Shown here: positions 1-64,000 of the stretch, piece by piece
Position numbering within the stretch: the stretch's first letter is position 1
How the letters are laid out: every line of letters starts with the position of its first letter
Source of the DNA: Candidatus Uhrbacteria bacterium
Lineage (GTDB): Bacteria; Patescibacteriota; Patescibacteriia; UBA9934; GWF2-40-263
Length of the DNA: 64,000 nt
Direction: 5' to 3'
Assembly (NCBI GenBank): GCA_016188475.1
Contig: JACPHT010000001.1
Span: 138-64,137, forward strand
Made by a program: the position numbers and the translations under genes
The notes under the pieces: model-generated
Database searches by the model: none
What the model was told of the DNA's origin: nothing
What the model saw: the letters and a program-made list of their open reading frames with translations, nothing else

Positions 1-14
1 CACCCACCGTGTAC

Positions 15-788
15 CTAAATCGCACAAGCTGTTCTTAAAGAAACTGATGGAATTATTGGAAAATGAGAGATTATAAATGATTCTAAAACTTCATGAAAAC
101 TATCAAGGTGTTCACCTTTCAAATGTGGCCGAGTTTGTGATTCAAACGACTCGCGAAGCGCGAATCGAATAAGCTTGAGGGTTTCATCTGAAATTGATCT
201 GGCTGAAAACCAGGCTTGTTGATTTGCGAGTGAACACGAATGACAAACAACTCCGCCTCGCAATGCGTGCCAATGATAATTCTGCGGTTCTATCAATTTA
301 TGACACGACAAACATAATTGAAGTTCCGGCCTATAACCGCAAACATCCATAAGTTTTAACATGAAAGAACCAAGCAAAAATCCAGCGCGTTCGTTGCTGA
401 TGGATTCTGTTGCGCAAAGAAATTCTAGCCAATCCTGCAAGAGCTCATACAAAACAGGATCGCGCTCCATTGGTTTTGTCGCAACATCAACAAGATGAAG
501 CGCGTTGCGCGCAAGTGTTAAATGATTCAAGCGATGATGTAAATTAAAAAACGAACGGTGGCGTTCCACTCCGGCGATAATTTGATATTGCCGACCATAC
601 ACAAGCAAGAGTTCAACTTCAGCGATCATCTCAAGATGCGGAGTAAGTTTCGCAAGCGACTTGTGTCCTCCTCGAGCGACAAATTCAATCTTGCCAAATT
701 CCGGAGTCAATGCCGTATACCATCTGTCAGTTTCTCTGAAGTCCCGACGTGAAAGAATAATTGCGGTTGTAGAATAAAGTGTGCTCAT
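15..788 (-). CDS. recO: DNA repair protein RecO; start ambiguous (alternatives at 863 or 1085)
   Basis: N-terminus MSTLYSTTAIILSRRDFRETD...FVARGGHKS and C-terminal Cys motifs (CLSCH...CHSC) fit RecO OB-fold plus zinc-finger architecture; the upstream in-frame extension to 1085 is probably not translated. Confidence 0.65.
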   Translation of the reverse strand: MSTLYSTTAIILSRRDFRETDRWYTALTPEFGKIEFVARGGHKSLAKLTPHLEMIAEVELLLVYGRQYQIIAGVERHRSFFNLHHRLNHLTLARNALHLVDVATKPMERDPVLYELLQDWLEFLCATESISNERAGFLLGSFMLKLMDVCGYRPELQLCLSCHKLIEPQNYHWHALRGGVVCHSCSLANQQAWFSARSISDETLKLIRFALRESFESQTRPHLKGEHLDSFHEVLESFIISHFPIIPSVSLRTACAI

Positions 789-1170
789 AAAATCTCCACT
801 GATATAACCTGTCGTTTGTTCCAGTAGAGACAAACGGACCGACTTTTTCTTGGCCTTATACATAGTGTGGAGGCAGAAAAAGCGTTCCGTAACTGTCTCT
901 TGTGGATCTTTGTGGTTTATCGGCTGGTTGAAGGCTGAAGAGTAAGGTTTATAAGATCGTTCGGATCCTTTGTTCGCAGACATTTTCAGACTGTTAGCAC
1001 AAACGTTTGGCTCTTTGTGATAGCGGTTGTGCTGTGTCGGAGGGAACAACGGCGAAGAGTCCGTTGGCCCGGAGACATGGTACAACCGCTACTAATGCCT
1101 AATTTAGGCATTTGACTTTTCCCAGAGGCGGTCAAGAACAGAGGAACCGAATGATCTGACGAAAAGTCTT

Positions 1171-1563
1171 TCAGATTTTCTCAAAATAACTCTGTACAAT
1201 CAACATTGCTGAAAGTGCGTCTTCTTGCGCTTTTGAACCTTCTTCTTTTTGTAAACGAATACTTTCCGATGTCGTGTATGATTCATCCTCCTCAACAACA
1301 GGAATCGAAACTGCATCTTCGAGCGCGCGGATAAACTTGCGGGTTTTTTTAAGTTGCTCTGCACTATGATGACCGCCTGTTGAAAGTGGGACTCCAACAA
1401 CTATCACATCAATATCTTCACTGTTTACTCTTTCGGCAAAAACTCGAATCGTTTCAGTTCCAGCGTTTTGGACAACATCAAGAGGAACAGCAACTTCCGC
1501 ATCACTGTCTCCAAACGCAAGTCCGATTTTTTTATCACCATAATCAATACCAAGAATTCTCAT
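1171..1563 (-). CDS. ruvX: Holliday junction resolvase-like protein RuvX/YqgF
   Basis: MRILGIDYGDKKIGLAFGD...VVGVPL, the typical YqgF/RuvX N-terminus; 130 aa. Confidence 0.8.
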   Translation of the reverse strand: MRILGIDYGDKKIGLAFGDSDAEVAVPLDVVQNAGTETIRVFAERVNSEDIDVIVVGVPLSTGGHHSAEQLKKTRKFIRALEDAVSIPVVEEDESYTTSESIRLQKEEGSKAQEDALSAMLIVQSYFEKI

Positions 1564-2339
1564 ACAGGCAGTGGCGTTAAAATTTCTACTCCATTTTTTG
1601 TAACAGCTATTGTTACTTCAAAATGGCTTCCAAGCGACTTGTCTTTCATAACAATACTCCAACCATCTTTTGCTGTTTCAACTTCTGAATTTCCGCCAAG
1701 TCCGAACATTGGTTCAAGAGCGAGACACATTCCTTCAACAATTTTGACATCAGGATATTGCGCTGAAACAAAATTTGGGATATGCGGCTCTTCGTGAACA
1801 GCGTGTCCTACACCATGGCCAACAAGAGCGCGAACAATTCCGTATCTGTGAGGTTTCACAAAATTTTCAATCGCAGAGCTGATATCTTTGATTGATCCCC
1901 CAACTTGCGCGGCCCGAACTCCTTCATAAAGCGCGCCTTTTGTTACTTCCATGAGTCTTGTGGCTTCTGGTGAAACATTCCCGACAGGGACTGTCACTGC
2001 CATGTCAGTACATAAACCTTTATACCAACAACCAACATCAATTCCAACAATATCGCCTTCTTTCAAAATACGATCACGATTCCCACATCCATGCACAATT
2101 TCTTCATTCACGGAAATACAGAGTGTGCTTGGAAACGGAGTGTCGCCTTTGTTTGATTTGTATCCTTTGAATGACGGTTCTCCACCACCTTCGCGAATCA
2201 CGCGTTCAGCTATCGCATCCAAATCTTTCATATTCACGCCAGGGACAACAGAATCAACAACATCTTTCAGAGCTTTTGAAAGTAGTTGACCTCCTTGTCG
2301 CATGATTGAAATTTCGTCAGATGTTTTTATAAATGCCAT
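1560..2339 (-). CDS. map: methionine aminopeptidase type I
   Basis: 259 aa with MAP pita-bread fold motifs (GIDVG, HGVGH, metal ligands); follows adk as in the conserved secY-adk-map arrangement. Confidence 0.9.
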   Translation of the reverse strand: MAFIKTSDEISIMRQGGQLLSKALKDVVDSVVPGVNMKDLDAIAERVIREGGGEPSFKGYKSNKGDTPFPSTLCISVNEEIVHGCGNRDRILKEGDIVGIDVGCWYKGLCTDMAVTVPVGNVSPEATRLMEVTKGALYEGVRAAQVGGSIKDISSAIENFVKPHRYGIVRALVGHGVGHAVHEEPHIPNFVSAQYPDVKIVEGMCLALEPMFGLGGNSEVETAKDGWSIVMKDKSLGSHFEVTIAVTKNGVEILTPLPV

Positions 2340-2365
2340 AGTGGTTCAGGTTTTGGGTTTTGGGT

Positions 2366-2986
2366 TCAAATAACTCCAATTATCCTCCCAAACACTTCTT
2401 CTGGACTTCCAACTCCATCAACATGATGAACTATTCCTTTCTTCTCATATTCCGCTATCACTGGCGATGTATCTTTTTCATAAATTTCCAATCGGCGATT
2501 GATTGCTTCTGGTTTATCATCATCACGAATCGTCCACTTCCCTCCGCACGAACACGAATCTCCGACTTTAATTCCATCGTTCACATTCCCAACTCTTCCG
2601 CACACACTGCATGTAATACGTCCACCCAAACGTTTGAGAGATTCTTCGCGCGGAATATCAATCACGATAACGTGAGTTGGGATATCAAAATCAAACGTCG
2701 CTAACTGCGACAGGTTGCGAGGATAGCCGTCGAGAACATATCCGTTTTGGGTGTCCGATTTTTGCAAACGCAATTTCAATAAATGAGCGGCATCTTCATC
2801 AGAAACCAAAATACCTTGGTTAATGATCGATTTTAATTTTTTACCTGTTTCTGAACCTGTTGCGACTTCGTCACGAATTAACTGGCCCATTGCAAACGAC
2901 GGTATTCCAAACTTTACTGACAATTTTTCGGCTTGTGTTCCCTTACCACTTCCTTGCGGACCCATTAGAAGGATTTTGTATAACAT
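2366..2986 (-). CDS. adk: adenylate kinase with zinc-binding lid
   Basis: MLYKILLMGPQGSGKGTQAEKL P-loop; CSVCGR...CSCGG lid cysteines; start taken at the internal Met of the longer ORF 2366..3031. Confidence 0.9.
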   Translation of the reverse strand: MLYKILLMGPQGSGKGTQAEKLSVKFGIPSFAMGQLIRDEVATGSETGKKLKSIINQGILVSDEDAAHLLKLRLQKSDTQNGYVLDGYPRNLSQLATFDFDIPTHVIVIDIPREESLKRLGGRITCSVCGRVGNVNDGIKVGDSCSCGGKWTIRDDDKPEAINRRLEIYEKDTSPVIAEYEKKGIVHHVDGVGSPEEVFGRIIGVI

Positions 2987-3044
2987 ACCTGACGAGTATA
3001 GCAAAAAAGTAGCAAAGTGGCATAGTAGCAAAGTGGCAGAGGGG

Positions 3045-3078
3045 GAAAAAATAAAAACGCGATTTCGCGCGTTTTTTC
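3045..3078 (-). terminator. intrinsic terminator downstream of secY
   Basis: AACGCGATTTCGCGCGTT hairpin flanked by A-run and T-run; reads as hairpin plus U-tract on the minus strand. Confidence 0.4.
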
Positions 3079-3111
3079 AATTCCACTCACCACTACACTT
3101 TCACCACTTTT

Positions 3112-4374
3112 TTACACATCATACTCTCTCATCGACAACTGTGCTTCTATTTGCTTAATCGCGTCAATAACAACCGAAACAATGATTAAAATTGAAGTTC
3201 CACCAATCACCAAGTTTGGATTGCCAGTGGCTTGTTTAACGATTAAAGGCAAAACAGCAATCACAGAAAGAAATGTTGCACCAAGAAGTAGGATTCGATT
3301 TGAAACCAACCCAAGATAGTCTGATGTATTTTTCCCAGGACGAATACCTGGAATGAACCCGCCCTGTTTTTGAAGATTTTCAGCGACTTGTTCGGGATGA
3401 AAAATAACTGCTGTATAAAAATACGCAAACAAAAACACTAATACGAAATAACTGATGCCGTAAAATAATTGATTTTGGAATAGTTGAACTGTTTGCTCTG
3501 CAATGTTTCGCAATAATTCTGTTTTCGCGCCCAAGAAAAATTGCGCGATAACAGTTGGAAACAAAATTATCGAAATCGCAAAAATAATTGGAATAACACC
3601 GCTCATATTCAGTCGAAGTGGAATGTGTGAAGTCACAGCTCCTGACAAACGCGCGCCCTGAATGTGACGGGCATATTGAACAGGAATGTTTCTCTGTGCT
3701 TCATTCATGATGACGATTCCTATGATTGTTATAATCGCAACAACGACAAACAAAATGAGCGTGATAAGTTGAGAGCGATCATAAACCGATAATGTCTGGC
3801 TCAAAAGAGTTGGAAGTCCGGCAATAATTCCAGCCAAAATCAAAATAGAAATTCCGTTTCCAACATTCTTTTCTGAAATCAACTCTCCAATCCACATCAA
3901 AAAAATTGTTCCAGCAGTCATTGAAAGAATCGCAAACAACATTGTGATAATATCTTTGTCTTGAAAAAACGATCCCTTTTGCGACATCAAAATAATAAGA
4001 CCGTAACCTTGAATAAATCCAAGAGGAACTGTCGCAAGTCGTGTCCATTGATTCATTTTTTGACGACCCTGTTCTTCCTTCTGCATTTCCTCAAGTGAAG
4101 GAATAATCATCGCCAGCAACTGAAAAATAATCGACGCTGTGATATATGGCGCAACTCCCATTGCGACAATCGAAAAATTTTTTAGTGTGCCTCCTGAAAA
4201 GATATTAAGAAGACCAAAAAGTTGATTTCCAGAAAAAAGATCTTTAAGAGCAGACGCGTCAATGCCAGGAACAGGAATATGCGCGGCAATTCGAAACACA
4301 ATCAGCATGAGAATCACGAACAAAATGCTTTTGCGCACTTCGCGTGTTTTCCAAATGCGAATGATTGTGTTCAT
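3112..4374 (-). CDS. secY: preprotein translocase subunit SecY
   Basis: 420 aa polytopic membrane protein with SecY signature regions, in the conserved position after rplO. Confidence 0.95.
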   Translation of the reverse strand: MNTIIRIWKTREVRKSILFVILMLIVFRIAAHIPVPGIDASALKDLFSGNQLFGLLNIFSGGTLKNFSIVAMGVAPYITASIIFQLLAMIIPSLEEMQKEEQGRQKMNQWTRLATVPLGFIQGYGLIILMSQKGSFFQDKDIITMLFAILSMTAGTIFLMWIGELISEKNVGNGISILILAGIIAGLPTLLSQTLSVYDRSQLITLILFVVVAIITIIGIVIMNEAQRNIPVQYARHIQGARLSGAVTSHIPLRLNMSGVIPIIFAISIILFPTVIAQFFLGAKTELLRNIAEQTVQLFQNQLFYGISYFVLVFLFAYFYTAVIFHPEQVAENLQKQGGFIPGIRPGKNTSDYLGLVSNRILLLGATFLSVIAVLPLIVKQATGNPNLVIGGTSILIIVSVVIDAIKQIEAQLSMREYDV

Positions 4375-4376
4375 AA

Positions 4377-4820
4377 TTATTTGATCGCGATTACAACCCC
4401 GCCGGCTTTTTCAATTTTTTGTTTTGCAACTTGAGAAACTTCGCACCCTTCAATAGTTAACGAGATTCCTATCTCTCCTGACCCTAAAATCTTAACACCA
4501 GAATCAATTTCAGTCACTAAACCTTTTTGTTGTAATAGTTTCTTTGTAACTTTCGCGCCATTTACAAAATATTTTGCAAGCTCTAACACATTAACGACAC
4601 TTGGTTTTGCGGCTATACTCTGAAACCCGCGATGTTTTGGAGTCGAAAGCATTATGCCTCGCAAACCTCTCAATTTTAGACCTGAACGACCGCCAGAACG
4701 CGCGCGTTGACCTTTCACGCCACGACCAGAGTACGAACCTGTTGATCCCAAACCACGTCCAACTCTCTTTTTGGCCGTTCTAGATCCTTTTTTTGGTTTT
4801 AGTGTTTCAAGTGACAACAT
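4377..4820 (-). CDS. rplO: 50S ribosomal protein L15
   Basis: Gly/Arg-rich N-terminus GRGLGSTGSYSGRG...; position between rpsE and secY. Confidence 0.9.
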   Translation of the reverse strand: MLSLETLKPKKGSRTAKKRVGRGLGSTGSYSGRGVKGQRARSGGRSGLKLRGLRGIMLSTPKHRGFQSIAAKPSVVNVLELAKYFVNGAKVTKKLLQQKGLVTEIDSGVKILGSGEIGISLTIEGCEVSQVAKQKIEKAGGVVIAIK

Positions 4821-4823
4821 AAG

Positions 4824-5489
4824 TTATTCGTTTGTGATTGATTTGATTTCTTCAATTTCAATTTTCTTATTCATTCTCTTTCCTTTGCTTCCAAATTGCT
4901 GAAGAGCTGAAAGCGCGGCTCGCGCAATGTTGATTTTATTTGAAGAATTGAGAACACGCGATACAACGTTTGGAACCCCAGCATATTCAAGTACGGTTCG
5001 CACAGCTCCACCGGATTTCAAACCTGTTCCTTTTGGCGCTGGTTTGAGCAAAACAATCGCTGAACCGTCTTTTACTAAAACATCATGCGGAATAGTTTCG
5101 TTTTCAATCGGAACTGTGATGATATTTTTCTTTGCTTGTCGATAAGCTTTTTCAACAGCGATTTGAACGTCCGCGCCCTTTGCAATTCCAAGACCGACCT
5201 TTCCCTTTTTATCGCCGATCACAAGCGCGGCGCGGAAAGACATTCGTTTCCCTCCGGCAGTAACACGAGTAACACGCGCTAAATCCAAAATCTTTTGTTC
5301 ATATTCTCGAACTTGTTGGGTTTTCCCTCGCGCCCTGCCACGACTTCCACTACTTTCCCCACCACGACGATTTCCACTTCGATTTCTTTGATCTCCACCA
5401 CCTCTTGAATTTCGATTACCTGAACGTGGCGCAACTTGTTTTGTTGGTTCAGTGGTTTGTGCTTGAATTGTTGGTTGCTGTTCTGTCAT
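4824..5489 (-). CDS. rpsE: 30S ribosomal protein S5 with Arg/Gly-rich N-terminal extension
   Basis: Conserved S5 core VTRVTAGGKRMSFRALVIGD...; start set at MTEQQ, which abuts the rplR stop; the longer ORF runs to 5570. Confidence 0.85.
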   Translation of the reverse strand: MTEQQPTIQAQTTEPTKQVAPRSGNRNSRGGGDQRNRSGNRRGGESSGSRGRARGKTQQVREYEQKILDLARVTRVTAGGKRMSFRAALVIGDKKGKVGLGIAKGADVQIAVEKAYRQAKKNIITVPIENETIPHDVLVKDGSAIVLLKPAPKGTGLKSGGAVRTVLEYAGVPNVVSRVLNSSNKINIARAALSALQQFGSKGKRMNKKIEIEEIKSITNE

Positions 5490-5490
5490 A

Positions 5491-5856
5491 TTATATCTTG
5501 AGTCCGCCTTCTCGCGCACCTTCTGCAATAGCGGCAACGCGTCCATGATAGCGATAAGAGCCTCTGTCAAATACTGCTTGCTTCAAACCTTTTGCAACAG
5601 CTTTCTCTGCTAATTTTTTTCCAACCTCTTTTGCAATATCAACAGGTTTTGCTTTGGCTTCAACATCTTTATCTGAAGATGAAACAAGTGTTTTCCCTGA
5701 CGTGTCATCAATTAGCTGTGCGTAGATGTGCTTCAAACTTCGCTTAACGCTCAAACGAGGACAATCAAAAGTACCAGAAATTCGCGCGCGTGTTCTGTGT
5801 GCGCGTCGCAAAGCGTGGACCTGTTTGAGTTTGATATTTTTTGACATACCTTTCAA
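5491..5856 (-). CDS. rplR: 50S ribosomal protein L18
   Basis: 121 aa; L18 motifs (RLSVKRS...HIYAQLIDD...GRVAA). Confidence 0.9.
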
Positions 5857-5861
5857 TCTAT

Positions 5862-6419
5862 TTACGCGGCAGCTTTCTGTGCCTTTCCAGATTTACGTCG
5901 AACTACTTCTCCAACATATTTAATTCCTTTTCCTTTATATGGTTCTGGTTTCCTAATTCGACGAATGTTAGCCGCGATTTCACCAACCAAATGTTTATCA
6001 GCGCCTTTAATCGTTATAATGTTGCCTTCAACTGAAGCTTCTATTCCTTTTGGGATAATGAAAGGAATTTCGTGCGAAAATCCGATGTTCAAAACAATAT
6101 CTTTTCCTTTCATGTTCACACGATAACCAACTCCATTTACTTCTAGCTGTATTGAAAAAACTTCAACAACTCCTTTAACCATGTTCTGCAAAATAGCTCG
6201 AGCTGTTCCCCATTGCGCTCGAACAAATTTGTCTGTTTCGTTAGCAACAGTCACAACAATATCTTTCTGTCCTTCTTTCTCATTCAAAACAACCTTAACA
6301 GCTGGATTGAACTCTTGTACGAGCTCCCCTTTTGGCCCTTTAACAGTTACTGTCTGTCCTTGAACAGACACCGTAACTCCGTTTGGAATTATTACTGGTT
6401 GTTTTCCAATGCGTGACAT
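5862..6419 (-). CDS. rplF: 50S ribosomal protein L6
   Basis: [17 protein letters not shown]... duplicated L6 domains; 185 aa. Confidence 0.9.
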
Positions 6420-6456
6420 ATGTTAGAAGAAAGAAGCAAGAAGCTAAAAGATAGAA

Positions 6457-6849
6457 TTATGAGATTTCACAGATTACTTCACCACCAAGTCTGCGTGCTC
6501 TCGCTTCTTTGTTAGTCATGAGTCCATTTGGTGTTGAAATAATTGCAATTCCAATATCAGACAACACGCGCGGTAGTTCAGTCGATTTCGCGTACACTCG
6601 ATTTCCAGGTTTGCTAACTCGCTTAATCATTCGAATGTATGGTTGTTTGTTGTCGTACTTCAAGACAAGGCGAAGTTCTGGAAACTTCTCACCTTTTATT
6701 TCTTCAACCTTTCCAATATACCCTTCGGCTTCTAATATTTTTGCAATATGAAATTTGATCTTCGATGATGGAAGAGTGATGACTTCTTTTTTAACTTGCT
6801 GCGCATTTCGAATGCGAGTAAGCATGTCTGAAATTGGATCTGTAATCAT
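6457..6849 (-). CDS. rpsH: 30S ribosomal protein S8
   Basis: MITDPISDMLTRIRNA is the canonical S8 start; the ORF track extension to 6933 reads through the intergenic hairpin element and is probably not translated. Confidence 0.85.
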   Translation of the reverse strand: MITDPISDMLTRIRNAQQVKKEVITLPSSKIKFHIAKILEAEGYIGKVEEIKGEKFPELRLVLKYDNKQPYIRMIKRVSKPGNRVYAKSTELPRVLSDIGIAIISTPNGLMTNKEARARRLGGEVICEIS

Positions 6850-6855
6850 ATAGTG

Positions 6856-6977
6856 ATCTTTGCAAAACTCGAGATATTTCGACTTACGGGGCCCCACAAA
6901 TATCTCACCGTAATTTTCATTACGCCTCGACATTTGTCTCCCCCGTGCGTCGAAATCTCATCAAGTTTTGCAAAGAT
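6856..6977. repeat. about 122-bp long-hairpin element, copy A, rpsN-rpsH spacer
   Basis: About 90% identical to 11569-11693 in the same orientation; nested dyad symmetry (CTTTGCAAAAC...GTTTTGCAAAG outer arms, GAGATATTTCGAC...GTCGAAATCTC inner, GGGGCCCC core). Confidence 0.7.
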
Positions 6978-6987
6978 CTAATAATAT

Positions 6988-7173
6988 TTACCAGCTTGAT
7001 TTTCTTATTCCAGGAATTTCACCTCGATTCGCAAGTTCGCGGAAACAAATACGGCACAATCCGAACACGCGAATATATCCACGGTGTCTGCCACATCGCC
7101 AACAGCGATTCACCGCGCGTGTGGAAAATTTAGGCTTTTGTCTGGATTTAGCAATTTGATTTTCCGTTGCCAT
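6988..7173 (-). CDS. rpsN: 30S ribosomal protein S14 (zinc-binding type Z)
   Basis: 61 aa with CWRCGR...CRIC zinc ribbon. Confidence 0.85.
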
Positions 7174-7175
7174 AA

Positions 7176-7712
7176 TTATTTCGTAAGAGGGAGACCGAGA
7201 TGTTTAAGTAGAGCTTCCGCTTCTTTGTTAGACTTTGCTGTTGTTCCAATCGTTACTTGCAAACCATGGATCATTTCAATTTCATCACTTCTGATTTCTG
7301 GAAAGGCTGTATGTTCTTTAAAACCGATTGAGTAATTTCCATTTCCGTCAAAAGCTTTTGGTGAAAGCCCGCGAAAATCTCTAACACGCGGGAGCGACAC
7401 ATTCAAAAGCTTGTCCAAAAACGTCCACATTCTTTTTCCTCGCATTGTAACTTTCATTCCAACTACCATTCCTTCGCGAATTTTGAAAGCTGAAATTGAT
7501 TTGCGAGCAAGTGTCTTAACTGGTTTTTGACCAGTAATGCGTATTAACGTTTGTTCTGCTGTTTCCATGTACTTTGCATCTTTCAATCCTGGACCAATTC
7601 CAATATTAAGCGTAACTGCTTTCATATTTGGAACAGCGTTCACGTTTTTATACCCAAACTCTTTCATAAGTTTGGGAACGATTTCTTTTTTGTATGTCTC
7701 TTTCAAAGCCAT
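7176..7712 (-). CDS. rplE: 50S ribosomal protein L5
   Basis: 178 aa; L5 signature, position after rplX. Confidence 0.9.
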
Positions 7713-7715
7713 ATT

Positions 7716-8039
7716 TTATTCTACGTCCTCTTTTATACCTTTTGATTTGATCACACGAATTTTTCGTGTTTTTCCATCAGCTTCAATTTTTTTATATCCC
7801 ACCCTTCCACTTTTTCCACTTTTTGGTGAAATAAGTTTAACGTTTGAGACGTGAATAGGCGAAGCAAATTGAATTTTTTGTCCTGGCTGATTCGCTCGCT
7901 TTCGCAAGTGACGCGTCATCATGTTTATCCCCTCAACAACCACTCGTTCAACTTTTGGAAAAACCTGAATAATGACGCCTTCTTTCCCGCGATCTTTTCC
8001 TGTTAGGATTTTAACTTTGTCTCCTGTTTTGATTTTCAT
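7716..8039 (-). CDS. rplX: 50S ribosomal protein L24
   Basis: MKIKTGDKVKILTGKDRGKEG KOW motif; start at the internal Met of ORF 7716..8156. Confidence 0.85.
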   Translation of the reverse strand: MKIKTGDKVKILTGKDRGKEGVIIQVFPKVERVVVEGINMMTRHLRKRANQPGQKIQFASPIHVSNVKLISPKSGKSGRVGYKKIEADGKTRKIRVIKSKGIKEDVE

Positions 8040-8043
8040 ACTA

Positions 8044-8415
8044 TTACAAAACTTCAGGCGCCAGTGAGATAATTTTCGTATACCCGCCGGCACGCAACTC
8101 GCGAGCGATAGGTCCAAAGATGCGAGTACCTTTTGGTTCTTTTGTTTTTTTGTCAATTATAACAGCGGCGTTTTCACTGAAACGAATATACGTTCCGTCT
8201 TTTCTTCGAATTTCTTTGCATGTTCGCACGATTACTGCCGTAACAACATCGCTCTTTTTTACACTCGCATGTGGAACAGCTTCTTTAACAGACGCTACAA
8301 CAAGATCGCCGATAGTTGCATATCGTTTTTGATGTCCACCAAGTACGCGAATAACTCCCAGCTTTTTCGCGCCAGTGTTATCTGCAACTTTTAGCATTGA
8401 TCGAAGTTGTACCAT
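8044..8415 (-). CDS. rplN: 50S ribosomal protein L14
   Basis: [18 protein letters not shown]..., 123 aa. Confidence 0.9.
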
Positions 8416-8421
8416 ATAAGT

Positions 8422-8670
8422 TTATGCTGAACGAACAACAATCCATCTTTTTGTTTTAGAATATGGACGGCATTCTTGAAACACGACTGAATCTCCAATT
8501 TTATGTGCCTTTTTTTCATCATGTACGTGATACTTTTTGCTTCTTACGTAACGCTTTCCATATTTTGGATGAACAACTGTTCGATCAACACGAACCACGA
8601 TCGTCTTTTCCATTTTGTCAGAAACGACGATTCCTGTAAGAGATCGACAGTTGTGATTTTGTGTTGACAT
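8422..8670 (-). CDS. rpsQ: 30S ribosomal protein S17
   Basis: 82 aa; LTGIVVSDKMEKTIVVRV... S17 OB fold. Confidence 0.9.
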   Translation of the reverse strand: MSTQNHNCRSLTGIVVSDKMEKTIVVRVDRTVVHPKYGKRYVRSKKYHVHDEKKAHKIGDSVVFQECRPYSKTKRWIVVRSA

Positions 8671-8672
8671 AT

Positions 8673-8858
8673 CTATTTAGCTAAAGGAAGAATTGATAGA
8701 ATGCGAGCGATTGTTTGTTTTGTCTTTCGAATATCGCGCACATTTTTTAATTGATTCGCAGAACGTTTGAACTCAAGTTCTTTAAGATGCGTTCTTGCAA
8801 GTTCAAGCTCGTGAACAAGTTCTTCTTTTGATTTTTCGCGTAAGGTTTTCATTTCCAT
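8673..8858 (-). CDS. rpmC: 50S ribosomal protein L29
   Basis: 61 aa helical protein between rplP and rpsQ. Confidence 0.8.
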   Translation of the reverse strand: MEMKTLREKSKEELVHELELARTHLKELEFKRSANQLKNVRDIRKTKQTIARILSILPLAK

Positions 8859-8862
8859 ATCT

Positions 8863-9282
8863 TTATTCTAACTCGCGTGAGATTATCCTTGTTCTGACTG
8901 GAAGCTTGTGCCCGGCAAGCGTAAGAGCTTTGCGAGCAAGTTCTTCATCAATTCCACCCATTTCAAACATTATTGTTCCTGGTCTCACAATTGCAACATA
9001 ATGATCAACCGCACCTTTTCCTTTTCCCATAGGCATTTCTGAACCTTTTGCGGTTACAGGCTTGTCTGGAAAAATGCGGATCCAAATTTTTCCGCCGCGC
9101 TTGATAGCGCGCGTCATTGCGCGTCTGGCAGCCTCAATTTGACGCGATGTTACCCATGCGCCTGTTGTGGCTTTAATGCCGAACGTTCCAAACGCAATTG
9201 CAATTTTTGTTGTTGCAACACGTTTGTTACGGGCTCGGCCCTTGTGCCATTTGCGATGTTTTACTTTTTTCGGAATAAGCAT
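8863..9282 (-). CDS. rplP: 50S ribosomal protein L16
   Basis: [19 protein letters not shown]... canonical L16 start. Confidence 0.9.
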
Positions 9283-9303
9283 ACTAATCTTTTCGTCTCA
9301 CTT

Positions 9304-9966
9304 TTAACTTTTCTCTTCTTCTCCCCTTTCAAACACCTCACCTCTGTTTATCCATACCTTTACTCCAATTGCTCCCCAGATAGTTTGAGCTTTGACTGAA
9401 GCAAAATCTATGTCTGAACGAAGATTATGAAGTGGGGTTTTTCCTTGAGATATCATTTCTGTGCGAGCAATTTCAGCGCCATTTAATCTTCCACTGATAA
9501 TCACCTTTGCGCCTTGCGCGCCCGCTTTAATTACACGCTCTACCGCTGACTTCATAACACGTCGAAACGGCATGCGCTTTTCAATTTCGAAAGCCATCTG
9601 TTGAGCAACCACGTTCGCGCAAAGAGATGATTGTTTCAACTCTTTTACGTTGATGCCAATCCCAACTCGCTTTCCGCGATAAAACTCATTCTTAAGTTTA
9701 CGTGTCAAATCTTCAATTCCGGCTCCAGCTCTTCCAATTATAAGACCTGGCTTTGATGCAAAAATTGAAATTTTCAAATCTTGTCGTGAACGTTCCATTT
9801 CAATGCGATCAATCAACGCTTCTTTGAGTTCCTTTTTTAAAAACGCGCGAATTTTAACGTCTTCAGAAAGATTTTGTTTGAATTGTTTTCGATTAGCAAA
9901 CCAGACCGCGTCCCAGCCGCGGGTGACACCTAGTCTGAATACTCGTGGATGTACTTTGTGTCCCAT
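9304..9966 (-). CDS. rpsC: 30S ribosomal protein S3
   Basis: MGHKVHPRVFRLG... KH domain; start at the internal Met of ORF 9304..9978. Confidence 0.9.
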   Translation of the reverse strand: MGHKVHPRVFRLGVTRGWDAVWFANRKQFKQNLSEDVKIRAFLKKELKEALIDRIEMERSRQDLKISIFASKPGLIIGRAGAGIEDLTRKLKNEFYRGKRVGIGINVKELKQSSLCANVVAQQMAFEIEKRMPFRRVMKSAVERVIKAGAQGAKVIISGRLNGAEIARTEMISQGKTPLHNLRSDIDFASVKAQTIWGAIGVKVWINRGEVFERGEEEKS

Positions 9967-9967
9967 A

Positions 9968-10366
9968 TTATTTTTCAAGACCTTCTAACTTCTTCAGCTT
10001 CTTTAACTTCTTCAGTTTCTTTTTTTGAATATCTTTTACTTCGTCCAGCACAATCATTATATGTGTTGATCTCTTTCGAATCGGCGAAGAACGTCCCATC
10101 GCTTTTGAAGTCCAGCGATGCAATGTTTGACCATCATTTCCAACAATTTCTTTCACATACAAAGTCGCTTCATCCAGTTTAAAATTATTCTTTGCGTTTG
10201 CAATCGCTGAATTCAAAAGTTTTAGAACTGGCATAGCAGCCTCTTTTTTGATGAATTTCAATTGTGCTTGCGCTTCAGTTACTTTCTTGCCACGAATGAC
10301 GTCAATAACTAATCGAACTTTCCGTGGTGAAATGCGCACTGAACGCGCGCTTGCCTTTACTTCCAT
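9968..10366 (-). CDS. rplV: 50S ribosomal protein L22 with KKLKKLKKLKK C-terminal tail
   Basis: MEVKASARSVRISPRKVRLV... L22 N-terminus. Confidence 0.9.
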   Translation of the reverse strand: MEVKASARSVRISPRKVRLVIDVIRGKKVTEAQAQLKFIKKEAAMPVLKLLNSAIANAKNNFKLDEATLYVKEIVGNDGQTLHRWTSKAMGRSSPIRKRSTHIMIVLDEVKDIQKKKLKKLKKLKKLEGLEK

Positions 10367-10375
10367 ATATATAGA

Positions 10376-10705
10376 CTACTTATTTTTTGGCGCCGTTGTA
10401 GAAGCCGGCGCTGTTGGTGCCGCTGTTCCTGTTGTTTCTTCTTTCTGAACTTTACCTCCATGGCGAACAAACTTTCGTGTTGGTGAAAATTCTCCAAGTT
10501 TATAACCTACCATGTTTTCAACAATGCGAACCTTTACGAAATCTTTTCCATTATGCACGGCAAAAGTAAATCCAACCATTTCTGGAGTAATAGTCGAAGA
10601 TCGCGCCCATGTTTTGATCGGCGTTGGATCTCCCTGCCTAATTTTGCCAAGCTTTTTTATAATGCTTGGATGGACAAAAGGTCCTTTTTTAAGACTTCGT
10701 GACAT
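10376..10705 (-). CDS. rpsS: 30S ribosomal protein S19 with Ala/Pro/Thr-rich C-terminal extension
   Basis: [18 protein letters not shown]... S19 start at the internal Met of ORF 10376..10729. Confidence 0.9.
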
Positions 10706-10709
10706 AATT

Positions 10710-11562
10710 TTATGCTTTTCCGCCAACAAATCTTCCTAGCTTACGACGTTTAATTATCCATTGGTCTGATGCTTTCTTTCGGCGTGTTTTAACACCAAGC
10801 GCTGGTTTTCCAGATGGTGTTTTTGGACGTTTCAAACCAATTGGATGTTTTCCTTCTCCTCCACCGTGTGGGTGATCAACAGGATTCATTACTTTTCCGC
10901 GAACTGATGGCCTGATTCCACGATGACGTACTCGCCCGGCTTTTCCCCAGCGTATAAGTCGTCGGTCAGGATTTGAAACCTGTCCAACAGTTGCCATACA
11001 TTCTTTTGGAACCATGCGCATTTCTCCAGAGGGAAGTTTAACTGTCGCGTATGCGCCTTCAACAGCCATAAGTTGTGCTAATGTGCCTGCACCTCGAACC
11101 ATCTGTGCTCCCTTTCCAGGTCTTAGCTCAACATCAAACACCTCAATTCCAATTGGAATATGCTGAAGTTGAAAACGATTACCAATATGAATTTCCCCTT
11201 TTTGTTTTGATGAAATAATTTGATTTCCAACTTCCAGTCCAATAGGTGCAATCATATATCTTTTTTCTCCGTCAGAATAATGCAAGAGTGCAATTCTGGC
11301 TCCACGGTTTGGATCGTATTCAATAGTTGCCACCTTGGCAGGAACTTCAAACTTGTCGCGCTTAAAATCAATAAGCCTGATTCGTCGATCTTCACCACCA
11401 CCGCGATGACGAACAGTAATTTTTCCATTTGTTCTTCCAGAAAACTTTTTTCTTTTGATCGTCAATGAACGCTCGGGTTTCGAGCGTGTGATGTCTTCGA
11501 ACGTATCAACACTTGAGATACGACGTCCGGCTGTTGTTGGGCGATATCTTCGAACTGGCATA
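10710..11562 (-). CDS. rplB: 50S ribosomal protein L2
   Basis: [14 protein letters not shown]... start; GGGEG..HP motif. Confidence 0.9.
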
Positions 11563-11568
11563 TTGGTA

Positions 11569-11693
11569 ATCTTTACAAAACTCGCGATATTTCGACTTAC
11601 AGGGCCCCACAAATATCTCACCGTAATTATCATTACGCCTAGACATTTGTTTCCCAGTGCGTCGAAATCTCATCGATTTTTGTAAAGATTATT
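11569..11693. repeat. about 125-bp long-hairpin element, copy B, rplW-rplB spacer
   Basis: Second copy of the element at 6856-6977; outer stem shows two compensatory pair changes relative to copy A. Confidence 0.7.
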
Positions 11694-12054
11694 AGACTCC
11701 TTCGTAAACTTCTATTTTTTTACCTTCTGGCAAAGTGACAATGGCTTTCTTCCAATTCTTTCGTTTTCCGACGTTGCGTCCAAATCTGACAATTTTTCCT
11801 TCAACTCTCTGAACATTAACCGAAACTGGAGTCATTCCATACATTGTTCTAACAGCATTGCGAACTTGAATTTTTGTCGCGTCTTTTGAAACAACAAAAA
11901 CATATTGTCCTTTCGCTGCCAAGTGCGCGGATTTTTCCGTAACCATTGGTCGCAAAATGACATCCGATACAACCTTGCCGGTTTTCAAAACTGGAGCCGT
12001 TATTTTCGGTTCTTCTTTCTCGTCTTCTTTTTTATCTTTCTTAAACCATGCCAT
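11692..12054 (-). CDS. rplW: 50S ribosomal protein L23
   Basis: 120 aa; L23 core motifs ILRPMVTEKS and DATKIQVRNAV. Confidence 0.85.
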   Translation of the reverse strand: MAWFKKDKKEDEKEEPKITAPVLKTGKVVSDVILRPMVTEKSAHLAAKGQYVFVVSKDATKIQVRNAVRTMYGMTPVSVNVQRVEGKIVRFGRNVGKRKNWKKAIVTLPEGKKIEVYEGV

Positions 12055-12058
12055 ATTT

Positions 12059-12694
12059 TTATGCTCTCTTGTAAAGACGTGTTAACATCTCGATTCCTTG
12101 TTTTGAAATCAACACGTTTGGTTTCTTCAACAGATCAACCACATTCAATGCGTTAATTGGCAAAGTTTCGACATTTGGAATATTGCTTGCCGCTTTTGAT
12201 ATATCTCGATTTTCAGGTTCAACTAAAATAAGAGTTTTCTTTCCAGAGATTGGTAATTTAGAAAGAACTTGCGCCAAAACTTTTGATTTACCTTCAGGGA
12301 CTTTAAGTTGCTCAATGGCGACAAATCTTCCTTCGTTAACTTTATCAGTCAAAACCATAGCAAGAGCTTTTCGTTTTGTTTTCTTGTTTATTTTCACTGA
12401 AAAATTTCGTGTATTGCGAGGCCCAAAAGTTATTCCACCTCCAACCCAAATAGGCGAACGTCGTGAACCATGACGAGCACGTCCTGTTCCCTTTTGCTTC
12501 CATGGTTTTTTTCCTGTTCCTGCAACTTCGCCACGATCTTTTGTGTGAGCAATAGCAACACGACTGTTTGCCATTTGCGCAAACACTGCTTCATGAACAA
12601 CTTCCTGTTGAACTGGAACGGCAAATAATGATGAATCAAGTTCAACAATTCCTGTTTCTTTTCCGTCTTGATTGTATAACTTTATACTTGCCAT
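12059..12694 (-). CDS. rplD: 50S ribosomal protein L4
   Basis: 211 aa; PWKQKGTGRARHGS... L4 signature. Confidence 0.9.
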   Translation of the reverse strand: MASIKLYNQDGKETGIVELDSSLFAVPVQQEVVHEAVFAQMANSRVAIAHTKDRGEVAGTGKKPWKQKGTGRARHGSRRSPIWVGGGITFGPRNTRNFSVKINKKTKRKALAMVLTDKVNEGRFVAIEQLKVPEGKSKVLAQVLSKLPISGKKTLILVEPENRDISKAASNIPNVETLPINALNVVDLLKKPNVLISKQGIEMLTRLYKRA

Positions 12695-13308
12695 ATCGTT
12701 TTAGAACTTGTTGTTTTGATCAGAACCAATCCACCACGAGCGCCAGGAACAGCACCCTTTAGTGCAATCAAATTCTTTTGTGGATCAATTGAAACAACCT
12801 CAAGATTTTTAACTGTCACACGAGCGTCTCCCATATGCCCGCCCATTCGCTGACCTTTGATGACCTTGCCTTGTCGTTGTGAAGCGTTTGATCCTGGCAT
12901 TCGTTGCTGATCTTTGTTTCCGTGCGTCATCTTTCCACATTTAAAATGATGGCGCTTCATAACTCCTGCAAATCCGCGACCCTTTGAAAATCCAATCACA
13001 TCAACTTTTACTCCAGGTTGGAACTCATCAACACGAACTTCCGATCCGCGCGAGAGAGTTGTCTCGTTTACACGAAACTCACAAAGAGTATTCATCAGTG
13101 GTAAATCTTTCAAATGGCCGATTGCTGGTTTTGTTAATGTTTTCACAATATCTGTTCCAAGTTGAACTGCAGTATAACCATCTTTATCTTGTGTTCGAAT
13201 TTGTGTGACAACATTTGGTTCAGCTTTAACCAAAGTAACAGGAATAACTGTTCCGTCCTGTTTGAACTCTTGGGTCATTTCGAGTTTTCGACCAATGATA
13301 AATGGCAT
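12682..13308 (-). CDS. rplC: 50S ribosomal protein L3
   Basis: 208 aa; L3 motifs. Confidence 0.9.
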   Translation of the reverse strand: MPFIIGRKLEMTQEFKQDGTVIPVTLVKAEPNVVTQIRTQDKDGYTAVQLGTDIVKTLTKPAIGHLKDLPLMNTLCEFRVNETTLSRGSEVRVDEFQPGVKVDVIGFSKGRGFAGVMKRHHFKCGKMTHGNKDQQRMPGSNASQRQGKVIKGQRMGGHMGDARVTVKNLEVVSIDPQKNLIALKGAVPGARGGLVLIKTTSSKTIWQV

Positions 13309-13601
13309 AAGAAAAGCCGTTAACCTCTAGCTTTTAGCTATTAGCTCGATTACCCGCCTTTTTTTAAAGGCTAATGGCTAAAGGCTAATTGCAATAATTA
13401 CTTATATAAAAGCTAGAAGCCAAACGTAGAAAAATTCTCCACGGCTAGCTTCTAGCTCAAAACTGTTAAAAAGTTTTGAGAATATTAAATTAAATGAATC
13501 GTAAACTCCTTAAATATGATCTTTCAAAGCCCGGGAAGGTTTTCACATAGACCGATGTCTATAAGGATCTTTCTTCCCTGTTTGTCGGATCATTTGCGAT
13601 T

Positions 13602-13934
13602 TTATGTCTTTATTTCAACGTCCACACCGGCTGGCAAATTCAGACTCATCAACGAATCAATCGTTTTATCTGTTGGGTCTGTAATGTCAATCAGACGTTT
13701 GTGAACGCGCAGTTCGTATTGCTCACGAGAATCCTTGTGAACGAAAGTTGATTTATTGACCGTGTACTTGCGCTTCTCTGTTGGAAGCGGCACAGGCCCG
13801 ATCACCTTTGCTCCGGATCGCTCAACAGTTTTCATGATTGTCTGTGTCGCCTGATCAATAATCTTGCTATCGTACGCCTTAATCTTAATACGAATGCGTG
13901 ATTTTTCTTCTTCTGTTTTTTTGATGTCAGTCAC
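13602..13934 (-). CDS. rpsJ: 30S ribosomal protein S10
   Basis: [16 protein letters not shown]..., 110 aa. Confidence 0.9.
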
Positions 13935-14007
13935 AATCTTGAAGTAAAGAACGATTGGTTACGCCTCGCCCAAAATTTTTTAAACTTCGAGCGAGGCGAA
14001 TTTAGTT

Positions 14008-15201
14008 TTACTTAATAATCTTTCCAACAACTCCTGCTCCCACCGTGTGCCCACCTTCTCGAATAGCAAATGACATTTTTTCTTCAAGAGCAACCGGCTG
14101 GATGAGTTTAACAATAAGATTGGTTGTATCGCCAGGCATTACCATTTCAGTTCCTTCTGGAAGTGTGACCTCTCCTGTTACATCTGTTGTTCTGATGTAA
14201 AACTGTGGTTTGTATCCTTTGAAGAAAGGTTTGTGACGTCCGCCTTCCTCTTTTGTAAGCGCGTAAACTTTTGCTTCAAATTCTGTGTGAGGAGTGATGG
14301 AACCTGGTTTTGCAAGAACCATACCGCGTTCTACATCTTCTTTTTTCACACCACGCAAAAGCACACCAGCGTTGTCGCCAGCGCGTCCTTCTGCAAGTTG
14401 CTTATTAAACATTTCTATTCCAGTGACAACTGTTTTCATTGGTTCTTCACGAAGTCCAACAATTTCAACTTCATCGTTAATTTTTACAAGTCCACGTTCG
14501 ATACGTCCAGTTACAACTGTTCCGCGGCCTTCAATCGAAAACACATCCTCAACTGGCATGAGGTATGGTTTTTCTGTGTCGCGAACAGGTTCTGGAATAT
14601 ATGTATCAAGAGCATTTACCAAATCCATGATCGGTTTTGTTGCGGCTTCGTCAGTTGGATTTTCAAGTGCTTTGAGTGCTGATCCTCGGATCACAGGCAC
14701 TTGGTCGCCAGGAAATTCATACTTTTTGAGGAGATCACGAACTTCTTCTTCAACCAAATCAATAAGTTCCGGATCATCAACCTGATCAACCTTATTCAAA
14801 AATACAACAATCGCAGGCACTCCAACTTGACGCGCAAGAAGAATGTGCTCGCGAGTTTGTGGCATTGGACCGTCAGCGGCTGAGACAACCAAAATAGCAC
14901 CATCCATCTGCGCGGCGCCGGTGATCATGTTTTTAATGTAGTCGGCGTGCCCAGGACAGTCGACGTGTGCATAGTGACGCTTGTCTGATTCGTACTCACA
15001 GTGAGCTGTCGCAATCGTGATTCCACGTGCTTTAGACTCTGGAGCCTTATCAAGATCGTCCACGCCTTTTTTTTGCGCGGTCATTCCTTTGGCGCTCAAG
15101 ACGGCCAAAATTGCCGCTGTTGTTGTTGTCTTTCCATGGTCAACGTGACCAATTGTACCGACGTTTACGTGCGGCTTTGTTCTTTGAAACACTTCTGCCA
15201 T
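14008..15201 (-). CDS. tuf: elongation factor Tu
   Basis: [21 protein letters not shown] GTPase motifs; 397 aa. Confidence 0.97.
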
Positions 15202-15347
15202 ATAAAAATAGTTAGTTGGTAGCCGCAGGCTTTAGCCTGCGAAGTTAGTAGTAAGTAGTTAAAGAATAATATCGGGTAATGACTAACATCTAACCTGTTT
15301 ACGGACGTGCGAAAGTGTAGCAGAAGCCTCAAAAATACGCAAGCCTC

Positions 15348-15716
15348 CTATTCCACAGGTTCAAGATAAAACTCTTCTTCGCCAAAATTATTGTCTTCTT
15401 TAGGTTTTTCTTGAATTTTTGTGGTGTTTTCCTCAATCGCCTTTTCGACGTTTTTGTTGGTGAATTCTTGATACTGTTTTTCAATCTCTTCGATCTCTTT
15501 TTCGTCCATTTCGCTCATATTCCAAGTTTCAGTGTCAGAATTGGCAGATTTCATGACATCAAAAAGGTCCTTTTCTTTAGAATCTTTATTCAAAAAGGAC
15601 TCATATTTTGGCAAATCCATCACAACAAAAACATCATTTCCGTCTGGATCTGTAACAATCATCGTGTCGCCCGTTTTACGGACGAGATTCAAAATGTGGC
15701 GAAATTGAGAAGTCAT
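15348..15716 (-). CDS. small protein with Phd/YefM-like N-terminal fold and acidic C-terminal tail
   Basis: N-terminal pattern FRHILNLVRKTGDTMIVTDPDGNDVFVVMDLPKYESFL resembles the Phd/YefM antitoxin fold; no toxin partner is visible. Confidence 0.3.
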   Translation of the reverse strand: MTSQFRHILNLVRKTGDTMIVTDPDGNDVFVVMDLPKYESFLNKDSKEKDLFDVMKSANSDTETWNMSEMDEKEIEEIEKQYQEFTNKNVEKAIEENTTKIQEKPKEDNNFGEEEFYLEPVE

Positions 15717-15758
15717 AAGCTATAATTGGATTTTTGTTGCTTTTCAAAGTTAGCAAAC

Positions 15759-15787
15759 TTGACAAAAATACGCAAATATGGTATTCT
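15759..15787 (+). promoter_or_regulatory. sigma70-like promoter TTGACA-17-TATTCT
   Basis: Consensus -35 element, 17-bp spacer and 4/6 match -10 element, pointing into the 15.8-15.96 kb intergenic region. Confidence 0.3.
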
Positions 15788-15925
15788 GTTCTCTTGTGCA
15801 ATATCGTGATAAGCGTCTTTTCGAAGAAGTTTGAACGAAAGCATCTGAAATTACTGCATGAGAACGAGGTTGATGAACAGGAAGAAACAACATGTTACGC
15901 CTGAAACAGAACTTCAAAAATGATG

Positions 15926-15972
15926 CAAAAAACACTTTCGGTAAATCCGAAAGTGTTTTATTTTATTATGTT
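15926..15972. terminator. bidirectional intrinsic terminator
   Basis: AACACTTTCGG-taaat-CCGAAAGTGTT perfect hairpin with A-tract upstream and T-tract downstream; overlaps the stop of the minus-strand kinase gene. Confidence 0.6.
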
Positions 15973-16974
15973 ATTAATTTCTTCGATTTTTCGTTTGAAA
16001 TCTTGAAACTCGGCTAACTGACCGCAACAACGAGCAAGATTGTGAGCGCGACGAGACGGATATTTTTTATCATCCCACCCAAAATAACAATCCTCAAAAT
16101 AATCTGACAAAAATCTACAAGCAAGTTCAAGTGTGATAAGGCCGATTGATTTTGAAACCAAGTTAATCTCGCGTTTGGTCATCAAACCATTAGAACCATT
16201 TTTATATCCATCCCAACTCGCTCGAAAAAGCGACAACGAAAATGTGTTATGCGGATCATCTTCACATTTACCGCACCATGAGCGAAACGCATCGCCAAGT
16301 TCAACAAGCAAATTCTGACGCTGACACGTGTCAAGATCGATCACGGCCAAAGCTTTTGATCCAGAAAAAAGTATGTTTGAAATTTTTGGATCTCCGTGAA
16401 TCACGTGTTTTGGAAGATCACTTGGCAAAAAATAATTCGGAAATTCTTTTTTAATGATCTCGATTTCTCTTCGCACATCGTTCATTAAAGGAGAGGGTTT
16501 AATTTTTTTCAAAACGTCACAAAAATGCCGATATACTTTTTTTGATTCATGTAAAACCAAAGTTGAATGAAATTTAAATTCGGCTTTATCAATCGCGAGA
16601 TGAAATTGTCCGTAAATTCTTCCAGCTTCTTTTGCCATTGGAACGTTCGTTAGGCGATCAAAAGTTTTGCCTGGAAGTTTTGTTTGTAAACGCCATTTTT
16701 CTTTTTTATTTTCAGCAAGAATTTTTCCTTGTTTTGTTTTGATACAAATCGGAGATGAAAAATTAAGTAAATTCAAAAATCGTGTGACATTGAAGAAATC
16801 TTGTGCAGTTCCTTGCGAAGACAAAATTGGGTGAAGACGTTGTATGATATACTGGTCTTTGTCAGTTTTGATTGAAAACGTTTTGTGAATCAACCCGATA
16901 CTGATTGGTTTGATTTCCAAAATTGTTCCAATATTATACTGACGCAGTATTGAACGAGGAACTTTTTGATTCAT
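15958..16974 (-). CDS. phosphotransferase-family kinase (APH / choline kinase-like)
   Basis: HGDPKISNILF and AVIDLD motifs typical of the aminoglycoside phosphotransferase / homoserine kinase II fold. Confidence 0.7.
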   Translation of the reverse strand: MNQKVPRSILRQYNIGTILEIKPISIGLIHKTFSIKTDKDQYIIQRLHPILSSQGTAQDFFNVTRFLNLLNFSSPICIKTKQGKILAENKKEKWRLQTKLPGKTFDRLTNVPMAKEAGRIYGQFHLAIDKAEFKFHSTLVLHESKKVYRHFCDVLKKIKPSPLMNDVRREIEIIKKEFPNYFLPSDLPKHVIHGDPKISNILFSGSKALAVIDLDTCQRQNLLVELGDAFRSWCGKCEDDPHNTFSLSLFRASWDGYKNGSNGLMTKREINLVSKSIGLITLELACRFLSDYFEDCYFGWDDKKYPSRRAHNLARCCGQLAEFQDFKRKIEEINNIIK

Positions 16975-16983
16975 ACTTTAATT

Positions 16984-17534
16984 TTGTGGGATCAATAATT
17001 TTCATAATACTCTTTGGTTCTATCGTTGTCATTTTATTGTGCTTGACATCAGTTTTTTGGTTCGGTGGATTGCTTTTGCCTATTTTTTTCAAAGGCGGCC
17101 CATTTGTTCCAAGTTCAAACAAACGAATGCAAACAATGATTCGACTTGCAAATATAAAGCCATCAGACAATGTTGTTGATCTGGGATCTGGGGAAGGAAG
17201 ATTTTTAATCGGAGCGATCAAAGCTGGCGCAAATTTTGCTGAAGGATATGAAATTCATCCTGGTCTTGTTGTATATTCAAGACTTAGAGCCAAGTTAAAT
17301 AAAATGCAAAATAAAATAAAAATCCACCGACAATCGTTTTGGAAAGCTGATGTTTCAAACGCGACGATTGTATTCTTATATCAACTTCCGGATTATATGC
17401 AAAAACTACAAGACAAACTTCAAAAAGAATTGCCTATTGGCGCTCGGATAATTTCAAACACATTTGAATTTCCAACTTGGCCGATTTCAAAACAAGAAGA
17501 AAAAATTTACGTGTACGAAAAAACAGGGCAATGA
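16984..17534 (+). CDS. membrane-anchored class I SAM-dependent methyltransferase; start uncertain (TTG at 16923 or GTG at 16984)
   Basis: N-terminal TM helix followed by VVDLGSGEGRFL motif I. Confidence 0.6.
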
Positions 17535-17550
17535 CCCTGTTTTTTATTTT

Positions 17551-19644
17551 CTATTGTACTCGTCCTGTGCCGCCGCGCTTTTCAATAATTTCTTTTGCAA
17601 CGTTTGATGGGACTGCTTCGTAATGATCAAATTCCATTGAATAACTCGCGCGGCCTTGCGTAAGCGAACGAAGTGAAGTTGCATATCCAAACATTTCAGC
17701 AAGCGGGACAAATGCATCGATGACTTTTACTCCTGGACGATCGTTCATTTGTTGAATCTGTCCGCGTTTTGAGTTGAGATCTCCAACAACAGTTCCCATG
17801 AAATCTTCTGGGGTTACGACTTCAACTTTCATCATCGGCTCAAGAAGTTCCAAACCTGCTTTTCTTGCCGCGGCCTGAAACGCCATTGAACCTGCAATCT
17901 TAAACGCGGCTTCTGAAGAGTCAACTTCGTGATAGCTTCCATCGTACAAAACAATCTTCACATCAAGGAGCGGATATCCTGCCAACACACCGCGATCGGT
18001 TGCTTCGCGCGCGCCTTTTTCAATCGCGTTAAAGTATTCTTTTGGAATTGTTCCGCCTTTAACTTCTTCTTCAAACTCAACTCCTGTTCCTGGCGGCAAC
18101 TTTTCAACACGAATCAAACAGTGTCCATACTGACCTCTGCCTCCAGTTTGTCTGATGTATTTCCCTTCTCCTTCAGCATCGCCTTTGATTGTTTCGCGAT
18201 ATGAAACTTGAGGCTGTCCAACATTGCATTCAACATTAAACTCGCGTTTCATGCGGTCAACAATAATATCAAGATGAAGCTCACCCATTCCAGAGATAAT
18301 AACTTGGTTTGTTTCTTCATCTGTTCTCACTCGGAAAGTCGGATCTTCTTCAGCAAGTTTTTGAAGAGCGATTCCCATTTTTTCCTGATCAACTTTTGTC
18401 TTTGGTTCAATCGCAATTGAGATAACCGGCTCTGGAAATACAATTGACTCAAGCAAAATCGGATGATCGATGTCACAAAGCGTGTGACCGGTAAATGTTT
18501 CTTTAAGACCAACCATTGCGGCGATATCTCCTGCATAAACTTCCGAAACATCTTCACGTGTATTTGCGTGCAAACGAACAATACGGCTAACACGTTCTTT
18601 ATTTCCTGTTGAAGAATTCAAAATGTATGTTCCTGATTTTACAATTCCAGAATACACACGGAAAAAAGCAAGCTTTCCAACATACGGGTCAGCTGCAATT
18701 TTAAACGCAAGAGCAGAAAATGGTTCCTCATCGCTTGCATGACGGAAAATTTCTTTATCATTGTCATCAGGATCTGTTCCTCTAACTGGAGGGACATCAA
18801 GCGGGCTTGGAAGATATGCGACAACAGCATCAAGTAAAGGCTGAACACCCTTGTTCTTCAGAGCTGAACCGCACATGACCGGCACAAACTCATTCGCGAT
18901 TGTTGCTTTTCGAATTACTGCTTGAATTTCAGATTCTGAAATTTCCTCACCTGCAAGATATTTGTTCATCAAGACTTCATCGTTTTCAGAAACTGCTTCC
19001 ATGAGTTTCCCGCGCCACTCTTTTGCTTTTTCAGCATATTCAACTGGAATTTCTGATTCTTCGATTTCTTTTCCAAGATCGTCTTTGTAAATAAACGCGC
19101 GCATTTTTAGAAGATCGATGATCCCGACAAAATTCGATTCAGTTCCGATTGGAAGCTGAATAGGATACGCGTGTTTGGTCAAACGATCATGAACAGACTT
19201 TAAGTCTTTGTAAAAATCAGCGCCTGTTCTGTCTAGTTTGTTGATAAAACAAATACGTGGAACTTTATATTCATCCGCATAGCGCCAGTTTGTTTCAGAT
19301 TGAGGTTCGACTCCGGCCACGCCGTCGAACACAGCAACTCCGCCATCAAGCACGCGCATTGATCGTTTAACTTCTACTGTAAAATCTATGTGCCCAGGCG
19401 TGTCGATCAAATTCAAACGATGATCTTTCCAAAAACAAGTTGTTGCGGCCGCGGTAATTGTAATTCCGCGCTCGCGTTCCTGTTCCATCCAATCCATTGT
19501 TGTATCACCTTCGTGAACTTCTCCAATCTTATGCTTACGACCTGTGTAAAAAAGAACACGTTCGGAAACAGTGGTTTTTCCAGCATCAATGTGCGCAAAA
19601 ATTCCGAAGTTGCGTGTTTTATCAAGTGGATATTCTCTGGGCAT
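17551..19644 (-). CDS. fusA: elongation factor G
   Basis: 697 aa; [17 protein letters not shown] GTPase motifs plus EF-G domains II-V. Confidence 0.97.
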
Positions 19645-19647
19645 ATT

Positions 19648-20115
19648 TTATTTTGCAAAATGAGCAAACGCGCGATTAGCTTCTGCCATTCTCTGAACGT
19701 CTTGACGTTTTTTGACAGCGTCACCTTCGTTATTTGAAGCCGCGACAATTTCATCAGCTAATTTTTCCGCCATTCGTCGTCCTTTTTTTGCGCGAGCCGC
19801 AATCAAAATCCAACGGAAAGCCAAAACATAACGACGGTCGCCACGAACTGGCATTGGAATCTGATAGTTTGCTCCACCAACTCGGCGGCTCTTCACCTCA
19901 AGTGATGGCATTACGTTTTTAAGCGCTGTTTCAAAAATATCAATCGGACTTTGTTTTGTTTTTGCGCTTACAATATCTAAACAATCGTAAACCACTTGTT
20001 GCGCAACGGTTTTTTTACCGCCGTGCATGACATAGTTAACGAGTTTTGTAACTTGAACATTTCCAAATTTTGGGTCCGGATCGAGCTTGCGTTTCGGCGC
20101 TTGTTTTCCGCGCAT
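19648..20115 (-). CDS. rpsG: 30S ribosomal protein S7
   Basis: 155 aa S7. Confidence 0.95.
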   Translation of the reverse strand: MRGKQAPKRKLDPDPKFGNVQVTKLVNYVMHGGKKTVAQQVVYDCLDIVSAKTKQSPIDIFETALKNVMPSLEVKSRRVGGANYQIPMPVRGDRRYVLAFRWILIAARAKKGRRMAEKLADEIVAASNNEGDAVKKRQDVQRMAEANRAFAHFAK

Positions 20116-20188
20116 ATATTTGATGTTATCTGACGGTTATATTTATAACTTCCTCCGTGAGCTCGGAGTACTCCGTCTATTATTTATA

Positions 20189-20611
20189 TTATTTTTTCTT
20201 ACCTCGTTTCGCGCCGTACTTTGAACGTCCTTGTTTGCGACCATCAACTCCTTGCGTGTCGTACACTCCGCGAACAATGTGATATCGGACACCAGGCAAG
20301 TCCTTCACACGCCCACCTCTGATCATCACGATTGAGTGTTCCTGCAAGTTGTGTCCCTCGCCAGGAATGTAAGCGTTAACTTCCATTCCGTTTGAAAGAC
20401 GAACGCGTGCGATTTTTCGAATCGCGGAGTTTGGTTTTTTTGGCGTCATGGTTGTCACTTTAACGCACACACCGCGCTTGAACGCGCTTCCGCTTTGATA
20501 ATCCGTGCGTTTGCGGTGAAGTGAATCGTAAGTGAATTGCAAAGCTGGCGACTTTGATTTTGTTGCTTTTGATTGACGTCCCTTTCTAATAAGTTGATTT
20601 ACTGTTGGCAT
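20189..20611 (-). CDS. rpsL: 30S ribosomal protein S12
   Basis: [12 protein letters not shown]... and PKKPNSA...RVRL motifs. Confidence 0.95.
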
Positions 20612-20676
20612 AAATAGCAGAGATCAGATTTTAGAGATCAGAGGTTGGAAATACAGAGTAAAAATAGAACGCCAGA

Positions 20677-20705
20677 AGAATAACATTCGTCCCAAAAAAC
20701 GTCAA
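20677..20705 (-). promoter_or_regulatory. candidate str-operon promoter TTGACG-17-TATTCT
   Basis: Read on the minus strand about 65-95 nt upstream of the rpsL start. Confidence 0.4.
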
Positions 20706-20714
20706 CCCAGCAAT

Positions 20715-20747
20715 AAGCCAAAACAAAAAAGCGCCATTATTAGGCGC
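20715..20747 (-). terminator. intrinsic terminator of the 360-aa GC-rich gene
   Basis: GCGCCTAATAATGGCGC hairpin followed by TTTTTTGTTTT on the minus strand; overlaps the stop codon. Confidence 0.5.
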
Positions 20748-21822
20748 GAGTTGCCTTGAGGCTGGCTCTAAGGCGAGTTACAAGCCGGCGTTCTGCCCAC
20801 TGTCTCATATTATCTTTTTCACGACCATTCACTGTGATCCAGTGAATGTAGTGTTCAAGCTCGTCGACAGTCAGTGGCTTGTTGATCATACTGCCGTACT
20901 GTTCCGCTTTGCGAATCATACGAAACGCAATAGCACACTCACGCGCGTAGCTTAATTCACATTCGAGGTAACGCTGATATTCAATATTATTGGGTTCGAA
21001 CAAAATGAGCAGTTTGATTAGATCGATCCTCTCATCATATGCATGAGCTTCACGACCTTCCAAAAGTAGTTCAACGTGATTGACTTCAAGTTCGATATCG
21101 AGATGGCGCGCAACGTTCTTAGCGTTTTTCAACCCATCTATTGTCTTTTGACAAAAACGTTCAAGTACTTTTTTGCGCCGTGTTAGATCAGAATGCTTCG
21201 CCAACCAATCTAACTCTTCACAGCTTTCATGATATTCGAAAGTGTGAATAAGAACCCTTTCAAGATGTTCCTGCTCTTTGTCAGTTAAAGAACGTTTGAG
21301 AAGCTTCAGACATAACTTTACGACACGAACATCGCCTATGCGAATCGCTTTGTGAAGTATGATATTAAAGCCACGTGTTGGGTTACACCCTTTTCGATAT
21401 GCCTTGATCGCTGGGAGGACATCTCTGTAGCCGTAGATACAGCTAACATAATATCGACGAACGATGAAAGATGCCGCTCTGTCGAAATCTGCTGGCCGTG
21501 CCTTTTTACAAAAACGTCCGTTCAGCGCTTCGACGTCTCCAATCTGCACCGCATATTTAACCCCATAGCTAGTTTTGAATTTGGCATCGTACCATTCAAA
21601 ACACTCGTATGCGACACGATGGCATCTTTTCATACCAGTGCGAACACCCCACGAAAGGATCAATTCTGCCGCGCGTTTAGAAGAAATACCGGCCGAACAT
21701 AGAGTCTTGACGATTGTCGCAACACTTTGCCCAGCGCCAGAGCCTAGCGGATCAAGACTAATTACGAGCTTGAGTTGTGCGCATGAAAGATCTTTAAGTA
21801 ATCTTGGATCGTGCATGTTCAT
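20740..21822 (-). CDS. hypothetical Cys-rich protein, compositionally atypical (GC-rich)
   Basis: 360-aa ORF with GC clearly above the local background, its own sigma70-like promoter, Shine-Dalgarno site and terminator; no recognisable domain. Confidence 0.6.
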   Translation of the reverse strand: MNMHDPRLLKDLSCAQLKLVISLDPLGSGAGQSVATIVKTLCSAGISSKRAAELILSWGVRTGMKRCHRVAYECFEWYDAKFKTSYGVKYAVQIGDVEALNGRFCKKARPADFDRAASFIVRRYYVSCIYGYRDVLPAIKAYRKGCNPTRGFNIILHKAIRIGDVRVVKLCLKLLKRSLTDKEQEHLERVLIHTFEYHESCEELDWLAKHSDLTRRKKVLERFCQKTIDGLKNAKNVARHLDIELEVNHVELLLEGREAHAYDERIDLIKLLILFEPNNIEYQRYLECELSYARECAIAFRMIRKAEQYGSMINKPLTVDELEHYIHWITVNGREKDNMRQWAERRLVTRLRASLKATRA

Positions 21823-21848
21823 CTCCTTATCGCATACGCGACAAAAAA

Positions 21849-21877
21849 CTATAATCGTATCTTTTCAAAATGTCAAA
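21849..21877 (-). promoter_or_regulatory. sigma70-like promoter TTGACA-17-TATAGT plus AAGGAG Shine-Dalgarno site for the 360-aa gene
   Basis: Perfect -35, 17-bp spacer, 5/6 -10; AAGGAG 3-9 nt upstream of ATG. Confidence 0.5.
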
Positions 21878-21885
21878 CGTGGATT

Positions 21886-22554
21886 CTAAAATATGCTCGC
21901 GAAATACCACAAGCAATTTTGACCGATCAACGAATTACAAACGGAATAAGACGGTCCGGAAATAAAAAAGAAAATATTCAGATTAGTAAGTATAGCGAGG
22001 AAAACAGCGATCATTAAAATCTGCGGACCGCGTATTGCGACAAACGCGCGTAAACGCTCGTACTTTGGATTATCAAACAATGCAAAAAATAATTTTGATC
22101 CATCAAGCGGATGAATCGGAATCACATTGAAAAAAAGAAGAAACAAATTCAAAATAACAAGCCAAAACAAAAACACAGACAAAAGATTAACAGGCCCAAG
22201 TTGAGTTGATGTAATTCGAAACGCGATCGCAGCAACAAGCGCAAGTAAAAAATTAGCTACTGGTCCGGCAAGCGCGATTTTTACAGAATCCCATTTTGGA
22301 TTTTTCAAATTGTACGAATTAAACGGAACTGGTTTTGCCCATCCAAAACCAAAAAGAAGAAGGGGAATTAAACCGAAAAGATCCAGATGCGCGATTGGAT
22401 TCAAACTCAAGCGCCCTTCTCTTTCCGCTGTTTTGTCACCAAGCCACGAACTTACAAGCGCGTGAGAAAATTCATGAATTGTCAGTGATGCCAAAATCGC
22501 AACAGCCCATGCAAGCGCAACTGCTGGAGATGTAAAAAGAATATCAAGAAACAT
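21886..22554 (-). CDS. site-2 protease family zinc metalloprotease (peptidase M50)
   Basis: HEFSH (HExxH) in a TM helix plus NVIPIHPLDG (LDG) motif; polytopic. Confidence 0.7.
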   Translation of the reverse strand: MFLDILFTSPAVALAWAVAILASLTIHEFSHALVSSWLGDKTAEREGRLSLNPIAHLDLFGLIPLLLFGFGWAKPVPFNSYNLKNPKWDSVKIALAGPVANFLLALVAAIAFRITSTQLGPVNLLSVFLFWLVILNLFLLFFNVIPIHPLDGSKLFFALFDNPKYERLRAFVAIRGPQILMIAVFLAILTNLNIFFFISGPSYSVCNSLIGQNCLWYFASIF

Positions 22555-22676
22555 AGAAAGATATTATATCAAATTCTGAGTACGAATAAAGAAGCAGTAG
22601 CACTATGTCTCCAGGCCATCGGACTGTCGCCGCTGTTCCTTTCGACATAGTGCTACCGCTTCTTTATTATTCGTAT

Positions 22677-23984
22677 TTATTTAATCAAGCGTTCAATTTG
22701 TGCTCCAACACTTCGCAATTTTTCTTCCAACTTTTCATAACCTCTTTCAAGATGTTCTATTCCACGAAGTGTTGAAGCGCCATCGGCAACAAGTGCCGCA
22801 ACAACAAACGCGAGACCTGCTCGAATATCAGGGACTTCAACCTCGGCCGCATGCAAAGAAGTCGGACCAGTGATCACTGCAGAGTGGCGATAGTTTTGAC
22901 CTTTGAAACGACACGAAATCTCACCAAGACAATTGCTAAACAGTGAAATATTAGCGCCCATACCGTTTAACGTCTGTGTATAACCAAATCGTTCTTCATA
23001 AACAGTTTCGTGAATAACTGAAATTCCTTTTGCTTGCGTAAGCACCACAACAAACGGTTGTTGCCAGTCTGTCATAAACCCTGGATGGGTATCTGTTTCA
23101 AGTTCAATTCCGCGATATGACGATACGCCACGAAAAACAATCCCGTCTGGTTTCACTTCATACTCCCCGCCAATGCGACGGACAGCATTTAGAAAAGTGA
23201 TCATGTGCTGATGTTGTGCGCCACGCACAAAAATTTCTCCACGAGTTCCAAGCGCCATGCAAGCATATGACGCGGCTTCCATTCGATCAGGCAAAACCAA
23301 CACATGCGTCCCACGCAATTTTTCAACACCAATTATTTCCATTGAACGACAAGCATTGATCTGGATCACAGCTCCCATGTTCTGGAGCATCATGATAAGT
23401 TCATGAATTTCAGGTTCAGTGGCCGCATTGCGAATTGTTGTACGACCCTCTGCTAAAACACCGGCAAGAATCGCAGTTTCTGTCGCGCCAACTGATGGAT
23501 ATGGAAGTTCAACTAGCGCTCCTTTCAAGCGTTTTTTTACTGCTGCGTGATATCCATGTTTATCTTCTTCAATTAACGCTCCCATTTTTCTGATAATTTC
23601 TATATGAAAATTTACAGGACGAGGACCAATCGCATCTCCACCAACAAGCGGAACAAATGCTTCCCCGGCTCGATGTAAAAGCGGAGCAAGCGCGAGAATG
23701 CTGATTCGATTTTTTCGAGAAAGTGAATGTACAGAAGTTGAAGTGATAGTTTTTGTTGCTGTTCGAAGTGTGTGTTCATCAGACCATTCAATCTGCGCCC
23801 CAACTGTTGTAATTATTTCTTGAGTGATCGCTGTCTCTTGTTGACGCGGAACATTTTCAATTTCAACAAGCTCGTCAGTTAACAAACTAGCGATCATCAT
23901 TTTAGATGCTGCATTTTTTGCGCCTGAAAGTGTTACTTCACCGTTAAGAGGCTTGCCACCTGTGATTTGAAATGTGTCGGGCAT
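22677..23984 (-). CDS. murA: UDP-N-acetylglucosamine 1-carboxyvinyltransferase
   Basis: 435 aa; MurA/EPSP-fold motifs. Confidence 0.95.
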   Translation of the reverse strand: MPDTFQITGGKPLNGEVTLSGAKNAASKMMIASLLTDELVEIENVPRQQETAITQEIITTVGAQIEWSDEHTLRTATKTITSTSVHSLSRKNRISILALAPLLHRAGEAFVPLVGGDAIGPRPVNFHIEIIRKMGALIEEDKHGYHAAVKKRLKGALVELPYPSVGATETAILAGVLAEGRTTIRNAATEPEIHELIMMLQNMGAVIQINACRSMEIIGVEKLRGTHVLVLPDRMEAASYACMALGTRGEIFVRGAQHQHMITFLNAVRRIGGEYEVKPDGIVFRGVSSYRGIELETDTHPGFMTDWQQPFVVVLTQAKGISVIHETVYEERFGYTQTLNGMGANISLFSNCLGEISCRFKGQNYRHSAVITGPTSLHAAEVEVPDIRAGLAFVVAALVADGASTLRGIEHLERGYEKLEEKLRSVGAQIERLIK

Positions 23985-24056
23985 AGTAATAAGTAGTAAA
24001 GTGGCAGAGTAGCAAAGGTAAACATTTATTTCAAAGAATTTATTTTTTTCTCTTTT

Positions 24057-24413
24057 CTACTTTACTACTATTCCAACAAAATAAATTGTGCTCATTGAAA
24101 GAAACATCGGAAAAATCCAATCCACATAATTCAAAAACCAGCGATCACCACTATAAAGATATCCAAATACAATAAGTTCTAAAAGAGAGACAAATACCAT
24201 TGCGATGGATGTTGTTGCAAAAACAGAAAACGCTGAAAAATATTCGAAGTAAACAAAAAAACTGATTGCGAATGCCGCGATCACACAAATATAATGAAAA
24301 AAAATATAAGACTTACGACCAAGTCTGTGCGCGTTGTTCACGAAAATTTCAAGCAACACCCAAGCGACAAGCGCGTGAATAGCCAAGATCAGAATGTTTA
24401 ATATTAGTGTCAT
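24057..24413 (-). CDS. small polytopic membrane protein (paralog 1)
   Basis: Shares H.FVAWV and VDWI.P.FL..STIY.VG motifs with the adjacent gene. Confidence 0.45.
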   Translation of the reverse strand: MTLILNILILAIHALVAWVLLEIFVNNAHRLGRKSYIFFHYICVIAAFAISFFVYFEYFSAFSVFATTSIAMVFVSLLELIVFGYLYSGDRWFLNYVDWIFPMFLSMSTIYFVGIVVK

Positions 24414-24775
24414 ATTCTTTTTTGTTTTCCAACAGCGTAAATCGTTGATGCTATTAAAAAGAAAGGAAGAATCCAATCAACAAAATCTAAAAGATGGTTT
24501 GAAGTTGGTTGAAAAAAATTTATGTAAACAATTTCGAAAATGACAAACGCAACAATAGCTTGAATAACGGTAAAAAAAGGTGAAGAACGTTCGTTCGCTT
24601 GATAGTATGAATGAAACACAATTGCAAAAATTATTATTGCAAACACAATATGTAAAAATGCAAAAACATTGTGCGGCAAAGACGAAAAAAAATTTAATGC
24701 AAACATAAGAACCACCCACGCGACAAACGTATGAACGAAAACATTAAAAAATTTGAATAACCTGTTTCTTAACAT
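24410..24775 (-). CDS. small polytopic membrane protein (paralog 2)
   Basis: Tandem paralog of 24057-24413. Confidence 0.45.
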   Translation of the reverse strand: MLRNRLFKFFNVFVHTFVAWVVLMFALNFFSSLPHNVFAFLHIVFAIIIFAIVFHSYYQANERSSPFFTVIQAIVAFVIFEIVYINFFQPTSNHLLDFVDWILPFFLIASTIYAVGKQKRI

Positions 24776-24781
24776 AATGAC

Positions 24782-25075
24782 TCATATTGAAACCTCTGGA
24801 TTTTTTGTGTGTTCAATTGTTTCACCGAAACCTTTACGTTTTTCACGCATCTTCTCTCTCAAAACGCGTAATTTTTCTTCAAGTTCATCTATTTGACCCT
24901 GTGTCTTGGCAACTACTTCCTCATCTTCCCAACTTTCTGCCATAACTTCACGGAGCGCATCAATATGCGAAGTAATCTCGGCTTGTTCTGTTTCCATATT
25001 CAAAATCTCTCGATTTCCAAATGTTTGATGTATCTCCTCACCTGTCATTCTTAGCGGTCGTTTTGATTCGGACAT
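24782..25075 (-). CDS. hypothetical acidic coiled-coil protein
   Basis: 97-aa ORF rich in E/K heptads. Confidence 0.35.
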   Translation of the reverse strand: MSESKRPLRMTGEEIHQTFGNREILNMETEQAEITSHIDALREVMAESWEDEEVVAKTQGQIDELEEKLRVLREKMREKRKGFGETIEHTKNPEVSI

Positions 25076-25364
25076 ATTGATTTTAGAATAGCCCTTAAAT
25101 GAAATTTAGCCAAGTAAGCGAAAGTAAAGATAGAGTGAAGAAGTGATGGAGTGATAAAATTCCTCCTCTTCCCGATGTGGAGTTAAAGAGCGATAGCAGG
25201 CAGGCAGGCAGCCACCCGCCAGGCCTTTAGGCCTGACCCGGCTCCGACGGATTAGTTCCCACTGGAAAGTGGAGGGATTAAACAAAAAGACCCACCACCT
25301 TTGTGAAAAGGTGTGAGGGTCAGAGATTAAGAGGCAGCCAACGGCTTTAACCTTCGCGCTTGGG

Positions 25365-25901
25365 CTACTTGCGAACAAACAGAAAGCGGTTGCGAGCATC
25401 CCACCCGCCGTCGAACCAGCTGCGGCCGAAGATGCGCCTGCCGGAACCACTGTCCAGAACCGCGACACACTCGCCGTCGTCGTGCATCGCGAACGAGCCA
25501 AGAGCCACAATCCAGAACTGACGATGAAGGTCAGGACGTGCTTTCTGGAACGAATATGTTTCGATATGAGTCGCTGGACGATAGCCGAGCTTGTCCATCT
25601 CGGCTATTGCATCTTCGGACATTATCTCCCTGTTGAAATGCTTCACAAGGAAAACTTTGTCACCAACAGGAATGAGGTATTCGTTGGGGGAGATAGGCTT
25701 GACAGGCACGGAACCGACTGGAACGATGAGATCAAACACTCTGTCCACGAGATCAGGCTCTTTGATGAGCCTCCGCAAGTGATCGATCGTTCCATTGTGT
25801 TTGCGAAGAGCATTCACTATCACTCTTGTTAGCTCGAATACGAACCCGACAACAGAAAGCAACGTATCCAGATTCCAGTCTTTCCTTGCACTACGACTCA
25901 T
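25365..25901 (-). CDS. hypothetical protein in GC-rich island
   Basis: 178-aa ORF at about 50% GC embedded in a locally atypical segment; no motif recognised. Confidence 0.35.
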   Translation of the reverse strand: MSRSARKDWNLDTLLSVVGFVFELTRVIVNALRKHNGTIDHLRRLIKEPDLVDRVFDLIVPVGSVPVKPISPNEYLIPVGDKVFLVKHFNREIMSEDAIAEMDKLGYRPATHIETYSFQKARPDLHRQFWIVALGSFAMHDDGECVAVLDSGSGRRIFGRSWFDGGWDARNRFLFVRK

Positions 25902-26008
25902 GACAATTCTCCAATTTTTGGCCTGCCTTTCATCCCAACACCATGCCGAGACTTAAGGCTCGCCAAGAAGATATCATTTCAAAAAATAACGATCTTGTCA
26001 ATCCACCA

Positions 26009-26142
26009 CCTCGACCGTTGAAATACCATGTTCGTAAGCTAAATTTTATTCCCTGAGCCTATCGAAGGGAATAATGTACAAAAAATAATATTTACTGCCT
26101 TCGATGTTGCTCAGGCAATAATTAGAGTTTTTCAACGGTCCC
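26009..26142. repeat. composite palindromic element with two CCTGAGC-TCGAAGG cores in opposite orientation, flanked by CCTCGACCGTTGAAA / TTTCAACGGTC inverted repeats
   Basis: Cores at 26051-26070 and 26095-26114 match the family found in leuS, trxB, truB and intergenic sites. Confidence 0.6.
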
Positions 26143-26395
26143 TCACCAACTAAAATAAAAAGGGGGTGCGGTGAAGCACCCAAAGCAGAGAGAATGATTG
26201 TCCGATGGGACTAGATGATTTCGAGCTCGCACCCATTCTTCTGGAAGACAGAAGCGCTTTGATCAGACCTCGAGGACTGACGCGGCACTGCGGACGTATA
26301 TATTTTATCATAAAATATGACATACTTCAGTAAAAATAGAAGAACTGGGGATAATTCAAAACCGCCCTACGTTGTTCGAAGAGCGGTTTTTATTT
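26143..26395 (+). ncRNA. candidate structured small RNA ending in an intrinsic terminator
   Basis: No credible ORF; hairpins GGGUGC-GGUGAA-GCACCC and CUUCUG-GAAGA-CAGAAG; motifs CUAGAUGA and ACAGAAG that loosely recall RNase P RNA CR-IV/CR-V; ends with ACCGC...GCGGT hairpin plus TTTTTATTTTTT. Confidence 0.2.
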
Positions 26396-26675
26396 TTTGT
26401 GCCTCACGTTGGAATGGGTGTCATAGAATATGATCAACGTAATCGGATTCTTCTTTCCGTATGTCAGGCGATGATGGCAGTTTTTATCCACCAAGTCGAT
26501 TTGACATCGGTCAATTCCGTCAGGTCCTGTTGTCTGGCAAACCAGTTACACATGGACCGAAAAGTTGTTTGAAATCATGGACAAACCCACCCTGACGCGA
26601 GGCAATATAAATATACCATTCTGTTAAAATTATGCAAGTTTGCAATAGGCGACAAATCCACTAACAATCCACAGG

Positions 26676-27446
26676 CTAATCAATAACAATTTCTCTGATA
26701 ATCGAGTCCGATCCAAATAAATCAAAAACTGTTTGATTAAAAACGCATGAAGATTTTGAGACAAAAAATGTGTTCAACCCTTCCCCTTCAACATTAAATG
26801 TTTTTACTGCCTCGTCAGCAACAACATCGCTTGGATCAAACAACTCAATCTCATATCCACGTTCCTCAAACATGTGTGAAAAAACCGAGCGTGCAAACGG
26901 AAATTGTGTACAACCGAAAACCAATAACTTTGCGTGAATGTCTATCGCCTTTTGAACTGCTGGCGAAATAATCTCTTCAAGTTCCGATCCGCTTGCCTGT
27001 CTCTCAATTGCCTCTGCAAGTTTTGGCAAAGCAATTGACTCAGCAGACAATCCATGTTGTGTAAACGCTAGCTCGTAGATTCCTGATCGAACTGTTGCAA
27101 GCGTTGCCGCAATCAAAATTTTTCCGCGTGTCCGTTTACAAACAGCTCTTACCGTTGGAGCCACCATTTCAATCACACGCGTTTTTGGAATTTCAAACAA
27201 ATCAGCGAGCGGAGCAATCACAGCAACAGACAAACAATTGCAGGCGGCCACGAATTGAGTTGCGCCTTGCGACTTCAAAAATTTCATAGCGTGCAAAGTG
27301 AGTTCAAGCAATTCCTCTGTTTTTCTCGGACCATAAGGCATGTTCGCAAAATCGCCAAAGTAAACAAGATCGGCTCTTGGAGCTTTTTTTCGAATTTGGC
27401 TGGCAACGCCAAGTCCACCTATTCCTGAATCAAAAATTCCAATCAT
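26676..27446 (-). CDS. murI: glutamate racemase
   Basis: MIGIFDSGIGGLGVAS... and conserved Cys motifs; start at the internal Met giving a 4-bp overlap with the upstream gene. Confidence 0.85.
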   Translation of the reverse strand: MIGIFDSGIGGLGVASQIRKKAPRADLVYFGDFANMPYGPRKTEELLELTLHAMKFLKSQGATQFVAACNCLSVAVIAPLADLFEIPKTRVIEMVAPTVRAVCKRTRGKILIAATLATVRSGIYELAFTQHGLSAESIALPKLAEAIERQASGSELEEIISPAVQKAIDIHAKLLVFGCTQFPFARSVFSHMFEERGYEIELFDPSDVVADEAVKTFNVEGEGLNTFFVSKSSCVFNQTVFDLFGSDSIIREIVID

Positions 27447-28396
27447 AAATATGTCTTTAAAACCCTTGCGGCATTCATGAAACACAATTTTTCAAGCATT
27501 TTCTCTGTCCACCCTTCGTCGACCAAAGCCGTAAAAAGAGTTGATAATGAATTAAGAGAACCGAGCCCGTCTGGATATCCGTGAATGATTCCGCCGAAGT
27601 CAGTGCCAAGAGCAATATTATCGTCGCCAATAATTTTTCTTGCGTGCTCAATGTGCGCGACAATGTCTTTTATCGTTGCTGGTTTTTCTCTGCTTGTGAC
27701 ATATGTTTTGGCGAAAAAAAATCCAATCAGACCATCAGTTTTTGCAATAGCCCGAAGTTGATCGTCTGAATAATTTCGCGGAGAATCGCACAACGATCGA
27801 CAATTTCCATGGCTGACATAAAGCGGACGCTCAATAATCTTTGTCGCGTCCCAAAATGTTTGTTCGTTCATGTGCGCCAAGTCAACAATCATTCTTTTGC
27901 TCTGACACCATTGGATGACATCAGTGCCAAGTTGTTTAAGCCCTTGAGTTAGGTCGTTCGCACCTCCACCAAGCGGATTGGATAAATTCCACACAATACC
28001 AAGCGAGCGCCATCCTTTTGAGTACCATCGCTCCAACATGTCCCAACTTTGATCGTCAATTACGTTTAATCCTTCGATGTGAAGAAGTAAACTTATTGAA
28101 CTATCTGACTTAAGCGCGCGATCAACATCTTTGGCTGTTTGAATCAGTGACCATTTTTCTTTCTTAATAAGATCGTTGTATGAATCAAATTCGTATTCAA
28201 TCATTTCATTCACGACTGGATCGAAAAAATTTTCATTAGAAGGAACTGGAAAAGCTGTCGCGACAACAAGCTTAAGTTTATTGTCACGAATCATGTCAGG
28301 ATTTGTCTGCCATTCCCCTTTTGGAAATAAATCACGACGACTTATGTGTAAAAATAAATCTTCGTGCAAATCAATAATTGGATATTTGTTTGTCAT
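27443..28396 (-). CDS. membrane dipeptidase (peptidase M19)
   Basis: IIDLHEDL, HIEG and VDLAH motifs of the renal-dipeptidase family. Confidence 0.8.
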   Translation of the reverse strand: MTNKYPIIDLHEDLFLHISRRDLFPKGEWQTNPDMIRDNKLKLVVATAFPVPSNENFFDPVVNEMIEYEFDSYNDLIKKEKWSLIQTAKDVDRALKSDSSISLLLHIEGLNVIDDQSWDMLERWYSKGWRSLGIVWNLSNPLGGGANDLTQGLKQLGTDVIQWCQSKRMIVDLAHMNEQTFWDATKIIERPLYVSHGNCRSLCDSPRNYSDDQLRAIAKTDGLIGFFFAKTYVTSREKPATIKDIVAHIEHARKIIGDDNIALGTDFGGIIHGYPDGLGSLNSLSTLFTALVDEGWTEKMLEKLCFMNAARVLKTYL

Positions 28397-28444
28397 ACTA
28401 AGAAAAAGTGGGAGCTTGCCAGAGCGACAAGCTCCCGAGCGAAA

Positions 28445-29596
28445 CTAAGCCGGCAGAAACCCGCGCGCGATGCGCACGAGATCGGAGAGAACTCCAACCG
28501 AAGTCTCAAGCGCCCACGGATGAATGAAAAGACTTTCAGAACAGGACAGCAGATCGTACTGACTGAAAAATGTTCCGTCATAGATATCATAGAACGGATC
28601 AGGACATATGCAAATAACCTCGCGTAAACTGTCGTGCAGTACGTTTCGTTCTTTGACTATCTGACAAATGAACTTTTCTCTGTCAGGTGCGGAATTTATT
28701 CGACCGCCGATTCCGTTTTCAAACTCGGCGACCGTTTTTAGAACATCGACAAGTTCTTCAAGCGCTTGACGCCGATGCGCAGGGACAGCGAAACGCATAT
28801 CCGCAACAGGCACAAGATTCAATGTAACAGTCTGCGGGAGTTCTGGCCAAAGCTTTTGTCGAACAACTTCGTAGAGTTCGTTGAGTTTTGACATGAGCTG
28901 TCCGATGTACTTGTACATGTCGGGTCCTGAAAGTTCATACACGATGTCTGTATTGAACTTGAGCGGATCAATTGTCACATCCATTAGAATGTTGGTAATG
29001 TTTGGACTTACCCATCCGCTATTCGATCCGTTTGTTCCGCAGACCCCGCTCGCGTTGACGACGGCCCATTGACGAGCATGCCGCGCTTCTGTCATTCCAT
29101 CATCGCGTACGTACCGCTCCCAAATCGAGTGATCGTGCTGTGTGAGAACTTCTAGTAACTCCAGAACGCGACAGCAATTTTCTTTCAAGTACTCGCTGAC
29201 TGTTTGCATCTCAAGCTCTGGAAATAATTCTCGCAGAGCTTGCATGTGTACTTCTGGAATAGACGCGCCGATTTGAAAACGATCCGCCGTGTGTTCATGA
29301 ACACGTGTGACTTTCGCGTGACTGATTAGAACGTTTTCTTCCGCGATTTGAGTTCTTGTGCCATTGACAATCACACAATGCGGATGAAAGTTGCGATCAA
29401 GGCACCCTTTTGTTGAATCCACAATCTTCATCGGGATTCCGAGCGTGGCGCAAGCGAGGTTGTTTGGATACCAATTCCCGATGTGCGGCGTTTTGAATAC
29501 TAGAAACCCTGCTCGCTTGAGTGAAACGAGATCGTTGAGAGACAGATCCTTGCGGATCTTAAGTCGGATCGGCATGTTCACCTCCGTTTCTGCCAA
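28445..29596 (-). CDS. hypothetical protein, GC-rich
   Basis: 383-aa ORF at about 50% GC; no motif recognised. Confidence 0.45.
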   Translation of the reverse strand: MAETEVNMPIRLKIRKDLSLNDLVSLKRAGFLVFKTPHIGNWYPNNLACATLGIPMKIVDSTKGCLDRNFHPHCVIVNGTRTQIAEENVLISHAKVTRVHEHTADRFQIGASIPEVHMQALRELFPELEMQTVSEYLKENCCRVLELLEVLTQHDHSIWERYVRDDGMTEARHARQWAVVNASGVCGTNGSNSGWVSPNITNILMDVTIDPLKFNTDIVYELSGPDMYKYIGQLMSKLNELYEVVRQKLWPELPQTVTLNLVPVADMRFAVPAHRRQALEELVDVLKTVAEFENGIGGRINSAPDREKFICQIVKERNVLHDSLREVICICPDPFYDIYDGTFFSQYDLLSCSESLFIHPWALETSVGVLSDLVRIARGFLPA

Positions 29597-29648
29597 TCTT
29601 TGTGCCCCGTTCGCGACAGGAGCACAATACTGTCAGAACATAAAACCC

Positions 29649-29680
29649 CGAGCTTACTGCCCGGGGTTAAAATTTCTGGA
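29649..29680 (-). terminator. intrinsic terminator downstream of ndk
   Basis: AACCCCGGGCAGTAAGCTCGGGGTT hairpin followed by TTTTAT on the minus strand. Confidence 0.5.
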
Positions 29681-29876
29681 ATGAAAACACTTTTTAATCC
29701 AAAAATTCACGGGCAGTCAGCTCGTTCCAGTGTTTATAGTTCTTGCGAAATTGTTGCCCAATGAATAATGTCATAACAATTAAATAATACAGGTGGTCGT
29801 TTAACATGTCAAATAAATGTAAGTGCTAATTTTTGTTGATATTTTTTCACCTCTGTGAAAAGTTGTCAACAAATTT

Positions 29877-30344
29877 TTATATACCTTCTCCAATATGATA
29901 CATATCTGTAATTTTTTTGTACGAAAATAATTCATGATCCTTGAAAAAACGCCTAAGCTCTTTAGCAGCGCTTTCTAGCGAATCAGAAGCATGAATCAGA
30001 TTGGATGGAACGTTCATCGATAAATCCGCGCGGATTGTTCCCGCGTCGGCTTCGCGAGGATTTGTTGAACCAACAAGTTTTCGCACTTCGGAAACAGCGT
30101 TGTATCCTTCAAGCACCATTCCAACAACAGGCGTCTGCATCATAAATTGCTTAAGAGAACCAAAGAATGGTTTGTCTGAAAGATGCGCATAGTGTTCATC
30201 CAACAGCTCTTCTGTGAGTCGTATCAATTTAAGTCCTATAATTTTCATCCCTTTCTTTTCAAAACGAGAAATGATTTCGCCAAGCAAATCGCGCTGTAGA
30301 GCATCTGGCTTGAGAAGAACAAGCGTTCGTTGAATTTCAGTCAT
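29877..30344 (-). CDS. ndk: nucleoside diphosphate kinase
   Basis: TLVLLKPDALQR... and NxxHASD motifs. Confidence 0.9.
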   Translation of the reverse strand: MTEIQRTLVLLKPDALQRDLLGEIISRFEKKGMKIIGLKLIRLTEELLDEHYAHLSDKPFFGSLKQFMMQTPVVGMVLEGYNAVSEVRKLVGSTNPREADAGTIRADLSMNVPSNLIHASDSLESAAKELRRFFKDHELFSYKKITDMYHIGEGI

Positions 30345-30376
30345 ATAATGTTTGCGAGAATGTTACAATATTTTTC

Positions 30377-31267
30377 CTAAAACGGCAAGAACACGGGAGC
30401 GACTTGTAGAGAAACCCCGTCGCTTTTTGCAAGAACGTCTCCGTCCTTATCAGTTCGAAAAATCATAGCGCCAATATCCTTCAATCGCTCAAGAACAATT
30501 GGATGTGGGTGTCCGTATTTATTATCAACACCATCCGAGATGATTGCAAATTCAGGCTTAATGGTTTTCAATAATAAAACGCTCGTTGAGGTTTTGCTTC
30601 CGTGATGTCCAACTTTTAGAACATCAATATCGCCGACTAATTTTGCATAATCATCTTCAACTTCTGTTTGAGCGTCTCCTGTTAACAAAAACGATGAATC
30701 TCCGTAACTCATACGAATAACTATCGAAGTGTTGTTGCGTTCTTTTTCTTTTGCAATCGCATCAAGCGTCGGCCACAGGATGTCCATACGCGCGCCATCA
30801 AATTCAAATGACTTTCCTTGTGTTGTAATTATACGCGACGCGCGTTCCTCATCCATTGCTTTTTCAAGGCCAATTATCATCGGAGTCGATCCGCGAACAC
30901 CTGTCTCGTAAATCGCTTTCACATTATAACGATCAAGAACAGATATAAGACCGGTTATGTGATCAGCGTCTGGATGTGTTACAAAAATTGCGTCGATTGT
31001 TTTGTCCCACGGCCACATAACTGACGAAAGTTTTTGTAAAATCGAGTTGTCTGGTCCTCCGTCAACCAAAATTTGCTGGCCATTTGGAGTTTCAATAAAG
31101 GTCGCATCGCCTTGTCCAATATCAAAAAACCAAACTTTTAAATCCGGTGTTCGTATTCGAGCAAACTGAGACGTGTATGCAAGCAAAAATAAAATAACAA
31201 CTGAAACAAAAATACGAATCAGAAAAAAAATCTTATGTGATAGTTTATGAGGTGTTGCGCGTCGCAT
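30377..31267 (-). CDS. MBL-fold metallo-hydrolase (ComEC C-terminal-domain-like), encoded separately
   Basis: HPDADHITG metallo-beta-lactamase motif with N-terminal TM helix; overlaps the end of the comEC channel gene in another frame. Confidence 0.7.
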   Translation of the reverse strand: MRRATPHKLSHKIFFLIRIFVSVVILFLLAYTSQFARIRTPDLKVWFFDIGQGDATFIETPNGQQILVDGGPDNSILQKLSSVMWPWDKTIDAIFVTHPDADHITGLISVLDRYNVKAIYETGVRGSTPMIIGLEKAMDEERASRIITTQGKSFEFDGARMDILWPTLDAIAKEKERNNTSIVIRMSYGDSSFLLTGDAQTEVEDDYAKLVGDIDVLKVGHHGSKTSTSVLLLKTIKPEFAIISDGVDNKYGHPHPIVLERLKDIGAMIFRTDKDGDVLAKSDGVSLQVAPVFLPF

Positions 31268-32768
31268 GTGAAAATGAGTGACGTTTCGAAAATAAAATTA
31301 TCAAAAGAACAACAGCGATTATTATCGCAATCGTGTGAGAATAAATAATCGGCACAGAAGCAAATTGCGGTGAACCAAAAATTGTCACGAGTCTAAGCAT
31401 GATATACGACAAAGCAACTCCTAAAAGAGAGATAATCTGACCGAGAGGCAAAAAAATAATGCTTGCAACAAGCGCAATCAGTGCAACAGCCATCAGAGAC
31501 GGAACAAATGGAAGAACAATCGCGTTAGCAAGAGGAGCTATGACCGAGACTTGTCCAAAATTCCAAATTAAAATCGGCAATGTAAAAATAATCGCAACAC
31601 AGGATGAAGAAATTGATGTTCTGATTTCAAAAGTGTTTGGAATAAACTCGAACCATTTTTCAACAAGCGGGAATACAAACAACAGCGCAACAGTCGCGAC
31701 AAATGAAAGCTGAAATCCAATATCATCTAGCAATAATCGAGGATTCACAAGAAGCATTACTGTCAAAGTCAAAAGAAGAACATTAACCATGCGTGCTTGT
31801 CGTCCAATCGCAAGTTGAAGAATCAAAAGTCCTGCCATAATTCCAGCGCGAACAACAGCCGGTGTCGCGCCTGCCGCGATGATATAAAAAAGCAAAAACA
31901 CGCTCGCAATGATGAGACCTTTTCGTTTCCCAAGCGGACTCAATAAAAGCCAATGCAAAAGAACAACTGAAAACAATGATACATTCACACCAGACGCGGC
32001 AAGAATATGCGAAAGTCCAGTACGAGAAAAATCATCGCGTAAATTGTCTGAAAGAGAAGCTCCTCCTCCGAAAAGCAATCCTGACACAAACGAGCTGTGC
32101 GGTTCATTAAAAATATATCCCAATCTGTCAATGATTTTTTCTTTGAAAGATAGAATGATTTTTAGCAATCCATTTGACTCTCCGTTTGATACAAAAACAA
32201 ACTGCGGGAATGAACACACGGCAAGAATTCCTCGCGACTGCAAAAGTTTGTCGTATGCAAAACCATTGAACGGTTCTGGTTTTTCCAATCTGCAAGAGAA
32301 CGTGAGTGTATCGCCATACGACACCAGCGGAAAAAGTGGCGCGCGTACAAGAAGTTTTCCGAATACTGATTCGTCAGCAACATTTAATTTTGAAAGAATG
32401 ATTTGCTGACCATTCACCCGACGTTCAACTTCATTGAGAACCCTTCCCCGCACTCGCACTGATATATCAGTTCGATCAGCAACTGTTGCAAGATAGGATG
32501 GGACTTCACTTTGTTGATATCGAAAAATTCCAAAAAAGAAGCTAAAAAGAAGAAGAAAAATGAGACGATTTTTTTTGGAGCGGAGGAAAAAAAAGACAAG
32601 AAGAAAAGGAAGTAACGGAAGAAAGGTCGGAAAGGACCAAAAGGTCGGAAAAGACCAAAAAATCGGAAAGGTATAATAAATCGAAGTTATAAAGATTCCG
32701 ACAACAAAGGCGATCAAAACAACCGCAAGAGTTTTTGAAGGTGATTTTACGATTTGTGAGAATCGCAT
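31245..32768 (-). CDS. comEC: ComEC/Rec2 family competence channel protein
   Basis: 507-aa polytopic protein with DUF4131-like N-terminus and competence domain. Confidence 0.7.
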   Translation of the reverse strand: MRFSQIVKSPSKTLAVVLIAFVVGIFITSIYYTFPIFWSFPTFWSFPTFLPLLPFLLVFFFLRSKKNRLIFLLLFSFFFGIFRYQQSEVPSYLATVADRTDISVRVRGRVLNEVERRVNGQQIILSKLNVADESVFGKLLVRAPLFPLVSYGDTLTFSCRLEKPEPFNGFAYDKLLQSRGILAVCSFPQFVFVSNGESNGLLKIILSFKEKIIDRLGYIFNEPHSSFVSGLLFGGGASLSDNLRDDFSRTGLSHILAASGVNVSLFSVVLLHWLLLSPLGKRKGLIIASVFLLFYIIAAGATPAVVRAGIMAGLLILQLAIGRQARMVNVLLLTLTVMLLVNPRLLLDDIGFQLSFVATVALLFVFPLVEKWFEFIPNTFEIRTSISSSCVAIIFTLPILIWNFGQVSVIAPLANAIVLPFVPSLMAVALIALVASIIFLPLGQIISLLGVALSYIMLRLVTIFGSPQFASVPIIYSHTIAIIIAVVLLIILFSKRHSFSHATRNTS

Positions 32769-34075
32769 AGCCCGACTCCAAAATACGAAAATCCAATACG
32801 TTCAAGATCAAGATCAGCAAGCGCGTTTCGACCATCAAAAATGATCGGTTCTATCATGGAAGACTTGAGTGTTTCAAATGAAACGCCTCGAAACTCTGGC
32901 CATTCAGTTAGAACGATCAACGCCTCTGCGCCAGAAGCGGCATCAATCGGCGTTGTTGTATATACAACAGAGTTTGGTAAAACACGCGCCGCGTTCTGCA
33001 TTGCTTTTGGATCAAACACGGAAACATCAGCACCTGCTCCGACGAGTCGTTGAACAATATCAATCGCGGCTGACTCACGAATATCATCTGTGTCTGGTTT
33101 GAAAGACAATCCCCATACTCCAATCTTCCTTCCTTTGAGCGTGCCGAGAATTGAAACTATTTTTTTAAAAAACAATTCTCGCTGACGATTATTAACTTCA
33201 ATTACAGCGTTGAGCAATCTAAAATCGTAGCCGTTAATACCGGCGTAAGATTTAAGCGCGGCAACATCTTTTGGAAAACATGATCCACCAAAACCGATTC
33301 CTGAACGCAAAAAAAGAGGACCAATTCGTTTGTCCAAACCAACACCGCGAGCGATCTCTCGAACGTCCGCGCCAGTTCTTTCAACAATATTTGCAATTTC
33401 ATTTATGAAAGAAATTTTTGTTGCAAGAAAAGCGTTTGAAGCAACTTTTATAAGTTCGGCCGATTCAATGCTGGTTCGCAAAAATATGCTTTTAATTCCT
33501 TCATGCATTTGCTCAACTGTTCGAAAAGTAATTTCATCATCTGCGCCAATCACAACACGATCTGGCGCAAGAAAATCTTGCAAAGCTGAACCTTCGCGTA
33601 AAAATTCCGGAACAGATGCAACGCGAATCAAGCTTACAAGATCGTCTTTGCCTCGTTTTGTGAGTTCATCGCGGATGATTTTCAAAATATGACGATTGGT
33701 TCCAACAGGAACAGTGCTTTTAACGACAATGAGAGATTCATGATTAAGAAGCCGGCCAATCTGTTCTGCGGCTGAATCAAGATATGTTAGATCTGCTTGA
33801 CCGTTTGTTTTAGGCGGGGTCTGAACTGCGATCATGAGAACTTGCGCCCCATCAATCACACTTTCTAACTCAGTTGTAAAAACAATCTGTCCGCTTTCTT
33901 GCATGGCTTTTAGTTGTTCTTCAAGACCGGGTTCAAAAAAAGGCGTTTGGCCTAAATCAAGCTTTGCAATTTTTGTTGAATCAGTATCAACACACGCAAC
34001 GCGATTCCCAAGACCTGCAAATCCTAAACCAGATGTTAGACCAACATAACCTGTTCCGATCATGACGATGTTCAT
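32747..34075 (-). CDS. ugd: UDP-glucose 6-dehydrogenase / nucleotide-sugar dehydrogenase
   Basis: MNIVMIGTGYVGL Rossmann fold, GGSCFPKD catalytic Cys. Confidence 0.85.
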   Translation of the reverse strand: MNIVMIGTGYVGLTSGLGFAGLGNRVACVDTDSTKIAKLDLGQTPFFEPGLEEQLKAMQESGQIVFTTELESVIDGAQVLMIAVQTPPKTNGQADLTYLDSAAEQIGRLLNHESLIVVKSTVPVGTNRHILKIIRDELTKRGKDDLVSLIRVASVPEFLREGSALQDFLAPDRVVIGADDEITFRTVEQMHEGIKSIFLRTSIESAELIKVASNAFLATKISFINEIANIVERTGADVREIARGVGLDKRIGPLFLRSGIGFGGSCFPKDVAALKSYAGINGYDFRLLNAVIEVNNRQRELFFKKIVSILGTLKGRKIGVWGLSFKPDTDDIRESAAIDIVQRLVGAGADVSVFDPKAMQNAARVLPNSVVYTTTPIDAASGAEALIVLTEWPEFRGVSFETLKSSMIEPIIFDGRNALADLDLERIGFSYFGVGLCDSHKS

Positions 34076-34112
34076 AAAAATTAGAAGCTAGAAGCAAGAA
34101 GAAAGAAGTTGG

Positions 34113-34673
34113 TTATTTACTGCTCCAAATTTTACTTTCTAATTCCATCCTTGAAGGCTGATGATATTTTGCTCGGATGCACTGTACACGAAAGTCTTGT
34201 TCAATCCAACCGAGCTGACCAGAATCAACCAAATCCAATAATTCATCGAGTGTTACCCAACGAATTTGAATTTTTTCTCCGGCGTCAAGATTCTGCTCTT
34301 GCATGGAACTGCAGTCACGCGCCACATAAACAAAAATACTCCAATCCATTTTGTGAGACGGTTCAACTGAATGAAACAAACTCCAATCTTCAGAAACAAA
34401 ACCAGATTCCTCAAGCAGTTCTCTTTTTGCGCCATCAAGCGTCTCTTCGTTTTCTTCAATTCTTCCACCCGGTAAACATAAAAATGGAGGTTTCCCTGGT
34501 TGTTCTTGTTCTTGCAACATTATTTTTCCGTCTTTTGTCGCAATTATCTCGGCAGTGTCAGCCCGTTTTAGCATTTCAAAAGTTTCGATTGTTCCGTCGA
34601 ACATTTCTTGCGGCCATTGATATACATCAAACAAGACCCCCTCAAAAACCCGCTTAGCTTTTTCTGGAATCAT
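34113..34673 (-). CDS. NUDIX hydrolase
   Basis: Nudix box LPGGRIEENEETLDGAKRELLEESGF. Confidence 0.8.
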   Translation of the reverse strand: MIPEKAKRVFEGVLFDVYQWPQEMFDGTIETFEMLKRADTAEIIATKDGKIMLQEQEQPGKPPFLCLPGGRIEENEETLDGAKRELLEESGFVSEDWSLFHSVEPSHKMDWSIFVYVARDCSSMQEQNLDAGEKIQIRWVTLDELLDLVDSGQLGWIEQDFRVQCIRAKYHQPSRMELESKIWSSK

Positions 34674-34675
34674 AA

Positions 34676-37078
34676 TTATTTCACAACAATACTTACGATT
34701 CGTCCCTTCACATAAACAACTTTTTCAACTGTCTTACCTTCCAGATATTTTTTAACTTTTTCGTTTTCGAGAGCCAACTGTTTTGCAATTTTTTCTTCAA
34801 CATCAGGAGAGATTTCTAAAATTCCTCGAACTTTTCCATTCACCTGAACAGCGACCGAAATGATTTCCTCTTTTGCCAGTTCTTGATTGTGTATTGGCCA
34901 ACTTTGTTGTTCAAGAAGTTCTTTTCCACCAAGTTGTTCATGAAGTTCGTTTGACAGATGCGGCGCAAATGGACAGAGTAAGCGCAAAAATATCATAAAA
35001 CTTTCTTTTGAGATCGATCCGTTCTCTTTTGCCGCGTTCACAAAAATCATCATCTGCGAAACAGCTGTGTTGAAATGCATGTGTTCAATATCATCCGTGA
35101 CTTTTTTGATTGTTTGATGAAGTAAACGAGTGATCTTTTCTACTTCCGACTTTTCAGACCTTTCAGACTTTTCAGACCTTGTTGCCACATCTCCAACTTT
35201 CTCCAAAAACCTTCTCATACCAACAAGTCCGTTCATGCTCCACGGAACAGGTTCACCAAATGGACCCATAAACAATTCATACAAACGGACTGAATCAGCT
35301 CCGTACTCACTTACCATTTCATCTGGATTCACAACATTGCCTTTTGACTTCGACATCTTTGTTCCATCTTCTGCCAAAACAAGACCATGGCTTGTTCGCT
35401 TAGCATAAGGTTCGCTCACAGCAACATGTCCGCGATCAAACAAAAACTTATTCCAAAAACGTGAGTACAAAAGATGAAGTGTTGTGTGTTCCATTCCGCC
35501 GTTGTACCAATCAACAGGCATCCAATGTTTTAATTTTTTCTTGTCCGCAAACACTTTTTTATTTTTTGAATCAATGTACCGTAAAAAGTACCAACTTGAT
35601 CCTGCCCAATTTGGCATTGTGTCTGTTTCGCGTTTGGCAGGACCTCCACACTTTGGACATTTTGTATTTACCCAATCATGAATCGCGGCAAGAGGCGACT
35701 CGCCATTTTCTGTTGGTTCGTATTTTTCAACATCAGGCAATTGCACAGGAAGTTGTTTTTCTGGGACCGGAATCCACCCACACGCTTCACAATACACAAG
35801 TGGAATCGGCTCTCCCCAATACCTTTGGCGTGAAAAAACCCAATCACGAAGTTTGTATTGAACAGACTTTTTCCCGCCAGATTTCTCAATCGCTTCATCA
35901 AATGAAATGAGCGATCTGTCAACAATCGGTAGCCCAAACTTTTCAGCAAACTCACAATCTCGCTTGTCATGTTGAGGAACAGCCATCACAGCTCCTGTTC
36001 CATATTCACCCAAAACGTAATCAGCGACCCACACAGAAATTTTTTCTTTGTTTGCCGGATTGATGACAAACACGCCTGTTGGAACTCCTGTTTTTTCTTT
36101 ATTCTCTGCCTCGCGTTCTTTTTTATCTCGCTTGAGCGCTTGTTCAATATATCTTTTAACTTCTTCGCTCGACCTCCAACCATCTGCGATCCATTGTTGA
36201 GCTAACTCCGGAGAAATCACCAAAAACGTCGCGCCTAGAATTGTGTCAGGGCGAGTTGTGAAGACCTCGATCGACTCAACATCAGGAGATTGCTTCGCAG
36301 AGTTTACCATGAGCGAAGACAAATTTAAGCCTTCGACAGGCTCAGGCAATAAATTTGTCGAAGTCGAATGACTCACAATGACAAAACTGATTTTCGCTCC
36401 TTCGCTTTTTCCAATCCAATTTTTTTGTTGCGTTTTTATTTTTTCCAAATAATCAACTGTGTCCAAATCTTCCAACAACCGATCCGCGTATTTTGTGATC
36501 GCGATCATCCATTGCGCTTTTTCACGCTTCTCGGTCGGCCCGCCGCAACGTTCGCATTTTCCATCAACAACTTCTTCATTTGCCAAACCGATCTTGCACG
36601 ACACACACCAATTGATCGGCATCTTTGCTTTGTACGCAAGTCCTTCTTTGAAAAATTCCAAAAACATCCACTGCGTCCATTTGTAATATCCAGGATCGGT
36701 CGTATTCACTTCACGAGACCAATCAAAACTCAAACCAAACGATTGAAGTTGACGCTTGAACGTCGCGATATTTTCCGCTGTAACGTCTTGTGGTTTGCGT
36801 CCTGTTTTGATCGCGTAGTTTTCTGTTGGAAGTCCAAACGCATCCCAACCGATTGGATACAAGACATTGAAACCTTCCATTCTCCGCTTGCGAGCAACAA
36901 CGTCCATTGCCGTATAACTTCTCGGATGGCCCATGTGGAGTCCAGCGCCTGACGGATATGGAAATTCAATCAAACAATAGTACTTTGGTTTTTTTGATTT
37001 ATCTTGCGCTTGAAAAACACCGGCTTGTTCCCAGCGCTTCTGCCACTTTTTTTCAATTTGCTTGTGATTATAAGGCAT
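34676..37078 (-). CDS. leuS: leucyl-tRNA synthetase, carrying an in-frame palindromic-element insertion
   Basis: MPYNHKQIEKKWQKRW start; HMGH and KMSKS class I motifs; ORF track extends to 37105. Confidence 0.95.
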   Translation of the reverse strand: MPYNHKQIEKKWQKRWEQAGVFQAQDKSKKPKYYCLIEFPYPSGAGLHMGHPRSYTAMDVVARKRRMEGFNVLYPIGWDAFGLPTENYAIKTGRKPQDVTAENIATFKRQLQSFGLSFDWSREVNTTDPGYYKWTQWMFLEFFKEGLAYKAKMPINWCVSCKIGLANEEVVDGKCERCGGPTEKREKAQWMIAITKYADRLLEDLDTVDYLEKIKTQQKNWIGKSEGAKISFVIVSHSTSTNLLPEPVEGLNLSSLMVNSAKQSPDVESIEVFTTRPDTILGATFLVISPELAQQWIADGWRSSEEVKRYIEQALKRDKKEREAENKEKTGVPTGVFVINPANKEKISVWVADYVLGEYGTGAVMAVPQHDKRDCEFAEKFGLPIVDRSLISFDEAIEKSGGKKSVQYKLRDWVFSRQRYWGEPIPLVYCEACGWIPVPEKQLPVQLPDVEKYEPTENGESPLAAIHDWVNTKCPKCGGPAKRETDTMPNWAGSSWYFLRYIDSKNKKVFADKKKLKHWMPVDWYNGGMEHTTLHLLYSRFWNKFLFDRGHVAVSEPYAKRTSHGLVLAEDGTKMSKSKGNVVNPDEMVSEYGADSVRLYELFMGPFGEPVPWSMNGLVGMRRFLEKVGDVATRSEKSERSEKSEVEKITRLLHQTIKKVTDDIEHMHFNTAVSQMMIFVNAAKENGSISKESFMIFLRLLCPFAPHLSNELHEQLGGKELLEQQSWPIHNQELAKEEIISVAVQVNGKVRGILEISPDVEEKIAKQLALENEKVKKYLEGKTVEKVVYVKGRIVSIVVK
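36290..36395. repeat. palindromic element inserted in-frame in leuS
   Basis: GATTGCTTCGCAGAGTTTACCATGAGCGAAGACAAATTTAAGCCTTCGACAGGCTCAGGCAATAAATTTGTCGAAGTCGAATGACTC; near-identical copy in trxB; encodes NLLPEPVEGLNLSSLMVNSAKQS in LeuRS. Confidence 0.8.
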
Positions 37079-37094
37079 ACTAAATTTTAGACCT

Positions 37095-37185
37095 TGGTCT
37101 GTCATCCTGAGCCCTTCGACTTCGGTAAAGTTATCGCCTGAGCCTGTCGAAGGCCATAACTTTACCTTCGCTCAGGGTATAAACT
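37095..37185. repeat. palindromic element copies (reverse orientation) upstream of leuS
   Basis: CCTGAGCCCTTCGAC and GGTAAAGTTAT-CGCCTGAGCCTGTCGAAGGCC-ATAACTTTACC. Confidence 0.7.
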
Positions 37186-37352
37186 CCGTGAAGAATCTTT
37201 TGTTTAGAAGATCATTCGCTACGCTCAGAATGACTGAAACGCAATTCATTATTGATCCTATCACGGCGATCATAACAAAAATACGAACCGTTGACAAAAC
37301 CGAATGATTTTGATATCTTAAAAAGCCGTCACACAAAAGAATAGGAGGCAGA

Positions 37353-38177
37353 ATGCTGGACGGATTTGTTCTTTCACATCGGTTGGCCTTGTTTCAACGT
37401 GACCGAGCACGGATTCGGGACAATGTAATTGACAGTCTCTTTCCTGCGATCTGGCAAATGGAAATCTCTCCTATTCCAGAGAATGTCTTCAGAAATTCCC
37501 GCGAAGCCCATTTGCAGGTAATGGGTGTTGAGCTCCACATTGCTGAACTTCTCAACGGATTCGTTGGAAGTCTCACGCCGATCGAGCGGCGATTGTTCGA
37601 GATAGTTCTTCTGCACAGACTCAACTGTCTTTACTCTTGTCTTGGATTACAAAACCCGATCAATCATCGTGCGGTCGTGATAACAGGCACGATGTTTCAA
37701 GACAGACTCGCTCTTCAGCTTCTGGATATGGACGAAAGACAACACGGCTGGATGTTTGTCCAAGGACAGCGAAACAGCAAAATGAGCCACGAATGGACGA
37801 TCCAATTTTCAGGCGCGTGCGCGCTTGCACGAATAATCCAGGCTCTGGGTTGTATTGAAACAGCGAGAGTCTACCTCGCTAATATTCTTGATGATGCTGA
37901 TTTCGGTATTGACCTTTTTGTCTCTCGCGGATCGCGAGATTTCGCAATCAGCGTCAAGTCACAATACACCCCAACCCCCATGACTGTTGCTCATGTTCCA
38001 ATCCGACCACTTCAGGATAATAATGAACGGAATATTTTTGACGGTTCAAGGCTCGCTGGAAGACATTACGACATTCCGTTCATTCCTTTGCTGGCGATCG
38101 TTGGAAGAAACGGAAACCAACCGTTCGATCTAACATTGCACAGAGAAGACGTCGAAGCTCTTCGACGATGGCTCTAA
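37353..38177 (+). CDS. hypothetical protein, GC-rich, with canonical AGGAGG Shine-Dalgarno site
   Basis: 274-aa ORF at about 50% GC; AGGAGG 5 nt upstream of ATG; followed by a perfect intrinsic terminator. Confidence 0.5.
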   Translation: MLDGFVLSHRLALFQRDRARIRDNVIDSLFPAIWQMEISPIPENVFRNSREAHLQVMGVELHIAELLNGFVGSLTPIERRLFEIVLLHRLNCLYSCLGLQNPINHRAVVITGTMFQDRLALQLLDMDERQHGWMFVQGQRNSKMSHEWTIQFSGACALARIIQALGCIETARVYLANILDDADFGIDLFVSRGSRDFAISVKSQYTPTPMTVAHVPIRPLQDNNERNIFDGSRLAGRHYDIPFIPLLAIVGRNGNQPFDLTLHREDVEALRRWL

Positions 38178-38180
38178 ATT

Positions 38181-38212
38181 CCATGACTCACATGGAATTT
38201 TTTTATTTTTAG
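38181..38212 (+). terminator. intrinsic terminator
   Basis: ATTCCATG-actca-CATGGAAT followed by TTTTTTTATTTTT. Confidence 0.7.
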
Positions 38213-38219
38213 GTGGATT

Positions 38220-39440
38220 TTATTTTTGAGCTTTTGCGATTCTCTCAAGCGCCAAAATAAATGCTGAGCGCCGTAAATCAGTTTTCAAATTTTTTGCCTG
38301 ATCAAAAATTTGCAGAGCTTGTTCTTGAATGTTTGTTTTAAGTTTCATAAAAACATCAGCCTCGCTCCAATGTTCGCCTTTGATATTTTGTTCCCATTCG
38401 TAAGTTGAGACTGTTACGCCTCCGGAATTGGCAAGAATATCTGGAATGACTGGAACACCTTTCGCAAACAACACGTCGTCCGCTTCAGGAGTTGTTGGGC
38501 CGTTTGCAAGTTCCAAAACAACTTTCGCTTGAATACGCGCGACATTATCTTCACGGATCTGATTTTCAAGAGCGGCTGGAATTAGAAGATCGCACGGTTC
38601 AAACAACAATTCGCTTCCTTCAAATGTTTCACCTCCAGCAAAGTCTCGCACAGAACCTGACGTTTTTTTGTGTTCAAGAAGCGCTGCAATATCAAGTCCG
38701 TTTTGATTTCGAACTGCTGATTTTGAATCAGATACTGCTACAATTTTGTGTCCGGCTTTCAACCATAATTCTGCCGCGTGTTCTCCTGCATTCCCAAAAC
38801 CTTGAATCACGACTTTGCAGGAATCTGACAAACCAAAATTTAGTCGCAATGCTTCAAACACATAAAACCCGCCTTGCGCTGTTGCTGTGCCGCGTCCTTC
38901 AGACCCTCCAACCTCGAGCGGCTTGCCAGTAATCACAGCTCCGCTTCTGTCACCTGTTATTTTTCCGTATTCGTCAGACATCCAAGCCATAATTTGTGGA
39001 GTTGTGTTTACGTCAGGCGCTGGAACATCTTTTTGAGGACCAACAACATCAGCAAGCGCACGCATCCAAGCGCGTGAAAGTTGTTCAAGTTCTGTAATCG
39101 ACAATTCTTTTGGATTGATTGTCGCGCCGCCTTTTCCTCCGCCCATTGGGATATTGGCAACAGCGCATTTGAGCGTCATCCAAAAAGCGAGCGCTTTGAC
39201 TTCTTCGATATCGGTGTCTTGATGAAATCGAATGCCGCCTTTATATGGCCCACGCCAATTATTATGTTGGACGCGATAAAATTCGACCATCTGCAAAGAA
39301 CCGTCGTCTTTTCGAAGTGGAATATGACCGCGAATTTCGCGATGCGGATATGAAATCTGCTCAATGAACGTTGAATCAAATTGTTTGACAGCTGTCGCGC
39401 GCGTAAGCTGGCGCATTGCATTTTCAAATGGGTTTTGCAT
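38220..39440 (-). CDS. gdhA: NAD(P)-dependent glutamate dehydrogenase
   Basis: GGGKGG catalytic-lysine region and GFGNAG Rossmann motif; 406 aa. Confidence 0.9.
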   Translation of the reverse strand: MQNPFENAMRQLTRATAVKQFDSTFIEQISYPHREIRGHIPLRKDDGSLQMVEFYRVQHNNWRGPYKGGIRFHQDTDIEEVKALAFWMTLKCAVANIPMGGGKGGATINPKELSITELEQLSRAWMRALADVVGPQKDVPAPDVNTTPQIMAWMSDEYGKITGDRSGAVITGKPLEVGGSEGRGTATAQGGFYVFEALRLNFGLSDSCKVVIQGFGNAGEHAAELWLKAGHKIVAVSDSKSAVRNQNGLDIAALLEHKKTSGSVRDFAGGETFEGSELLFEPCDLLIPAALENQIREDNVARIQAKVVLELANGPTTPEADDVLFAKGVPVIPDILANSGGVTVSTYEWEQNIKGEHWSEADVFMKLKTNIQEQALQIFDQAKNLKTDLRRSAFILALERIAKAQK

Positions 39441-39559
39441 AGTGCAGATAGTTTAAGTTTTCTTCAAATAAATTTCAATCTTAGATATGTTGACAAGTTT
39501 GATAAATCATTATAGTTTAAGGCAACCGTTGGTGACAGAACTAAAAAGGAGAAACGAAC

Positions 39560-39772
39560 ATGAAGTTCAGCAATCTCAAGGTCGGCGACTGGTTCGAGTT
39601 CGAAGGTAAAAGATACATCAAGATCGAATCTGCGGTTCGACACAATATCGAATGTCTCGCAGTCAATCTCTCGACAGGCCATATGGCGTTTCCTGCCGCT
39701 GGAACTTCATTCAATATTCACGACGTCGAAGTTGAACCGATTCTCAAGCCCTCATGGGCTGAACGTAAATAG
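39560..39772 (+). CDS. small hypothetical protein
   Basis: 70-aa ORF with AAGGAG 8 nt upstream of ATG and a downstream terminator. Confidence 0.45.
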   Translation: MKFSNLKVGDWFEFEGKRYIKIESAVRHNIECLAVNLSTGHMAFPAAGTSFNIHDVEVEPILKPSWAERK

Positions 39773-39812
39773 GCGAGTTCAACTCTCGCTTGCTCTCAAG
39801 TCACTCTCTCTA

Positions 39813-39840
39813 CACTTGGTTCTCCCAAGTGGTTTTTTTA
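39813..39840 (+). terminator. intrinsic terminator
   Basis: CACTTGG-ttctc-CCAAGTG followed by TTTTTTT. Confidence 0.7.
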
Positions 39841-40236
39841 TTCTGTTGTTTGTCCGTCAAATTCCGCTTCATTTGCAACAGCTTCTTCTTTTGTCGCGCG
39901 AACAATTCCATCTTTGTGATGAGCTGGAGAATAAATTGTGTAAAACTTTAGATCTTCCGTGCTCGATGTATTTATAATGTTGTGTTGAGAACCAGTCGGA
40001 ACGATCACAACAACCCCATCTTTAAGTTCATATTCATTTCCATCAATCACACATTTGCCTTGTCCTTTTTCAAAACGAAAAAATTGATCGTTCTCTGGAT
40101 GAACTTCCATGCCGATTTCTTCATTTGGTTTTAGACTCATCAAAACGAGTTGGCTGTGTTTAGATGTGTACAAAACTTTTCTAAAACTATTATTTTCCAA
40201 AGTTGCGTTTTCGATGTTTGTTGTAAAGCCTTTCAT
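39838..40236 (-). CDS. cupin domain protein
   Basis: Two-His cupin motifs (G.EVHPE...H). Confidence 0.65.
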   Translation of the reverse strand: MKGFTTNIENATLENNSFRKVLYTSKHSQLVLMSLKPNEEIGMEVHPENDQFFRFEKGQGKCVIDGNEYELKDGVVVIVPTGSQHNIINTSSTEDLKFYTIYSPAHHKDGIVRATKEEAVANEAEFDGQTTE

Positions 40237-40246
40237 ATTTTTTTGA

Positions 40247-40435
40247 TTATGATTTTTTCTGAAAAAACTTTATGTAAACGATAGGCAAGATGCCAACAGT
40301 GTTAAGAACCAGAATCGCGATAAACCATTTCAACTGATTATTTCTTCCGGATTTCCACAATGCGATTCCTTTCCAAACCGCTTCCCAAATAGCCAACGGA
40401 ATTAACCAAGCAAGAGTTGAAGTGTCGAATTGCAT
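40247..40435 (-). CDS. small membrane protein
   Basis: 62 aa; two TM helices. Confidence 0.35.
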   Translation of the reverse strand: MQFDTSTLAWLIPLAIWEAVWKGIALWKSGRNNQLKWFIAILVLNTVGILPIVYIKFFQKKS

Positions 40436-40441
40436 ACAAAT

Positions 40442-40828
40442 TTAAATCGCACCAATATATTTTTGAATTAACTCAATATCTTTTTTGTCTTTTTCTCTTC
40501 CGAATTGTTTTTTCCATTCAATGACGTATTTCAGTTGCACAAAAGGAAAACTCGCTATTGTTTCTGCATTCTCAATCATTTCATTTATCCTGTCAGACAA
40601 TTCCAACCAATTCCTAAAAATTTCTACGTTGCCGATTTTAAGGCATGTCGAATTATCATGTAATGACATCGGGTATTTTTGAACCAGAATATCCCACAAG
40701 TCTTGTTTGACGATTATATCCAAATCTTCGGACTCTCTGATTCCTCTAACCGCCATTGAACCGCTTCCAAAAATCGCAAATTTTCCCGTCGGTAATTTTA
40801 ACAACTCAAGTTCACTAAGATATTTCAT
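40442..40828 (-). CDS. nucleotidyltransferase-fold protein
   Basis: GSGSMAVRGIRESEDLDIIV resembles the GS...D.D minimal nucleotidyltransferase motif. Confidence 0.4.
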   Translation of the reverse strand: MKYLSELELLKLPTGKFAIFGSGSMAVRGIRESEDLDIIVKQDLWDILVQKYPMSLHDNSTCLKIGNVEIFRNWLELSDRINEMIENAETIASFPFVQLKYVIEWKKQFGREKDKKDIELIQKYIGAI

Positions 40829-40844
40829 ATTTATTGCACTAGGC

Positions 40845-40935
40845 CGGAAATAAATTTCAGATAATGTATCGTGGAAGCCGAAGTTTGTCGTAGCGTAGCG
40901 TAGACAAATTTGCGTGAGCGAGCGTTAAAAATTAT
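40845..40935. other. attC-like imperfect palindrome (outermost recognisable cassette junction)
   Basis: AGCGTAG-rich dyad ending in a GTTAAAA-type box between two minus-strand genes. Confidence 0.35.
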
Positions 40936-40939
40936 TTTC

Positions 40940-41170
40940 TTATACCAAAAAACCATATTCTATTATTAACCCTATGACAAGAAGACTGAGTCCTACAAAG
41001 AATGAGGCCCACCATGGGTGATTTTTTATCTCTTGGCTAAAATGTTTGAGTCGAATGAGTTTGGTATTTTTTCCTGAAGTCTTAACGGTGGGCCGATTAC
41101 CAATAAAGTCACAGTCTTCGACTGTACAGTTATCTCCAGTAATATCTATAAATGGTTTTTTGTCTTCCAT
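40940..41170 (-). CDS. cassette-encoded small membrane protein
   Basis: 76 aa; C-terminal TM helix. Confidence 0.4.
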   Translation of the reverse strand: MEDKKPFIDITGDNCTVEDCDFIGNRPTVKTSGKNTKLIRLKHFSQEIKNHPWWASFFVGLSLLVIGLIIEYGFLV

Positions 41171-41209
41171 AAGAAAATAATTTTTAGCGAGCTAGCCGGC
41201 TAGCCAGTG

Positions 41210-41663
41210 TTAAGTGATGTTGCACACTATTTTCTCGGATTCTTTTAGGATTGTTTTGGCCAATGATCGTTCTTTGCTTGTTGTGGGATGAAAATGTATT
41301 TCTGTTTGATATTTTGGCCACTGATCATGCTGAACACGGAAAAAATGGACGATCTCTGCCTCAATAGCTTCAACATGAACACTATCCTCGAAAATCCATA
41401 CAATCAATGAGTGATCGCCATCTTCTTTTAGCCATTTATAACCATGATAGCCTGTTTTGTGATTTGGCTTTACGCCATACCGAATACGAGAACTCATTGA
41501 TTGTTTTGTGATGCCTACATAGTTAATGAGTCCATTTTTTCCGACCAAATATATCTTTTTTCCCTTTTTCGTGACCGGAGCTACAAAATGTCTGATTCCG
41601 TCATTGGCCAAAACAGAAACAATCTCATTATCCTTTACTTTGATTTTGTAAACAAAGTTCATA
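41210..41663 (-). CDS. cassette-encoded GIY-YIG nuclease-like protein
   Basis: KIYLVGKNGLINYVGITKQSMSSRIRYG fits the GIY-x10-YVG-T...R pattern; start at ATG 41663, with GTG alternative at 41680. Confidence 0.5.
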
Positions 41664-41680
41664 ATAGTGCGCAATTTCAC

Positions 41681-41819
41681 TTAACGGCCGGCGGCTGATC
41701 CGAAGTAAAAAGACACCTGACGTTTTTATGTTACAGGTGTCTTTTTATTTTGGATAGCCGCCTGTTGTGCGACGTCGCTTTGCGACGGAGCGCAACAGAG
41801 GCGAAGCCGCCGGCATAAC
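41681..41819. repeat. cassette-junction element, copy 1 (short variant)
   Basis: TTAACGGCCGGCGGC...AAAAAGACACCTG-acgtttttatgtta-CAGGTGTCTTTTT...GCCGCCGGCATAAC. Confidence 0.85.
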
Positions 41820-41882
41820 GTTTGCGTGTATGCGGTGTGGCGTCAGCCATATCGTATACACGCTGTTGTACGGAGTTTGGGC

Positions 41883-42065
41883 TTATCCTTCTCTTGCTTC
41901 TCTTTCTGCTTCGATTTTTTCCAATATCTCTCGTACTTTTTCAGGAGACGCACCAAGCTCTTCGAAGAATCTTACTTGGTCCGATGGAGGAATGGCCATT
42001 AATTTATCCAGGGCATCTTTGGCCTCAGACTCTTGAACTTCATGCTCTCGTGGTTGTTCTCTCAT
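41883..42065 (-). CDS. cassette-encoded small acidic protein
   Basis: 60-aa ORF flanked by attC-like palindromes. Confidence 0.3.
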   Translation of the reverse strand: MREQPREHEVQESEAKDALDKLMAIPPSDQVRFFEELGASPEKVREILEKIEAEREAREG

Positions 42066-42211
42066 ATGTTTAACTTGTTACTGATAAATAGCTAATGTTT
42101 AAATAATAGGATAAGACCAAATTTCGTGCAACGTTCGCGTATGATCCGACGTGATCGACCAGAGGGAGATCATGTTGGATATACGCTGTTAAGCGCCGTA
42201 CTCATTAACAA

Positions 42212-42448
42212 TTACATCGAAGAAAACGGGTCTCCGCATTGAGGACACCTGTCTGAGTTAACTAATCCGTAACTGGTTTTGCAATTTGCGCAATATACAT
42301 TTGCTGCACTTGTACGTCCGTTGGGATCTGGAACCATGGGCACTTTGCATTGAGAGCAAAGCAACTCATTACTGCCAGCGACGGCGGCAATATCAACTGT
42401 ACTATTGCATTGTGGACATTTGTACCCAAAAAATGAACCTGTTTGCAT
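42212..42448 (-). CDS. cassette-encoded zinc-ribbon protein (four CxxC pairs)
   Basis: CPQCN...CSQCK...CANCK...CPQCG. Confidence 0.5.
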   Translation of the reverse strand: MQTGSFFGYKCPQCNSTVDIAAVAGSNELLCSQCKVPMVPDPNGRTSAANVYCANCKTSYGLVNSDRCPQCGDPFSSM

Positions 42449-42466
42449 ATTTTTTCTTATTAAGAA

Positions 42467-42982
42467 TTAGGAACCTATATAAGTTGCAGTGATGTTTCCT
42501 TCTCCCTCGGCTGTGGATTTTGTGCCAGGTTTGAAAAATGTAGGCTTGGTTGTTTTGATGCCAGTTACATTACCTTTGCCTCTAGCAGTGTGTTCGCCGT
42601 CGATGGTAGTAATGAGAGAATTTAAACTTTTGTTCAAATTCTGGGTGGCCCACTCTTCATGCTCTTTTTTCCATTGTTTTAGTTGATCTACAGAGAAATC
42701 AATGCCATTATTTTTGTCGATCATATCAGCACAATTTGAACAAAGAAAAATACCATTATTTGTAGATTTTCTCTGTTCTGATGTTAAGTTTGAGTCATAT
42801 CTTGGGCCACCCTCTGCCGCAGCGGTTATATGGGCTGCTTTGCCTATGTATATAAATTTGTCCTCATTTTCTGCTGATGGGCAAAGTGTCAAATTTTTGC
42901 AATCAGGATTTGAGCAGATATAGGAGGCCCGTTTTCCTATTGCTTCAACTGTATTTTTATCAAATTCGTCTCGAGTTGACAT
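42467..42982 (-). CDS. cassette-encoded HNH endonuclease-like protein
   Basis: CSNPDCKN...AAHI...NGIFLCSNCADMID resembles the HNH beta-beta-alpha-metal motif. Confidence 0.45.
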   Translation of the reverse strand: MSTRDEFDKNTVEAIGKRASYICSNPDCKNLTLCPSAENEDKFIYIGKAAHITAAAEGGPRYDSNLTSEQRKSTNNGIFLCSNCADMIDKNNGIDFSVDQLKQWKKEHEEWATQNLNKSLNSLITTIDGEHTARGKGNVTGIKTTKPTFFKPGTKSTAEGEGNITATYIGS

Positions 42983-43007
42983 AATTTTGTATGTTAATGG
43001 GTATGGC

Positions 43008-43179
43008 GCTTAACGGCCGGCGGCTGATCCGAAGTAAAAAGACACCTGACGTTTTTATGTTACAGGTGTCTTTTTATTTTGGATAGCCGTCTGTTGTGCG
43101 ACGTCGCTTTGCGACGGAGCGCAACAGAGGCGAAGCCGCCGGCCGTTATGCCGATAGAGCAAAGCGATGTCGGCATAAC
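43008..43179. repeat. cassette-junction element, copy 2
   Basis: Near-identical to the other six copies. Confidence 0.85.
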
Positions 43180-43307
43180 GTCCCGCACTTTGCGATGTTT
43201 TGGCCTGTTATAATTTAGCACGAAGTGCTTGAACAGGCCAAAATATGGGCGTAGCGACTGAAAGGAGCGGAGCCGCAAAGTGCGTGTTAAGTGATGTTTT
43301 TATTTTT

Positions 43308-43931
43308 TCAAAGTATGCCAATTGGGCCGATTATTCTAAAGCCCTTCCGAATTGTTTCTTCGGTGTTGATTTCCCAGCACAGTGTCCCATTATAATCCAA
43401 GAATGAAACACCTAAAATTGCGTTATTTCGGGAGGGCGTTTTACTTGCTTTTTCTTGTATAGAATCAAAAATCTTCTTGGTCTTTCCCTTCATATTTTGA
43501 GGAAATTGTACCGGTTTTCTTTGTAGTTCATATGTGACTAAAAATTGCACAAATTTTTTCCAATTTGCTCGTTCACTTAGGAGTGCTCTACTAATGTTTA
43601 GTTCATCGCAGAGATTTTCAATGTTCGTTTTGAGCAAATGAAGGGAAAGACCTTCAATTACGGCGTCATTAATCCAAGTTCCTTCATTTGGATTTTTGTT
43701 ATGAGCGATCACCGCATCTGTTAAAAGTTCCAAAATTCTGAAAGCCGTAATTGAACCGGAGATTTTTGTGTGCAAGGCCCAATTGGCATACAAATTTAAG
43801 TATGGATATTTAGACTGGAAGCCTTTCTCTTCAATGATGTGCCGAAAGGCTGTCATTATTCGGAGGATATCATTTTTACTCCAATTACTATGCGAGAGTA
43901 ATTCTGTGATGTTTTTGATGTGATCTTCCAT
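43308..43931 (-). CDS. cassette-encoded hypothetical protein
   Basis: 207-aa ORF flanked by 27-bp inverted repeats that begin with GTTAAGTGA. Confidence 0.5.
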   Translation of the reverse strand: MEDHIKNITELLSHSNWSKNDILRIMTAFRHIIEEKGFQSKYPYLNLYANWALHTKISGSITAFRILELLTDAVIAHNKNPNEGTWINDAVIEGLSLHLLKTNIENLCDELNISRALLSERANWKKFVQFLVTYELQRKPVQFPQNMKGKTKKIFDSIQEKASKTPSRNNAILGVSFLDYNGTLCWEINTEETIRKGFRIIGPIGIL

Positions 43932-43949
43932 ACTTAAATTTGAAAAATA

Positions 43950-44035
43950 AAAATTTCACTTAACGTTTCGCGATATCCGACGTTTCGTAGAAATGTGGCT
44001 TTAGCCTTTACGGATATCGCGTGTTAGGCGAGGCT
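43950..44035. other. canonical attC-like site
   Basis: ACTTAAC-GTTTCGCGATATCCG...CGGATATCGCG-T-GTTAGGC: RYYYAAC and GTTRRRY boxes with complementary inner arms. Confidence 0.6.
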
Positions 44036-44064
44036 TCAGCTCTTGAGTTTGAATTTAAACTTTT

Positions 44065-44460
44065 TTAATATTTATCCTTAATGTATTTAAGAACTTCTAT
44101 ATCGTGGTCAATAATCTTTAGCTTGTTTATCTCGGAAAGATGAAACCAACCAAAATTTTGTCCTTCGCCTAAAGTAATTATTTTACTCGGATCAAATTCT
44201 TCCACAAAAACATGTTTTTCATTGGTTTCATCTTTCGACAAAAAATCTTGCTTCATTATCATCTTAGGGTTTTTGAGTGTGTAATTCAGCTCTTCAAGTG
44301 TTTCTCGCTTCACAGCCTGTTCTGGAGTTTCACCAGCTTCAATACCGCCACCGAAAAAAGCCCAATATCCAGGCAACCTTTCAGCATCTTCAGCACGATG
44401 TTGAAGTAAGATTTTTTTGTCTTGGTCGTATAAAATTATAATAGCTACGTTTCTCGCCAT
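44065..44460 (-). CDS. cassette-encoded NUDIX hydrolase
   Basis: Nudix box GGGIEAGETPEQAVKRETLEELNY; ORF flanked by 26-bp perfect inverted repeats TTTGAATTTAAACTTTTTTAATATTT. Confidence 0.8.
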   Translation of the reverse strand: MARNVAIIILYDQDKKILLQHRAEDAERLPGYWAFFGGGIEAGETPEQAVKRETLEELNYTLKNPKMIMKQDFLSKDETNEKHVFVEEFDPSKIITLGEGQNFGWFHLSEINKLKIIDHDIEVLKYIKDKY

Positions 44461-44518
44461 ATAGAAGTTCTTAAATGTTAAAATAAAGAAATATTAAAAA
44501 AGTTTAAATTCAAATTTC

Positions 44519-44690
44519 GCCTAACGGCCGGCGGCTGATCCGAAGTAAAAAGACACCTGACGTTTTTATGTTACAGGTGTCTTTTTATTTTGGATAGCCG
44601 CCTGTTGTGCGACGTCGCTTTGCAACGGAGCACAACAGAGGCGAAGCCGCCGGCCGTTATGCCGACAGAGCAAAGCGATGTCGGCATAAC
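44519..44690. repeat. cassette-junction element, copy 3
   Basis: Near-identical copy. Confidence 0.85.
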
Positions 44691-44921
44691 GTTCGTGTGT
44701 ATCTGAAGTTTTCATTCCGCTTCAATGGAATAAACTTTGATTATTAGATACACGCTTTTTAATAGAACCCCACCCAAATCCTCATCAAAACTAAGGGATG
44801 AAAATTTGGGCGGAGGAAAATTGGCACTCCTTAAGGATTTAATTAACGCCAATTTTCCATAGCCAGATACACGCTGTTATACGCTGTAATAAAAAGCCGA
44901 TTCGTTATTGATTTTGGCAAT

Positions 44922-45164
44922 TTATTTTTCTGTTTTGGAACCAAGAAATTTTCCCTCCACTACAACATCTTGTAATGCATTGAATAATTGAAGAACGCCG
45001 TTGCGGTGTTCCTCATTAACTTGAGGAAGTATTTCTTGAGTTAAACGAGCAAGACCTTCTGTAACTTTCCCTTTTGCATATTCTGGTAATGCTTTCATAT
45101 TGGGAGTCAATTCTACTGATAGCGAGGCTTTTGCGCCAACCTCTGGCCTGAATGTTTCTGTCAT
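44922..45164 (-). CDS. cassette-encoded hypothetical protein
   Basis: 80-aa ORF. Confidence 0.35.
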   Translation of the reverse strand: MTETFRPEVGAKASLSVELTPNMKALPEYAKGKVTEGLARLTQEILPQVNEEHRNGVLQLFNALQDVVVEGKFLGSKTEK

Positions 45165-45274
45165 ATTTTTTTAAGTTAATTATTACTTTGATTATACTAT
45201 GAGTTATACTCGACCGCTTCAAATAAATTGCCAAAATCAATATTCAAATTTCACAATCGGCTTTTTATTATGGC

Positions 45275-45446
45275 GTATAACGGCCGGCGGCTGATCCGAA
45301 GTAAAAAGACACCTGACGTTTTTATGTTACAGGTGTCTTTTTATTTTGGATAGCCGCCGGTTGTGCGACGTCGCTTTGCGACGGAGCGCAACAGAGGCGA
45401 AGCCGCCGGCCGTTATGCCGACAGAGCAAAGCGATGTCGGCATAAC
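45275..45446. repeat. cassette-junction element, copy 4
   Basis: Near-identical copy; terminator hairpin at 45303-45347. Confidence 0.85.
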
Positions 45447-45689
45447 GTTCCTGCGTATGCGATGTTTGCCAGTGGTATAATTGCACGAAGTGCTTACCAC
45501 TGGCAAATATGGGTGGAGGCTTGCGGAGGTACGAAGCAAGCCGTAACCGCATACGCAGTGTTATATGATGTACATGTTTTCCTTTAATTTCTGAAAGAAA
45601 TTGCTCTTATAAAAGAATCCGGTTTTGTTTTTCCGTTTGGGGCGAAGGGCAGAGGGGATTAAGGGGTGAATGCCCGAGCCCCAAACACT

Positions 45690-46298
45690 TTAATCTTCTT
45701 CACCCTCAATTCTTTTTCTGCGCTCATCTAGCGTTTCGCCTTCATACATCCAATAAGCTGTTCCTTGAATTCCGTAATCATAACCGAGAATTTTTTGTGC
45801 AGAAGAAGAAAGACTTGTAACTTTGCCATTAAAATTGATGGATTTATTATCAACCACATTTGCCTTAATGTTTTCATCGCGACTAAAAATTAATTCTGCA
45901 CCAACCGGAATGTTGACCATCTTAAAATTAAACTTAGCTCGCATTTCTGCACGTGCTTGATTTAGGGCATGCTGATCTTCTTTTGATTCCACGAAGTCTT
46001 TTTTAGGCGTAATATCTTCAATCTCTGCCAATTTAAGTGCAGAAACTACACGTTCTGGAGAGATTTGAAAAAATTCTCGTCTTGGATTTGTTCGGTTATT
46101 GTCAAATGCATCATGTAGCTGATGTTCAACAAAGGCTGCGTCTTTTACGGTACATGCGTAGAAACAAGTAAAAGGAAGTGGAACGCTCGTGGAAGCGCTA
46201 AGCTCTCTAATCCTTTGCTCAAGGCTTGTTGAAGTTTTGCCAATTTTTACATATCCAGGCATGGCTTCATTGATGAGAATGTAGATGATTTCAATCAT
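45690..46298 (-). CDS. T5orf172 (GIY-YIG-like) domain protein, second gene of the candidate defense pair
   Basis: IYILINEAMPGYVKIGKT...RIREL...PLPF...RREFF matches the T5orf172 pattern; start ATG overlaps the upstream stop (ATGA). Confidence 0.6.
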   Translation of the reverse strand: MIEIIYILINEAMPGYVKIGKTSTSLEQRIRELSASTSVPLPFTCFYACTVKDAAFVEHQLHDAFDNNRTNPRREFFQISPERVVSALKLAEIEDITPKKDFVESKEDQHALNQARAEMRAKFNFKMVNIPVGAELIFSRDENIKANVVDNKSINFNGKVTSLSSSAQKILGYDYGIQGTAYWMYEGETLDERRKRIEGEED

Positions 46299-48013
46299 AA
46301 TTTTATAGATTTATTTGGTGCTAAAAGTTCCTTAATTTTTGAAATTAAAGGTTTGAAATTCCCAAAAGTATCCGAGCTGGTTTCAGCTTGAACTTTATTT
46401 AAAAATTTGCCTTTATCGAAAGTGGTGATTGACGTAGTTGCACTATATGAGCCAGGTCTTACTTCCGTAGAGTAAACGTCATCTGTGAATAAGGTATCGG
46501 GGTATAGATTTTCAATGCCAACAGCTTTTCCATCTTTATCTTTAGCCTTTGTATTTGCAGAATTTTCCGCAAAGCAAAACTTTTTAAAGCTTTCTGTTTC
46601 TGTAATGCTGTTTATCATGGAGGCGCAGTCACAATCCCAAACAAAAAGGAACTTTCCGCTAAAATCACCGGACGACATTACGTCAAAAGCGTTTTTCAAC
46701 TGTTGCCCGCGCTTATCTGGCGAACCTTCTATAATTTTAATTTGACTAAGTAAAGTGTTGTCGAGGATTTCAAAAGCTTTTTTAATATGCTCTGTATTAT
46801 TTCCCTCCGTAACAATTTGTAAACTTTTCGTGCCATCAATCTCTTTTTGTATTTTTAAACCCTTTTCAAAGGTTATGATCCCCTCGCTTAAAAGGTTAAT
46901 AGCGTCTCCCTGTGATATTTTTCTGATTTTTTCATTTTTTTTGCCCTTCTGTATCTCAAATAGTGATTCTTCATATGCTAATGCGACCGTGGTCGGAGAA
47001 TGGGTAGCAAGAATAACCTTACAGCCGTTTTTTATGAACACATTTTGAATCACATCCAATAAATCTTGAATCATGGATGGATGAAGTGATGCATCTACTT
47101 CATCAAGAAGTAACAATGCAGGAAATTCTGATTTGTTATCTTGATAAACTGTAATAGCCAGTGCGCACAATATCTTTTCACCCGATGACAAGTCTTCAAA
47201 ATCAATTTCTTCATCATCTATGGAGAGTTTTACTTGAAATGATACAGCTTGACTATTTATCAGATCTCCAGCTGTAAATTCTGGATGTGAAATAGTATGA
47301 AGTAGCCCAAACTCTTTAAACATGCTGTTTACAAAATTCCATGGAGATTGTTCTTCTATTTTTTTGATTTGGCTATCGTTTAATCCTTCTCCGCCGTCGC
47401 TTTCTCTTAATTTTGCCACGGTTAGTTTTTTTTGATAATCAAGAAAAACTTCGCTTAAACTTTCTAGAAGCTCGTACTCATCTGGGCTGTAGTTTGAAAA
47501 TTTAAAAAATTCTGCCTGTGTGATTTCCGAAGCGTATTTAACAGACTCGAATACGCCCGTTTTTAAAAGCTTCTTAATTTTGGGATTATCTTTTGTATGC
47601 TTATTTATAAAGGTTAGAATATCCTTTTTTTGTTCAGCGTATTTTTGTTTTTGTGCTTTTGGCACTTCAAAATCATAGGGGTACTCCTTTTCGCCCACGA
47701 ATGTTTTAATTTGATTGTCGTAATTTTGGAATTGTTGCCTTTGAGAATTTAAGATATTCCACGCTTGCATTTTTTCATCATCAAGATTCCGTGGGGCAAT
47801 TTTAGCCTGGTTCTTTATGAGAAATGTTTGTAGGTTAAAGTACGAAATCCTTTCTTTTTGTATGTTGTCAGCTGAAACAAAGCCCTCTTGCATCGCCTTG
47901 AGCAAGTGAGTTTTTCCAGCGCCGTTTACACCTAGAAATATCGAAAAGTCCTTAATATCAATTTCACTAAAGTTGGCGATTGATTTATGTTTTTGATTGA
48001 ATTTAATATTCAT
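46295..48013 (-). CDS. OLD-like ABC-type ATPase fused to a C-terminal TOPRIM-like nuclease domain
   Basis: Walker A GVNGAGKTHLLKA, ABC signature LSSGEKI, Walker B LLLLDEVDASLHP, H-loop ATHSP; C-terminal IVTEGNNTE ... FVWDCDC resembles TOPRIM Glu and DxD. Confidence 0.6.
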   Translation of the reverse strand: MNIKFNQKHKSIANFSEIDIKDFSIFLGVNGAGKTHLLKAMQEGFVSADNIQKERISYFNLQTFLIKNQAKIAPRNLDDEKMQAWNILNSQRQQFQNYDNQIKTFVGEKEYPYDFEVPKAQKQKYAEQKKDILTFINKHTKDNPKIKKLLKTGVFESVKYASEITQAEFFKFSNYSPDEYELLESLSEVFLDYQKKLTVAKLRESDGGEGLNDSQIKKIEEQSPWNFVNSMFKEFGLLHTISHPEFTAGDLINSQAVSFQVKLSIDDEEIDFEDLSSGEKILCALAITVYQDNKSEFPALLLLDEVDASLHPSMIQDLLDVIQNVFIKNGCKVILATHSPTTVALAYEESLFEIQKGKKNEKIRKISQGDAINLLSEGIITFEKGLKIQKEIDGTKSLQIVTEGNNTEHIKKAFEILDNTLLSQIKIIEGSPDKRGQQLKNAFDVMSSGDFSGKFLFVWDCDCASMINSITETESFKKFCFAENSANTKAKDKDGKAVGIENLYPDTLFTDDVYSTEVRPGSYSATTSITTFDKGKFLNKVQAETSSDTFGNFKPLISKIKELLAPNKSIKL

Positions 48014-48192
48014 AGTTTACTTCAAGTGTGGAAATCACAAATTGGCGTTATTTTACTCCGTTTCCTCCTATAAATAAATCGTTTTCGGAGCGGAGCGTAG
48101 AAAACTCCTTATTTCCCCTCTATAAAAAAAGAAAAACAAAACCGGATTCTTTTTAAGAGCTTGGCGAAGCCAAAAAGGAAAACATGTATTTC

Positions 48193-48340
48193 ATATAACG
48201 GCTGGCGGCTGATCCGAAGTAAAAAGACACCTGACGTTTTTATGTTACAGGTGTCTTTTTATTTTGGATAGCCGCCTGTTGTGCGACGTCGCTTTGCGAC
48301 GGAGCGCAACAGAGGCGAAGCCGCCGGCCGTTATGCCGAC
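48193..48340. repeat. cassette-junction element, copy 5
   Basis: Near-identical copy (CGGCTGG variant at the left arm). Confidence 0.85.
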
Positions 48341-48481
48341 AGAGGCGGAACAAAAATTTGGGAGAAGGAATTTTTCTTACCTTGAATTATAAATGTGAAA
48401 AATTCCTGAACCGGATATGCCGTGTTGTGCGATGTCCGCATTTGCCCGCCCTTGTTAGTTGGAAATGGATGCCCCGAAATC

Positions 48482-49060
48482 TTATTGCAAAATCTTTTCC
48501 AATAGTTCAGGAAACTCCTCGGTTTTCATATCGCCCAAGCAGTAATGACCTCGCCCTTTTAGCTCGACAATCTCGCCACCAAGCACCTCATGAAAAATTT
48601 TTAAACTTTTTTTACCGTCTTCCTCCTCGTCGTCCGCAGTGAACATAACTATTTGATTTATCCTATCCTTGATAGACGAGTCAATCTGATATGTATAGAA
48701 ATTTACATCGGTACCACTTCTTTTTTCTTGCGGAATTTTCCAAGGCGCGACTAAAAAAAGTTTAAAAATTTTGGTCTTAGTCTCACTAAGCCAGCGAACC
48801 AAGAAGGCGCAACCGCAACTATGTCCAACTAAAATTGTGTTTTCATCAACAGTATATTTTTCAAATTCAGCCTTAAATTTTTCATAATCAGGTTGCCAAG
48901 GCGAGGGCATGAGAGGAGTTTCCGTTTCAATATTTTTTGCAATAAGATTTCTTTTTAACCACGGAATCCAGTGCTTGTCATAAGTCCTTGTTTCAGGATT
49001 CATCGCTTTTTCAGCATCAGAGGGGCATCCATGGATTATGATACATCTATTCTTTGTCAT
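48482..49060 (-). CDS. cassette-encoded alpha/beta hydrolase (RBBP9/YdeN-like serine hydrolase)
   Basis: IIIHGCPS ... LVGHSCG nucleophile elbow. Confidence 0.55.
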   Translation of the reverse strand: MTKNRCIIIHGCPSDAEKAMNPETRTYDKHWIPWLKRNLIAKNIETETPLMPSPWQPDYEKFKAEFEKYTVDENTILVGHSCGCAFLVRWLSETKTKIFKLFLVAPWKIPQEKRSGTDVNFYTYQIDSSIKDRINQIVMFTADDEEEDGKKSLKIFHEVLGGEIVELKGRGHYCLGDMKTEEFPELLEKILQ

Positions 49061-49325
49061 ATGGTTGAATGTTATTTTTAGCACTAGGGCAAATGCGGAT
49101 TTCGCACAACGTATCCAAATATCTGAAGTTTCGCACTTTGGTTTTAAGGCTAAAATCTTTGATATCCAGACTATTTTGTTAGTTTAATTATACTATACAT
49201 TATCACAAAACGGAAAAGTGCGAAATTTGGGTCGAGAAAATTTTTCACTCTTTATTATTTCTAATAAATGAAAAATTTTGGAGCCAGATATTTGGTGTTC
49301 AACGATGTTGCGAGGATTTTCGTTT

Positions 49326-49547
49326 TTATTTCTCAGAATGTTTTAATTTAATCAAATCATATATTGCAGAAACGGTAAAAATAATTTGCAAAATAATAAA
49401 TATTAAATCGCTTAGGTAAATACTGTATATTTCCAGGCATACTCCGCCAACAATATACATCAAGTCCTGCGTACGACGATTTTTATTTATAATGCCAGCG
49501 GATATTAATAATAATCCGACCGCGCCTATCATCTTAAAAATTGACAT
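49326..49547 (-). CDS. cassette-encoded small membrane protein
   Basis: About 73 aa; three hydrophobic helices. Confidence 0.4.
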   Translation of the reverse strand: MSIFKMIGAVGLLLISAGIINKNRRTQDLMYIVGGVCLEIYSIYLSDLIFIILQIIFTVSAIYDLIKLKHSEK

Positions 49548-49594
49548 ATTATTTTGCAAATTATTTTGTTTTCAGGAAAAAATCCTCGCAATTT

Positions 49595-49700
49595 CGTTGA
49601 ACGTTCACCGATAAGCGAAGTTTTATTGAGCAAAGCGAAATAAAATTTGCGAAAAACTCGGGCTGAGAGTTTTTCCGCTTATCGCGTTGTTATACGCCCC
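49595..49700. other. attC-like site
   Basis: TTGAAC-GTTCACCGATAAGCG...CGCTTATCGCG-T-GTTATAC. Confidence 0.55.
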
Positions 49701-49758
49701 GAGCGAAACGAAGTGTAGCGAGAGCGCAGCGTGGTGCGGAGCGTAGCGGAGCAAGTTG

Positions 49759-50262
49759 CTAATTTGCCCGTTTCATCTGCTGGACTTTTTTTAAAAACAC
49801 AATATCTCTTTGCTGAATAAAAGAACCCTCATAATTTGTTGGTTTATCGTTTTCAACTTTGGAAATTGCTTCATCTAATGGCAACCAAACGAGTTTAAAG
49901 TTTTGGCTTAATTCCTCTTCCGTGAAAGCAGGCGACCCTTTTGATGTTATTTTGCCTATATAACAATAGGATATTTGTTTCAAATTGAAATTTGAACGAT
50001 ATTCAATAATTTCCCCAACTTCACCAGTGACTTTAATTTCACTCCCGACTTCTTCCATAACTTCGCGGACCAGAGCTGCGGCCTTATTTTCGCCATCGTC
50101 GATTCCGCCGCCAGGTAATTTGTGATAGTTATAATTTGAAACAAATAGAAGAGGAATTAAGCCATTCTCGTCAAAAAGCACAGCTCTTGATGCTTCTCTA
50201 ATTTCCAAAGTTGATTCATCTTTAGGCCACTCTTTGTCTTTTATCTCGTGTAATAGTTCCAT
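49759..50262 (-). CDS. cassette-encoded NUDIX hydrolase
   Basis: Nudix box GGGIDDGENKAAALVREVMEEVGSE. Confidence 0.8.
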   Translation of the reverse strand: MELLHEIKDKEWPKDESTLEIREASRAVLFDENGLIPLLFVSNYNYHKLPGGGIDDGENKAAALVREVMEEVGSEIKVTGEVGEIIEYRSNFNLKQISYCYIGKITSKGSPAFTEEELSQNFKLVWLPLDEAISKVENDKPTNYEGSFIQQRDIVFLKKVQQMKRAN

Positions 50263-50323
50263 AGTAAATTATGAGGGTTCTTTATTTTTATAAATGTATC
50301 GGCAAGGGCAAATTAGCAATTGC

Positions 50324-50468
50324 GTATAACGGCCGGCGGCTGATCCGAAGTAAAAAGACACCTGACGTTTTTATGTTACAGGTGTCTTTTTATTTTGGAT
50401 AGCCGCCTGTTGTGCGACGTCGCTTTGCGACGGAGCGCAACAGAGGCGAAGCCGCCGGCCGTTATGCC
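50324..50468. repeat. cassette-junction element, copy 6
   Basis: Near-identical copy. Confidence 0.85.
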
Positions 50469-50549
50469 ATTACCGCCTAAGCGAGAGAAGGATGGCGTAT
50501 ACGCGCTGTTGTACGATTGCAGAACACCAACTTGAATTATGTAATCTTG

Positions 50550-51158
50550 CTAAATAGTAGTATGGACAAAGTCGTAAAATTGAGAAAAGTCTTTGACGAC
50601 AATAGACGGATTGCCGTTAATTAAATTTTGTTCATTTTGGTAACCACCAAGAATTCCAACAATTATTTTCACACCAACCTTCTTAGCTTCAGCAATATCT
50701 CCGGCTGTGTCGGTAATAAAAGTAACATTATTGGGTTCCAGAGCATATTTTTCAAATAGCATCTTAAATTTTTCTACCTTGCTTGTATGAACCTCATTGC
50801 CAAGAATCTTTTGAAAACAGGATAGTATGCCATGGCTCTGAAGATAGTCTTGAATGATATCACTTCGAGTACTTGAAATAATAAATAGTTGGAACTCTTG
50901 TGATAATTTTTGAATAAAGTCTTTCTTTTTTGAATCAATACCTAAATGTTTGAAACGGTCCCCGTACTCTCTAAAAAAGTCTATTTTTTTTACGACTTTG
51001 TCCTCGTATTTTACTTCATTAATATTACCATTGAAGGCATTTTGATATCGCTCCAAAGTTAAAGTTGGCCTTGAGAGCTTATTCACTTCAAAAGCTATGT
51101 CAAAACTATCAGCGATTACTCCATCAAAGTCGAAGATAATAGTAGGCTTATGATCCAT
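50550..51158 (-). CDS. cassette-encoded HAD-family hydrolase
   Basis: IIFDFDGVIADS motif I (DxDG). Confidence 0.7.
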   Translation of the reverse strand: MDHKPTIIFDFDGVIADSFDIAFEVNKLSRPTLTLERYQNAFNGNINEVKYEDKVVKKIDFFREYGDRFKHLGIDSKKKDFIQKLSQEFQLFIISSTRSDIIQDYLQSHGILSCFQKILGNEVHTSKVEKFKMLFEKYALEPNNVTFITDTAGDIAEAKKVGVKIIVGILGGYQNEQNLINGNPSIVVKDFSQFYDFVHTTI

Positions 51159-51189
51159 AGATCTTAAATAAAAGGGTGTTCTGCTTTTC

Positions 51190-51305
51190 GTACAACGTTC
51201 GCGCATAAGCGATGTTTGCCAGTTGTATAATATGCCGTTAGGCTTACAACTGGCAAATATGGGTGGAGCGACGAGGTACGAGGAGCGGAACCGTTTATGC
51301 GCTGT
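51190..51305. other. attC-like site
   Basis: GTACAAC-GTTCGCGCATAAGCG...CGTTTATGCGC-T-GTTAAGT with internal TTTGCCAGTTGTA/TACAACTGGCAAA dyad. Confidence 0.55.
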
Positions 51306-51326
51306 TAAGTGATGTGTTTGAGAATT

Positions 51327-52034
51327 CTACTTCAAATAGGTTTCCAGATTTTTGACCATTCGCCCCACATAAAGGTTTAGGCTTTTTTGGCCAATTTCCT
51401 TATTAACAATCCAATCGGGATGATTATCTGCAATTCCATTCGGACTTTTTTCAGCTATATTATCAGTTTCAAAGGCATCTTCGATGAAGGTCTTTTTTTC
51501 GTCTTTGCTTGGCGGAATGACAGTCGCTTCATCTATTACCATCATGTTTGAAATTTCGGTATTGCCTGCATGTCCATCTGATGGACCGCCAAGCATTTCA
51601 ACAAGCTTTTGTTCATCCTCATCGTTGCACATCTCAAGATGAACTATTTTAGCGGGCTGAAAAAAGTCCGATTTTTCTCGGATAAACTTTTGAATATATG
51701 GGTCATTATGATGAAACGATGTAATGAAAATATAATCTGCTTTTTGAAAAATAGAATTGCAGATATCAAACATTACTTGAGCAAGTGTTTCTTCGGTAAG
51801 ATAGACTGTGCCAAAAAAGCCACGGTGCTCTTGTGCACGAGAGAACTCTAACGTTGGAAGAATTACCAGCTCAGGAAACTGTTTCTCAACTTGATCAACA
51901 AGATAGTCAGTAATATACGTGTCAGTACCGAAGGGGGCGAATGGTCCATGTTGCTCAAGCGAACCTATTGGAACGACGAAATTGTATTTTGTATCACCAG
52001 ATAAATCTGGAAACCTCATTCTTTTTAATCTCAT
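51327..52034 (-). CDS. cassette-encoded creatininase-family amidohydrolase
   Basis: VVPIGSLEQHGP ... GTD ... GHAGNTE motifs. Confidence 0.65.
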   Translation of the reverse strand: MRLKRMRFPDLSGDTKYNFVVPIGSLEQHGPFAPFGTDTYITDYLVDQVEKQFPELVILPTLEFSRAQEHRGFFGTVYLTEETLAQVMFDICNSIFQKADYIFITSFHHNDPYIQKFIREKSDFFQPAKIVHLEMCNDEDEQKLVEMLGGPSDGHAGNTEISNMMVIDEATVIPPSKDEKKTFIEDAFETDNIAEKSPNGIADNHPDWIVNKEIGQKSLNLYVGRMVKNLETYLK

Positions 52035-52065
52035 ATTTTTAGTATAGATGAATTCTCAAACATTT

Positions 52066-52214
52066 CACTTAACGGCCGGCGGCTGATCCGAAGTAAAAAG
52101 ACACCTGACGTTTTTATGTTACAGGTGTCTTTTTATTTTGGATAGCCGCCTGTTGTGCGACGTCGCTTTGCGACGGAGCGCAACAGAGGCGAAGCCGCCG
52201 GCATGTCGGCATAA
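52066..52214. repeat. cassette-junction element, copy 7 (short variant), proximal to the recombinase
   Basis: Near-identical copy about 155 bp from the recombinase start. Confidence 0.85.
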
Positions 52215-52371
52215 CTAGTAAATATACGAACTTGTGTCGGATAAAATACTTTGAAAATGAATTATATGATGTGAGTAACCTGCGTTGACAAGTACATGAA
52301 ATCATGTAACAATAAGATTGTAAATAACCTCCTATTCTAATCTTGATGGGCGGTTTTTTTATATCTTCAAT

Positions 52372-53202
52372 ATGTTTTTAATTTCTAATACCGAACAAGC
52401 GTTGTTGTCTATTGACCAACTTCTACGCATAAAAAATTACAGTCCAAAAACAATAAAAAGTTACAAGGGCTGTTTGGCTAGATTCTTAAAACAGTTTCCT
52501 GATTGTTTGAACTATTCAAACATCGAGTGTATCAAAACATTCCTTTTATCCATGCGCGAATCTGGATTATCTCCTCAAACTATCAATGTACATCTTCAGG
52601 CAATACAATTTTATTTTCGTGAAATCTTACATCAACCATTCCGTTTCACTCTACCATACGCAAAACGACCGAAACGGTTGCCTGTCATACTTTCTAGATC
52701 AGAAATTGAACAAATTCTAAACCATATATCAAACACAAAACATAAAACCATGATCGCTCTGGCTTATGGGGCGGGACTCCGTGTCTCTGAAGTGGTTGAG
52801 TTGCGCTCTGGAAACGTAGATTTTCCTTCCGGAGTTTTATATATTTATCAAAGTAAAGGCAAAAAAGATCGTATAACAATTCTTCCAGAAATATTGCGCG
52901 ATGAATTACAAAAAGCGGTTTGTGGAAAATCACCGAACGATTATCTTTTTGCCAGCGAACGAGGCGGACGTTTGTCTGAACGTTCAATTCAAAAAGTATT
53001 TTCTCGTGCGCTTCATTCAACACAGATAAACAAACAAGCAACATTTCATTCACTGCGTCATAGCTTCGCAACACACGTTTTGGAACAAGGAACTGACATC
53101 AGATTCATTCAAAAACTTCTTGGCCATGCAAATATTAGAACAACACAAATTTACACTCACGTTTCAACAGCTTCTATCAGTGCAATCAAAAGCCCGCTAT
53201 AG
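52372..53202 (+). CDS. tyrosine site-specific recombinase, integron-integrase-like (XerC/D superfamily)
   Basis: R...HSLRHSFATHVLEQGTDIRFIQKLLGH...TTQIYTHV catalytic core; LPVILSRSEIEQIL and GAGLRVSEVVELRSGNVDF...YQSKGKKDRIT segments resemble IntI as recalled; transcribed divergently from the cassette array; appears to lack the long IntI-specific insertion. Confidence 0.7.
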   Translation: MFLISNTEQALLSIDQLLRIKNYSPKTIKSYKGCLARFLKQFPDCLNYSNIECIKTFLLSMRESGLSPQTINVHLQAIQFYFREILHQPFRFTLPYAKRPKRLPVILSRSEIEQILNHISNTKHKTMIALAYGAGLRVSEVVELRSGNVDFPSGVLYIYQSKGKKDRITILPEILRDELQKAVCGKSPNDYLFASERGGRLSERSIQKVFSRALHSTQINKQATFHSLRHSFATHVLEQGTDIRFIQKLLGHANIRTTQIYTHVSTASISAIKSPL

Positions 53203-53212
53203 ACAAAATAAT

Positions 53213-54319
53213 TTATTCCCGTGAGAGCCACCTCTCAGCATCAAGAGCGGCAACACAACCCGAACCGGCGGCTGTGACAGCTTGGCGATAATACGGATCA
53301 ATCACATCGCCTCCAGCAAATACTCCTTCAACACTTGTTTTTGAAGTGTTTGGTTTCACAACAATATATCCTTTGCGATCAAGTTCAAGTTGATTGACAA
53401 ACAAATCTGTGTTTGGTTGATGTCCAATCGCGACAAACAATCCATCAGCGGAAAAATCTGAAACAACGTTTGTGACATTATTCAAAACTCGAACTGCATT
53501 CATTCTTTTTCCATCGCCTAGAACCTCTTGAACTTCTGTGTTAAACATAAATCCAATCTTCGGATTCTTCATCGCTCGCTCCTGCATAATCTTTGACGCG
53601 CGCAACTCATTTCGTCTGTGTATCACTGTTACTTTGCTTGCAAAATGTGTAAGAAAATTCGCTTCCTCCATTGCCACGTCTCCGCCACCAACCACAATAA
53701 CGTGCTTGTCCTTGAAAAAAAATCCGTCACACGTTGCGCATGCGGAAACGCCGCGACCTTGATATTCTTTTTCACCTGGAACATTCAACCACAATGCTTT
53801 CGCGCCAGTACAGATAATAATCGCTTGGCTTGAATATACCGCTTCGTTTGTTTTTACAATAAATGGTAAAGATTGCTTCGCGGAGTTTACAATGAACGAA
53901 GATAAATTTATGCCTTCGACAAGCTCAGGCAATAAATTTGTCTGGGTCGAATGACTCGAAATGATATTTTTTTGTTCGACAAGCTCAGGCAATAAATTTA
54001 TAGGAGTCAAAGGGCTCGTAGTGACGGTCTTTTGTCGAGCGGAAAAATCAACTGAAACCACATCGTCGCTCACAATTCGAGTTCCAAATCGTTCAGCTTG
54101 TTTCTTGAAACGTTCCATGAGTTCTGGTCCAATTAACCCTTCTGGAAATCCGGGAAAATTTTCAACTTCGTTTGTTAACATCAACTGCCCTCCAGGCTGT
54201 CCGCCAATCTGTTTTCCTTCAAACAAAAGCGGTCGCAACTGCGCGCGCGCCGCGTAAATTGCCGCCGTATATCCAGCCGGACCAGAACCGATAATGATAA
54301 GATTTTCTGACGTACTCAC
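53213..54319 (-). CDS. trxB: thioredoxin reductase carrying an in-frame palindromic-element insertion
   Basis: GSGPAGYTAAIYAARA FAD motif, CATC redox site, GGGDVAMEEA NADPH motif. Confidence 0.9.
   Translation of the reverse strand: MSTSENLIIIGSGPAGYTAAIYAARAQLRPLLFEGKQIGGQPGGQLMLTNEVENFPGFPEGLIGPELMERFKKQAERFGTRIVSDDVVSVDFSARQKTVTTSPLTPINLLPELVEQKNIISSHSTQTNLLPELVEGINLSSFIVNSAKQSLPFIVKTNEAVYSSQAIIICTGAKALWLNVPGEKEYQGRGVSACATCDGFFFKDKHVIVVGGGDVAMEEANFLTHFASKVTVIHRRNELRASKIMQERAMKNPKIGFMFNTEVQEVLGDGKRMNAVRVLNNVTNVVSDFSADGLFVAIGHQPNTDLFVNQLELDRKGYIVVKPNTSKTSVEGVFAGGDVIDPYYRQAVTAAGSGCVAALDAERWLSRE
53872..54010. repeat. palindromic element (one full copy plus one partial copy) inserted in-frame in trxB
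   Basis: Cores GCCTTCGACAAGCTCAGGC at 53912-53930 and GTTCGACAAGCTCAGGC at 53974-53990; encodes NLLPELVEQKNIISSHSTQTNLLPELVEGINLSSFIVNSAKQS. Confidence 0.8.
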
Positions 54320-54338
54320 AAAATATAGAAATTATATT

Positions 54339-54357
54339 GCCTTCGACAGGCTCAGGC
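54339..54357. repeat. palindromic-element core in the trxB-trxA spacer
   Basis: GCCTTCGACAGGCTCAGGC flanked by ATTATATT / AATAATTT. Confidence 0.6.
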
Positions 54358-54365
54358 AATAATTT

Positions 54366-54677
54366 TTAGATATACTTCTCCAATTTTTCTTTCAACTGAT
54401 CTTTGCTCATTGTTCCTGAAAATTGTTCAACTGGTTGACCGCCTTTGAAAATGATAAAAGTAGGTATAGATAAAATGTTATATCTCTGCGCAAGTTCCGA
54501 ATGATCATCAACATTCACTTTTCCAACTTCAACTCCTTCAATCTCACCAGAAAGCTGTTCAACGATCGGACCCATGATTTTACATGGCCCGCACCACGGA
54601 GCCCAAAAATCCACAAAAACAGGTTTAGCAGATTGTAAAACGATTTGATCAAAATTTTCAGTCGTGAGTGATAACAT
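54366..54677 (-). CDS. trxA: thioredoxin
   Basis: WAPWCGPCK active site. Confidence 0.9.
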   Translation of the reverse strand: MLSLTTENFDQIVLQSAKPVFVDFWAPWCGPCKIMGPIVEQLSGEIEGVEVGKVNVDDHSELAQRYNILSIPTFIIFKGGQPVEQFSGTMSKDQLKEKLEKYI

Positions 54678-54680
54678 ATT

Positions 54681-56741
54681 TTATCTTTGACGAATTCCTT
54701 CAATTTTTAATTTTTGAGCAATGCTTTCTTCTGAATACGCTTCAAGCAAATCCCCTTCTTCAGGTTTAATTTTGCCGATGTAACTTATCCCAATCTCTTG
54801 ACCTTCTTTTGCTTCTTTCATTATTGACTTTCCAAGCTGCAAACTCTCGATAGAACCTTCGCCAATATATTCTCCATTTCTTGATAAGCGCAATTTCGCT
54901 CCGGGTTTCAAACTTCCTTTTTTCACTCGTCCGCCAATAATCCAGCCCTTGTCGTTTTTGTGAAAGTTCTTGAGCACTCCGAACGTTCCGAGTTCTGTAA
55001 CAACCTGTTCTGATGGAAGCATTTTTTGCATATCAACCATGATTGCTTCGAACAATTTGTAAATGATCTGATATTGTCGAATTTCAACTTTCTTGTCGCG
55101 CGAAAGTTGTTCAGCTGTTGTTGTTGGACGGACATTAAATCCTATGATGATCGCATGCGCGGCTTCAGCGCTTAACACATCAGAATCAGTAATGTTGCCA
55201 AGTCCTTTTTGAACAACCTTCACACCAACTTTATCATGATGAATCTTGTCGAGCATTCCCAAAATTGCTTCAAGCGACCCAAGAACATCACATCTGATAA
55301 TAAGATTCAAAACTTGTTTTCCGCTGTCTGATGATTCCACAGATTCGTCGTGAGATTGCAAATGGCGAATTGAAGCGACCTCTTCAGTAGCTTTGAACGA
55401 GGAGTCGGTTGATTTGATTCTTTTAAGCTCAGTTGATTTATCCGGAACTTCCATTATGTCTCCAACCGCTGGCGCAATTTTCCATCCAATAATTTTTGCA
55501 GGTGTTGAAGGAGGAGCTTCAGTGATCGCGTCGCCTTTCCAGTCTTGCATTGCTCGCACGCGACCATAAAGAGTGTCATGAACTGAAAGCGTGTCTCCAA
55601 CATGCAATGTTCCGCTTTGAACAAGCACTGTTGCGACAGGCCCAGAGCCTGAATCAACATGAGACTCGATTGTTGTCCCAAGCGCGCGATGATTTGGATT
55701 CGCGACAATGCGTTCTTTTTCCATGTCAGCAACAAGAATAAGTGTGTCAAGCAGTCCTTCAATGTTCGTTCCTTGTTTTGCTGAAATCAAAGACACTATT
55801 GTCTTCCCTCCCCAATCTTCAGGAACCAAATTTAGTTCTGACAATTCGCCTTTAACTTTATCAATGTTTGCTTCTGGTCTATCTATTTTGTTGATCGCGA
55901 CAATAAATGGAAGCCCTGCGGATTTGATAATATCAATCGCCTCTTTTGTTTGCGGCTGAACTCCATCATCAGCGGCAACAACCAAAATCGCGATGTCAGC
56001 TACTTTTGCGCCACGCGAACGCATAACAGTAAAAGCCTCGTGACCTGGAGTATCAATAAAAGTTATGTGCCTTCCATTTCGTTCAACTTGATACGCTCCG
56101 ATATGCTGTGTAATTCCACCAGCTTCAGATTCCATTACGTTCGTTTTTCGAATGGCATCGAGAAGTTTTGTTTTTCCATGATCAACGTGCCCCATCACAA
56201 CAACAACAGGAGCTCGCGGAAGTAAATTTTCGTCGACTTCTTTTTCAACACGATCGCGAATTTTTTCAAGGCCTCCAGTGTCTTCCTCTTTTGACTTTTC
56301 TTCTTGCACTGGAGCGAAACCAAGATCTTCAGCAATGATACTTGCTGTATCAAAATCAATTTGCTGGTTGATCGAAGCTAAAATTCCATTCTTCATTAGC
56401 TCTTGCATGACTCTAGGAACTGGCAATTCTAAACTTGATGCAAAATCTCGAACAGAAATCTTGGCTGGAATAGAAACTGGCTTGCGTTGAGCTGGTTCAA
56501 TGTCTTGTTTTCTGTCTGTATGAGACTTTTGAATTTCAACTTTTTGCGCTAGTCTTTGCTTGCGCATCATTTCAGCCCAAGCTTCAGTTATTTTTTGAGC
56601 CTGGCGGTTATCAATTTTGATTGCGCGCTGGCCAACACTAAAACCAAGCTCTGGCAATTTGTCGCGCAAGAGATTCGGGTGGACTTTCAGTCGTCGCGCA
56701 AGTTCGGTAATATTCATAAAATCAACACGAGTGTAATTCAA
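54681..56741 (-). CDS. infB: translation initiation factor IF-2
   Basis: [17 protein letters not shown] GTPase motifs; 686 aa. Confidence 0.95.
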   Translation of the reverse strand: MNYTRVDFMNITELARRLKVHPNLLRDKLPELGFSVGQRAIKIDNRQAQKITEAWAEMMRKQRLAQKVEIQKSHTDRKQDIEPAQRKPVSIPAKISVRDFASSLELPVPRVMQELMKNGILASINQQIDFDTASIIAEDLGFAPVQEEKSKEEDTGGLEKIRDRVEKEVDENLLPRAPVVVVMGHVDHGKTKLLDAIRKTNVMESEAGGITQHIGAYQVERNGRHITFIDTPGHEAFTVMRSRGAKVADIAILVVAADDGVQPQTKEAIDIIKSAGLPFIVAINKIDRPEANIDKVKGELSELNLVPEDWGGKTIVSLISAKQGTNIEGLLDTLILVADMEKERIVANPNHRALGTTIESHVDSGSGPVATVLVQSGTLHVGDTLSVHDTLYGRVRAMQDWKGDAITEAPPSTPAKIIGWKIAPAVGDIMEVPDKSTELKRIKSTDSSFKATEEVASIRHLQSHDESVESSDSGKQVLNLIIRCDVLGSLEAILGMLDKIHHDKVGVKVVQKGLGNITDSDVLSAEAAHAIIIGFNVRPTTTAEQLSRDKKVEIRQYQIIYKLFEAIMVDMQKMLPSEQVVTELGTFGVLKNFHKNDKGWIIGGRVKKGSLKPGAKLRLSRNGEYIGEGSIESLQLGKSIMKEAKEGQEIGISYIGKIKPEEGDLLEAYSEESIAQKLKIEGIRQR

Positions 56742-56759
56742 AATTCAAATAATGTCTAT

Positions 56760-57479
56760 ATGAATGGATTTTTGCTTATCAATAAACCGGAAGGACCGAC
56801 ATCTCATGATATTGTTGATTCTGTACGTAGAAATATCCAACCTCCGACTTCCAACCTCCGACTTCCGAAAGTTGGGCATGCCGGAACGCTTGATCCTTTT
56901 GCATCTGGACTTTTAATTGTTGGCGTTGGACGCGAAGCAACGCGTGAAATGCAAAAACTTGTTGGTTTAGATAAAACTTATGAGGCAGTGTTTGTTTTGG
57001 GAGCTTCATCTGATACTGATGATAAAACTGGGAAAATAACTTTGGTCCATCCACAAGAACCTTTGACGCAAGAACGTGTTCAAGAAGCTCTCAAACAATT
57101 TATTGGTGAAATAGAACAAACGCCACCGGTATATTCCGCGATAAAAATAGGCGGAAAAAAAATGTACGAAGCCGCTCGTGAAGGAAAACCAATAGAAGCT
57201 AAAGCAAGAGAAGTGACGATATATTCCATGAGCGAAGTCCAGTTTATCCCTTCGACTAGCTCAGGGAATAAACTGGACAAAGTCGAACGGGCGACTATCT
57301 CTTTAACCATTCACTGCTCATCCGGCACATATATCCGCGCGATCGCGCGAGATCTTGGGCAGGTGCTTGGCACTGGCGGATATGTTGAATCTCTTCGTCG
57401 AACAAAAATCGGACCGTTCGATATTTCTGAATGTAGCGAGTCAATTATTCCAATAAGTGCCTTTTTATCGAGGCTTTGA
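56760..57479 (+). CDS. truB: tRNA pseudouridine(55) synthase, carrying an in-frame palindromic-element insertion
   Basis: MNGFLLINKPEGPTSHDIV..GHAGTLDP..; ORF track extension to 56556 overlaps infB and is not translated. Confidence 0.85.
   Translation: MNGFLLINKPEGPTSHDIVDSVRRNIQPPTSNLRLPKVGHAGTLDPFASGLLIVGVGREATREMQKLVGLDKTYEAVFVLGASSDTDDKTGKITLVHPQEPLTQERVQEALKQFIGEIEQTPPVYSAIKIGGKKMYEAAREGKPIEAKAREVTIYSMSEVQFIPSTSSGNKLDKVERATISLTIHCSSGTYIRAIARDLGQVLGTGGYVESLRRTKIGPFDISECSESIIPISAFLSRL
57210..57300. repeat. palindromic element inserted in-frame in truB
   Basis: CCATGAGCGAAGTCCAGTTTATCCCTTCGACTAGCTCAGGGAATAAACTGGACAAAGTCGAACGG; stem arms changed compensatorily relative to the leuS copy. 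Confidence 0.75.
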
Positions 57480-57691
57480 CAAGTTACAGTTTTTTTGTTA
57501 ATCTTTTTTCGTCCTTTAATGATTTTACCGTTTCCGAAGAAGTCGCATTTGCGTGGCTTTTGCCCTCTATGCAATCAATTCGTCTCGCTAGCAACCAGAA
57601 TCTCAATTTATCCTTCTGCGTGAAGGCGATGTTGTTGTCATAGAACCAAAACCCGCAAAATGAGGCTTCTCGAAACATAACGAGAAGTTTT

Positions 57692-59266
57692 ATGTTAACA
57701 ATTCAAACTATTCAAACTTTCGCATTTCTAGTTATTGGGTTTGCGATCGGAGGTGTTATCGGATATTTCTACAGAAAGTCAGTTGGCAAAAAAGCTGCTG
57801 ATCAATCCGAAGCAAAAGCTGAACGCATTCTTGCGGACGCAAAAGCCAAACAACAGGAAATTCTCCAGAGCGCTAAAGCGTCACAACAGGAGATGATGCT
57901 TGAAGCAAAAGAAAAATCGTTCGCATTGATTGAGGAAGCAAAGCGAGAAGAACAAACTCGACATCGCGATTTGCAAGATCAGCAACACAGACTTGAAAAA
58001 CGCGAAACAATGTTTGATCAAAAATTGATAGAATTTGAAGACAAGAAAACTAAACTTGAAGAAAGAACAAAAGAAGTTGAAAACATTCGCGACCAAATAA
58101 ATAAAATAAAAGAAGAACAGGTCGTCAAACTTCAAGAAGTGGCTGGTCTGTCGCGCGAACAAGCTCTTGAACAACTGCTTAAAGAGGTCCAAGAATCCGA
58201 ACAAGAAGCGCTTACGAATCGTTTGCGCAAAATGGAACAAATCACAGAAGAAGAACTTGATGAAAAATCACGCAAGGTTATTTCGCTTGCCATGACACGT
58301 TTTGCGTCTTCAGTTTCAACAGAAACAAACACAACTTCAGTTGAATTGCCAAACGATGAAATGAAAGGACGTATCATTGGCAAAGAAGGACGCAACATCA
58401 AAGCAATCGAAATGCTTACAGGAACAGAAATTATCGTGGATGAAACTCCTGAAGTTATTACAATCAGTGGCTTCTCCCCTATCCGAAGACAAGTTGCCAA
58501 ACGCGCGCTTGATGCTTTGATTAAGGACGGCCGTATTCATCCGGCGCGAATTGAAGAAGCAATTCAAGAAGCAAAAAAATCGCTTGCGCAAGATTTGAGA
58601 AAAGCCGGAGAGGAAGCGCTTTATCAACTTGGTCTTCCTGTTTCATCTATTGATCCAAAACTCACTTCAATTTTGGGCCGTATGAAATATCGAACAAGTT
58701 ACGGACAAAACGCTCTGCAACACTCAATTGAAGTCGGAATTATTTCCGGAATGATTGCGGAGGAACTCGGAGCTGATGTGTTTATTTGTAAAAAAGGCGG
58801 ACTGTTCCATGACATTGGAAAAGCGGTTGATCACGACATGCAAGGCGCACATCCTGAAATCGGATACAACATCATGAAAAAATTTGGATTCCCAGAAGAG
58901 ATCAGTTACCAGTCAATTGCGCATCATGAAGATCGTCCGCGAACGATAGAAGGCGCAATCGTTAAAGCGGCTGATGCGATTTCAGGAGCTCGCCCTGGCG
59001 CGCGAAAACAATCGCTTGAACAATTTATTCAGCGCATGGAAGAGTTGGAAAAAACAGCGAGTTCGTTCGACGGAGTTGAGAAGGTTTACGCGATTCAAGC
59101 AGGACGTGAAATTCGAGTGTTTATCCAACCACAAAAGATTGATGATCTTACAGCGTATAAATTGGCAAAAGATATTGCCAACAAAATTGAAGCAGAACTT
59201 TCATATCCTGGAGAGATTAAAATCACTGTGATTCGAGAAACGCGCGTAATTGAATACGCACGCTAA
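57692..59266 (+). CDS. rny: ribonuclease Y
   Basis: N-terminal TM helix, coiled coil, KH domain and HD domain (HHEDRPRT). Confidence 0.9.
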   Translation: MLTIQTIQTFAFLVIGFAIGGVIGYFYRKSVGKKAADQSEAKAERILADAKAKQQEILQSAKASQQEMMLEAKEKSFALIEEAKREEQTRHRDLQDQQHRLEKRETMFDQKLIEFEDKKTKLEERTKEVENIRDQINKIKEEQVVKLQEVAGLSREQALEQLLKEVQESEQEALTNRLRKMEQITEEELDEKSRKVISLAMTRFASSVSTETNTTSVELPNDEMKGRIIGKEGRNIKAIEMLTGTEIIVDETPEVITISGFSPIRRQVAKRALDALIKDGRIHPARIEEAIQEAKKSLAQDLRKAGEEALYQLGLPVSSIDPKLTSILGRMKYRTSYGQNALQHSIEVGIISGMIAEELGADVFICKKGGLFHDIGKAVDHDMQGAHPEIGYNIMKKFGFPEEISYQSIAHHEDRPRTIEGAIVKAADAISGARPGARKQSLEQFIQRMEELEKTASSFDGVEKVYAIQAGREIRVFIQPQKIDDLTAYKLAKDIANKIEAELSYPGEIKITVIRETRVIEYAR

Positions 59267-59304
59267 TTGCTTGACTAACAGATTTCTGCTATATTGACTT
59301 TGTT

Positions 59305-59595
59305 ATGAACAAAGCGGACTTGGCAAACATTCTTGCCGAACAACTGAAAGTCTCAAAAAAAATGGCTGAAGATTTTGTTGCTGGATTTGAAGAGATCGTC
59401 ACCCGCGCTCTTTCGCGCGGAGAAGAAGTTACAATCGCCGGATTTGGAACGTTTAGTGCGCGAGCTCGCAAAGGCCGCATAGGTGTAAACCCGCAAAAAC
59501 CGTCCGAGCCTATCACAATTCCAACTGTAACTGTTCCAAAGTTCAAAGCTGGAAAAGCGCTTAAAGATACACTCAAAGGAAAACGGAGCATTTAA
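59305..59595 (+). CDS. hup: DNA-binding protein HU
   Basis: MNKADLANILAEQL...GFGTFSARARKGR..NPQ HU signature. Confidence 0.9.
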   Translation: MNKADLANILAEQLKVSKKMAEDFVAGFEEIVTRALSRGEEVTIAGFGTFSARARKGRIGVNPQKPSEPITIPTVTVPKFKAGKALKDTLKGKRSI

Positions 59596-60822
59596 GCTCC
59601 GTTTTTCGTTAATGCAATCACCTCTTCAACGAGATCTGTCAGTTTAACTAACTGCGCGGTTTCTTCGTGACGCTCTTTCCATTCAACTGAATCTTCAGCA
59701 AGGGATTTTTCCGAAACAACAAGCCGAAGTGGAATTCCGATCAAATCAGCATCCGCAAATTTCTCGCCAGCAGACGCGTCACGATCGTCCCACAAAACTT
59801 CAACTCCTTTAATTTCCAAATCCTGCATAAGCGATTCAGCTGTGTTTTCGATTTTTTCCTTTATAGACTGGTCTTTGTTTGAAAGCGAAACAATGTGAAC
59901 ATCAAACGGCGCAACACTCTTTGGCCAAATCATTCCGCGATCGTCATTGTGAATTTCAACGATTGATCCCATAACGCGCGACGGACCAATTCCATAACAA
60001 CCCATAAGTACATCGTGCATTTGTCTGTCAGGTCCTTGAACTTTGAAACCAAACGCATCAGTAAATCTAGTTTTGAGCGGAAAAATATTTCCGACTTCAA
60101 TTGATTTTGTTTCAACAACTTTTCCTGTTTTGCATGAAGGACACGCGTCGCCATCTTTCACTTCAGCGATTTCGCGATTCTGCGCGAATCCGCACTTGCA
60201 ATGAGTGGCTGAATTTTGAAAACACCCCACCGCTTGCTTCAACAATCAGAGCGTCAAGTCCACATCGTTTGAAAACATTTAAGTACGCTTGTTTGCTCTT
60301 CTCGTAAAAATCCAAAAAATCTTCTTCAGTCAAATGAAAGCTGTACAAATCTTTCATTGAAAATTCACGGCCACGCAAGAGGCCTGATTTCGCGCGCGGC
60401 TCGTTTCGAAACTTATCTTGAATTTGATAAACCGAAAGCGGTAAATCTTTGTACGAATGAACGTACTGTTGAACAAGCGGTGTTACAATTTCCTCGTGCG
60501 TTGAACCAAGAGCGTATTGTTTTTCACCGTGTCCTTCTAATTTGAACAACACATCAATTTTATCCCAGCGCTGTGTTTTGTCGTAAACATCTTTTGGATG
60601 AAGCGCTGGCATGTAAATTTCGCTTGCGCCAAGTTTGTTCATTTCATCGCGAACGATATTGTGAATTTTTTTGAGAACGCGAAGACCGAGCGGTAGATAA
60701 GTATAAACACCTGCCATGAGTTGATTGATAAATCCGGCTTGCGTGAGCAAACGCGCGTTTGTTGAATCCGCGTCGTGCGGAGCTGTTTTATTTGTTTTTC
60801 CGAAAAGTTGAGAGTAGCGCAT
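59592..60822 (-). CDS. proS: prolyl-tRNA synthetase, reading frame interrupted by an apparent single-nucleotide frameshift near 60200-60245
   Basis: N-terminal ORF 60163..60822 carries the class II catalytic core up to GGVFSKFSHS; the overlapping ORF 59592..60245 carries the zinc-binding CxxC region and anticodon-binding domain. Confidence 0.8.
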
Positions 60823-60835
60823 AAGTTGAATGACC

Positions 60836-60935
60836 TCATCATAATATGAAATTCATTCGTTGTCATCTCGAGCGAACGATAGTGAGTCGAGAGATCTCTC
60901 CACTCTCCGGCCTGAAGGCCGGATCGGTCGAGATG
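60836..60935 (-). promoter_or_regulatory. structured 5' leader upstream of proS
   Basis: Nested stems GTCATCTCGAC...GTCGAGATGAC, CCGGCC-ttca-GGCCGG and a 12-bp GAGAGATCTCTC palindrome. Confidence 0.3.
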
Positions 60936-61020
60936 ACAGAATGCATACGCAGAAAATAAAACACCCGTTCCAAGAGAAGCTTGAAACGGGCAAGAGGTGT
61001 ACCACGGCTGAAGCCGTGGG

Positions 61021-62001
61021 CTATCGCGGCACAGTTGATGCGAGCGGGCCTTCGTGCGAGCGAAGAAACCAGCCGTTTGTAAAGTTGGCGAGCTCTTTCA
61101 TTTGCGAGTCCGAGATCGGAGAGAGTGAATGAGCGATGACAGGCGGAAGATGAAGCGTTCTCCAATTTTCCCAGTCATCTCCTGGTTCATCGGTCACGAG
61201 CACGATCGCGTCCGGATGGAACTTGGTGTTCGCGTGCTCGAGCGCGTGACGTGTGTTTTCGAATCCACCATGCGTCTGAAATTCCATTTCGGATGCGTCA
61301 AGTTCACGCAAACTTCCCTCTGCGAACATGACAACGCGAACGATTTCCTTGTCAGCGTTTTTGATCGCCTGAAGATACCAAGCCGAAACCCGCGCGCGAT
61401 CGTCCACCCCGTCGTCGCCTCCCATGCTTCCGGTTTCGTCGATTACTACGACGACTCTCTTTCCTCGAATGTCATCGACAGCGTTCTGAATCTCTTCCGG
61501 CGCTGTACGCGAAGGAATCTTCAACACGTCATCTGGCATGAGAGTGTTCGCGTACACGAGCGGCTGACCCTTTTCATCGAACACCATGAAGTTGCAGAAA
61601 TGCCCTCGCCGATCTCGACTATGAGTATACATATTCGACTTGTCAGCGCAGTACTTCAGCGCGTTCGCTTTTAGCGTTTCCTCGTTCGCGAGAACGATGG
61701 ACTCCCATGGGACGTTGTACTGCAAAGCGATCGATATGATGTACTCACCGGCCTTGACCGCGTGCTCAATCATCGCGGACTCTTTCGGTGTTTCATTGAC
61801 GTTCGCAATGACCGTCTGTTGCGAAGCCTTTGTGTTCGCGATCTTCTGCGGCTCTTGCTGTTGTGGATGATCCGGCCACTTCAGCTCCCAAATTATGAAC
61901 GAGACAAGCAAAATCGCGACTAAACAGATAGCACCGGTAATTTCGATTCCCTTTTGAACGCTCGTATCCAGACCATTCCACCACTGACGAAACCGTTGCA
62001 T
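61021..62001 (-). CDS. von Willebrand factor A domain protein with N-terminal TM helix
   Basis: VVVVIDETGSMGG MIDAS motif; moderately GC-rich. Confidence 0.65.
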   Translation of the reverse strand: MQRFRQWWNGLDTSVQKGIEITGAICLVAILLVSFIIWELKWPDHPQQQEPQKIANTKASQQTVIANVNETPKESAMIEHAVKAGEYIISIALQYNVPWESIVLANEETLKANALKYCADKSNMYTHSRDRRGHFCNFMVFDEKGQPLVYANTLMPDDVLKIPSRTAPEEIQNAVDDIRGKRVVVVIDETGSMGGDDGVDDRARVSAWYLQAIKNADKEIVRVVMFAEGSLRELDASEMEFQTHGGFENTRHALEHANTKFHPDAIVLVTDEPGDDWENWRTLHLPPVIAHSLSPISDSQMKELANFTNGWFLRSHEGPLASTVPR

Positions 62002-62097
62002 GTCTCTCTCCCCTTATCTTTTGGCCCTTCCAAACGCCCGACATGAGCGCTTTTTTGGCCAAATGAAGACATCTAAATATAGCAAATTCCTCACAAA

Positions 62098-63783
62098 ATG
62101 TCAATAATGCTTGACCGTCTCGATTTTTTCTATAAGCTGATGTGTACTTCTATGATAAACATAATCAAAAAACGAAAAGTCTATATTCCAGCCATTATTC
62201 TGATAATCATCATTCTCGGTATTGTTATCCTCTCAAATCGAGGTGACAAACAGAAGTTCGATACAGCTGTTGCACAGCGCATTGATCTCACACAGGAAGT
62301 TAGCGTGACCGGCAGAGTAAAACCGGCGCAAAGTGTCGAACTCGCGTTTGAAAAAGGTGGAAAAATTTCAGCTGTGTATACTGACGTCGGTAAACAAGTT
62401 TTTGCTGGTCAGCTTCTTATTGTTCTTGGAAATTCAGAGCTGGCCGCTCAACTCTCGCAAGCGCAAGCTGGTGTTGAAAGCGCTCAAGCCCAACTCGCGC
62501 AATATCAAGCCGCTCTTGAAACTCAACAAGCAAAACTTGAGGAACTTAAACTTGGAACAAGACCGGAGGAAGTTCAAGTTCAAGAAACAAAAGTTACGAA
62601 CGCAAAAACCTCACTCGAGGATGCTAAAAAAAATCTCATTGTTCAAATTCAAGACGCGTATACAAAATCAGACGACGCAATCAGAAATAAAATTGATCAA
62701 TTTTTTCTAAATCCAAAAGGCGCAAATCCGCAACTGACTTTTTTTACTGACAGTCAACTTGAGTCAGATATTGAATCAAAACGACTTCTCATTGAATCAA
62801 CTTTGAAATCTTGGCAAACGTCGTTGGAGACCATTTCGACTTCAAGCGATCTTGAATCGCATCTTGATACTGCAAAAACAAATTTGATTCAAACAAAAAA
62901 CTTACTTGAAAAATCAGCCTTGGCAGTAAATGGACTTTTACCAAATTCTTCCATTTCACAAACAACGATCGACGCGTATAAAAGCGATGTATCAACAGGA
63001 AGAACAAACATAAATACCGCGACAGTCAATCTAACAACCGCAGAGGAGAAACTTAGAACAGCCGAGTCTATTCTTAAACTCGAACAAGATAATCTCGCGC
63101 TGACAAAAGCCGAAGCGACTGTTGAACAAATCACAGCACAAGAAGCTCAAGTTAAACAAGCCGAAGCAAACGTGTTGTCGCAACAAGCACAAATCAAGCA
63201 AGCAAAAGCAAATGTAAATAATTACTTTGCACAAATTTCAAAAACAGTTATTCGCGCTCCGATCAACGGAACCATAACAAAACAAGAAGCAAAAGTCGGT
63301 GAAATAGTTTCAGCAAATACTGTAATTGTTTCTCTCATGTCTGCTTCTCAATTTGAGATTGAAGCAAATGTTCCAGAGGCTGATATTGCGAAAGTAAATG
63401 TTGGCAATGACGCTAAAACCACTCTTGACGCGTACGGCAATGATGTTGTCTTTGGTGTAAAAGTTGTTGCGATTGACCCAGCAGAAACAATAATTGATGG
63501 AGTGGCGACGTATAAAGTTACGTTCCAATTTATAGAAACAGATGAACGGATTAAGTCCGGAATGACAGCGAACATTGATATCTCAACTGAAAAACGCGAG
63601 AACGTAATCGCGGTTCCACAAAGAGCAGTGGTTACAAAAAACGGAGAAAAATATGTTCGTGTGTTAACAGGTGAAGAAACGAAAGAAATTAAGGTCAAAA
63701 CTGGAATGCGTGATTCATATGGAAACATTGAAATACTTGAAGGTATAAATGACGGAGATACTGTCGTGATCACTTTCGAATAA
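62098..63783 (+). CDS. HlyD-family efflux membrane fusion protein (MacA-like)
   Basis: N-terminal TM helix, biotinyl/lipoyl-like beta domains flanking a long coiled coil. Confidence 0.8.
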
Positions 63784-63785
63784 AT

Positions 63786-64000
63786 ATGGCAATAATTGAG
63801 GTTACAAATCTGAAAAAAACTTATGTGAATGATGGTGTGGAAACCCCTGCCCTGCGCGGGGTTTCTTTTTCTGTGAGAGCAGGAGAGTTTATCGCGATCA
63901 TGGGTCCATCCGGTTCTGGAAAATCAACTCTTCTTCACATTTTGGGATTTCTTGATCCGCATACTGGTGGAGAATATAAATTCGATGGAAAATCAGTAAC
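63786..64000 (+). CDS. ABC transporter ATP-binding protein (MacB/LolD-like), truncated by the window end
   Basis: [11 protein letters not shown] Walker A. Confidence 0.8.

What the first reader, a model, noticed from the sequence alone, without database searches (positions are those of the whole stretch)
45603..48160. Candidate two-gene antiphage module: OLD-like ABC-ATPase/TOPRIM fusion translationally coupled to a T5orf172 protein
The 572-aa protein (46295-48013) has a complete ABC/SMC-type ATPase head (Walker A, LSSGE signature, Walker B, H-loop) and a C-terminal region with an invariant-looking Glu (IVTEGNNTE) and a D-x-D (WDCDC), which is the TOPRIM arrangement of OLD / GajA / PARIS-AriB nucleases. 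Its stop overlaps the ATG (ATGA) of a 202-aa T5orf172 / GIY-YIG-like protein (45690-46298). Described OLD-family systems pair with UvrD-like helicases (Gabija), retrons, or a split ATPase/TOPRIM (PARIS); I am not aware of a described pairing with a small T5orf172 partner. The pair is integron-cassette cargo and is bounded by about 30-bp inverted repeats (GCTCTTATAAAAGAATCCGGTTTTGTTTTTC at 45603-45633; reverse complement at 48131-48160).
Basis: partly seen in the sequence, partly recalled or inferred. Interest (0 to 1): 0.9.

Follow-up and report, generated by a model that had tools for sequence, protein, structure and literature searches.

The report
OLD-type nuclease plus mobile restriction-like nuclease
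Two real nuclease genes share one integron-type gene cassette in a candidate-phylum bacterium, but they are two separately known kinds of single-gene phage-defence candidate that happen to travel together, not a new two-gene system.

Summary
The window has a 572-aa ABC-ATPase protein (46295-48013, minus strand) whose stop overlaps (ATGA) the start of a 202-aa T5orf172 protein (45690-46298). Inverted repeats flank the pair.

The small protein matches PADLOC candidate PDC-S57 (E 6e-73). It is a GIY-YIG/T5orf172 nuclease fused to a RAMA domain, an architecture described in 2016.

The pairing is not conserved. It recurs only in one related cassette from a sediment metagenome. It is absent from six other close OLD lineages and from all 20 loci holding distant homologues. 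The T5orf172-RAMA ORF moves on its own: after a type III restriction gene, before a methylase, inside an ATP-synthase operon, or alone.

Best reading: a class-1-type OLD nuclease and an independently mobile restriction-like nuclease stacked in one cassette. Both are new members of known kinds, so interest is modest. The integron-like platform, whose recombinase lacks the IntI-specific segment, is a more unusual by-product.

The parts
46295..48013 (-). Gene for the 572-aa OLD-family protein (ABC ATPase plus TOPRIM), stop codon included
   Evidence: ORF. Pfam AAA_21 8.6e-19, AAA_15 1.2e-12, SMC_N 3.8e-9. 679 homologues found at E<=1e-3.
46901..48013 (-). ABC/SMC-type ATPase head with an inserted helical region (aa 1-371)
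   Evidence: Pfam alignment covers aa 24-343. Walker A, signature, Walker B, D-loop and H-loop residues are invariant. The closest solved sequences are the retron Ec83/Ec78 ATPase PtuA and AriA.
46298..46900 (-). TOPRIM nuclease domain (aa 372-572): E403 at 46805-46807, D460/D462 at 46628-46636, GIEN at 46508-46519
45690..46298 (-). Gene for the 202-aa T5orf172(GIY-YIG)-RAMA nuclease; its ATG overlaps the OLD stop codon (ATGA)
   Evidence: ORF. Pfam T5orf172 5.3e-17 and MUG113 4.4e-13. PADLOC PDC-S57 6.2e-73, full length.
46032..46289 (-). T5orf172 / GIY-YIG catalytic domain (aa 4-89)
45729..45941 (-). RAMA-like DNA-binding domain (approximately aa 120-190)
48014..48199 (-). 5' flank of the cassette: boundary box GTTATAT (48193-48199 on the gene strand), the two right inverted-repeat arms (48174-48199, 48126-48153) and the leader
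   Evidence: Repeats. Homology with L091 starts exactly at the GTTATAT box, and the flank is about 94% identical.
45560..45689 (-). 3' flank: GGGGC/GCCCC hairpin, left inverted-repeat arms (45611-45638, 45560-45585) and box ATATAAC (45560-45566 on the gene strand)
   Evidence: About 93% identical to L091 up to the point where that terminal cassette breaks off.
45412..45566 (-). attC-like recombination site of the cassette, read on the gene strand: R'' ATATAAC, L'' ACTGCGTATGCG, L' CGCATACGCAG, R' GTTATGC
   Evidence: Sequence and DNA folding. Other spacers of the array have the same box order.
52372..53202 (+). Divergently oriented tyrosine recombinase of the array (context only, not part of the gene pair)
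   Evidence: Pfam Phage_integrase 1.6e-44. NCBIfam XerA/integron-integrase model 214.5 bits against a cut-off of 220. Lacks 41 aa of IntI1.

Best explanation
The cassette carries two autonomous nuclease genes, not one two-component machine.

Gene 1 encodes a single-polypeptide OLD-family enzyme of the class 1 type. An ABC ATPase head probably acts as the sensor or switch, and it is fused to a two-metal TOPRIM nuclease. By analogy with P2 Old, Vibrio cholerae OLD and PARIS, it should stay inactive until a phage cue drives ATP-dependent activation. It would then cut DNA or tRNA and stop the infection, possibly at the cost of the cell.

Gene 2 encodes a GIY-YIG (T5orf172) nuclease fused to a RAMA domain. 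RAMA is a DNA-binding module predicted to read the adenine-methylation state of DNA. The protein would therefore be a solitary restriction-type nuclease that is itself a horizontally mobile ORF.

The two genes sit in one cassette of an integron-like array, are probably co-transcribed, and are translationally linked by the ATGA overlap. That arrangement lets them be captured and moved together.

What is shown: the folds, the catalytic motifs, the lack of conservation of the pair, the independent mobility of gene 2, and the cassette boundaries. What is inferred: the substrates, the triggers and the defence phenotype.
For: OLD identity:
- ABC ATPase profiles match and the catalytic motifs are invariant.
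- E403 and D460 are invariant and D462 nearly so, at the canonical strand ends.
- The architecture is uniform across 794 clusters.

Single-gene behaviour:
- 20 loci with distant homologues share no recurrent neighbour and contain no T5orf172.
- Close homologues sit between secA and leuA, beside GmrSD/AbiJ, or inside a type IIB-like R-M operon.
- Class 1 is defined in the literature as a single-gene ATPase-TOPRIM (PMC10568477, PMC12392090).

Gene 2:
- It matches PDC-S57 over its full length.
- Its two halves are GIY-YIG and RAMA folds.
- RAMA fused to T5orf172 nucleases was described in PMC4738411.
- Homologues lie after a type III res gene, before an N6_N4 methylase, between atpG and atpD, after an unknown 131-aa gene, or alone.
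- Nucleotide homology between copies is confined to the ORF.

Shared cassette:
- The same pair with the same flanks is the second cassette beside a related recombinase in L091.
Against: - The two genes are as tightly linked as operon partners. They overlap by 4 nt here and are 11 nt apart in L091, and they have stayed together while synonymous sites became saturated in the OLD gene (dS about 3.5) and reached 0.87 in gene 2. That could reflect functional dependence.
- Only about eight close OLD lineages could be examined for context, so the real frequency of the pairing is poorly known.
- No activity, trigger or phenotype was tested.
- The RAMA assignment rests on a predicted structure (pLDDT 82) and one weak HMM hit.
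- No adenine methylase was found in the 64-kb window, so what the RAMA domain would discriminate in this host is unknown.
Confidence: 0.6

Rival explanations
1. One reading: an obligate two-gene defence system in which the OLD-like ATPase/TOPRIM and the T5orf172 protein work together, as GajA works with GajB or AriA with AriB.
For: ATGA overlap and co-orientation. The pair is retained in a second, diverged cassette. Other OLD classes do work with partners (PMC10568477).
Against: Six other close OLD lineages and all 20 loci with distant homologues lack the partner. No recurrent neighbour of any kind was found. The T5orf172-RAMA family has more than 2000 homologues found, with other or no partners.
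Confidence: 0.1
2. The T5orf172-RAMA gene is a selfish, homing-endonuclease-like ORF that inserted downstream of the OLD gene and contributes nothing to defence. The OLD gene is the only adaptive cargo.
For: A homologue sits between atpG and atpD of an ATP-synthase operon. Homology between copies starts and stops at the ORF ends. Copies are 80-92% identical across several candidate phyla. T5orf172 genes are homing endonucleases in phages and cluster near essential genes (PMC10448857).
Against: The insertion sites are diverse rather than one cognate target. Three of seven contexts are next to methylase or restriction genes, which fits a restriction role. PADLOC lists the family as a defence candidate. 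The phage homing enzymes carry zinc-finger DNA-binding domains, not RAMA.
Confidence: 0.22
3. The OLD-like protein backs up restriction, like PrrC or PARIS. It is held in check by, or monitors, an adjacent restriction-type nuclease (here T5orf172-RAMA) and fires when a phage anti-restriction protein appears.
For: This OLD clade recurs next to restriction genes: between a type IIB-like R-M subunit and an HsdS-like gene; directly after GmrSD, with an HsdS remnant downstream; and near an N6_N4 methylase with the same remnant. PARIS is composed of an ABC ATPase and a TOPRIM nuclease (PMC11464382); that it is triggered by anti-restriction proteins is from my own knowledge.
Against: Defence genes cluster anyway, so proximity is weak evidence. 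Some homologues sit among housekeeping genes. Distant homologues show no such pattern. No DUF4435/AriB-type signature is present.
Confidence: 0.06
4. The locus is not defensive at all: the OLD-like protein has a housekeeping role in DNA metabolism or the cell cycle, as reported for archaeal Cran1.
For: An OLD-family ATPase with a non-defence role exists (PMC12796447). Some homologues lie among core genes.
Against: Distribution is patchy, the gene rides in a mobile cassette, and some homologues sit in defence islands. The family is absent from most genomes, with 794 clusters out of 1.84 billion representatives.
Confidence: 0.02

Closest known systems
Class 1 OLD family nucleases (P2 Old, Thermus scotoductus OLD, Vibrio cholerae OLD, E. 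coli YbjD)
   Different: The TOPRIM sequence is too divergent for any Pfam, NCBIfam or PDB sequence profile. It has a TEGxN motif and an extra invariant GIEN motif. The closest fold is the retron Ec67 TOPRIM rather than Ts OLD. The host is a candidate-phylum (Patescibacteria) bacterium and the gene is carried in an integron-like cassette.
PARIS (class 4 OLD; AriA ABC ATPase plus AriB DUF4435 TOPRIM, sometimes fused)
   Same: ABC ATPase plus TOPRIM. PADLOC AriA models match the ATPase (E 3.6e-22). Fused forms of PARIS are known (PMC12392090).
Gabija (class 2 OLD GajA plus UvrD-like GajB)
   Different: The downstream gene is a 202-aa GIY-YIG/RAMA protein, not a helicase. That partner is not conserved.
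PADLOC candidate PDC-S57; RAMA-fused T5orf172 nucleases of Iyer, Zhang and Aravind 2016
   Same: Full-length HMM match (E 6e-73). The two-domain GIY-YIG plus RAMA architecture is the same.
   Different: None detected. The window protein is an ordinary member, 80-92% identical to more than 100 listed homologues. The family's function remains untested.
Phage T5orf172 homing endonucleases (ICP1 and T5-like phages)
   Same: The T5orf172 catalytic domain. The ORF behaves as a free-standing mobile gene, including insertion in an essential operon.
   Different: The DNA-binding part is RAMA instead of CapR/zinc-finger repeats. Hosts are cellular genomes rather than phages, and several copies lie beside methylases.
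Integron gene cassettes encoding phage defence
   Same: Co-oriented promoterless-looking cassettes, each ending in an attC-like site with R''-L''...L'-R' boxes, next to a divergent tyrosine recombinase. Defence genes as integron cargo are documented (bioRxiv 10.1101/2024.07.02.601719).
   Different: The recombinase lacks the 41-aa IntI-specific segment. Stems extend 12-60 bp beyond the R boxes, so each cassette is flanked by its own long inverted repeat.

Membership tests
OLD family nuclease | N-terminal ABC-type ATPase with Walker A, signature motif, Walker B and H-loop | tested here: met
   Pfam AAA_21, AAA_15 and SMC_N match. All motif residues are invariant in 34 homologues.
OLD family nuclease | C-terminal TOPRIM fold with a conserved Glu and a DxD | tested here: met
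OLD family nuclease | Sequence-profile match of the C-terminal domain to a curated TOPRIM/OLD model | tested here: not met
   No Pfam family at E<=10 shared by family members, no NCBIfam hit, and no PDB sequence hit.
OLD family nuclease | ATP-dependent nuclease activity and phage interference | not testable with these tools
   Needs biochemistry and phage assays.
Class 1 OLD | Single-gene system with no conserved adjacent partner | tested here: met
   No recurrent neighbour in 20 loci with distant homologues. Close homologues have varied neighbours. In this cassette lineage only, a T5orf172 gene follows.
Class 2 OLD / Gabija | [quoted passage not shown] | tested here: not met
   The downstream gene is T5orf172-RAMA. 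No ORF other than the two genes lies between the cassette boundaries.
Class 3 OLD / retron | Adjacent reverse transcriptase and retron non-coding RNA | tested here: not met
   No RT ORF lies in the cassette. Rfam finds no retron RNA between 41000 and 53000.
Class 4 OLD / PARIS | AriB-type (DUF4435) TOPRIM, separate or fused | tested here: not met
PADLOC PDC-S57 | Full-length match to the PDC-S57 profile | tested here: met
   PDLC05041: E 6.2e-73, protein residues 3-200 on profile positions 6-209 of 212.
GIY-YIG / T5orf172 nucleases | T5orf172 profile match, GIY-YIG fold and conserved Tyr, Tyr, Arg and Glu | tested here: met
RAMA domain proteins | RAMA fold or profile in the C-terminal half | tested here: met
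Integron | Array of co-oriented cassettes, each ending in an attC with R''-L''...L'-R' boxes | tested here: met
   Box order and stems were read and folded for eight spacers. Cassette-specific inverted repeats were found. No attC covariance model was available to run.
Integron | IntI integrase carrying the IntI-specific additional segment | tested here: not met
   Alignment to IntI1 shows that 41 residues (ALPDALERKYP...W.W...) are absent. TIGR02249 scores 205.7 bits against a cut-off of 265.
Homing endonuclease gene | Free-standing nuclease ORF that moves as a unit and interrupts conserved operons | tested here: inconclusive
   A homologue lies between atpG and atpD, and homology is limited to the ORF. 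No cognate empty site or target cleavage could be examined.

The most novel reading that the evidence does not exclude
The pairing is functional in a guard-and-restriction sense. The RAMA-T5orf172 protein is a front-line, methylation-reading restriction nuclease. This OLD clade is a PrrC/PARIS-like second line that is wired to whichever restriction module it sits beside: type IIB-like R-M plus HsdS, GmrSD, or here T5orf172-RAMA. It would fire when a phage disables that module. This would add a restriction-linked class to the OLD family.
Probability: 0.1. Interest if true: 0.65.

Novelty: new member of a known kind. Interest (0 to 1): 0.33.

Why it matters
- The verdict removes a claimed new two-gene defence system and replaces it with two assignable parts.
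- It shows that a sizeable OLD subfamily (794 clusters at 50% identity) is invisible to the Pfam and NCBIfam profiles searched here and was recognised only by fold. Annotation based on such profiles may therefore under-count class-1-type OLD genes, particularly in candidate-phylum bacteria.
- It gives the untested PADLOC candidate PDC-S57 a concrete, testable mechanism: a GIY-YIG nuclease guided by a RAMA methyl-adenine reader.
- It documents that ORF moving on its own, even into an ATP-synthase operon.
- If the minority reading is right, the repeated placement of this OLD clade inside restriction operons would point to a restriction-guard role like that of PrrC and PARIS.

Tried and rejected
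- Sequence profiles for the C-terminal domain found nothing: Pfam on 26 members, NCBIfam, and a PDB hmmsearch with a profile. Only the fold comparison worked.
- Foldseek against viral structures gave no significant hit; the best was an RloB-like protein at probability 0.63.
- The afdb50 library was unavailable.
- Rfam on 41-53 kb gave only sub-threshold microRNA-like hits on the repeat hairpins. I rejected a known RNA family for the flanks or the repeat.
- The metagenome scan with the single OLD protein returned only five loci, so context sampling relied on exact-protein look-ups.
- tblastn of the OLD protein against plasmids found only ATPase-level relatives.
- My first reading of the flanking repeats was an inside-out attC or a dif-module-like site. 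I dropped it once the spacers were read on the gene strand and showed canonical R''-L''...L'-R' order. The unusual part that remains is the stem extension beyond the R boxes.
- I looked for an adenine methylase partner in the window by tblastn with five methylases and a D/N/S-PP-Y/F/W motif scan. None was found.
- The promoter and terminator consensus scan found no more sites than in shuffled sequence.
Full report
**Observation.** The two ORFs are as described: 46295..48013 (minus strand, 572 aa) and 45690..46298 (minus strand, 202 aa). They share an ATGA stop/start overlap. An exact-sequence match names the source as a Candidatus Uhrbacteria (Patescibacteria) genome.

A second block lies outside it, 45560-45585 versus 48174-48199. 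The repeats are not chance. In an independent sediment-metagenome contig (L091) the same cassette occurs with both flanks 93-95% identical. The OLD gene there is only 73% identical at the nucleotide level (dS saturated, about 3.5) and the small gene 86% (dS 0.87).

**The large protein.**
- Pfam places AAA_21, AAA_15 and SMC_N on residues 8-356.
- In an alignment of 34 homologues at 29-79% identity, Walker A, the LSSGE signature, Walker B, the D-loop and the H-loop are invariant.
- Residues 372-572 match nothing in Pfam (26 family members scanned), NCBIfam or PDB sequences.
- An AlphaFold2 model of this domain, built from a 26-sequence alignment, has pLDDT 88.8.
- The invariant E403 follows the first strand and D460-x-D462 follows the third strand, the canonical TOPRIM positions. 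A further invariant GIEN motif (499-502) follows.
- A profile of the domain finds 794 clusters at 50% identity among 1.84 billion representatives. Most of the 150 listed hits are 550-630 aa with the domain at the C-terminus, and the shorter ones are probably fragments.

The OLD/TOPRIM interpretation is therefore right, although no sequence profile would have shown it.

**Which OLD class.** The literature defines four classes:
- class 1: single genes;
- class 2: followed by a UvrD-like helicase (Gabija);
- class 3: retron effectors;
- class 4: the split or fused PARIS proteins (PMC10568477, PMC12392090).

Here there is no helicase, no reverse transcriptase or retron RNA, and no DUF4435 signature. 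Twenty loci with distant full-length homologues share no recurrent neighbour within 3 kb. The family behaves as class 1.

**The small protein.**
- It matches Pfam T5orf172 and MUG113 on residues 4-89.
- Over its full length it matches the PADLOC single-gene candidate PDC-S57 (E 6e-73).
- More than 2000 homologues were found. The best 120 are 78-92% identical and come from several candidate phyla and other bacteria.
- Y6, Y16, G20, R29 and the R74-E75-F-F motif are invariant.
- That half is therefore a RAMA domain. Pfam RAMA also hits one family member weakly and is on record for another.
- Iyer, Zhang and Aravind named RAMA for its fusion to adenine methylases and to nucleases, T5orf172 among them. 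They proposed that it discriminates N6-methyladenine in DNA (PMC4738411).
- T5orf172 is a GIY-YIG subfamily whose phage members are homing endonucleases (PMC10448857).

**Is the pair a unit?** Only at the level of this cassette. The same two genes with the same flanks occur in L091-L093 (OLD 76% and small protein 92% amino-acid identity; in L092/L093 the small gene is frameshifted). Other close OLD homologues have no T5orf172 neighbour:

| OLD homologue | Identity | Context |
|---|---|---|
| P0002/P0003 | 79% | N6_N4 methylase about 750 nt upstream |
| P0008 | 75% | directly after GmrSD, in an island with AbiJ and HNH genes |
| P0014 | 73% | between a 680-aa type IIB-like restriction-methylase and a 469-aa HsdS-like protein |
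| P0023 | 72% | between secA and leuA |
| P0013 | 71% | no T5orf172 |
| P0026 | 68% | among unrelated small genes |

Short HsdS-like N-terminal remnants follow the OLD stop codon in the P0002 and P0008 loci.

The T5orf172-RAMA gene, in turn, occurs in these places:
- 3 nt after a type III res gene;
- alone;
- 4 nt after an unknown 131-aa gene;
- 4 nt before an N6_N4 methylase;
- between atpG and atpD of an ATP-synthase operon;
- alone on plasmids, once beside a type II R-M system.

Nucleotide homology between these copies begins at the start codon and ends at the stop codon. The small gene is therefore an independently mobile ORF.

**Platform.** A 276-aa tyrosine recombinase (52372-53202, plus strand) faces an array of minus-strand cassettes. 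Read on the gene strand, the spacers show the canonical attC order R''-L''...L'-R'. For this cassette that is ATATAAC...ACTGCGTATGCG...CGCATACGCAG...GTTATGC at 45566 down to 45412. Homology with L091 begins exactly at the GTTATAT box at 48199. 'Integron-cassette cargo' is thus reasonable, and defence genes in integron cassettes are documented.

The platform has two atypical features:
- The recombinase lacks the 41-residue IntI-specific segment while keeping the catalytic residues.
- The stems continue beyond the R boxes, with a 5-nt mismatched spacer followed by 12-60 bp. This is why every cassette, including this one, is flanked by its own long inverted repeat.

**Mechanism.** I consider it most likely (0.6) that the cassette stacks two autonomous nucleases.
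- The first is a class-1-type OLD enzyme whose ATPase gates a two-metal TOPRIM nuclease. Its target could be DNA, as for Ts and Vc OLD, or tRNA, as for P2 Old and AriB (PMC12392090, PMC12445682, PMC12409363).
- The second is a GIY-YIG nuclease directed by a RAMA reader of adenine methylation.

Folds, motifs, contexts and cassette boundaries are shown. Substrates, triggers and phenotype are inferred.

Rivals:
- an obligate pair (0.10);
- a purely selfish homing-type insertion (0.22);
- a PrrC/PARIS-like guard of the neighbouring restriction module (0.06);
- a non-defence role (0.02).

**Verdict.** Both genes are new members of known kinds, and the pairing is a cassette-level coincidence or convenience rather than a new system. 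Interest is modest (0.33). The by-products are more unusual than the pair itself: a profile-invisible OLD subfamily, a mechanism for PDC-S57, and an integron-like platform without the IntI signature.

Noticed in passing
window 41600-53202 (recombinase 52372-53202, plus strand; cassettes on the minus strand); also L091 4338-8450: This is an integron-like array in a Patescibacteria genome. Its 276-aa tyrosine recombinase keeps the catalytic residues but lacks the 41-aa IntI-specific segment of IntI1. It scores just under the NCBIfam 'XerA/integron integrase' cut-off, and the L091 homologue passes that cut-off. The cassettes have canonical attC box order.
   Followed up: partly
window 51301-27/52050-76, 49297-320/49579-602, 48424-47/49087-110, 45560-638/48126-199, 44873-902/45255-84, 43286-307/43943-64, 42185-210/42992-43017, 41865-89/42108-32: Every cassette is flanked by its own inverted repeat. 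On the gene strand the pattern is GTTRNRY-GAAAT-arm ... arm'-ACATC-RYNYAAC. The attC stem thus continues 12-60 bp outside the R boxes, past a 5-nt spacer with a conserved mismatch. The first cassette of L091 shows the same pattern. I do not know this feature from classical attC sites.
   Followed up: partly
window 41682-41814, 43003-43200, 44522-44711, 45270-45470, 48194-48344, 50319-50468, 52070-52202: A repeat of about 135-200 nt, 94-99% identical between copies, occurs seven times. It reads as an ORF-less cassette: TTATGC, a short hairpin, then a 144-nt attC (GCATAAC-GGCCG-GCGGCT ... AGCCGC-CGGCC-GTTATAC). It matches no Rfam family. Its role is unknown (spacer, promoter or small RNA).
   Followed up: partly
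window 48014-48199 and 45560-45689, compared with L091 5818-6000 and 8334-8450: The non-coding flanks of the cassette are 93-95% identical between two arrays, while the enclosed genes have dS of 0.87 and about 3.5. The flanks therefore evolve far more slowly than synonymous sites, which implies strong constraint on nearly every flank position.
   Followed up: partly
L135 1954-7111; L082 6708-6823; L083 6708-6800: In close relatives the OLD-like gene is embedded in a restriction operon: a 680-aa HSDR_N_2/N6_Mtase/Eco57I protein, then OLD, then a 469-aa HsdS-like protein, with gaps of 3-4 nt. Two other lineages keep truncated HsdS-like N-termini right after the OLD stop codon. This recalls PrrC and Rlo genes inside type I R-M loci.
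   Followed up: partly
L145 2531-5503 (also L146-L148): A T5orf172-RAMA ORF 85% identical to the window protein sits between atpG and atpD of an F-type ATP-synthase operon. MNT/HepT toxin-antitoxin pairs lie just upstream of atpG (in L148 also after a short ATP-synt fragment), so the site looks like an insertion hotspot in an essential operon.
   Followed up: partly
L092 7725-8332 and L093 6725-7314: In a second assembly of the L091 cassette the T5orf172-RAMA gene is split by a frameshift near codon 36. This is either an assembly error or decay of the small gene while the OLD gene stays intact.
   Followed up: no
window 42467-44460 and 48482-52034: The other cassettes of the array that were scanned encode small metabolic-type enzymes: two NUDIX proteins, a HAD hydrolase, a creatininase-family protein and a serine hydrolase. 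Several small ORFs have no Pfam match. The array is therefore not a dedicated defence island.
   Followed up: partly

Follow-up and report, generated by a model that had tools for sequence, protein, structure and literature searches.

The trxB gene and its product

The window considered here, i.e., the whole 64-kb stretch of Candidatus Uhrbacteria DNA that was analyzed, contains trxB in a trxA-trxB operon arrangement that is retained in its relatives (Table 1). The trxB product is a thioredoxin reductase, as judged from its structural model, its CxxC active site, and its FAD and NADPH motifs. It matches the Pfam family Pyr_redox_2 (2.3e-53) and passes the equivalog cutoff of TIGR01292 (392 bits versus 343), and the GSGPAG, CATC (active site, residues 194 to 197), GGGD, and HRR motifs are all conserved in the alignment with relatives. 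Foldseek comparison of the model with solved thioredoxin reductase structures gave target-normalized TM-scores of 0.83 to 0.87. The typical TrxB homolog, as represented by most of the best 120 homologs listed, has about 312 residues and no insert, whereas a 368-residue TrxB with the 1.5-copy insert described below is on record from a single contig. Residues 14 to 108 and 110 to 317 of structure 5uth align with TrxB residues 3 to 101 and 159 to 367, leaving a gap in the query between them, and the sequences of the solved thioredoxin reductases run straight across this gap in the alignment.

An insertion of 56 residues in a compact flavoenzyme could be harmful, and trxB might accordingly be regarded as a decaying pseudogene inactivated by it. 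However, all 368 codons are open, and outside the insert the protein is 90% identical to its insert-free orthologs; together with the conserved motifs, the equivalog score, and the retained operon arrangement, this makes inactivation scarcely credible.

The AlphaFold2 model of TrxB, built on an alignment of 117 sequences (mean pLDDT of 80.6), places the insert in a β-hairpin turn of the FAD domain, 43 residues before CATC. Residues 100 to 146 have pLDDT values below 50 between confident strands on either side (residues 87 to 91 and 153 to 157), and disorder is predicted for the 56 added residues. In E. coli TrxB, the counterpart of the site is presumably the Q-N-R-P turn in the antiparallel β-meander of the FAD domain. 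A first-pass annotation, made from the DNA alone, had located the insert between the FAD-domain strand and the CATC active-site region; in the model, it lies within the FAD domain and not at the domain boundary. The insert has a stop-free frame and occupies a turn with predicted disorder; folding and activity of the enzyme are therefore most likely preserved, and the insert would most likely be neutral for TrxB.

Table 1. Coordinates of trxB, the parts of its insert, and the related copies in the window
Feature	Position	Strand	Description
trxB	53213..54319	minus	Low-molecular-weight thioredoxin-disulfide reductase, 368 aa, GTG start
Whole insert versus empty orthologous site	53867..54034	minus	168 nt, 56 codons, residues 96-151, peptide QKTVTTSPLTPINLLPELVEQKNIISSHSTQTNLLPELVEGINLSSFIVNSAKQSL
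Outer left arm GTCACTACGAG	54015..54025	minus	Diverged form of GTCATTGCGAG, found at the same place in relatives
Partial unit 1	53965..54014	minus	5' hairpin module to core CCTGAGCTTGTCGAA plus A-rich joint; lacks the 3' half
Complete unit 2	53870..53964	minus	Inner left arm, hairpin module, right arm; colinear with the leuS copy
Inner left arm of unit 2, TCATTTCGAG	53955-53964	minus	From coordinates and alignment
Hairpin module of unit 2	53882-53954	minus	From coordinates and alignment
Right arm of unit 2, GCGAAGCAATCT	53870-53881	minus	From coordinates and alignment
Innermost hairpin of unit 2	53904..53939	minus	AT-rich stem AAATTTAT / ATAAATTT around conserved core TTGCCTGAGCTTGTCGAAGGC
leuS copy of the composite element	36287..36382	minus	In frame, residues 244-278 of ORF 34676..37105
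Intergenic full palindrome	37101..37234	plus	Just upstream of leuS; 134 nt, both halves present
Solo core hairpin TATTGCC-TTCGACAGGCTCA-GGCAATA	54335..54361	minus	In the 46-nt trxA/trxB spacer
truB copy (hairpin module, in frame)	57226..57290	plus	Opposite strand of the element is read; peptide SEVQFIPSTSSGNKLDKVE

Organization of the insert

The borders of the insert were set by protein and DNA alignment against the empty site of L001, a 90%-identical ortholog. Defined in this way, the insert is in frame, contains no stop codons, and comprises a whole number of codons. It is somewhat wider than the span initially proposed (53872-54010, about 50 residues), and the peptide quoted at that time is exactly present in the trxB ORF. 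Alignments and a repeat finder confirm that it consists, as first described, of one complete composite palindromic element of about 95 nt and one 5' partial copy, with a period of 60 nt, or 20 codons. On the coding strand, a 9-nt lead is followed by the left arm GTCACTACGAG, a partial module ending at the core CCTGAGCTTGTCGAA, and an A-rich joint; then come the second left arm TCATTTCGAG, the complete module, the right arm GCGAAGCAATCT, and TTA. The repeat finder reports the internal 60-nt tandem as 53897-53956 versus 53957-54016 with 75% identity, and our own alignment puts the two units, partial and complete, at 82% identity over 50 nt.

The units share a common plan, in which a closing stem surrounds an 11-nt loop, GAGC-NNNN-CGA, with GAGCYTGTCGA (core type) and GAGCGAAGCGA (arm type) as examples. 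The center of the loop is able to contain a further hairpin, and the trxB and leuS copies are built of three such layers. The arms, which are imperfect inverted repeats, form the outermost layer (GTCATTGYGAG ... GCGAAGCAATC); the second layer is reverse oriented (CCATGAGCGAAG ... CGAAGTCGAATG on the plus strand) and encloses the inner core hairpin, whose AT-rich stem varies among copies (GACAAATTTA, GGTAAAGTTAT, and GTCCAGTTTAT) and whose loop contains the conserved core GCCTGAGCYTGTCGAAGGC. No target-site duplication was found at trxB when the empty site, TTCGA/CCATTT (the slash marks the insertion point), was compared with the filled sites of the window, L002, and L005.

Copies elsewhere in the window

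A 25-nt probe taken from the insert, with up to 3 mismatches allowed, matched 5 sites in the window versus none in 100 dinucleotide shuffles. The repeat finder pairs positions 53870-53964 with leuS (36287-36381, 88%) and truB (57206-57300, 63%), and the dispersed repeat is also seen in the 64 kb as repeat families D2 and D3 and inverted pairs I1 and I5, with fold z-scores down to -4.8. Beyond trxB, copies lie in leuS, in truB (on the opposite strand), and at two intergenic positions. The element is therefore palindromic DNA of about 100 bp that is present at several loci of one genome above chance, a feature of the class of repeats resembling the RPE of Rickettsia.

The leuS copy has the build GTCATTGTGAG-module-GCGAAGCAATCT and is colinear with the complete trxB unit, to which it is 88.4% identical over 95 nt in our own alignment. 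The first-pass annotation had recognized this shared element correctly but had put the identity at more than 90% over about 110 bp. In LeuRS, the insert falls between Thermus residues 236 and 243, at the junction of the editing domain and the catalytic body. The intergenic palindrome near leuS has an outer stem GTCATCCTGAGC / GCTCAGAATGAC and carries a hairpin module in its left half, which is colinear with the complete trxB unit; its fold energy is -49 kcal/mol (z = -4.8). The solo core of the trxA-trxB spacer has a counterpart at the same position in the relative L005. With the true truB coding sequence at about 56760..57479, three essential genes (trxB, leuS, and truB) have in-frame copies, with intact domains on each side.

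The attC-like repeats at 41673-52274, an integron-like array that adjoins trxB, have no sequence in common with the trxB element. Weak matches to Rfam microRNA models belong to unrelated hairpin repeats at 41 to 52 kb.

Alleles in close relatives

Four syntenic loci with the order truB-infB-trxA-trxB-recombinase were recovered. Ortholog alignment shows that the relatives are empty or arm-only at the same trxB codon. L001 (protein P0003) and P0005 are empty; L002, L003, and L004 (P0002, three independent assemblies) have 39 nt of the form ..GTCATTGCGAG-CGA-AGCGAAGCAATC..; L005 (P0004) has a 45-nt arm-only element; and P0006 has the same short insert, seen at the protein level. In the window, the arms of the relatives are found with 1.5 modules in between. 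Since the relatives are empty or carry only arms (39 to 45 nt), the hairpin module probably lies inside an older, smaller element.

The leuS site, which shows a similar pattern over a longer time span, has element-derived sequence in many Uhrbacteria. In L248, the site reads arm-CGAAG-arm plus an inverted half, and this full palindrome gives VIASEAKQS..EIASS..PRND on translation; L245 shows the right half only, and L247 a decayed left half. In the independent assembly L246, as in the window, the left half has a module between its arms, and comparison of these sequences suggests that the leuS module, too, sits within an older, smaller element. At the truB site, the module stands alone in the window and L001, and a full palindrome of about 100 nt is found in L002 and L005. 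Orthologous sites thus present an allelic series of empty, short, and long forms.

These alleles bear directly on whether the trxB insert is an assembly artifact, with reads mis-joined at a repeat. Repeats are a classic cause of mis-assembly, and the exact 368-residue protein comes from one contig only. Against this, the trxB frame continues on both flanks of a whole number of codons, and the arms occur at exactly the same codon in three independent assemblies (L002, L003, and L004) and in a fourth genome (L005). The tandem units are only 75 to 82% alike, so that identical repeats are unlikely to have collapsed or expanded, and an orthologous leuS copy is present in L246. We consider an artifact a very remote explanation.

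In a neighbor-joining tree of TrxB with the insert masked, filled and empty alleles are interleaved, a pattern that calls for elements lost precisely, exchanged by recombination between alleles, or gained more than once at one codon, three routes that a single-gene tree cannot separate. The leuS element of the window is 90.5% identical to that of L246, and the whole gene 87%. Element copies are about as diverged as their host genes and are therefore old residents rather than recent arrivals.

Distribution and host genes

The 19-nt core was found, among the matches listed, in Chloroflexota, Bacteroidota, Sphingomonadales, Burkholderiales, Verrucomicrobia, Fibrobacteria, and Uhrbacteria; the cross-phylum cores among these matches usually form an inverted pair that makes a stem, and their flanks vary from phylum to phylum. 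A probe of the Uhrbacteria type, TTATYGCCTGAGCYTGTCGAAGGC, finds at least 120 metagenome loci. The hairpin itself is constrained: a perfect stem of at least 7 bp surrounds the core in 29 of 160 distinct copies versus 98 of 3190 control pairings, in which the flanks were taken from different copies, and 22 different stem sequences occur among the 24 copies with stems of at least 8 bp. Of the core-type loops, 56 have a 2-nt center, about 35 a small, variable, GC-rich hairpin, and 5 to 7 a whole nested core; the centers of arm-type hairpin loops vary likewise.

Two other readings of this structure were rejected. A hammerhead-like reading of CUGAGC...GUCGAAG fails because the conserved CUGANGA and GAAA boxes are absent and Rfam is silent, and a tRNA T-arm mimic (GCC-TTCGACA-GGC) fits only the CAGG variant, not the equally common CAAG variant.

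Long open stretches hold 24 non-redundant metagenome copies. Pfam matches were obtained for 9 of the 10 copy-bearing ORFs that were scanned (FemAB, GrpE, RluA-type pseudouridine synthase, UvrC, YjeF, DUF2779, UvrA, SMC, and CCA/poly(A) polymerase), the tenth, a ComF-like ORF, having no Pfam match. The UvrC and DUF2779 matches flank the insertion point and do not cover it. A further copy is hosted by L135, a LeuRS by sequence inspection. In all, spot checks of a small sample gave ten distinct host families with an in-frame copy, so that insertion is general across hosts, and in-frame copies inside unrelated protein genes are a second feature shared with the RPE-like class. Pfam confirmation of host genes applies to the low-GC metagenome set only; cross-phylum counts of stop-free stretches are uninformative because GC-rich genomes have long open frames by chance. 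None of 183 copies was seen to interrupt a gene with a stop-containing sequence, and the 21 split-gene candidates among them proved to be neighboring genes such as pheS-pheT and nusB-rnc.

When the proteobacterial variant was compared with plasmids by BLAST, copies were found in Sphingobium, Variovorax, and Polaromonas, with no annotated feature under them. Intergenic tandem arrays of the unit occur in L148, L226, and L235, with periods of 40 to 48 nt, and the frame-preserving 60-nt tandem of trxB is therefore in line with a tendency that the element shows generally.

Reading frame and translation

Comparison of the translations supports the initial statement that the leuS and trxB copies share strand and reading frame, giving the peptides LLPEPVEGLNLSS and LLPELVEGINLSS. 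In a six-frame translation of the composite element, one of the three frames in each orientation is free of stops; the open frame LLPE(L/P)VEG is the one used by trxB and leuS, and that of the other orientation, PSTSSGN, is used by truB. Only stop-free frames are in use, and every copy seen inside a gene combines such a frame with a length that is a multiple of three. Across other hosts, four reading frames and both orientations are in use. The first-pass annotation had asked whether frame and strand are biased; neither is fixed across the element family, and the sole rule seen is the lack of stop codons. The open frame suggests that the insert is translated as part of TrxB, in which case it would yield peptides such as NIISSHSTQTNLLPELVEGINLSSFIVNSAK.

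The rule also bears on the idea that the insert is removed after transcription or bypassed in translation (as a mini-intron, a ribozyme-like element, or a hop), leaving a mature enzyme without the loop. The element does fold into stable hairpins, and Candidate Phyla Radiation bacteria are known for introns in their rRNA genes. Removal, however, would not need gene-internal copies to be stop-free and multiples of three, as all of them are, and none of the 183 copies clearly splits a gene. Rfam gave no match at any element copy, either at the gathering threshold or at E values up to 5, self-cleaving ribozymes and group I and II introns included, and intein motifs are absent, with no Hint or intein match in Pfam. 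The element is not a self-splicing intron, ribozyme, or intein of these families, and we regard removal as highly improbable.

Alternatively, the host might have co-opted the insert as a functional loop, which would bind a partner or serve regulation and be maintained because selection acts on the protein. At the same site, several species retain the arm-derived peptide QKTV..AKQSL, and the leuS figures given above reveal no faster decay of the element than of its gene. Conservation of the DNA hairpin explains this sequence conservation equally well, though, and this DNA is also found at intergenic positions, in either orientation, and in the genes of unrelated proteins. Two close relatives (P0003 and P0005) do without the insert, and its peptide is predicted to be disordered. 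A host function is therefore unlikely, albeit less so than removal.

Origin and spread

We favor, with good but not full confidence, the reading that the insert is non-coding hairpin-repeat DNA that settled in trxB and is translated with the protein, i.e., a selfish repeat of the RPE-like kind. A short, arm-only element would have entered trxB in frame at the tip of the FAD-domain β-hairpin in an ancestor of this Uhrbacteria group. In the lineage of the window, the loop of this arm element would then have acquired the hairpin module, either by loop-directed insertion or by copying from another composite copy, such as that of leuS, and a stretch of 60 nt (20 codons) would have been duplicated or partly reinserted to give the 1.5 copies. 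The alleles of the relatives suggest this order of arms, module, and partial duplication. The distribution of the copies likewise suggests that the element is, or was, mobile. Our best guess is that its spread is driven by a trans-acting DNA mechanism that recognizes hairpins, replication slippage accounting for the tandem part.

A wider reading is possible but, in our opinion, rather doubtful. The copies would belong to an undescribed, recursively nested superfamily of hairpins, each a stem with the 11-nt loop GAGC-NNNN-CGA, which would be spread over Proteobacteria, Bacteroidota, Chloroflexota, and the Candidate Phyla Radiation, would grow by new hairpins placed in the centers of loops, and would have colonized many housekeeping genes of the Candidate Phyla Radiation in frame. 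The variable hairpins in loop centers could alternatively be the variable distal stem of one structured unit and not successive insertions. If the nested-superfamily reading is true, the element would be a major source of lineage-specific insertions in proteins of the Candidate Phyla Radiation and would imply a conserved, hairpin-recognizing DNA machinery that is not yet known.

Selfish DNA inserted in frame in essential genes has until now been treated as a peculiarity of Rickettsia; a 2024 review of MITEs (PMC10969869) still treats the RPE case as exceptional and calls the same in other prokaryotes merely "conceivable." The phenomenon is now seen in an unrelated, very large, and uncultivated group. 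What goes beyond Rickettsia is a natural series of empty, short, and long alleles at one codon, which lends itself to tests of entry, growth, and exit, and the ten distinct host families in a small sample. This allelic series and the breadth of host genes are the main assets of the system. Greater novelty could lie in the nested hairpin architecture that spans phyla, and a core common to several phyla hints at a shared recognition mechanism. The element also accounts for unusual variation in length and for low-confidence loops among proteins of the Candidate Phyla Radiation, and annotators should be warned that a repeat is the source of peptides such as LLPELVEG, PSTSSGN, and VIASEAKQS.

Comparison with known systems

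NCBIfam's TIGRFAM-derived models should include RPE domain models. Four insert peptides searched against NCBIfam and Pfam (E up to 10) matched nothing, and a database search with the 56-residue insert peptide returned no candidate with enough words in common. In a full-text literature search, no paper was found for the core and arm DNA strings or the peptide strings, and a search by topic returned papers on Rickettsia and MITEs only, none on this element.

Like attC sites, the Uhrbacteria element is a folded hairpin in which shape outweighs stem sequence; unlike them, it is not confined to an array and does not border gene cassettes. With REP/BIME palindromic units, it shares a conserved head with variable parts, mosaic units, and the use of hairpin loops as insertion points, IS1397 being known to insert into the loops of such units. 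By definition, REP elements lie outside genes; they begin with a GTAG motif and are tied to RAYT transposases, whereas the arms of the Uhrbacteria element read GTCATTGCGAG, without GTAG, and many of its copies are intragenic; it is therefore not a REP/BIME element by location or by motif.

The resemblance to MITEs, of which intragenic cases such as ERIC, BOX, and the Anabaena MITEs are reviewed in PMC10969869, lies in a small, non-autonomous element with inverted-repeat character that is sometimes fused in frame with host ORFs. The Uhrbacteria element differs in that its terminal arms are only imperfect inverted repeats and in that the one site with a clean empty allele (trxB) has no target-site duplication, as a MITE would.

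The closest parallel is with the RPE of Rickettsia, short palindromic repeats found in frame in unrelated housekeeping genes (Ogata et al. 2000, as cited in PMC10969869), whose peptides, according to the account in that review, are tolerated because insertion occurs at sites compatible with the fold. As far as that account goes, both elements are short, palindromic (about 100 to 150 bp), and dispersed in a small genome, and both make in-frame insertions in housekeeping genes, with no transposase inside the element; the trxB site, too, may be compatible with the fold. The Uhrbacteria element belongs to an unrelated phylum, and its peptides have no Pfam or NCBIfam match. It is also distinguished by nested hairpins with a conserved 11-nt loop, by a 19-nt core present across many phyla, by tandem partial copies, and by different variants at one orthologous site. 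It is not a member of the RPE families proper, having neither peptide homology to them nor a Rickettsia host. Since dispersal of a palindromic repeat and in-frame insertion in unrelated genes, at a probably tolerated site, are shared and homology and host are not, the element works like an RPE without being one.

Repeat-derived sequence within and between genes

The palindromic element is built around a conserved core, and the exact 19-nt form of this core, GCCTGAGCYTGTCGAAGGC, is common to elements of very distant phyla among the genome-scan matches listed (L006-L124), while the inverted repeats that flank it are, among the same matches, phylum-specific (CCGTTCG.., TGTCA.. and TTATT..).

Repeat-like sequence lies within several coding regions. 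In the TruB of the window, the segment NIQPPTSNLRLPK replaces, and is longer than, the TTGERR of three orthologues, and this region is similar in sequence to the part of the palindromic element that reads CCTTCGACTTCG; the N-terminal part of truB also carries a short tandem duplication (see the table). LeuRS length ranges from 756 to 1004 aa in relatives, one of which has further hairpins within leuS. In another LeuRS of the Candidate Phyla Radiation (metagenome locus L135), the repeat-derived peptide VIPSPKGEESP..AGAQDDN lies at the editing-domain junction and a further one, EPSTSSGN, in the anticodon-binding region. Some sites look like repeated landing places. The element-bearing proteins encoded by open reading frames in metagenome loci L126, L129 and L155 also contain peptides characteristic of other families of repeats (CHPERSEGS, CHPEFISGS..QVQDDK and ITNYKLQTN), so translation within Candidate Phyla Radiation proteins may extend to several repeat families unrelated to one another.

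Element copies also occur between genes. The first ATG of the leuS open reading frame (37105) falls within the arm of the palindrome that lies between the genes. Comparison with orthologues and solved structures points to the ATG near 37079 (MPYNHKQ) as the true start, which would put the palindrome some 20 nt upstream of the gene, in a region common to leuS and the divergent gene at 37353. In the intergenic arrays of three metagenome loci, 3-4 copies recur every 40-48 nt, indicating that the core unit is prone to tandem amplification outside genes too. In L151, L209 and L226, the element occupies short operon spacers, and the upstream open reading frame often runs into it, acquiring element-derived last residues and an element-supplied stop, as exemplified by a peptidyl-tRNA hydrolase with the C terminus ..AFDKLRQ*.

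Coordinates of the features described
Feature	Location	Description
attC-like repeat array	window 41673-52274	7 nearly identical repeats, ~135-214 nt each
Divergent tyrosine recombinase, 276 aa	window 52372-53202	adjoins attC-like repeat array
14-nt tandem duplication	window 56839-56866	truB, N-terminal part; two copies of AACCTCCGACTTCC
leuS of GCA_016208545.1	L247:1501-3969	two further arm-type hairpins within gene, ~2772 and ~3477
Tandem array of core unit	L148:2959-3072	metagenome locus, intergenic
Tandem array of core unit	L226:1365-1510	metagenome locus, intergenic
Tandem array of core unit	L235	metagenome locus, intergenic

The locus beside trxB

The attC-like repeats, with termini TAACGGCCGGCGGC ... 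GCCGCCGGCCGTTAT, set apart small minus-strand open reading frames. In the syntenic loci of close relatives (L001, L002 and L005), trxB is flanked by the same tyrosine recombinase, and the other neighboring genes differ. A literature search for integrons of Candidate Phyla Radiation bacteria found no dedicated paper. Against the integron-integrase models TIGR02249 and NF040815, the recombinase scores 205.7 (cutoff, 265) and 214.5 (cutoff, 220), respectively, both just below cutoff, aligning in two separated blocks with the central model segment skipped. We consider the repeat array and the recombinase together to be an integron-like locus.

Follow-up and report, generated by a model that had tools for sequence, protein, structure and literature searches.

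A hairpin-forming repeat inserted in frame in truB of a Candidatus Uhrbacteria genome is probably a resident copy of a small mobile element

The truB gene, encoding tRNA pseudouridine-55 synthase (239 aa), occupies positions 56760–57479 on the plus strand of the window (the whole stretch of DNA analysed here, ~64 kb in length). Its product contains a Pfam TruB_N domain (residues 33–192, 4.5e-47) and TruB_C_2, and is 100% identical to TruB of an NCBI 'Candidatus Uhrbacteria bacterium'. The gene harbours a composite palindromic element of 63 nt, or 21 codons (57229–57291, plus strand), in which box A (TGAGCGAAG, 57229–57237) is followed by a 5′ arm (GTCCAGTTTATCCC, 57237–57250), a loop of 13 nt (TTCGACTAGCTCA, 57251–57263), a 3′ arm (GGAATAAACTGGAC, 57264–57278, with the 14-nt arm at 57265–57278), the direct repeat CAAAG (57278–57282) and box B (TCGAACGGG, 57283–57291). 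The two arms display 93% complementarity around the loop. Folding of this copy as single-stranded DNA gave −15.6 kcal/mol (z = −4.4), a value as good being reached in 0 of 200 shuffles, and five other copies folded in the same manner gave z values from −3.0 to −4.2; as RNA, the truB hairpin gave −25.7 kcal/mol (z −3.4). In the truB frame the element translates without a stop as ...SMSEVQFIPSTSSGNKLDKVERATISL..., corresponding approximately to residues 157–178 within TruB_N and flanked by the conserved blocks VTIYS and IHCSSGTYIR, in agreement with the original prediction of a palindrome inserted in frame between conserved blocks of the catalytic domain.

The truB segment is the third member (57206–57300) of a 95-nt direct-repeat family whose other members lie at 36287–36381 and 53870–53964, with a core that matches exactly over 15 nt (0 mismatches) and 63% identity to the reference over 95 nt. 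A search with the core TTCGACNRGCTCAGG, allowing up to two mismatches, yielded eight matches in the window against 0.56 expected, a number reached in 0 of 100 shuffles. Four of these copies are within genes (truB, leuS and two in trxB) and four in spacers, with lengths of ~40–95 nt. The long leuS copy (~95 nt; 36287–36381, minus strand) is in frame, encodes SHSTSTNLLPEPVEGLNLSSLMVNSAKQS and sits at the junction of the catalytic and editing domains; it occurs in a 90%-identical orthologue (P0121/L124) and is lacking in P0122. In trxB, an intact copy (core at 53915) and a decayed one (core at 53975) stand in tandem within an in-frame insert of 168 nt (56 aa; 53867–54034, minus strand). On the solved TrxR structure 5uth, this insert falls between residues 108 and 110. 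This insertion is recent, and it is missing from the TrxB of a relative (313 aa vs 368 aa, 91% protein identity). A short, hairpin-only copy (54324–54364, plus strand; ATTGCC-TTCGACAGGCTCA-GGCAAT) in the trxA–trxB spacer overlaps, upstream of trxB, a minus-strand TTGCCT-17-TATAAT that resembles a promoter (10 of 12 positions matched), and is replaced by 3 nt in the relative L003. Upstream of leuS lies a cluster of elements (37100–37260, minus strand) including the most canonical composite (37100–37185; CCC-TGAGCGAAG-hairpin-CGAAG-TCGAAGGG), in a spacer that is ~150 nt shorter in the relative L124. Two further short intergenic hairpins (26045–26125, no strand assigned), TATTCCC-TGAGCCTATCGAA-GGGAATA and TGCC-TTCGATGTTGCTCA-GGCA, belong to a 1-kb segment missing from L124. 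Elsewhere in the window, proS carries a frame-breaking 41-nt deletion compared to a relative.

The basic unit of the family is a variable-sequence stem closing the invariant loop CC-TTCGAC-AR-GCTCA-GG. A composite architecture is seen in the truB, leuS and trxB copies, each with a CGAAG-flanked hairpin nested inside TGAG[CGAAG]TCGAA, the loop of a second, inverted copy; the CGAAG direct repeat within them could be one ancestral 5-bp duplication. Covariation was analysed for 16 copies with an outer-anchored, 57-column alignment of the composites, used in place of a plain MAFFT alignment of the full composites that mis-registered the arms owing to variable bulges. Stem cells were paired in 95.8% of cases vs 68.9% in shuffles, and 9 of the 12 stem pairs vary on both sides around an invariant loop, with 14 distinct 5′ arms by our own count. 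The covariation score of 0.674 (0.156 in shuffles, 0 of 500 reaching 0.674) fell to 0.06–0.10 when the 3′ partner was slid, and the outer stem covaries as well (CCC/GGG to TCC/GGA). At the level of the family, these alignments support selection for pairing. Between the truB and leuS copies, four stem pairs are altered on both sides (A-T to T-A, A-T to C-G, A-T to G-C and G-C to C-G), so that the compensatory changes claimed in the original prediction are found both for this pair and across the family. Neither strand is favoured by the mismatch types (GT+TG 19 vs AC+CA 21), and a strand-specific RNA structure was rejected for want of a G-T vs A-C asymmetry.

The leuS and trxB elements are read on the strand opposite to the truB copy (SHSTSTNLLPEPVEGLNLSS and NLLPELVEGINLSS, respectively), and these translations bear out the difference in strand and frame that had been proposed. 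At most one frame per strand is free of stops in the three copies, the minus-strand frame in all of them and, for the truB copy alone, the plus-strand frame as well, TGA ending it in the other two; each host uses a stop-free frame of its copy. Across other genes at least three frames of the element are in use, as represented by PSTGSG in CysRS, RLSLSKA in SMC and LLPELVEG in LeuRS and TrxR, which argues against a selected peptide. The host frame is open in all intragenic copies examined (truB in four lineages, leuS in two, trxB, CysRS and SMC), and the insert length is a multiple of three where boundaries are defined (63 nt in truB, 168 nt in trxB). Judging from its open frame, the truB insert is presumably translated, and the predicted products include the tryptic peptide EVTIYSMSEVQFIPSTSSGNK of TruB, a TrxR peptide spanning NLLPELVEGINLSSFIVNSAK and NLLPEPVEGLNLSSLMVNSAK of LeuRS. 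In an AlphaFold model of TruB (mean pLDDT 90.6), the insert extends strands 150–165 and 177–186 with a loop pLDDT of ~74, and structure comparison found no such insert in solved TruB structures, in which the site falls between adjacent residues, suggesting that it may lengthen an existing β-hairpin by ~14–21 residues. In the 100 orthologues scored here, the site spans 11–46 aa and houses repeat peptides of four different families.

Orthologous truB copies are present at the identical codon position in four independent assemblies, namely the window, JGI 3300038439 (L003), Ga0265296 (L143) and Logan SRR22388348 (L002), and the truB insertion was in place before at least three of the sampled lineages diverged. 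The hairpins are better conserved than their hosts: that in leuS is identical to the L124 copy at 45 of 45 nt vs 86.5% for leuS (P ~0.0015 by our own arithmetic), and that in truB is conserved at 40–41 of 42 nt vs ~82–88% for the rest of the gene, synonymous positions included. Both the peptide and the flank at box B drift freely (KVERAT, GIEWVV and EVEGPI). Such conservation of the hairpins beyond that of the host genes is not predicted by a purely decaying selfish insert, and the sequences hint at either a maintained function or self-templated correction.

A second and separate insert in truB is a 39-nt heptad-periodic segment (TCCRACY ×5; 56832–56870, plus strand) encoding NIQPPTSNLRLPK. 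It includes the perfect 14-bp tandem at 56837–56864 reported in the original prediction, which was recovered by TRF as 2.2 copies of period 14 with 100% match (56836–56866); the exact 14-mer was found at 56837 and 56851 only. The segment stands where the relative L003 has 18 nt, a net gain of 21 nt that preserves the truB frame, and an equal-length heptad-periodic homologue is present in L245/P0004 (SRR22388286), an independent assembly, making an assembly artefact unlikely for the tandem. The form with seven additional residues occurs in 4 of 112 orthologues scored at this site. A small hairpin in the segment (CCGACTT-CCGA-AAGTTGG, 56858–75) is weak and not significant (z −0.8). This separate segment, together with the composite nesting, the age of the truB copy and the conservation of hairpin above gene, extends what had been noted at the locus.

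Since a close relative lacks both the 168-nt trxB insert and the copy in the trxA–trxB spacer, the family is, or recently was, mobile. The original prediction that the element had been mobile as a hairpin is thus sustained as to mobility, and the hairpin route may be read from the conserved loop, the variable but paired stem, the lack of target duplication at trxB and the absence of mismatch strand bias. At trxB, the only gene for which a clean filled/empty site is available, neither target-site duplication nor terminal inverted repeat was detected, and the junctions of the spacer hairpin likewise gave no convincing target-site duplication or terminal repeats. Among 57 ORFs scanned in the ~64 kb of the window, no transposase, Y1_Tnp or HUH domain was detected, the sole recombinase being a Xer-like tyrosine recombinase (52372–53202). 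Taken together, we consider it likely that the segment in truB represents one resident copy of a hairpin-forming mobile repeat that is small, non-autonomous and structure-dependent, RPE- or REP-like in kind, and that survives in essential genes only where it can be translated. Copies would spread through single-stranded DNA in a structure-specific step, with catalysis supplied in trans by an HUH/Y1-type enzyme or another hairpin-recognising recombinase presumably encoded outside the window. Insertions would land anywhere, and the survivors in essential genes would be those that keep the frame, are stop-free and lie where a turn between two β-strands is permissive, the surviving intragenic copies being simply translated.

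Alternatively, the host could be retaining the hairpin because it works as a nucleic-acid signal, for example a protein-binding or uptake site in DNA, or an mRNA structure tuning decay or translation speed. The near-perfect conservation of the hairpins compared to flanking codons (45/45 in leuS, 41/42 in truB) is in line with such a role, as are the 17-nt loop core, invariant across copies and recurring in many phyla at genome GC of 0.31–0.74 among the matches listed, and the coincidence of the short copy upstream of trxB with the −35/−10-like pair. However, close relatives differ in the copies they carry, with no evident compensation, and copies point either way with respect to transcription, sit in unrelated genes and in spacers, and leave the peptide and box B flank free to drift, while the balanced mismatches lend no support to a strand-specific RNA. 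We therefore regard a host signal as possible but rather doubtful. Ribosome bypass, known from the mobile 'byp' hairpins of Magnusiomyces mitochondria and from phage T4 gene 60, or removal from the RNA, would leave the element untranslated. A stable RNA hairpin within an ORF and a mobile palindrome located in essential genes would suit that explanation, but bypassing requires neither open host frames nor inserts in multiples of three, both of which are observed, and the AlphaFold model accommodates the insert residues as a β-hairpin extension, rendering it very unlikely.

Repeats are a classic cause of mis-assembly, and the proS deletion lies in the same window of this metagenome-assembled genome, so the insert, the 14-bp tandem or both might be artefacts. 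Against this, the truB element recurs at one codon position in four independent assemblies, and the 39-nt segment bearing the tandem is in frame, with its homologue in L245 and three further orthologues carrying the additional seven residues; we consider an artefact extremely unlikely. Least probable is an ordinary lineage-specific loop resembling the leuS and trxB repeats by coincidence or convergence. The length of this TruB loop is variable in all orthologues, as such a loop would be, but the reading is already contradicted by the exact core within 63% identity over 95 nt, by the order of box A, stem, loop, stem and box B shared with copies at unrelated loci, and by the compensated changes linking the truB stem to those of other copies. 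A T-arm mimic, in which UUCGA in the truB mRNA would serve as an autoregulatory decoy for TruB, was rejected, given a loop of 13 rather than 7 nt, a different closing pair and the same element reversed in other genes. An intrinsic terminator was likewise rejected, as the copies in truB, leuS and trxB lie within ORFs and the terminator-like calls in the region are at shuffle level (6 vs 5.4). The terminator scan, limited to loops of 8 nt, did not call the element hairpins with their 13-nt loop, and its sole call within the element was a weak 5-pair stem at the box-B end (57281–57296). A whole-window Rfam 15 search at gathering thresholds gave 0 matches, and in permissive mode two element regions gave only chance-level miRNA/snoRNA matches (E ≥ 0.19).

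Of the known systems, the Rickettsia palindromic elements (RPE; Ogata et al. 2000, 2002), 100–150 bp in length (PMC10969869, PMC1779305), offer a close parallel as summarised there: interspersed palindromes in spacers and in frame in unrelated housekeeping genes, including aminoacyl-tRNA synthetases, translation into extra peptide segments compatible with the fold, a small host genome, and insertions of mixed age, some clade-wide and some lineage-specific. The truB-type copies similarly occupy both intergenic and coding DNA, keep the frame and place the peptide at a permissive site. In contrast to RPEs, the host belongs to Patescibacteria/CPR instead of Rickettsiales, the unit is ~40–95 nt rather than 100–150 bp, the loop is invariant and the stem variable, the architecture is nested and the core extends far outside the host clade. 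The truB-type repeat is an analogue of RPEs and not a member, a distinction drawn on length and host rather than on RPE consensus sequences, to which no kinship is expected. Outside Rickettsia, the mechanism is only conjectured in a 2024 review (PMC10969869). GTAG- and CGTC-tagged REPs (Di Nocera et al. 2013) are mostly extragenic, with some intragenic copies adding 20–30 residues, and occur in several phyla (PMC3733652). The truB-type repeats resemble the CGTC class as short stem-loops, that class being without a dedicated transposase, but CGTC loops have 4–5 nt (PMC3733652) compared to the conserved 13 nt here. The conserved flanks of the truB type are, unlike the tags, halves of an inverted loop, and GTAG/CTAC or CGTC/GACG was found at the stem ends in 0 of 16 aligned composites, which carry CGAAG flanks on both sides.

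REPINs (Bertels and Rainey 2011) are paired inverted REPs, almost wholly extragenic and found near a RAYT gene (PMC3116915). Common to both are conserved blocks around a hairpin with frequent compensatory changes, as reflected in the covariation score of the present family, a non-autonomous nature and clusters arising via insertion into or beside existing copies. Unlike in REPINs, some copies are intragenic and neither conserved block is an inverted copy of the other. No RAYT was seen among the 57 window ORFs scanned. MITEs such as Correia, Nezha and ERIC possess conserved terminal inverted repeats and target-site duplications derived from a parent IS, and are comparable as small non-autonomous repeats able to make in-frame fusions and promoters (PMC10969869). 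In the truB type, by contrast, the 'inverted repeat' is the stem and thus the variable part, with 14 distinct arms in 16 copies, and the trxB junction shows no duplication. Very small mobile hairpins that nest in each other or in coding sequence also include the mitochondrial 'byp' or GC-cluster hairpins and, reportedly, the small dispersed repeats of Nostoc. Their sequences and hosts differ from ours, and byps are skipped by the ribosome, whereas the truB-type copies are apparently translated. Literature searches with the peptide and core DNA strings returned unrelated papers and primers only, and a keyword search on palindromic or in-frame repeats in CPR did not find the phenomenon.

Beyond the window, the composite pattern occurs at >120 metagenome loci among the matches listed. 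The raw number of 17-mer matches in 596 Gb of genomes was discarded as evidence because ~140 matches are expected by chance (own arithmetic); of the 17-mer matches listed, however, 26% have GARCGG downstream and 23% an inverted partner upstream, with multi-copy loci among them. We tentatively put forward, as a minority view, that the core CCTTCGACARGCTCAGG and the partner blocks TGAGCGRAG and TCGAAGG may define an unnamed pan-bacterial super-family of structure-dependent mini-elements, nesting in each other's loops, moving between phyla, possibly on phages, and fixed in CPR essential genes with the hairpin under stronger purifying selection than the surrounding codons. If so, a conserved cellular or mobile-element protein would read the loop, and the resident copies would do something. 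The persistence of the 17-nt loop over GC 0.31–0.74 among the matches listed, together with a freely covarying stem, points to a putative structure-reading enzyme, and the extra conservation of resident hairpins provides a testable handle on whether 'selfish' inserts are maintained. Protein-coding palindromic repeats, so far treated as a Rickettsia peculiarity, are here found in core translation and redox enzymes of a CPR bacterium, where they may represent a ready supply of loop extensions in minimal genomes. For CPR annotation and phylogenomics, such inserts inflate alignments and spawn spurious ORFs. Different repeat families repeatedly target the same few loops.

The element is carried by truB (56760-57479, plus strand), a gene of a Candidatus Uhrbacteria (Patescibacteria/CPR) genome encoding a 239-aa product with Pfam TruB_N over residues 33-192 and 100% identity to an NCBI Candidatus Uhrbacteria protein. 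The gene is flanked by infB (minus strand) on one side and rny (plus strand) on the other, with trxA and trxB directly upstream of infB. Its stem pairs 57237-57250 with 57265-57278 (14 bp, 93% complementary) around the loop TTCGACTAGCTCA. The surrounding 95 nt (57206-57300) belong to a direct-repeat family with two further members, in leuS (36287-36381) and trxB (53870-53964). Allowing up to two mismatches, the core TTCGACNRGCTCAGG occurs eight times in the window against 0.56 expected, a count reached in none of 100 shuffles, and six copies folded as single-stranded DNA gave z values of -3.0 to -4.4, none of 200 shuffles being equally stable. The original prediction placed the element in-frame in truB and on the other strand relative to leuS and trxB, and both statements were borne out: the peptide it gave is the real truB frame, and leuS and trxB are both minus-strand genes, in which the repeat is translated as ...NLLPE(P/L)VEG(L/I)NLSS... 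At most one frame per strand is free of stops in the three window copies, namely the frames used by the hosts; the plus-strand frame of the leuS and trxB copies is stopped by TGA (GTCGAATGAC), at which triplet the truB copy has CGG.

Comparison of the window copies with metagenome copies fetched by a pattern placing no constraint on the stem gave a canonical composite of CC(C), TGAGCG(A/G)AG, a 5' arm of 9-12 nt, CCTTCGACARGCTCAGG, the 3' arm, CGAAG and TCGAAGG(G). The 5' arms are highly variable (14 distinct among 16 copies), with 95% of positions paired by hand count. When aligned over 57 columns without gaps, the copies have 95.8% of cells paired, compared to 68.9% in shuffles, and 9 of 12 pairs have changed on both sides; covariation scores 0.674, compared to 0.156 for shuffles (attained by 0 of 500) and 0.06-0.10 with the 3' partner slid. 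The outer 3-bp stem also covaries (CCC/GGG to TCC/GGA). Given these family-wide statistics, the compensatory stem mutations proposed for the truB copy are real, four pairs differing on both sides between truB and leuS. Neither conserved flank is an inverted copy of the other; since joining them gives TGAGC-GAAG-TCGAA, which is a loop of this type in reverse complement, the composite looks like a hairpin with the 5-nt CGAAG on each side, set into the loop of an inverted second copy. The cleanest composite (37100-37185, minus strand) lies directly upstream of leuS, and short hairpin-only copies occupy spacers at 54324-54364 and 26045-26125.

Filled and empty sites were provided by a syntenic relative (JGI sample 3300038439, loci L003 and L124; ~81-93% identical at the nucleotide level across the main syntenic blocks). 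TrxB of the relative has 313 aa, compared to 368 aa in the window (91% identity), and is without exactly the 56 residues coded by 53867-54034, which comprise two tandem copies; where the window has the 41-nt hairpin of the trxA-trxB spacer, it has 3 nt. One LeuS orthologue (P0121, 90% identical) carries the leuS copy and another (P0122, 85% identical in the BLASTP search table or 88% by alignment) does not. The truB copy is older: L003 (87% protein identity) and L143 from another sample (Ga0265296) have it at identical codon positions, and a copy with a different stem occupies these codons in a 65%-identical orthologue (P0008, locus L002). The truB and trxB segments are absent from solved TruB and TrxR structures, the trxB insert mapping between residues 108 and 110 of 5uth. 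The truB segment is thus an insertion, and the family is, or until recently was, mobile. Repeat content differs in both directions, because L003 has insertions that the window lacks: ~185 nt in the infB-truB spacer (L003 7090-7274) and ~125 nt in the truB-rny spacer (L003 8174-8309).

As predicted, the truB insert falls inside the catalytic domain between conserved blocks, VTIYS and IHCSSGTYIR, a segment of 11 to 46 residues in the 100 TruB orthologues for which this site was scored. Run on the orthologue alignment, AlphaFold2 (mean pLDDT 90.6; ~74 in the insert loop) models the insert as elongating an existing beta-hairpin (strands 150-165 and 177-186). Four repeat-derived peptide families are found at this loop across lineages (PSTSSG; ARRNEMTTKQS...GLAMT; SRDLST...SVEMT; LNDSTT), and differing repeats occupy the leuS site in differing orthologues. 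TruB P0004 carries a related un-nested element at the same loop in another codon phase, and its insertion was therefore an independent event. In sample Ga0265296, the core is in-frame in CysRS just before the GFPGWHIECSAM motif (L165, frame PSTGSG) and in an SMC coiled coil (L193, frame RLSLSKA). Since hosts use at least three reading frames, the pattern points to a selection filter, in which a copy must keep the frame, lack stops and fall in a permissive turn, and not to selection of a particular peptide; the flanking peptide varies freely (KVERAT, GIEWVV, EVEGPI). Among related Uhrbacteria, other repeat families lie in-frame at the same truB loop (P0003, P0005, P0007, P0004, P0022, P0040 and P0108) and leuS loop (P0122 and P0123), their peptides including the ARRNEM and SRDLST types and IASVASLPRND; P0123, a LeuRS, has an extra 34-aa insert of the same sort at another place.

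An unexpected feature is that the resident hairpins are more strongly conserved than the surrounding genes. The leuS hairpin is identical at 45/45 nt between the window and L124, compared to 86.5% for the whole gene (0.865^45, ~0.0015 by our own arithmetic), and the truB hairpin at 40-41 of 42 nt among three lineages, compared to 82-88% for the remaining truB (binomial P ~0.003, window against L143); these counts take in synonymous positions. No bias between strands is seen in the mismatches of 59 well-paired copies (GT+TG 19, AC+CA 21), and there is thus no sign of a strand-specific RNA. Either DNA-level constraint or self-templated palindrome correction would fit.

These are multi-copy, polymorphic, structure-constrained repeats lying in-frame in essential genes. 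The loop is conserved and the stem varies, copies nest in loops, and trxB shows neither terminal repeats nor a target duplication; on this basis, a hairpin-recognising enzyme that acts on single-stranded DNA may mobilise them in trans. None of the 57 window ORFs scanned encodes such an enzyme, and the sole recombinase is of the Xer-like tyrosine type. Alternatively, the ribosome might bypass the element, but this is unlikely because all intragenic copies examined keep the host frame open without stops and both inserts with defined boundaries (63 and 168 nt) are multiples of three. Among known systems, the element behaves like the RPE of Rickettsia (PMC10969869, PMC1779305) but differs in size and host; it is also similar to the less common intragenic REPs known from other phyla (PMC3733652) but has no GTAG/CGTC tag; and its architecture, with compensatory hairpins and copies inserted into one another, recalls REPINs (PMC3116915), but no RAYT was seen in the 64-kb window. 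It also lacks conserved terminal repeats and a target duplication at trxB, and so departs in one respect or another from the definition of each known system. The finding is genuine, and the extra hairpin conservation and the cross-phylum core are the leads that add interest.

The 17-mer CCTTCGACARGCTCAGG was found at at least 120 loci in species-representative genomes and at least 120 in IMG/VR viral contigs, a raw count that proves nothing, as ~140 chance matches are expected in 596 Gb (own arithmetic). The genome matches listed span GC contents of 0.31-0.74 and include Bacteroidota, Chloroflexota, Cyanobacteria, Alpha-, Beta- and Gammaproteobacteria, Actinomycetota, Acidobacteriota, Planctomycetota, Nitrospirota and several CPR groups, with cultured isolates such as those of Microbacterium, Sphingomonas, Novosphingobium and Pedobacter. 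Their sequence context is informative: among the 138 genome matches listed, 26% are followed within 12 nt by GARCGG, 23% are preceded within 60 nt by an inverted partner, and 12 loci are multi-copy. A 22-base composite pattern was found at at least 120 metagenome loci, with a rough chance expectation of the order of one, the collection size not being known. No Rfam family matched the element, and literature string searches did not find the core or its characteristic translations.

The 14-bp tandem reported in the same gene is indeed perfect (CCAACCTCCGACTT twice, 56837-56864). It sits in a 39-nt segment (56832-56870, NIQPPTSNLRLPK) with a 7-nt period (TCCRACY five times), ending in a small hairpin that is not significant. 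L003 has 18 unrelated nt at this place, leaving the window with a net 21 nt (7 aa, in-frame), and P0004 (locus L245, an independent run) has a homologous segment of exactly equal length (CTCCGAC GTCCGAC ATCCGAC AACCGAC TTCCGAA). Given this equal-length homologue and the net gain of 21 nt, the tandem is a product of homogenisation within a heptad tract that was already present and does not represent 14 nt gained, which explains the intact frame. The +7 aa form occurs in 4 of 112 orthologues scored at the site; mis-assembly is unlikely.

Several other features were observed. An integron-like array of unrelated minus-strand ORFs (41200-53202; creatininase, HAD, NUDIX, Ser_hydrolase and an AAA_21 ATPase with T5orf172 among them) has seven copies of a 100-214-nt repeat holding the palindrome CGTTATGCCGAYAGAGCAAAGCGATGTCGGCATAACG in its spacers. 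Its tyrosine recombinase (52372-53202, plus strand; 276 aa, Phage_integrase and SAM_4) faces away from the array and is shorter than classical IntI allows; the close relative has the same recombinase and repeat beside other genes (DpnI-like, dCMP deaminase, DUF1653). The trxA-trxB hairpin copy (54331-54359, minus strand) supplies a TTGCCT that, together with a TATAAT 17 nt further downstream, gives the region its best sigma-70-like match (10/12), directly upstream of trxB; the relative is without this element. The truB-rny spacer (57480-57650) is ~99% identical to the relative, compared to 85-93% in neighbouring genes, and might represent a small RNA or a conserved leader preceding RNase Y; it matched no Rfam family. 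A class II aminoacyl-tRNA synthetase gene (59592-60822, probably proS) is split into two overlapping ORFs, compared to one 421-aa gene in L003, by a 41-nt deletion (junction near 60204/60205) that loses EFQVPTQYGEDLIY and shifts the frame; the cause may be pseudogenisation, strain variation or an error of assembly. A 1-kb segment (25118-26147) missing from L124 carries an orphan 178-aa ORF (25365-25901) with no Pfam match and two short hairpin elements at its right end. Two ~90%-identical copies of a different 125-nt repeat (6853-6977 and 11566-11689), with ~23-nt terminal inverted repeats (ATCTTTGCAAAACT...), lie just upstream of and overlap the annotated rpsH and rplB starts in the ribosomal protein operon, and a related piece is inserted in the L003 truB-rny spacer. 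A 25-bp inverted repeat (22585-22668, 96% complementary) between M50 peptidase and EPSP-synthase-family genes is kept in both loci of the relative (L003 ~10285-10358 and L124 18913-18964).
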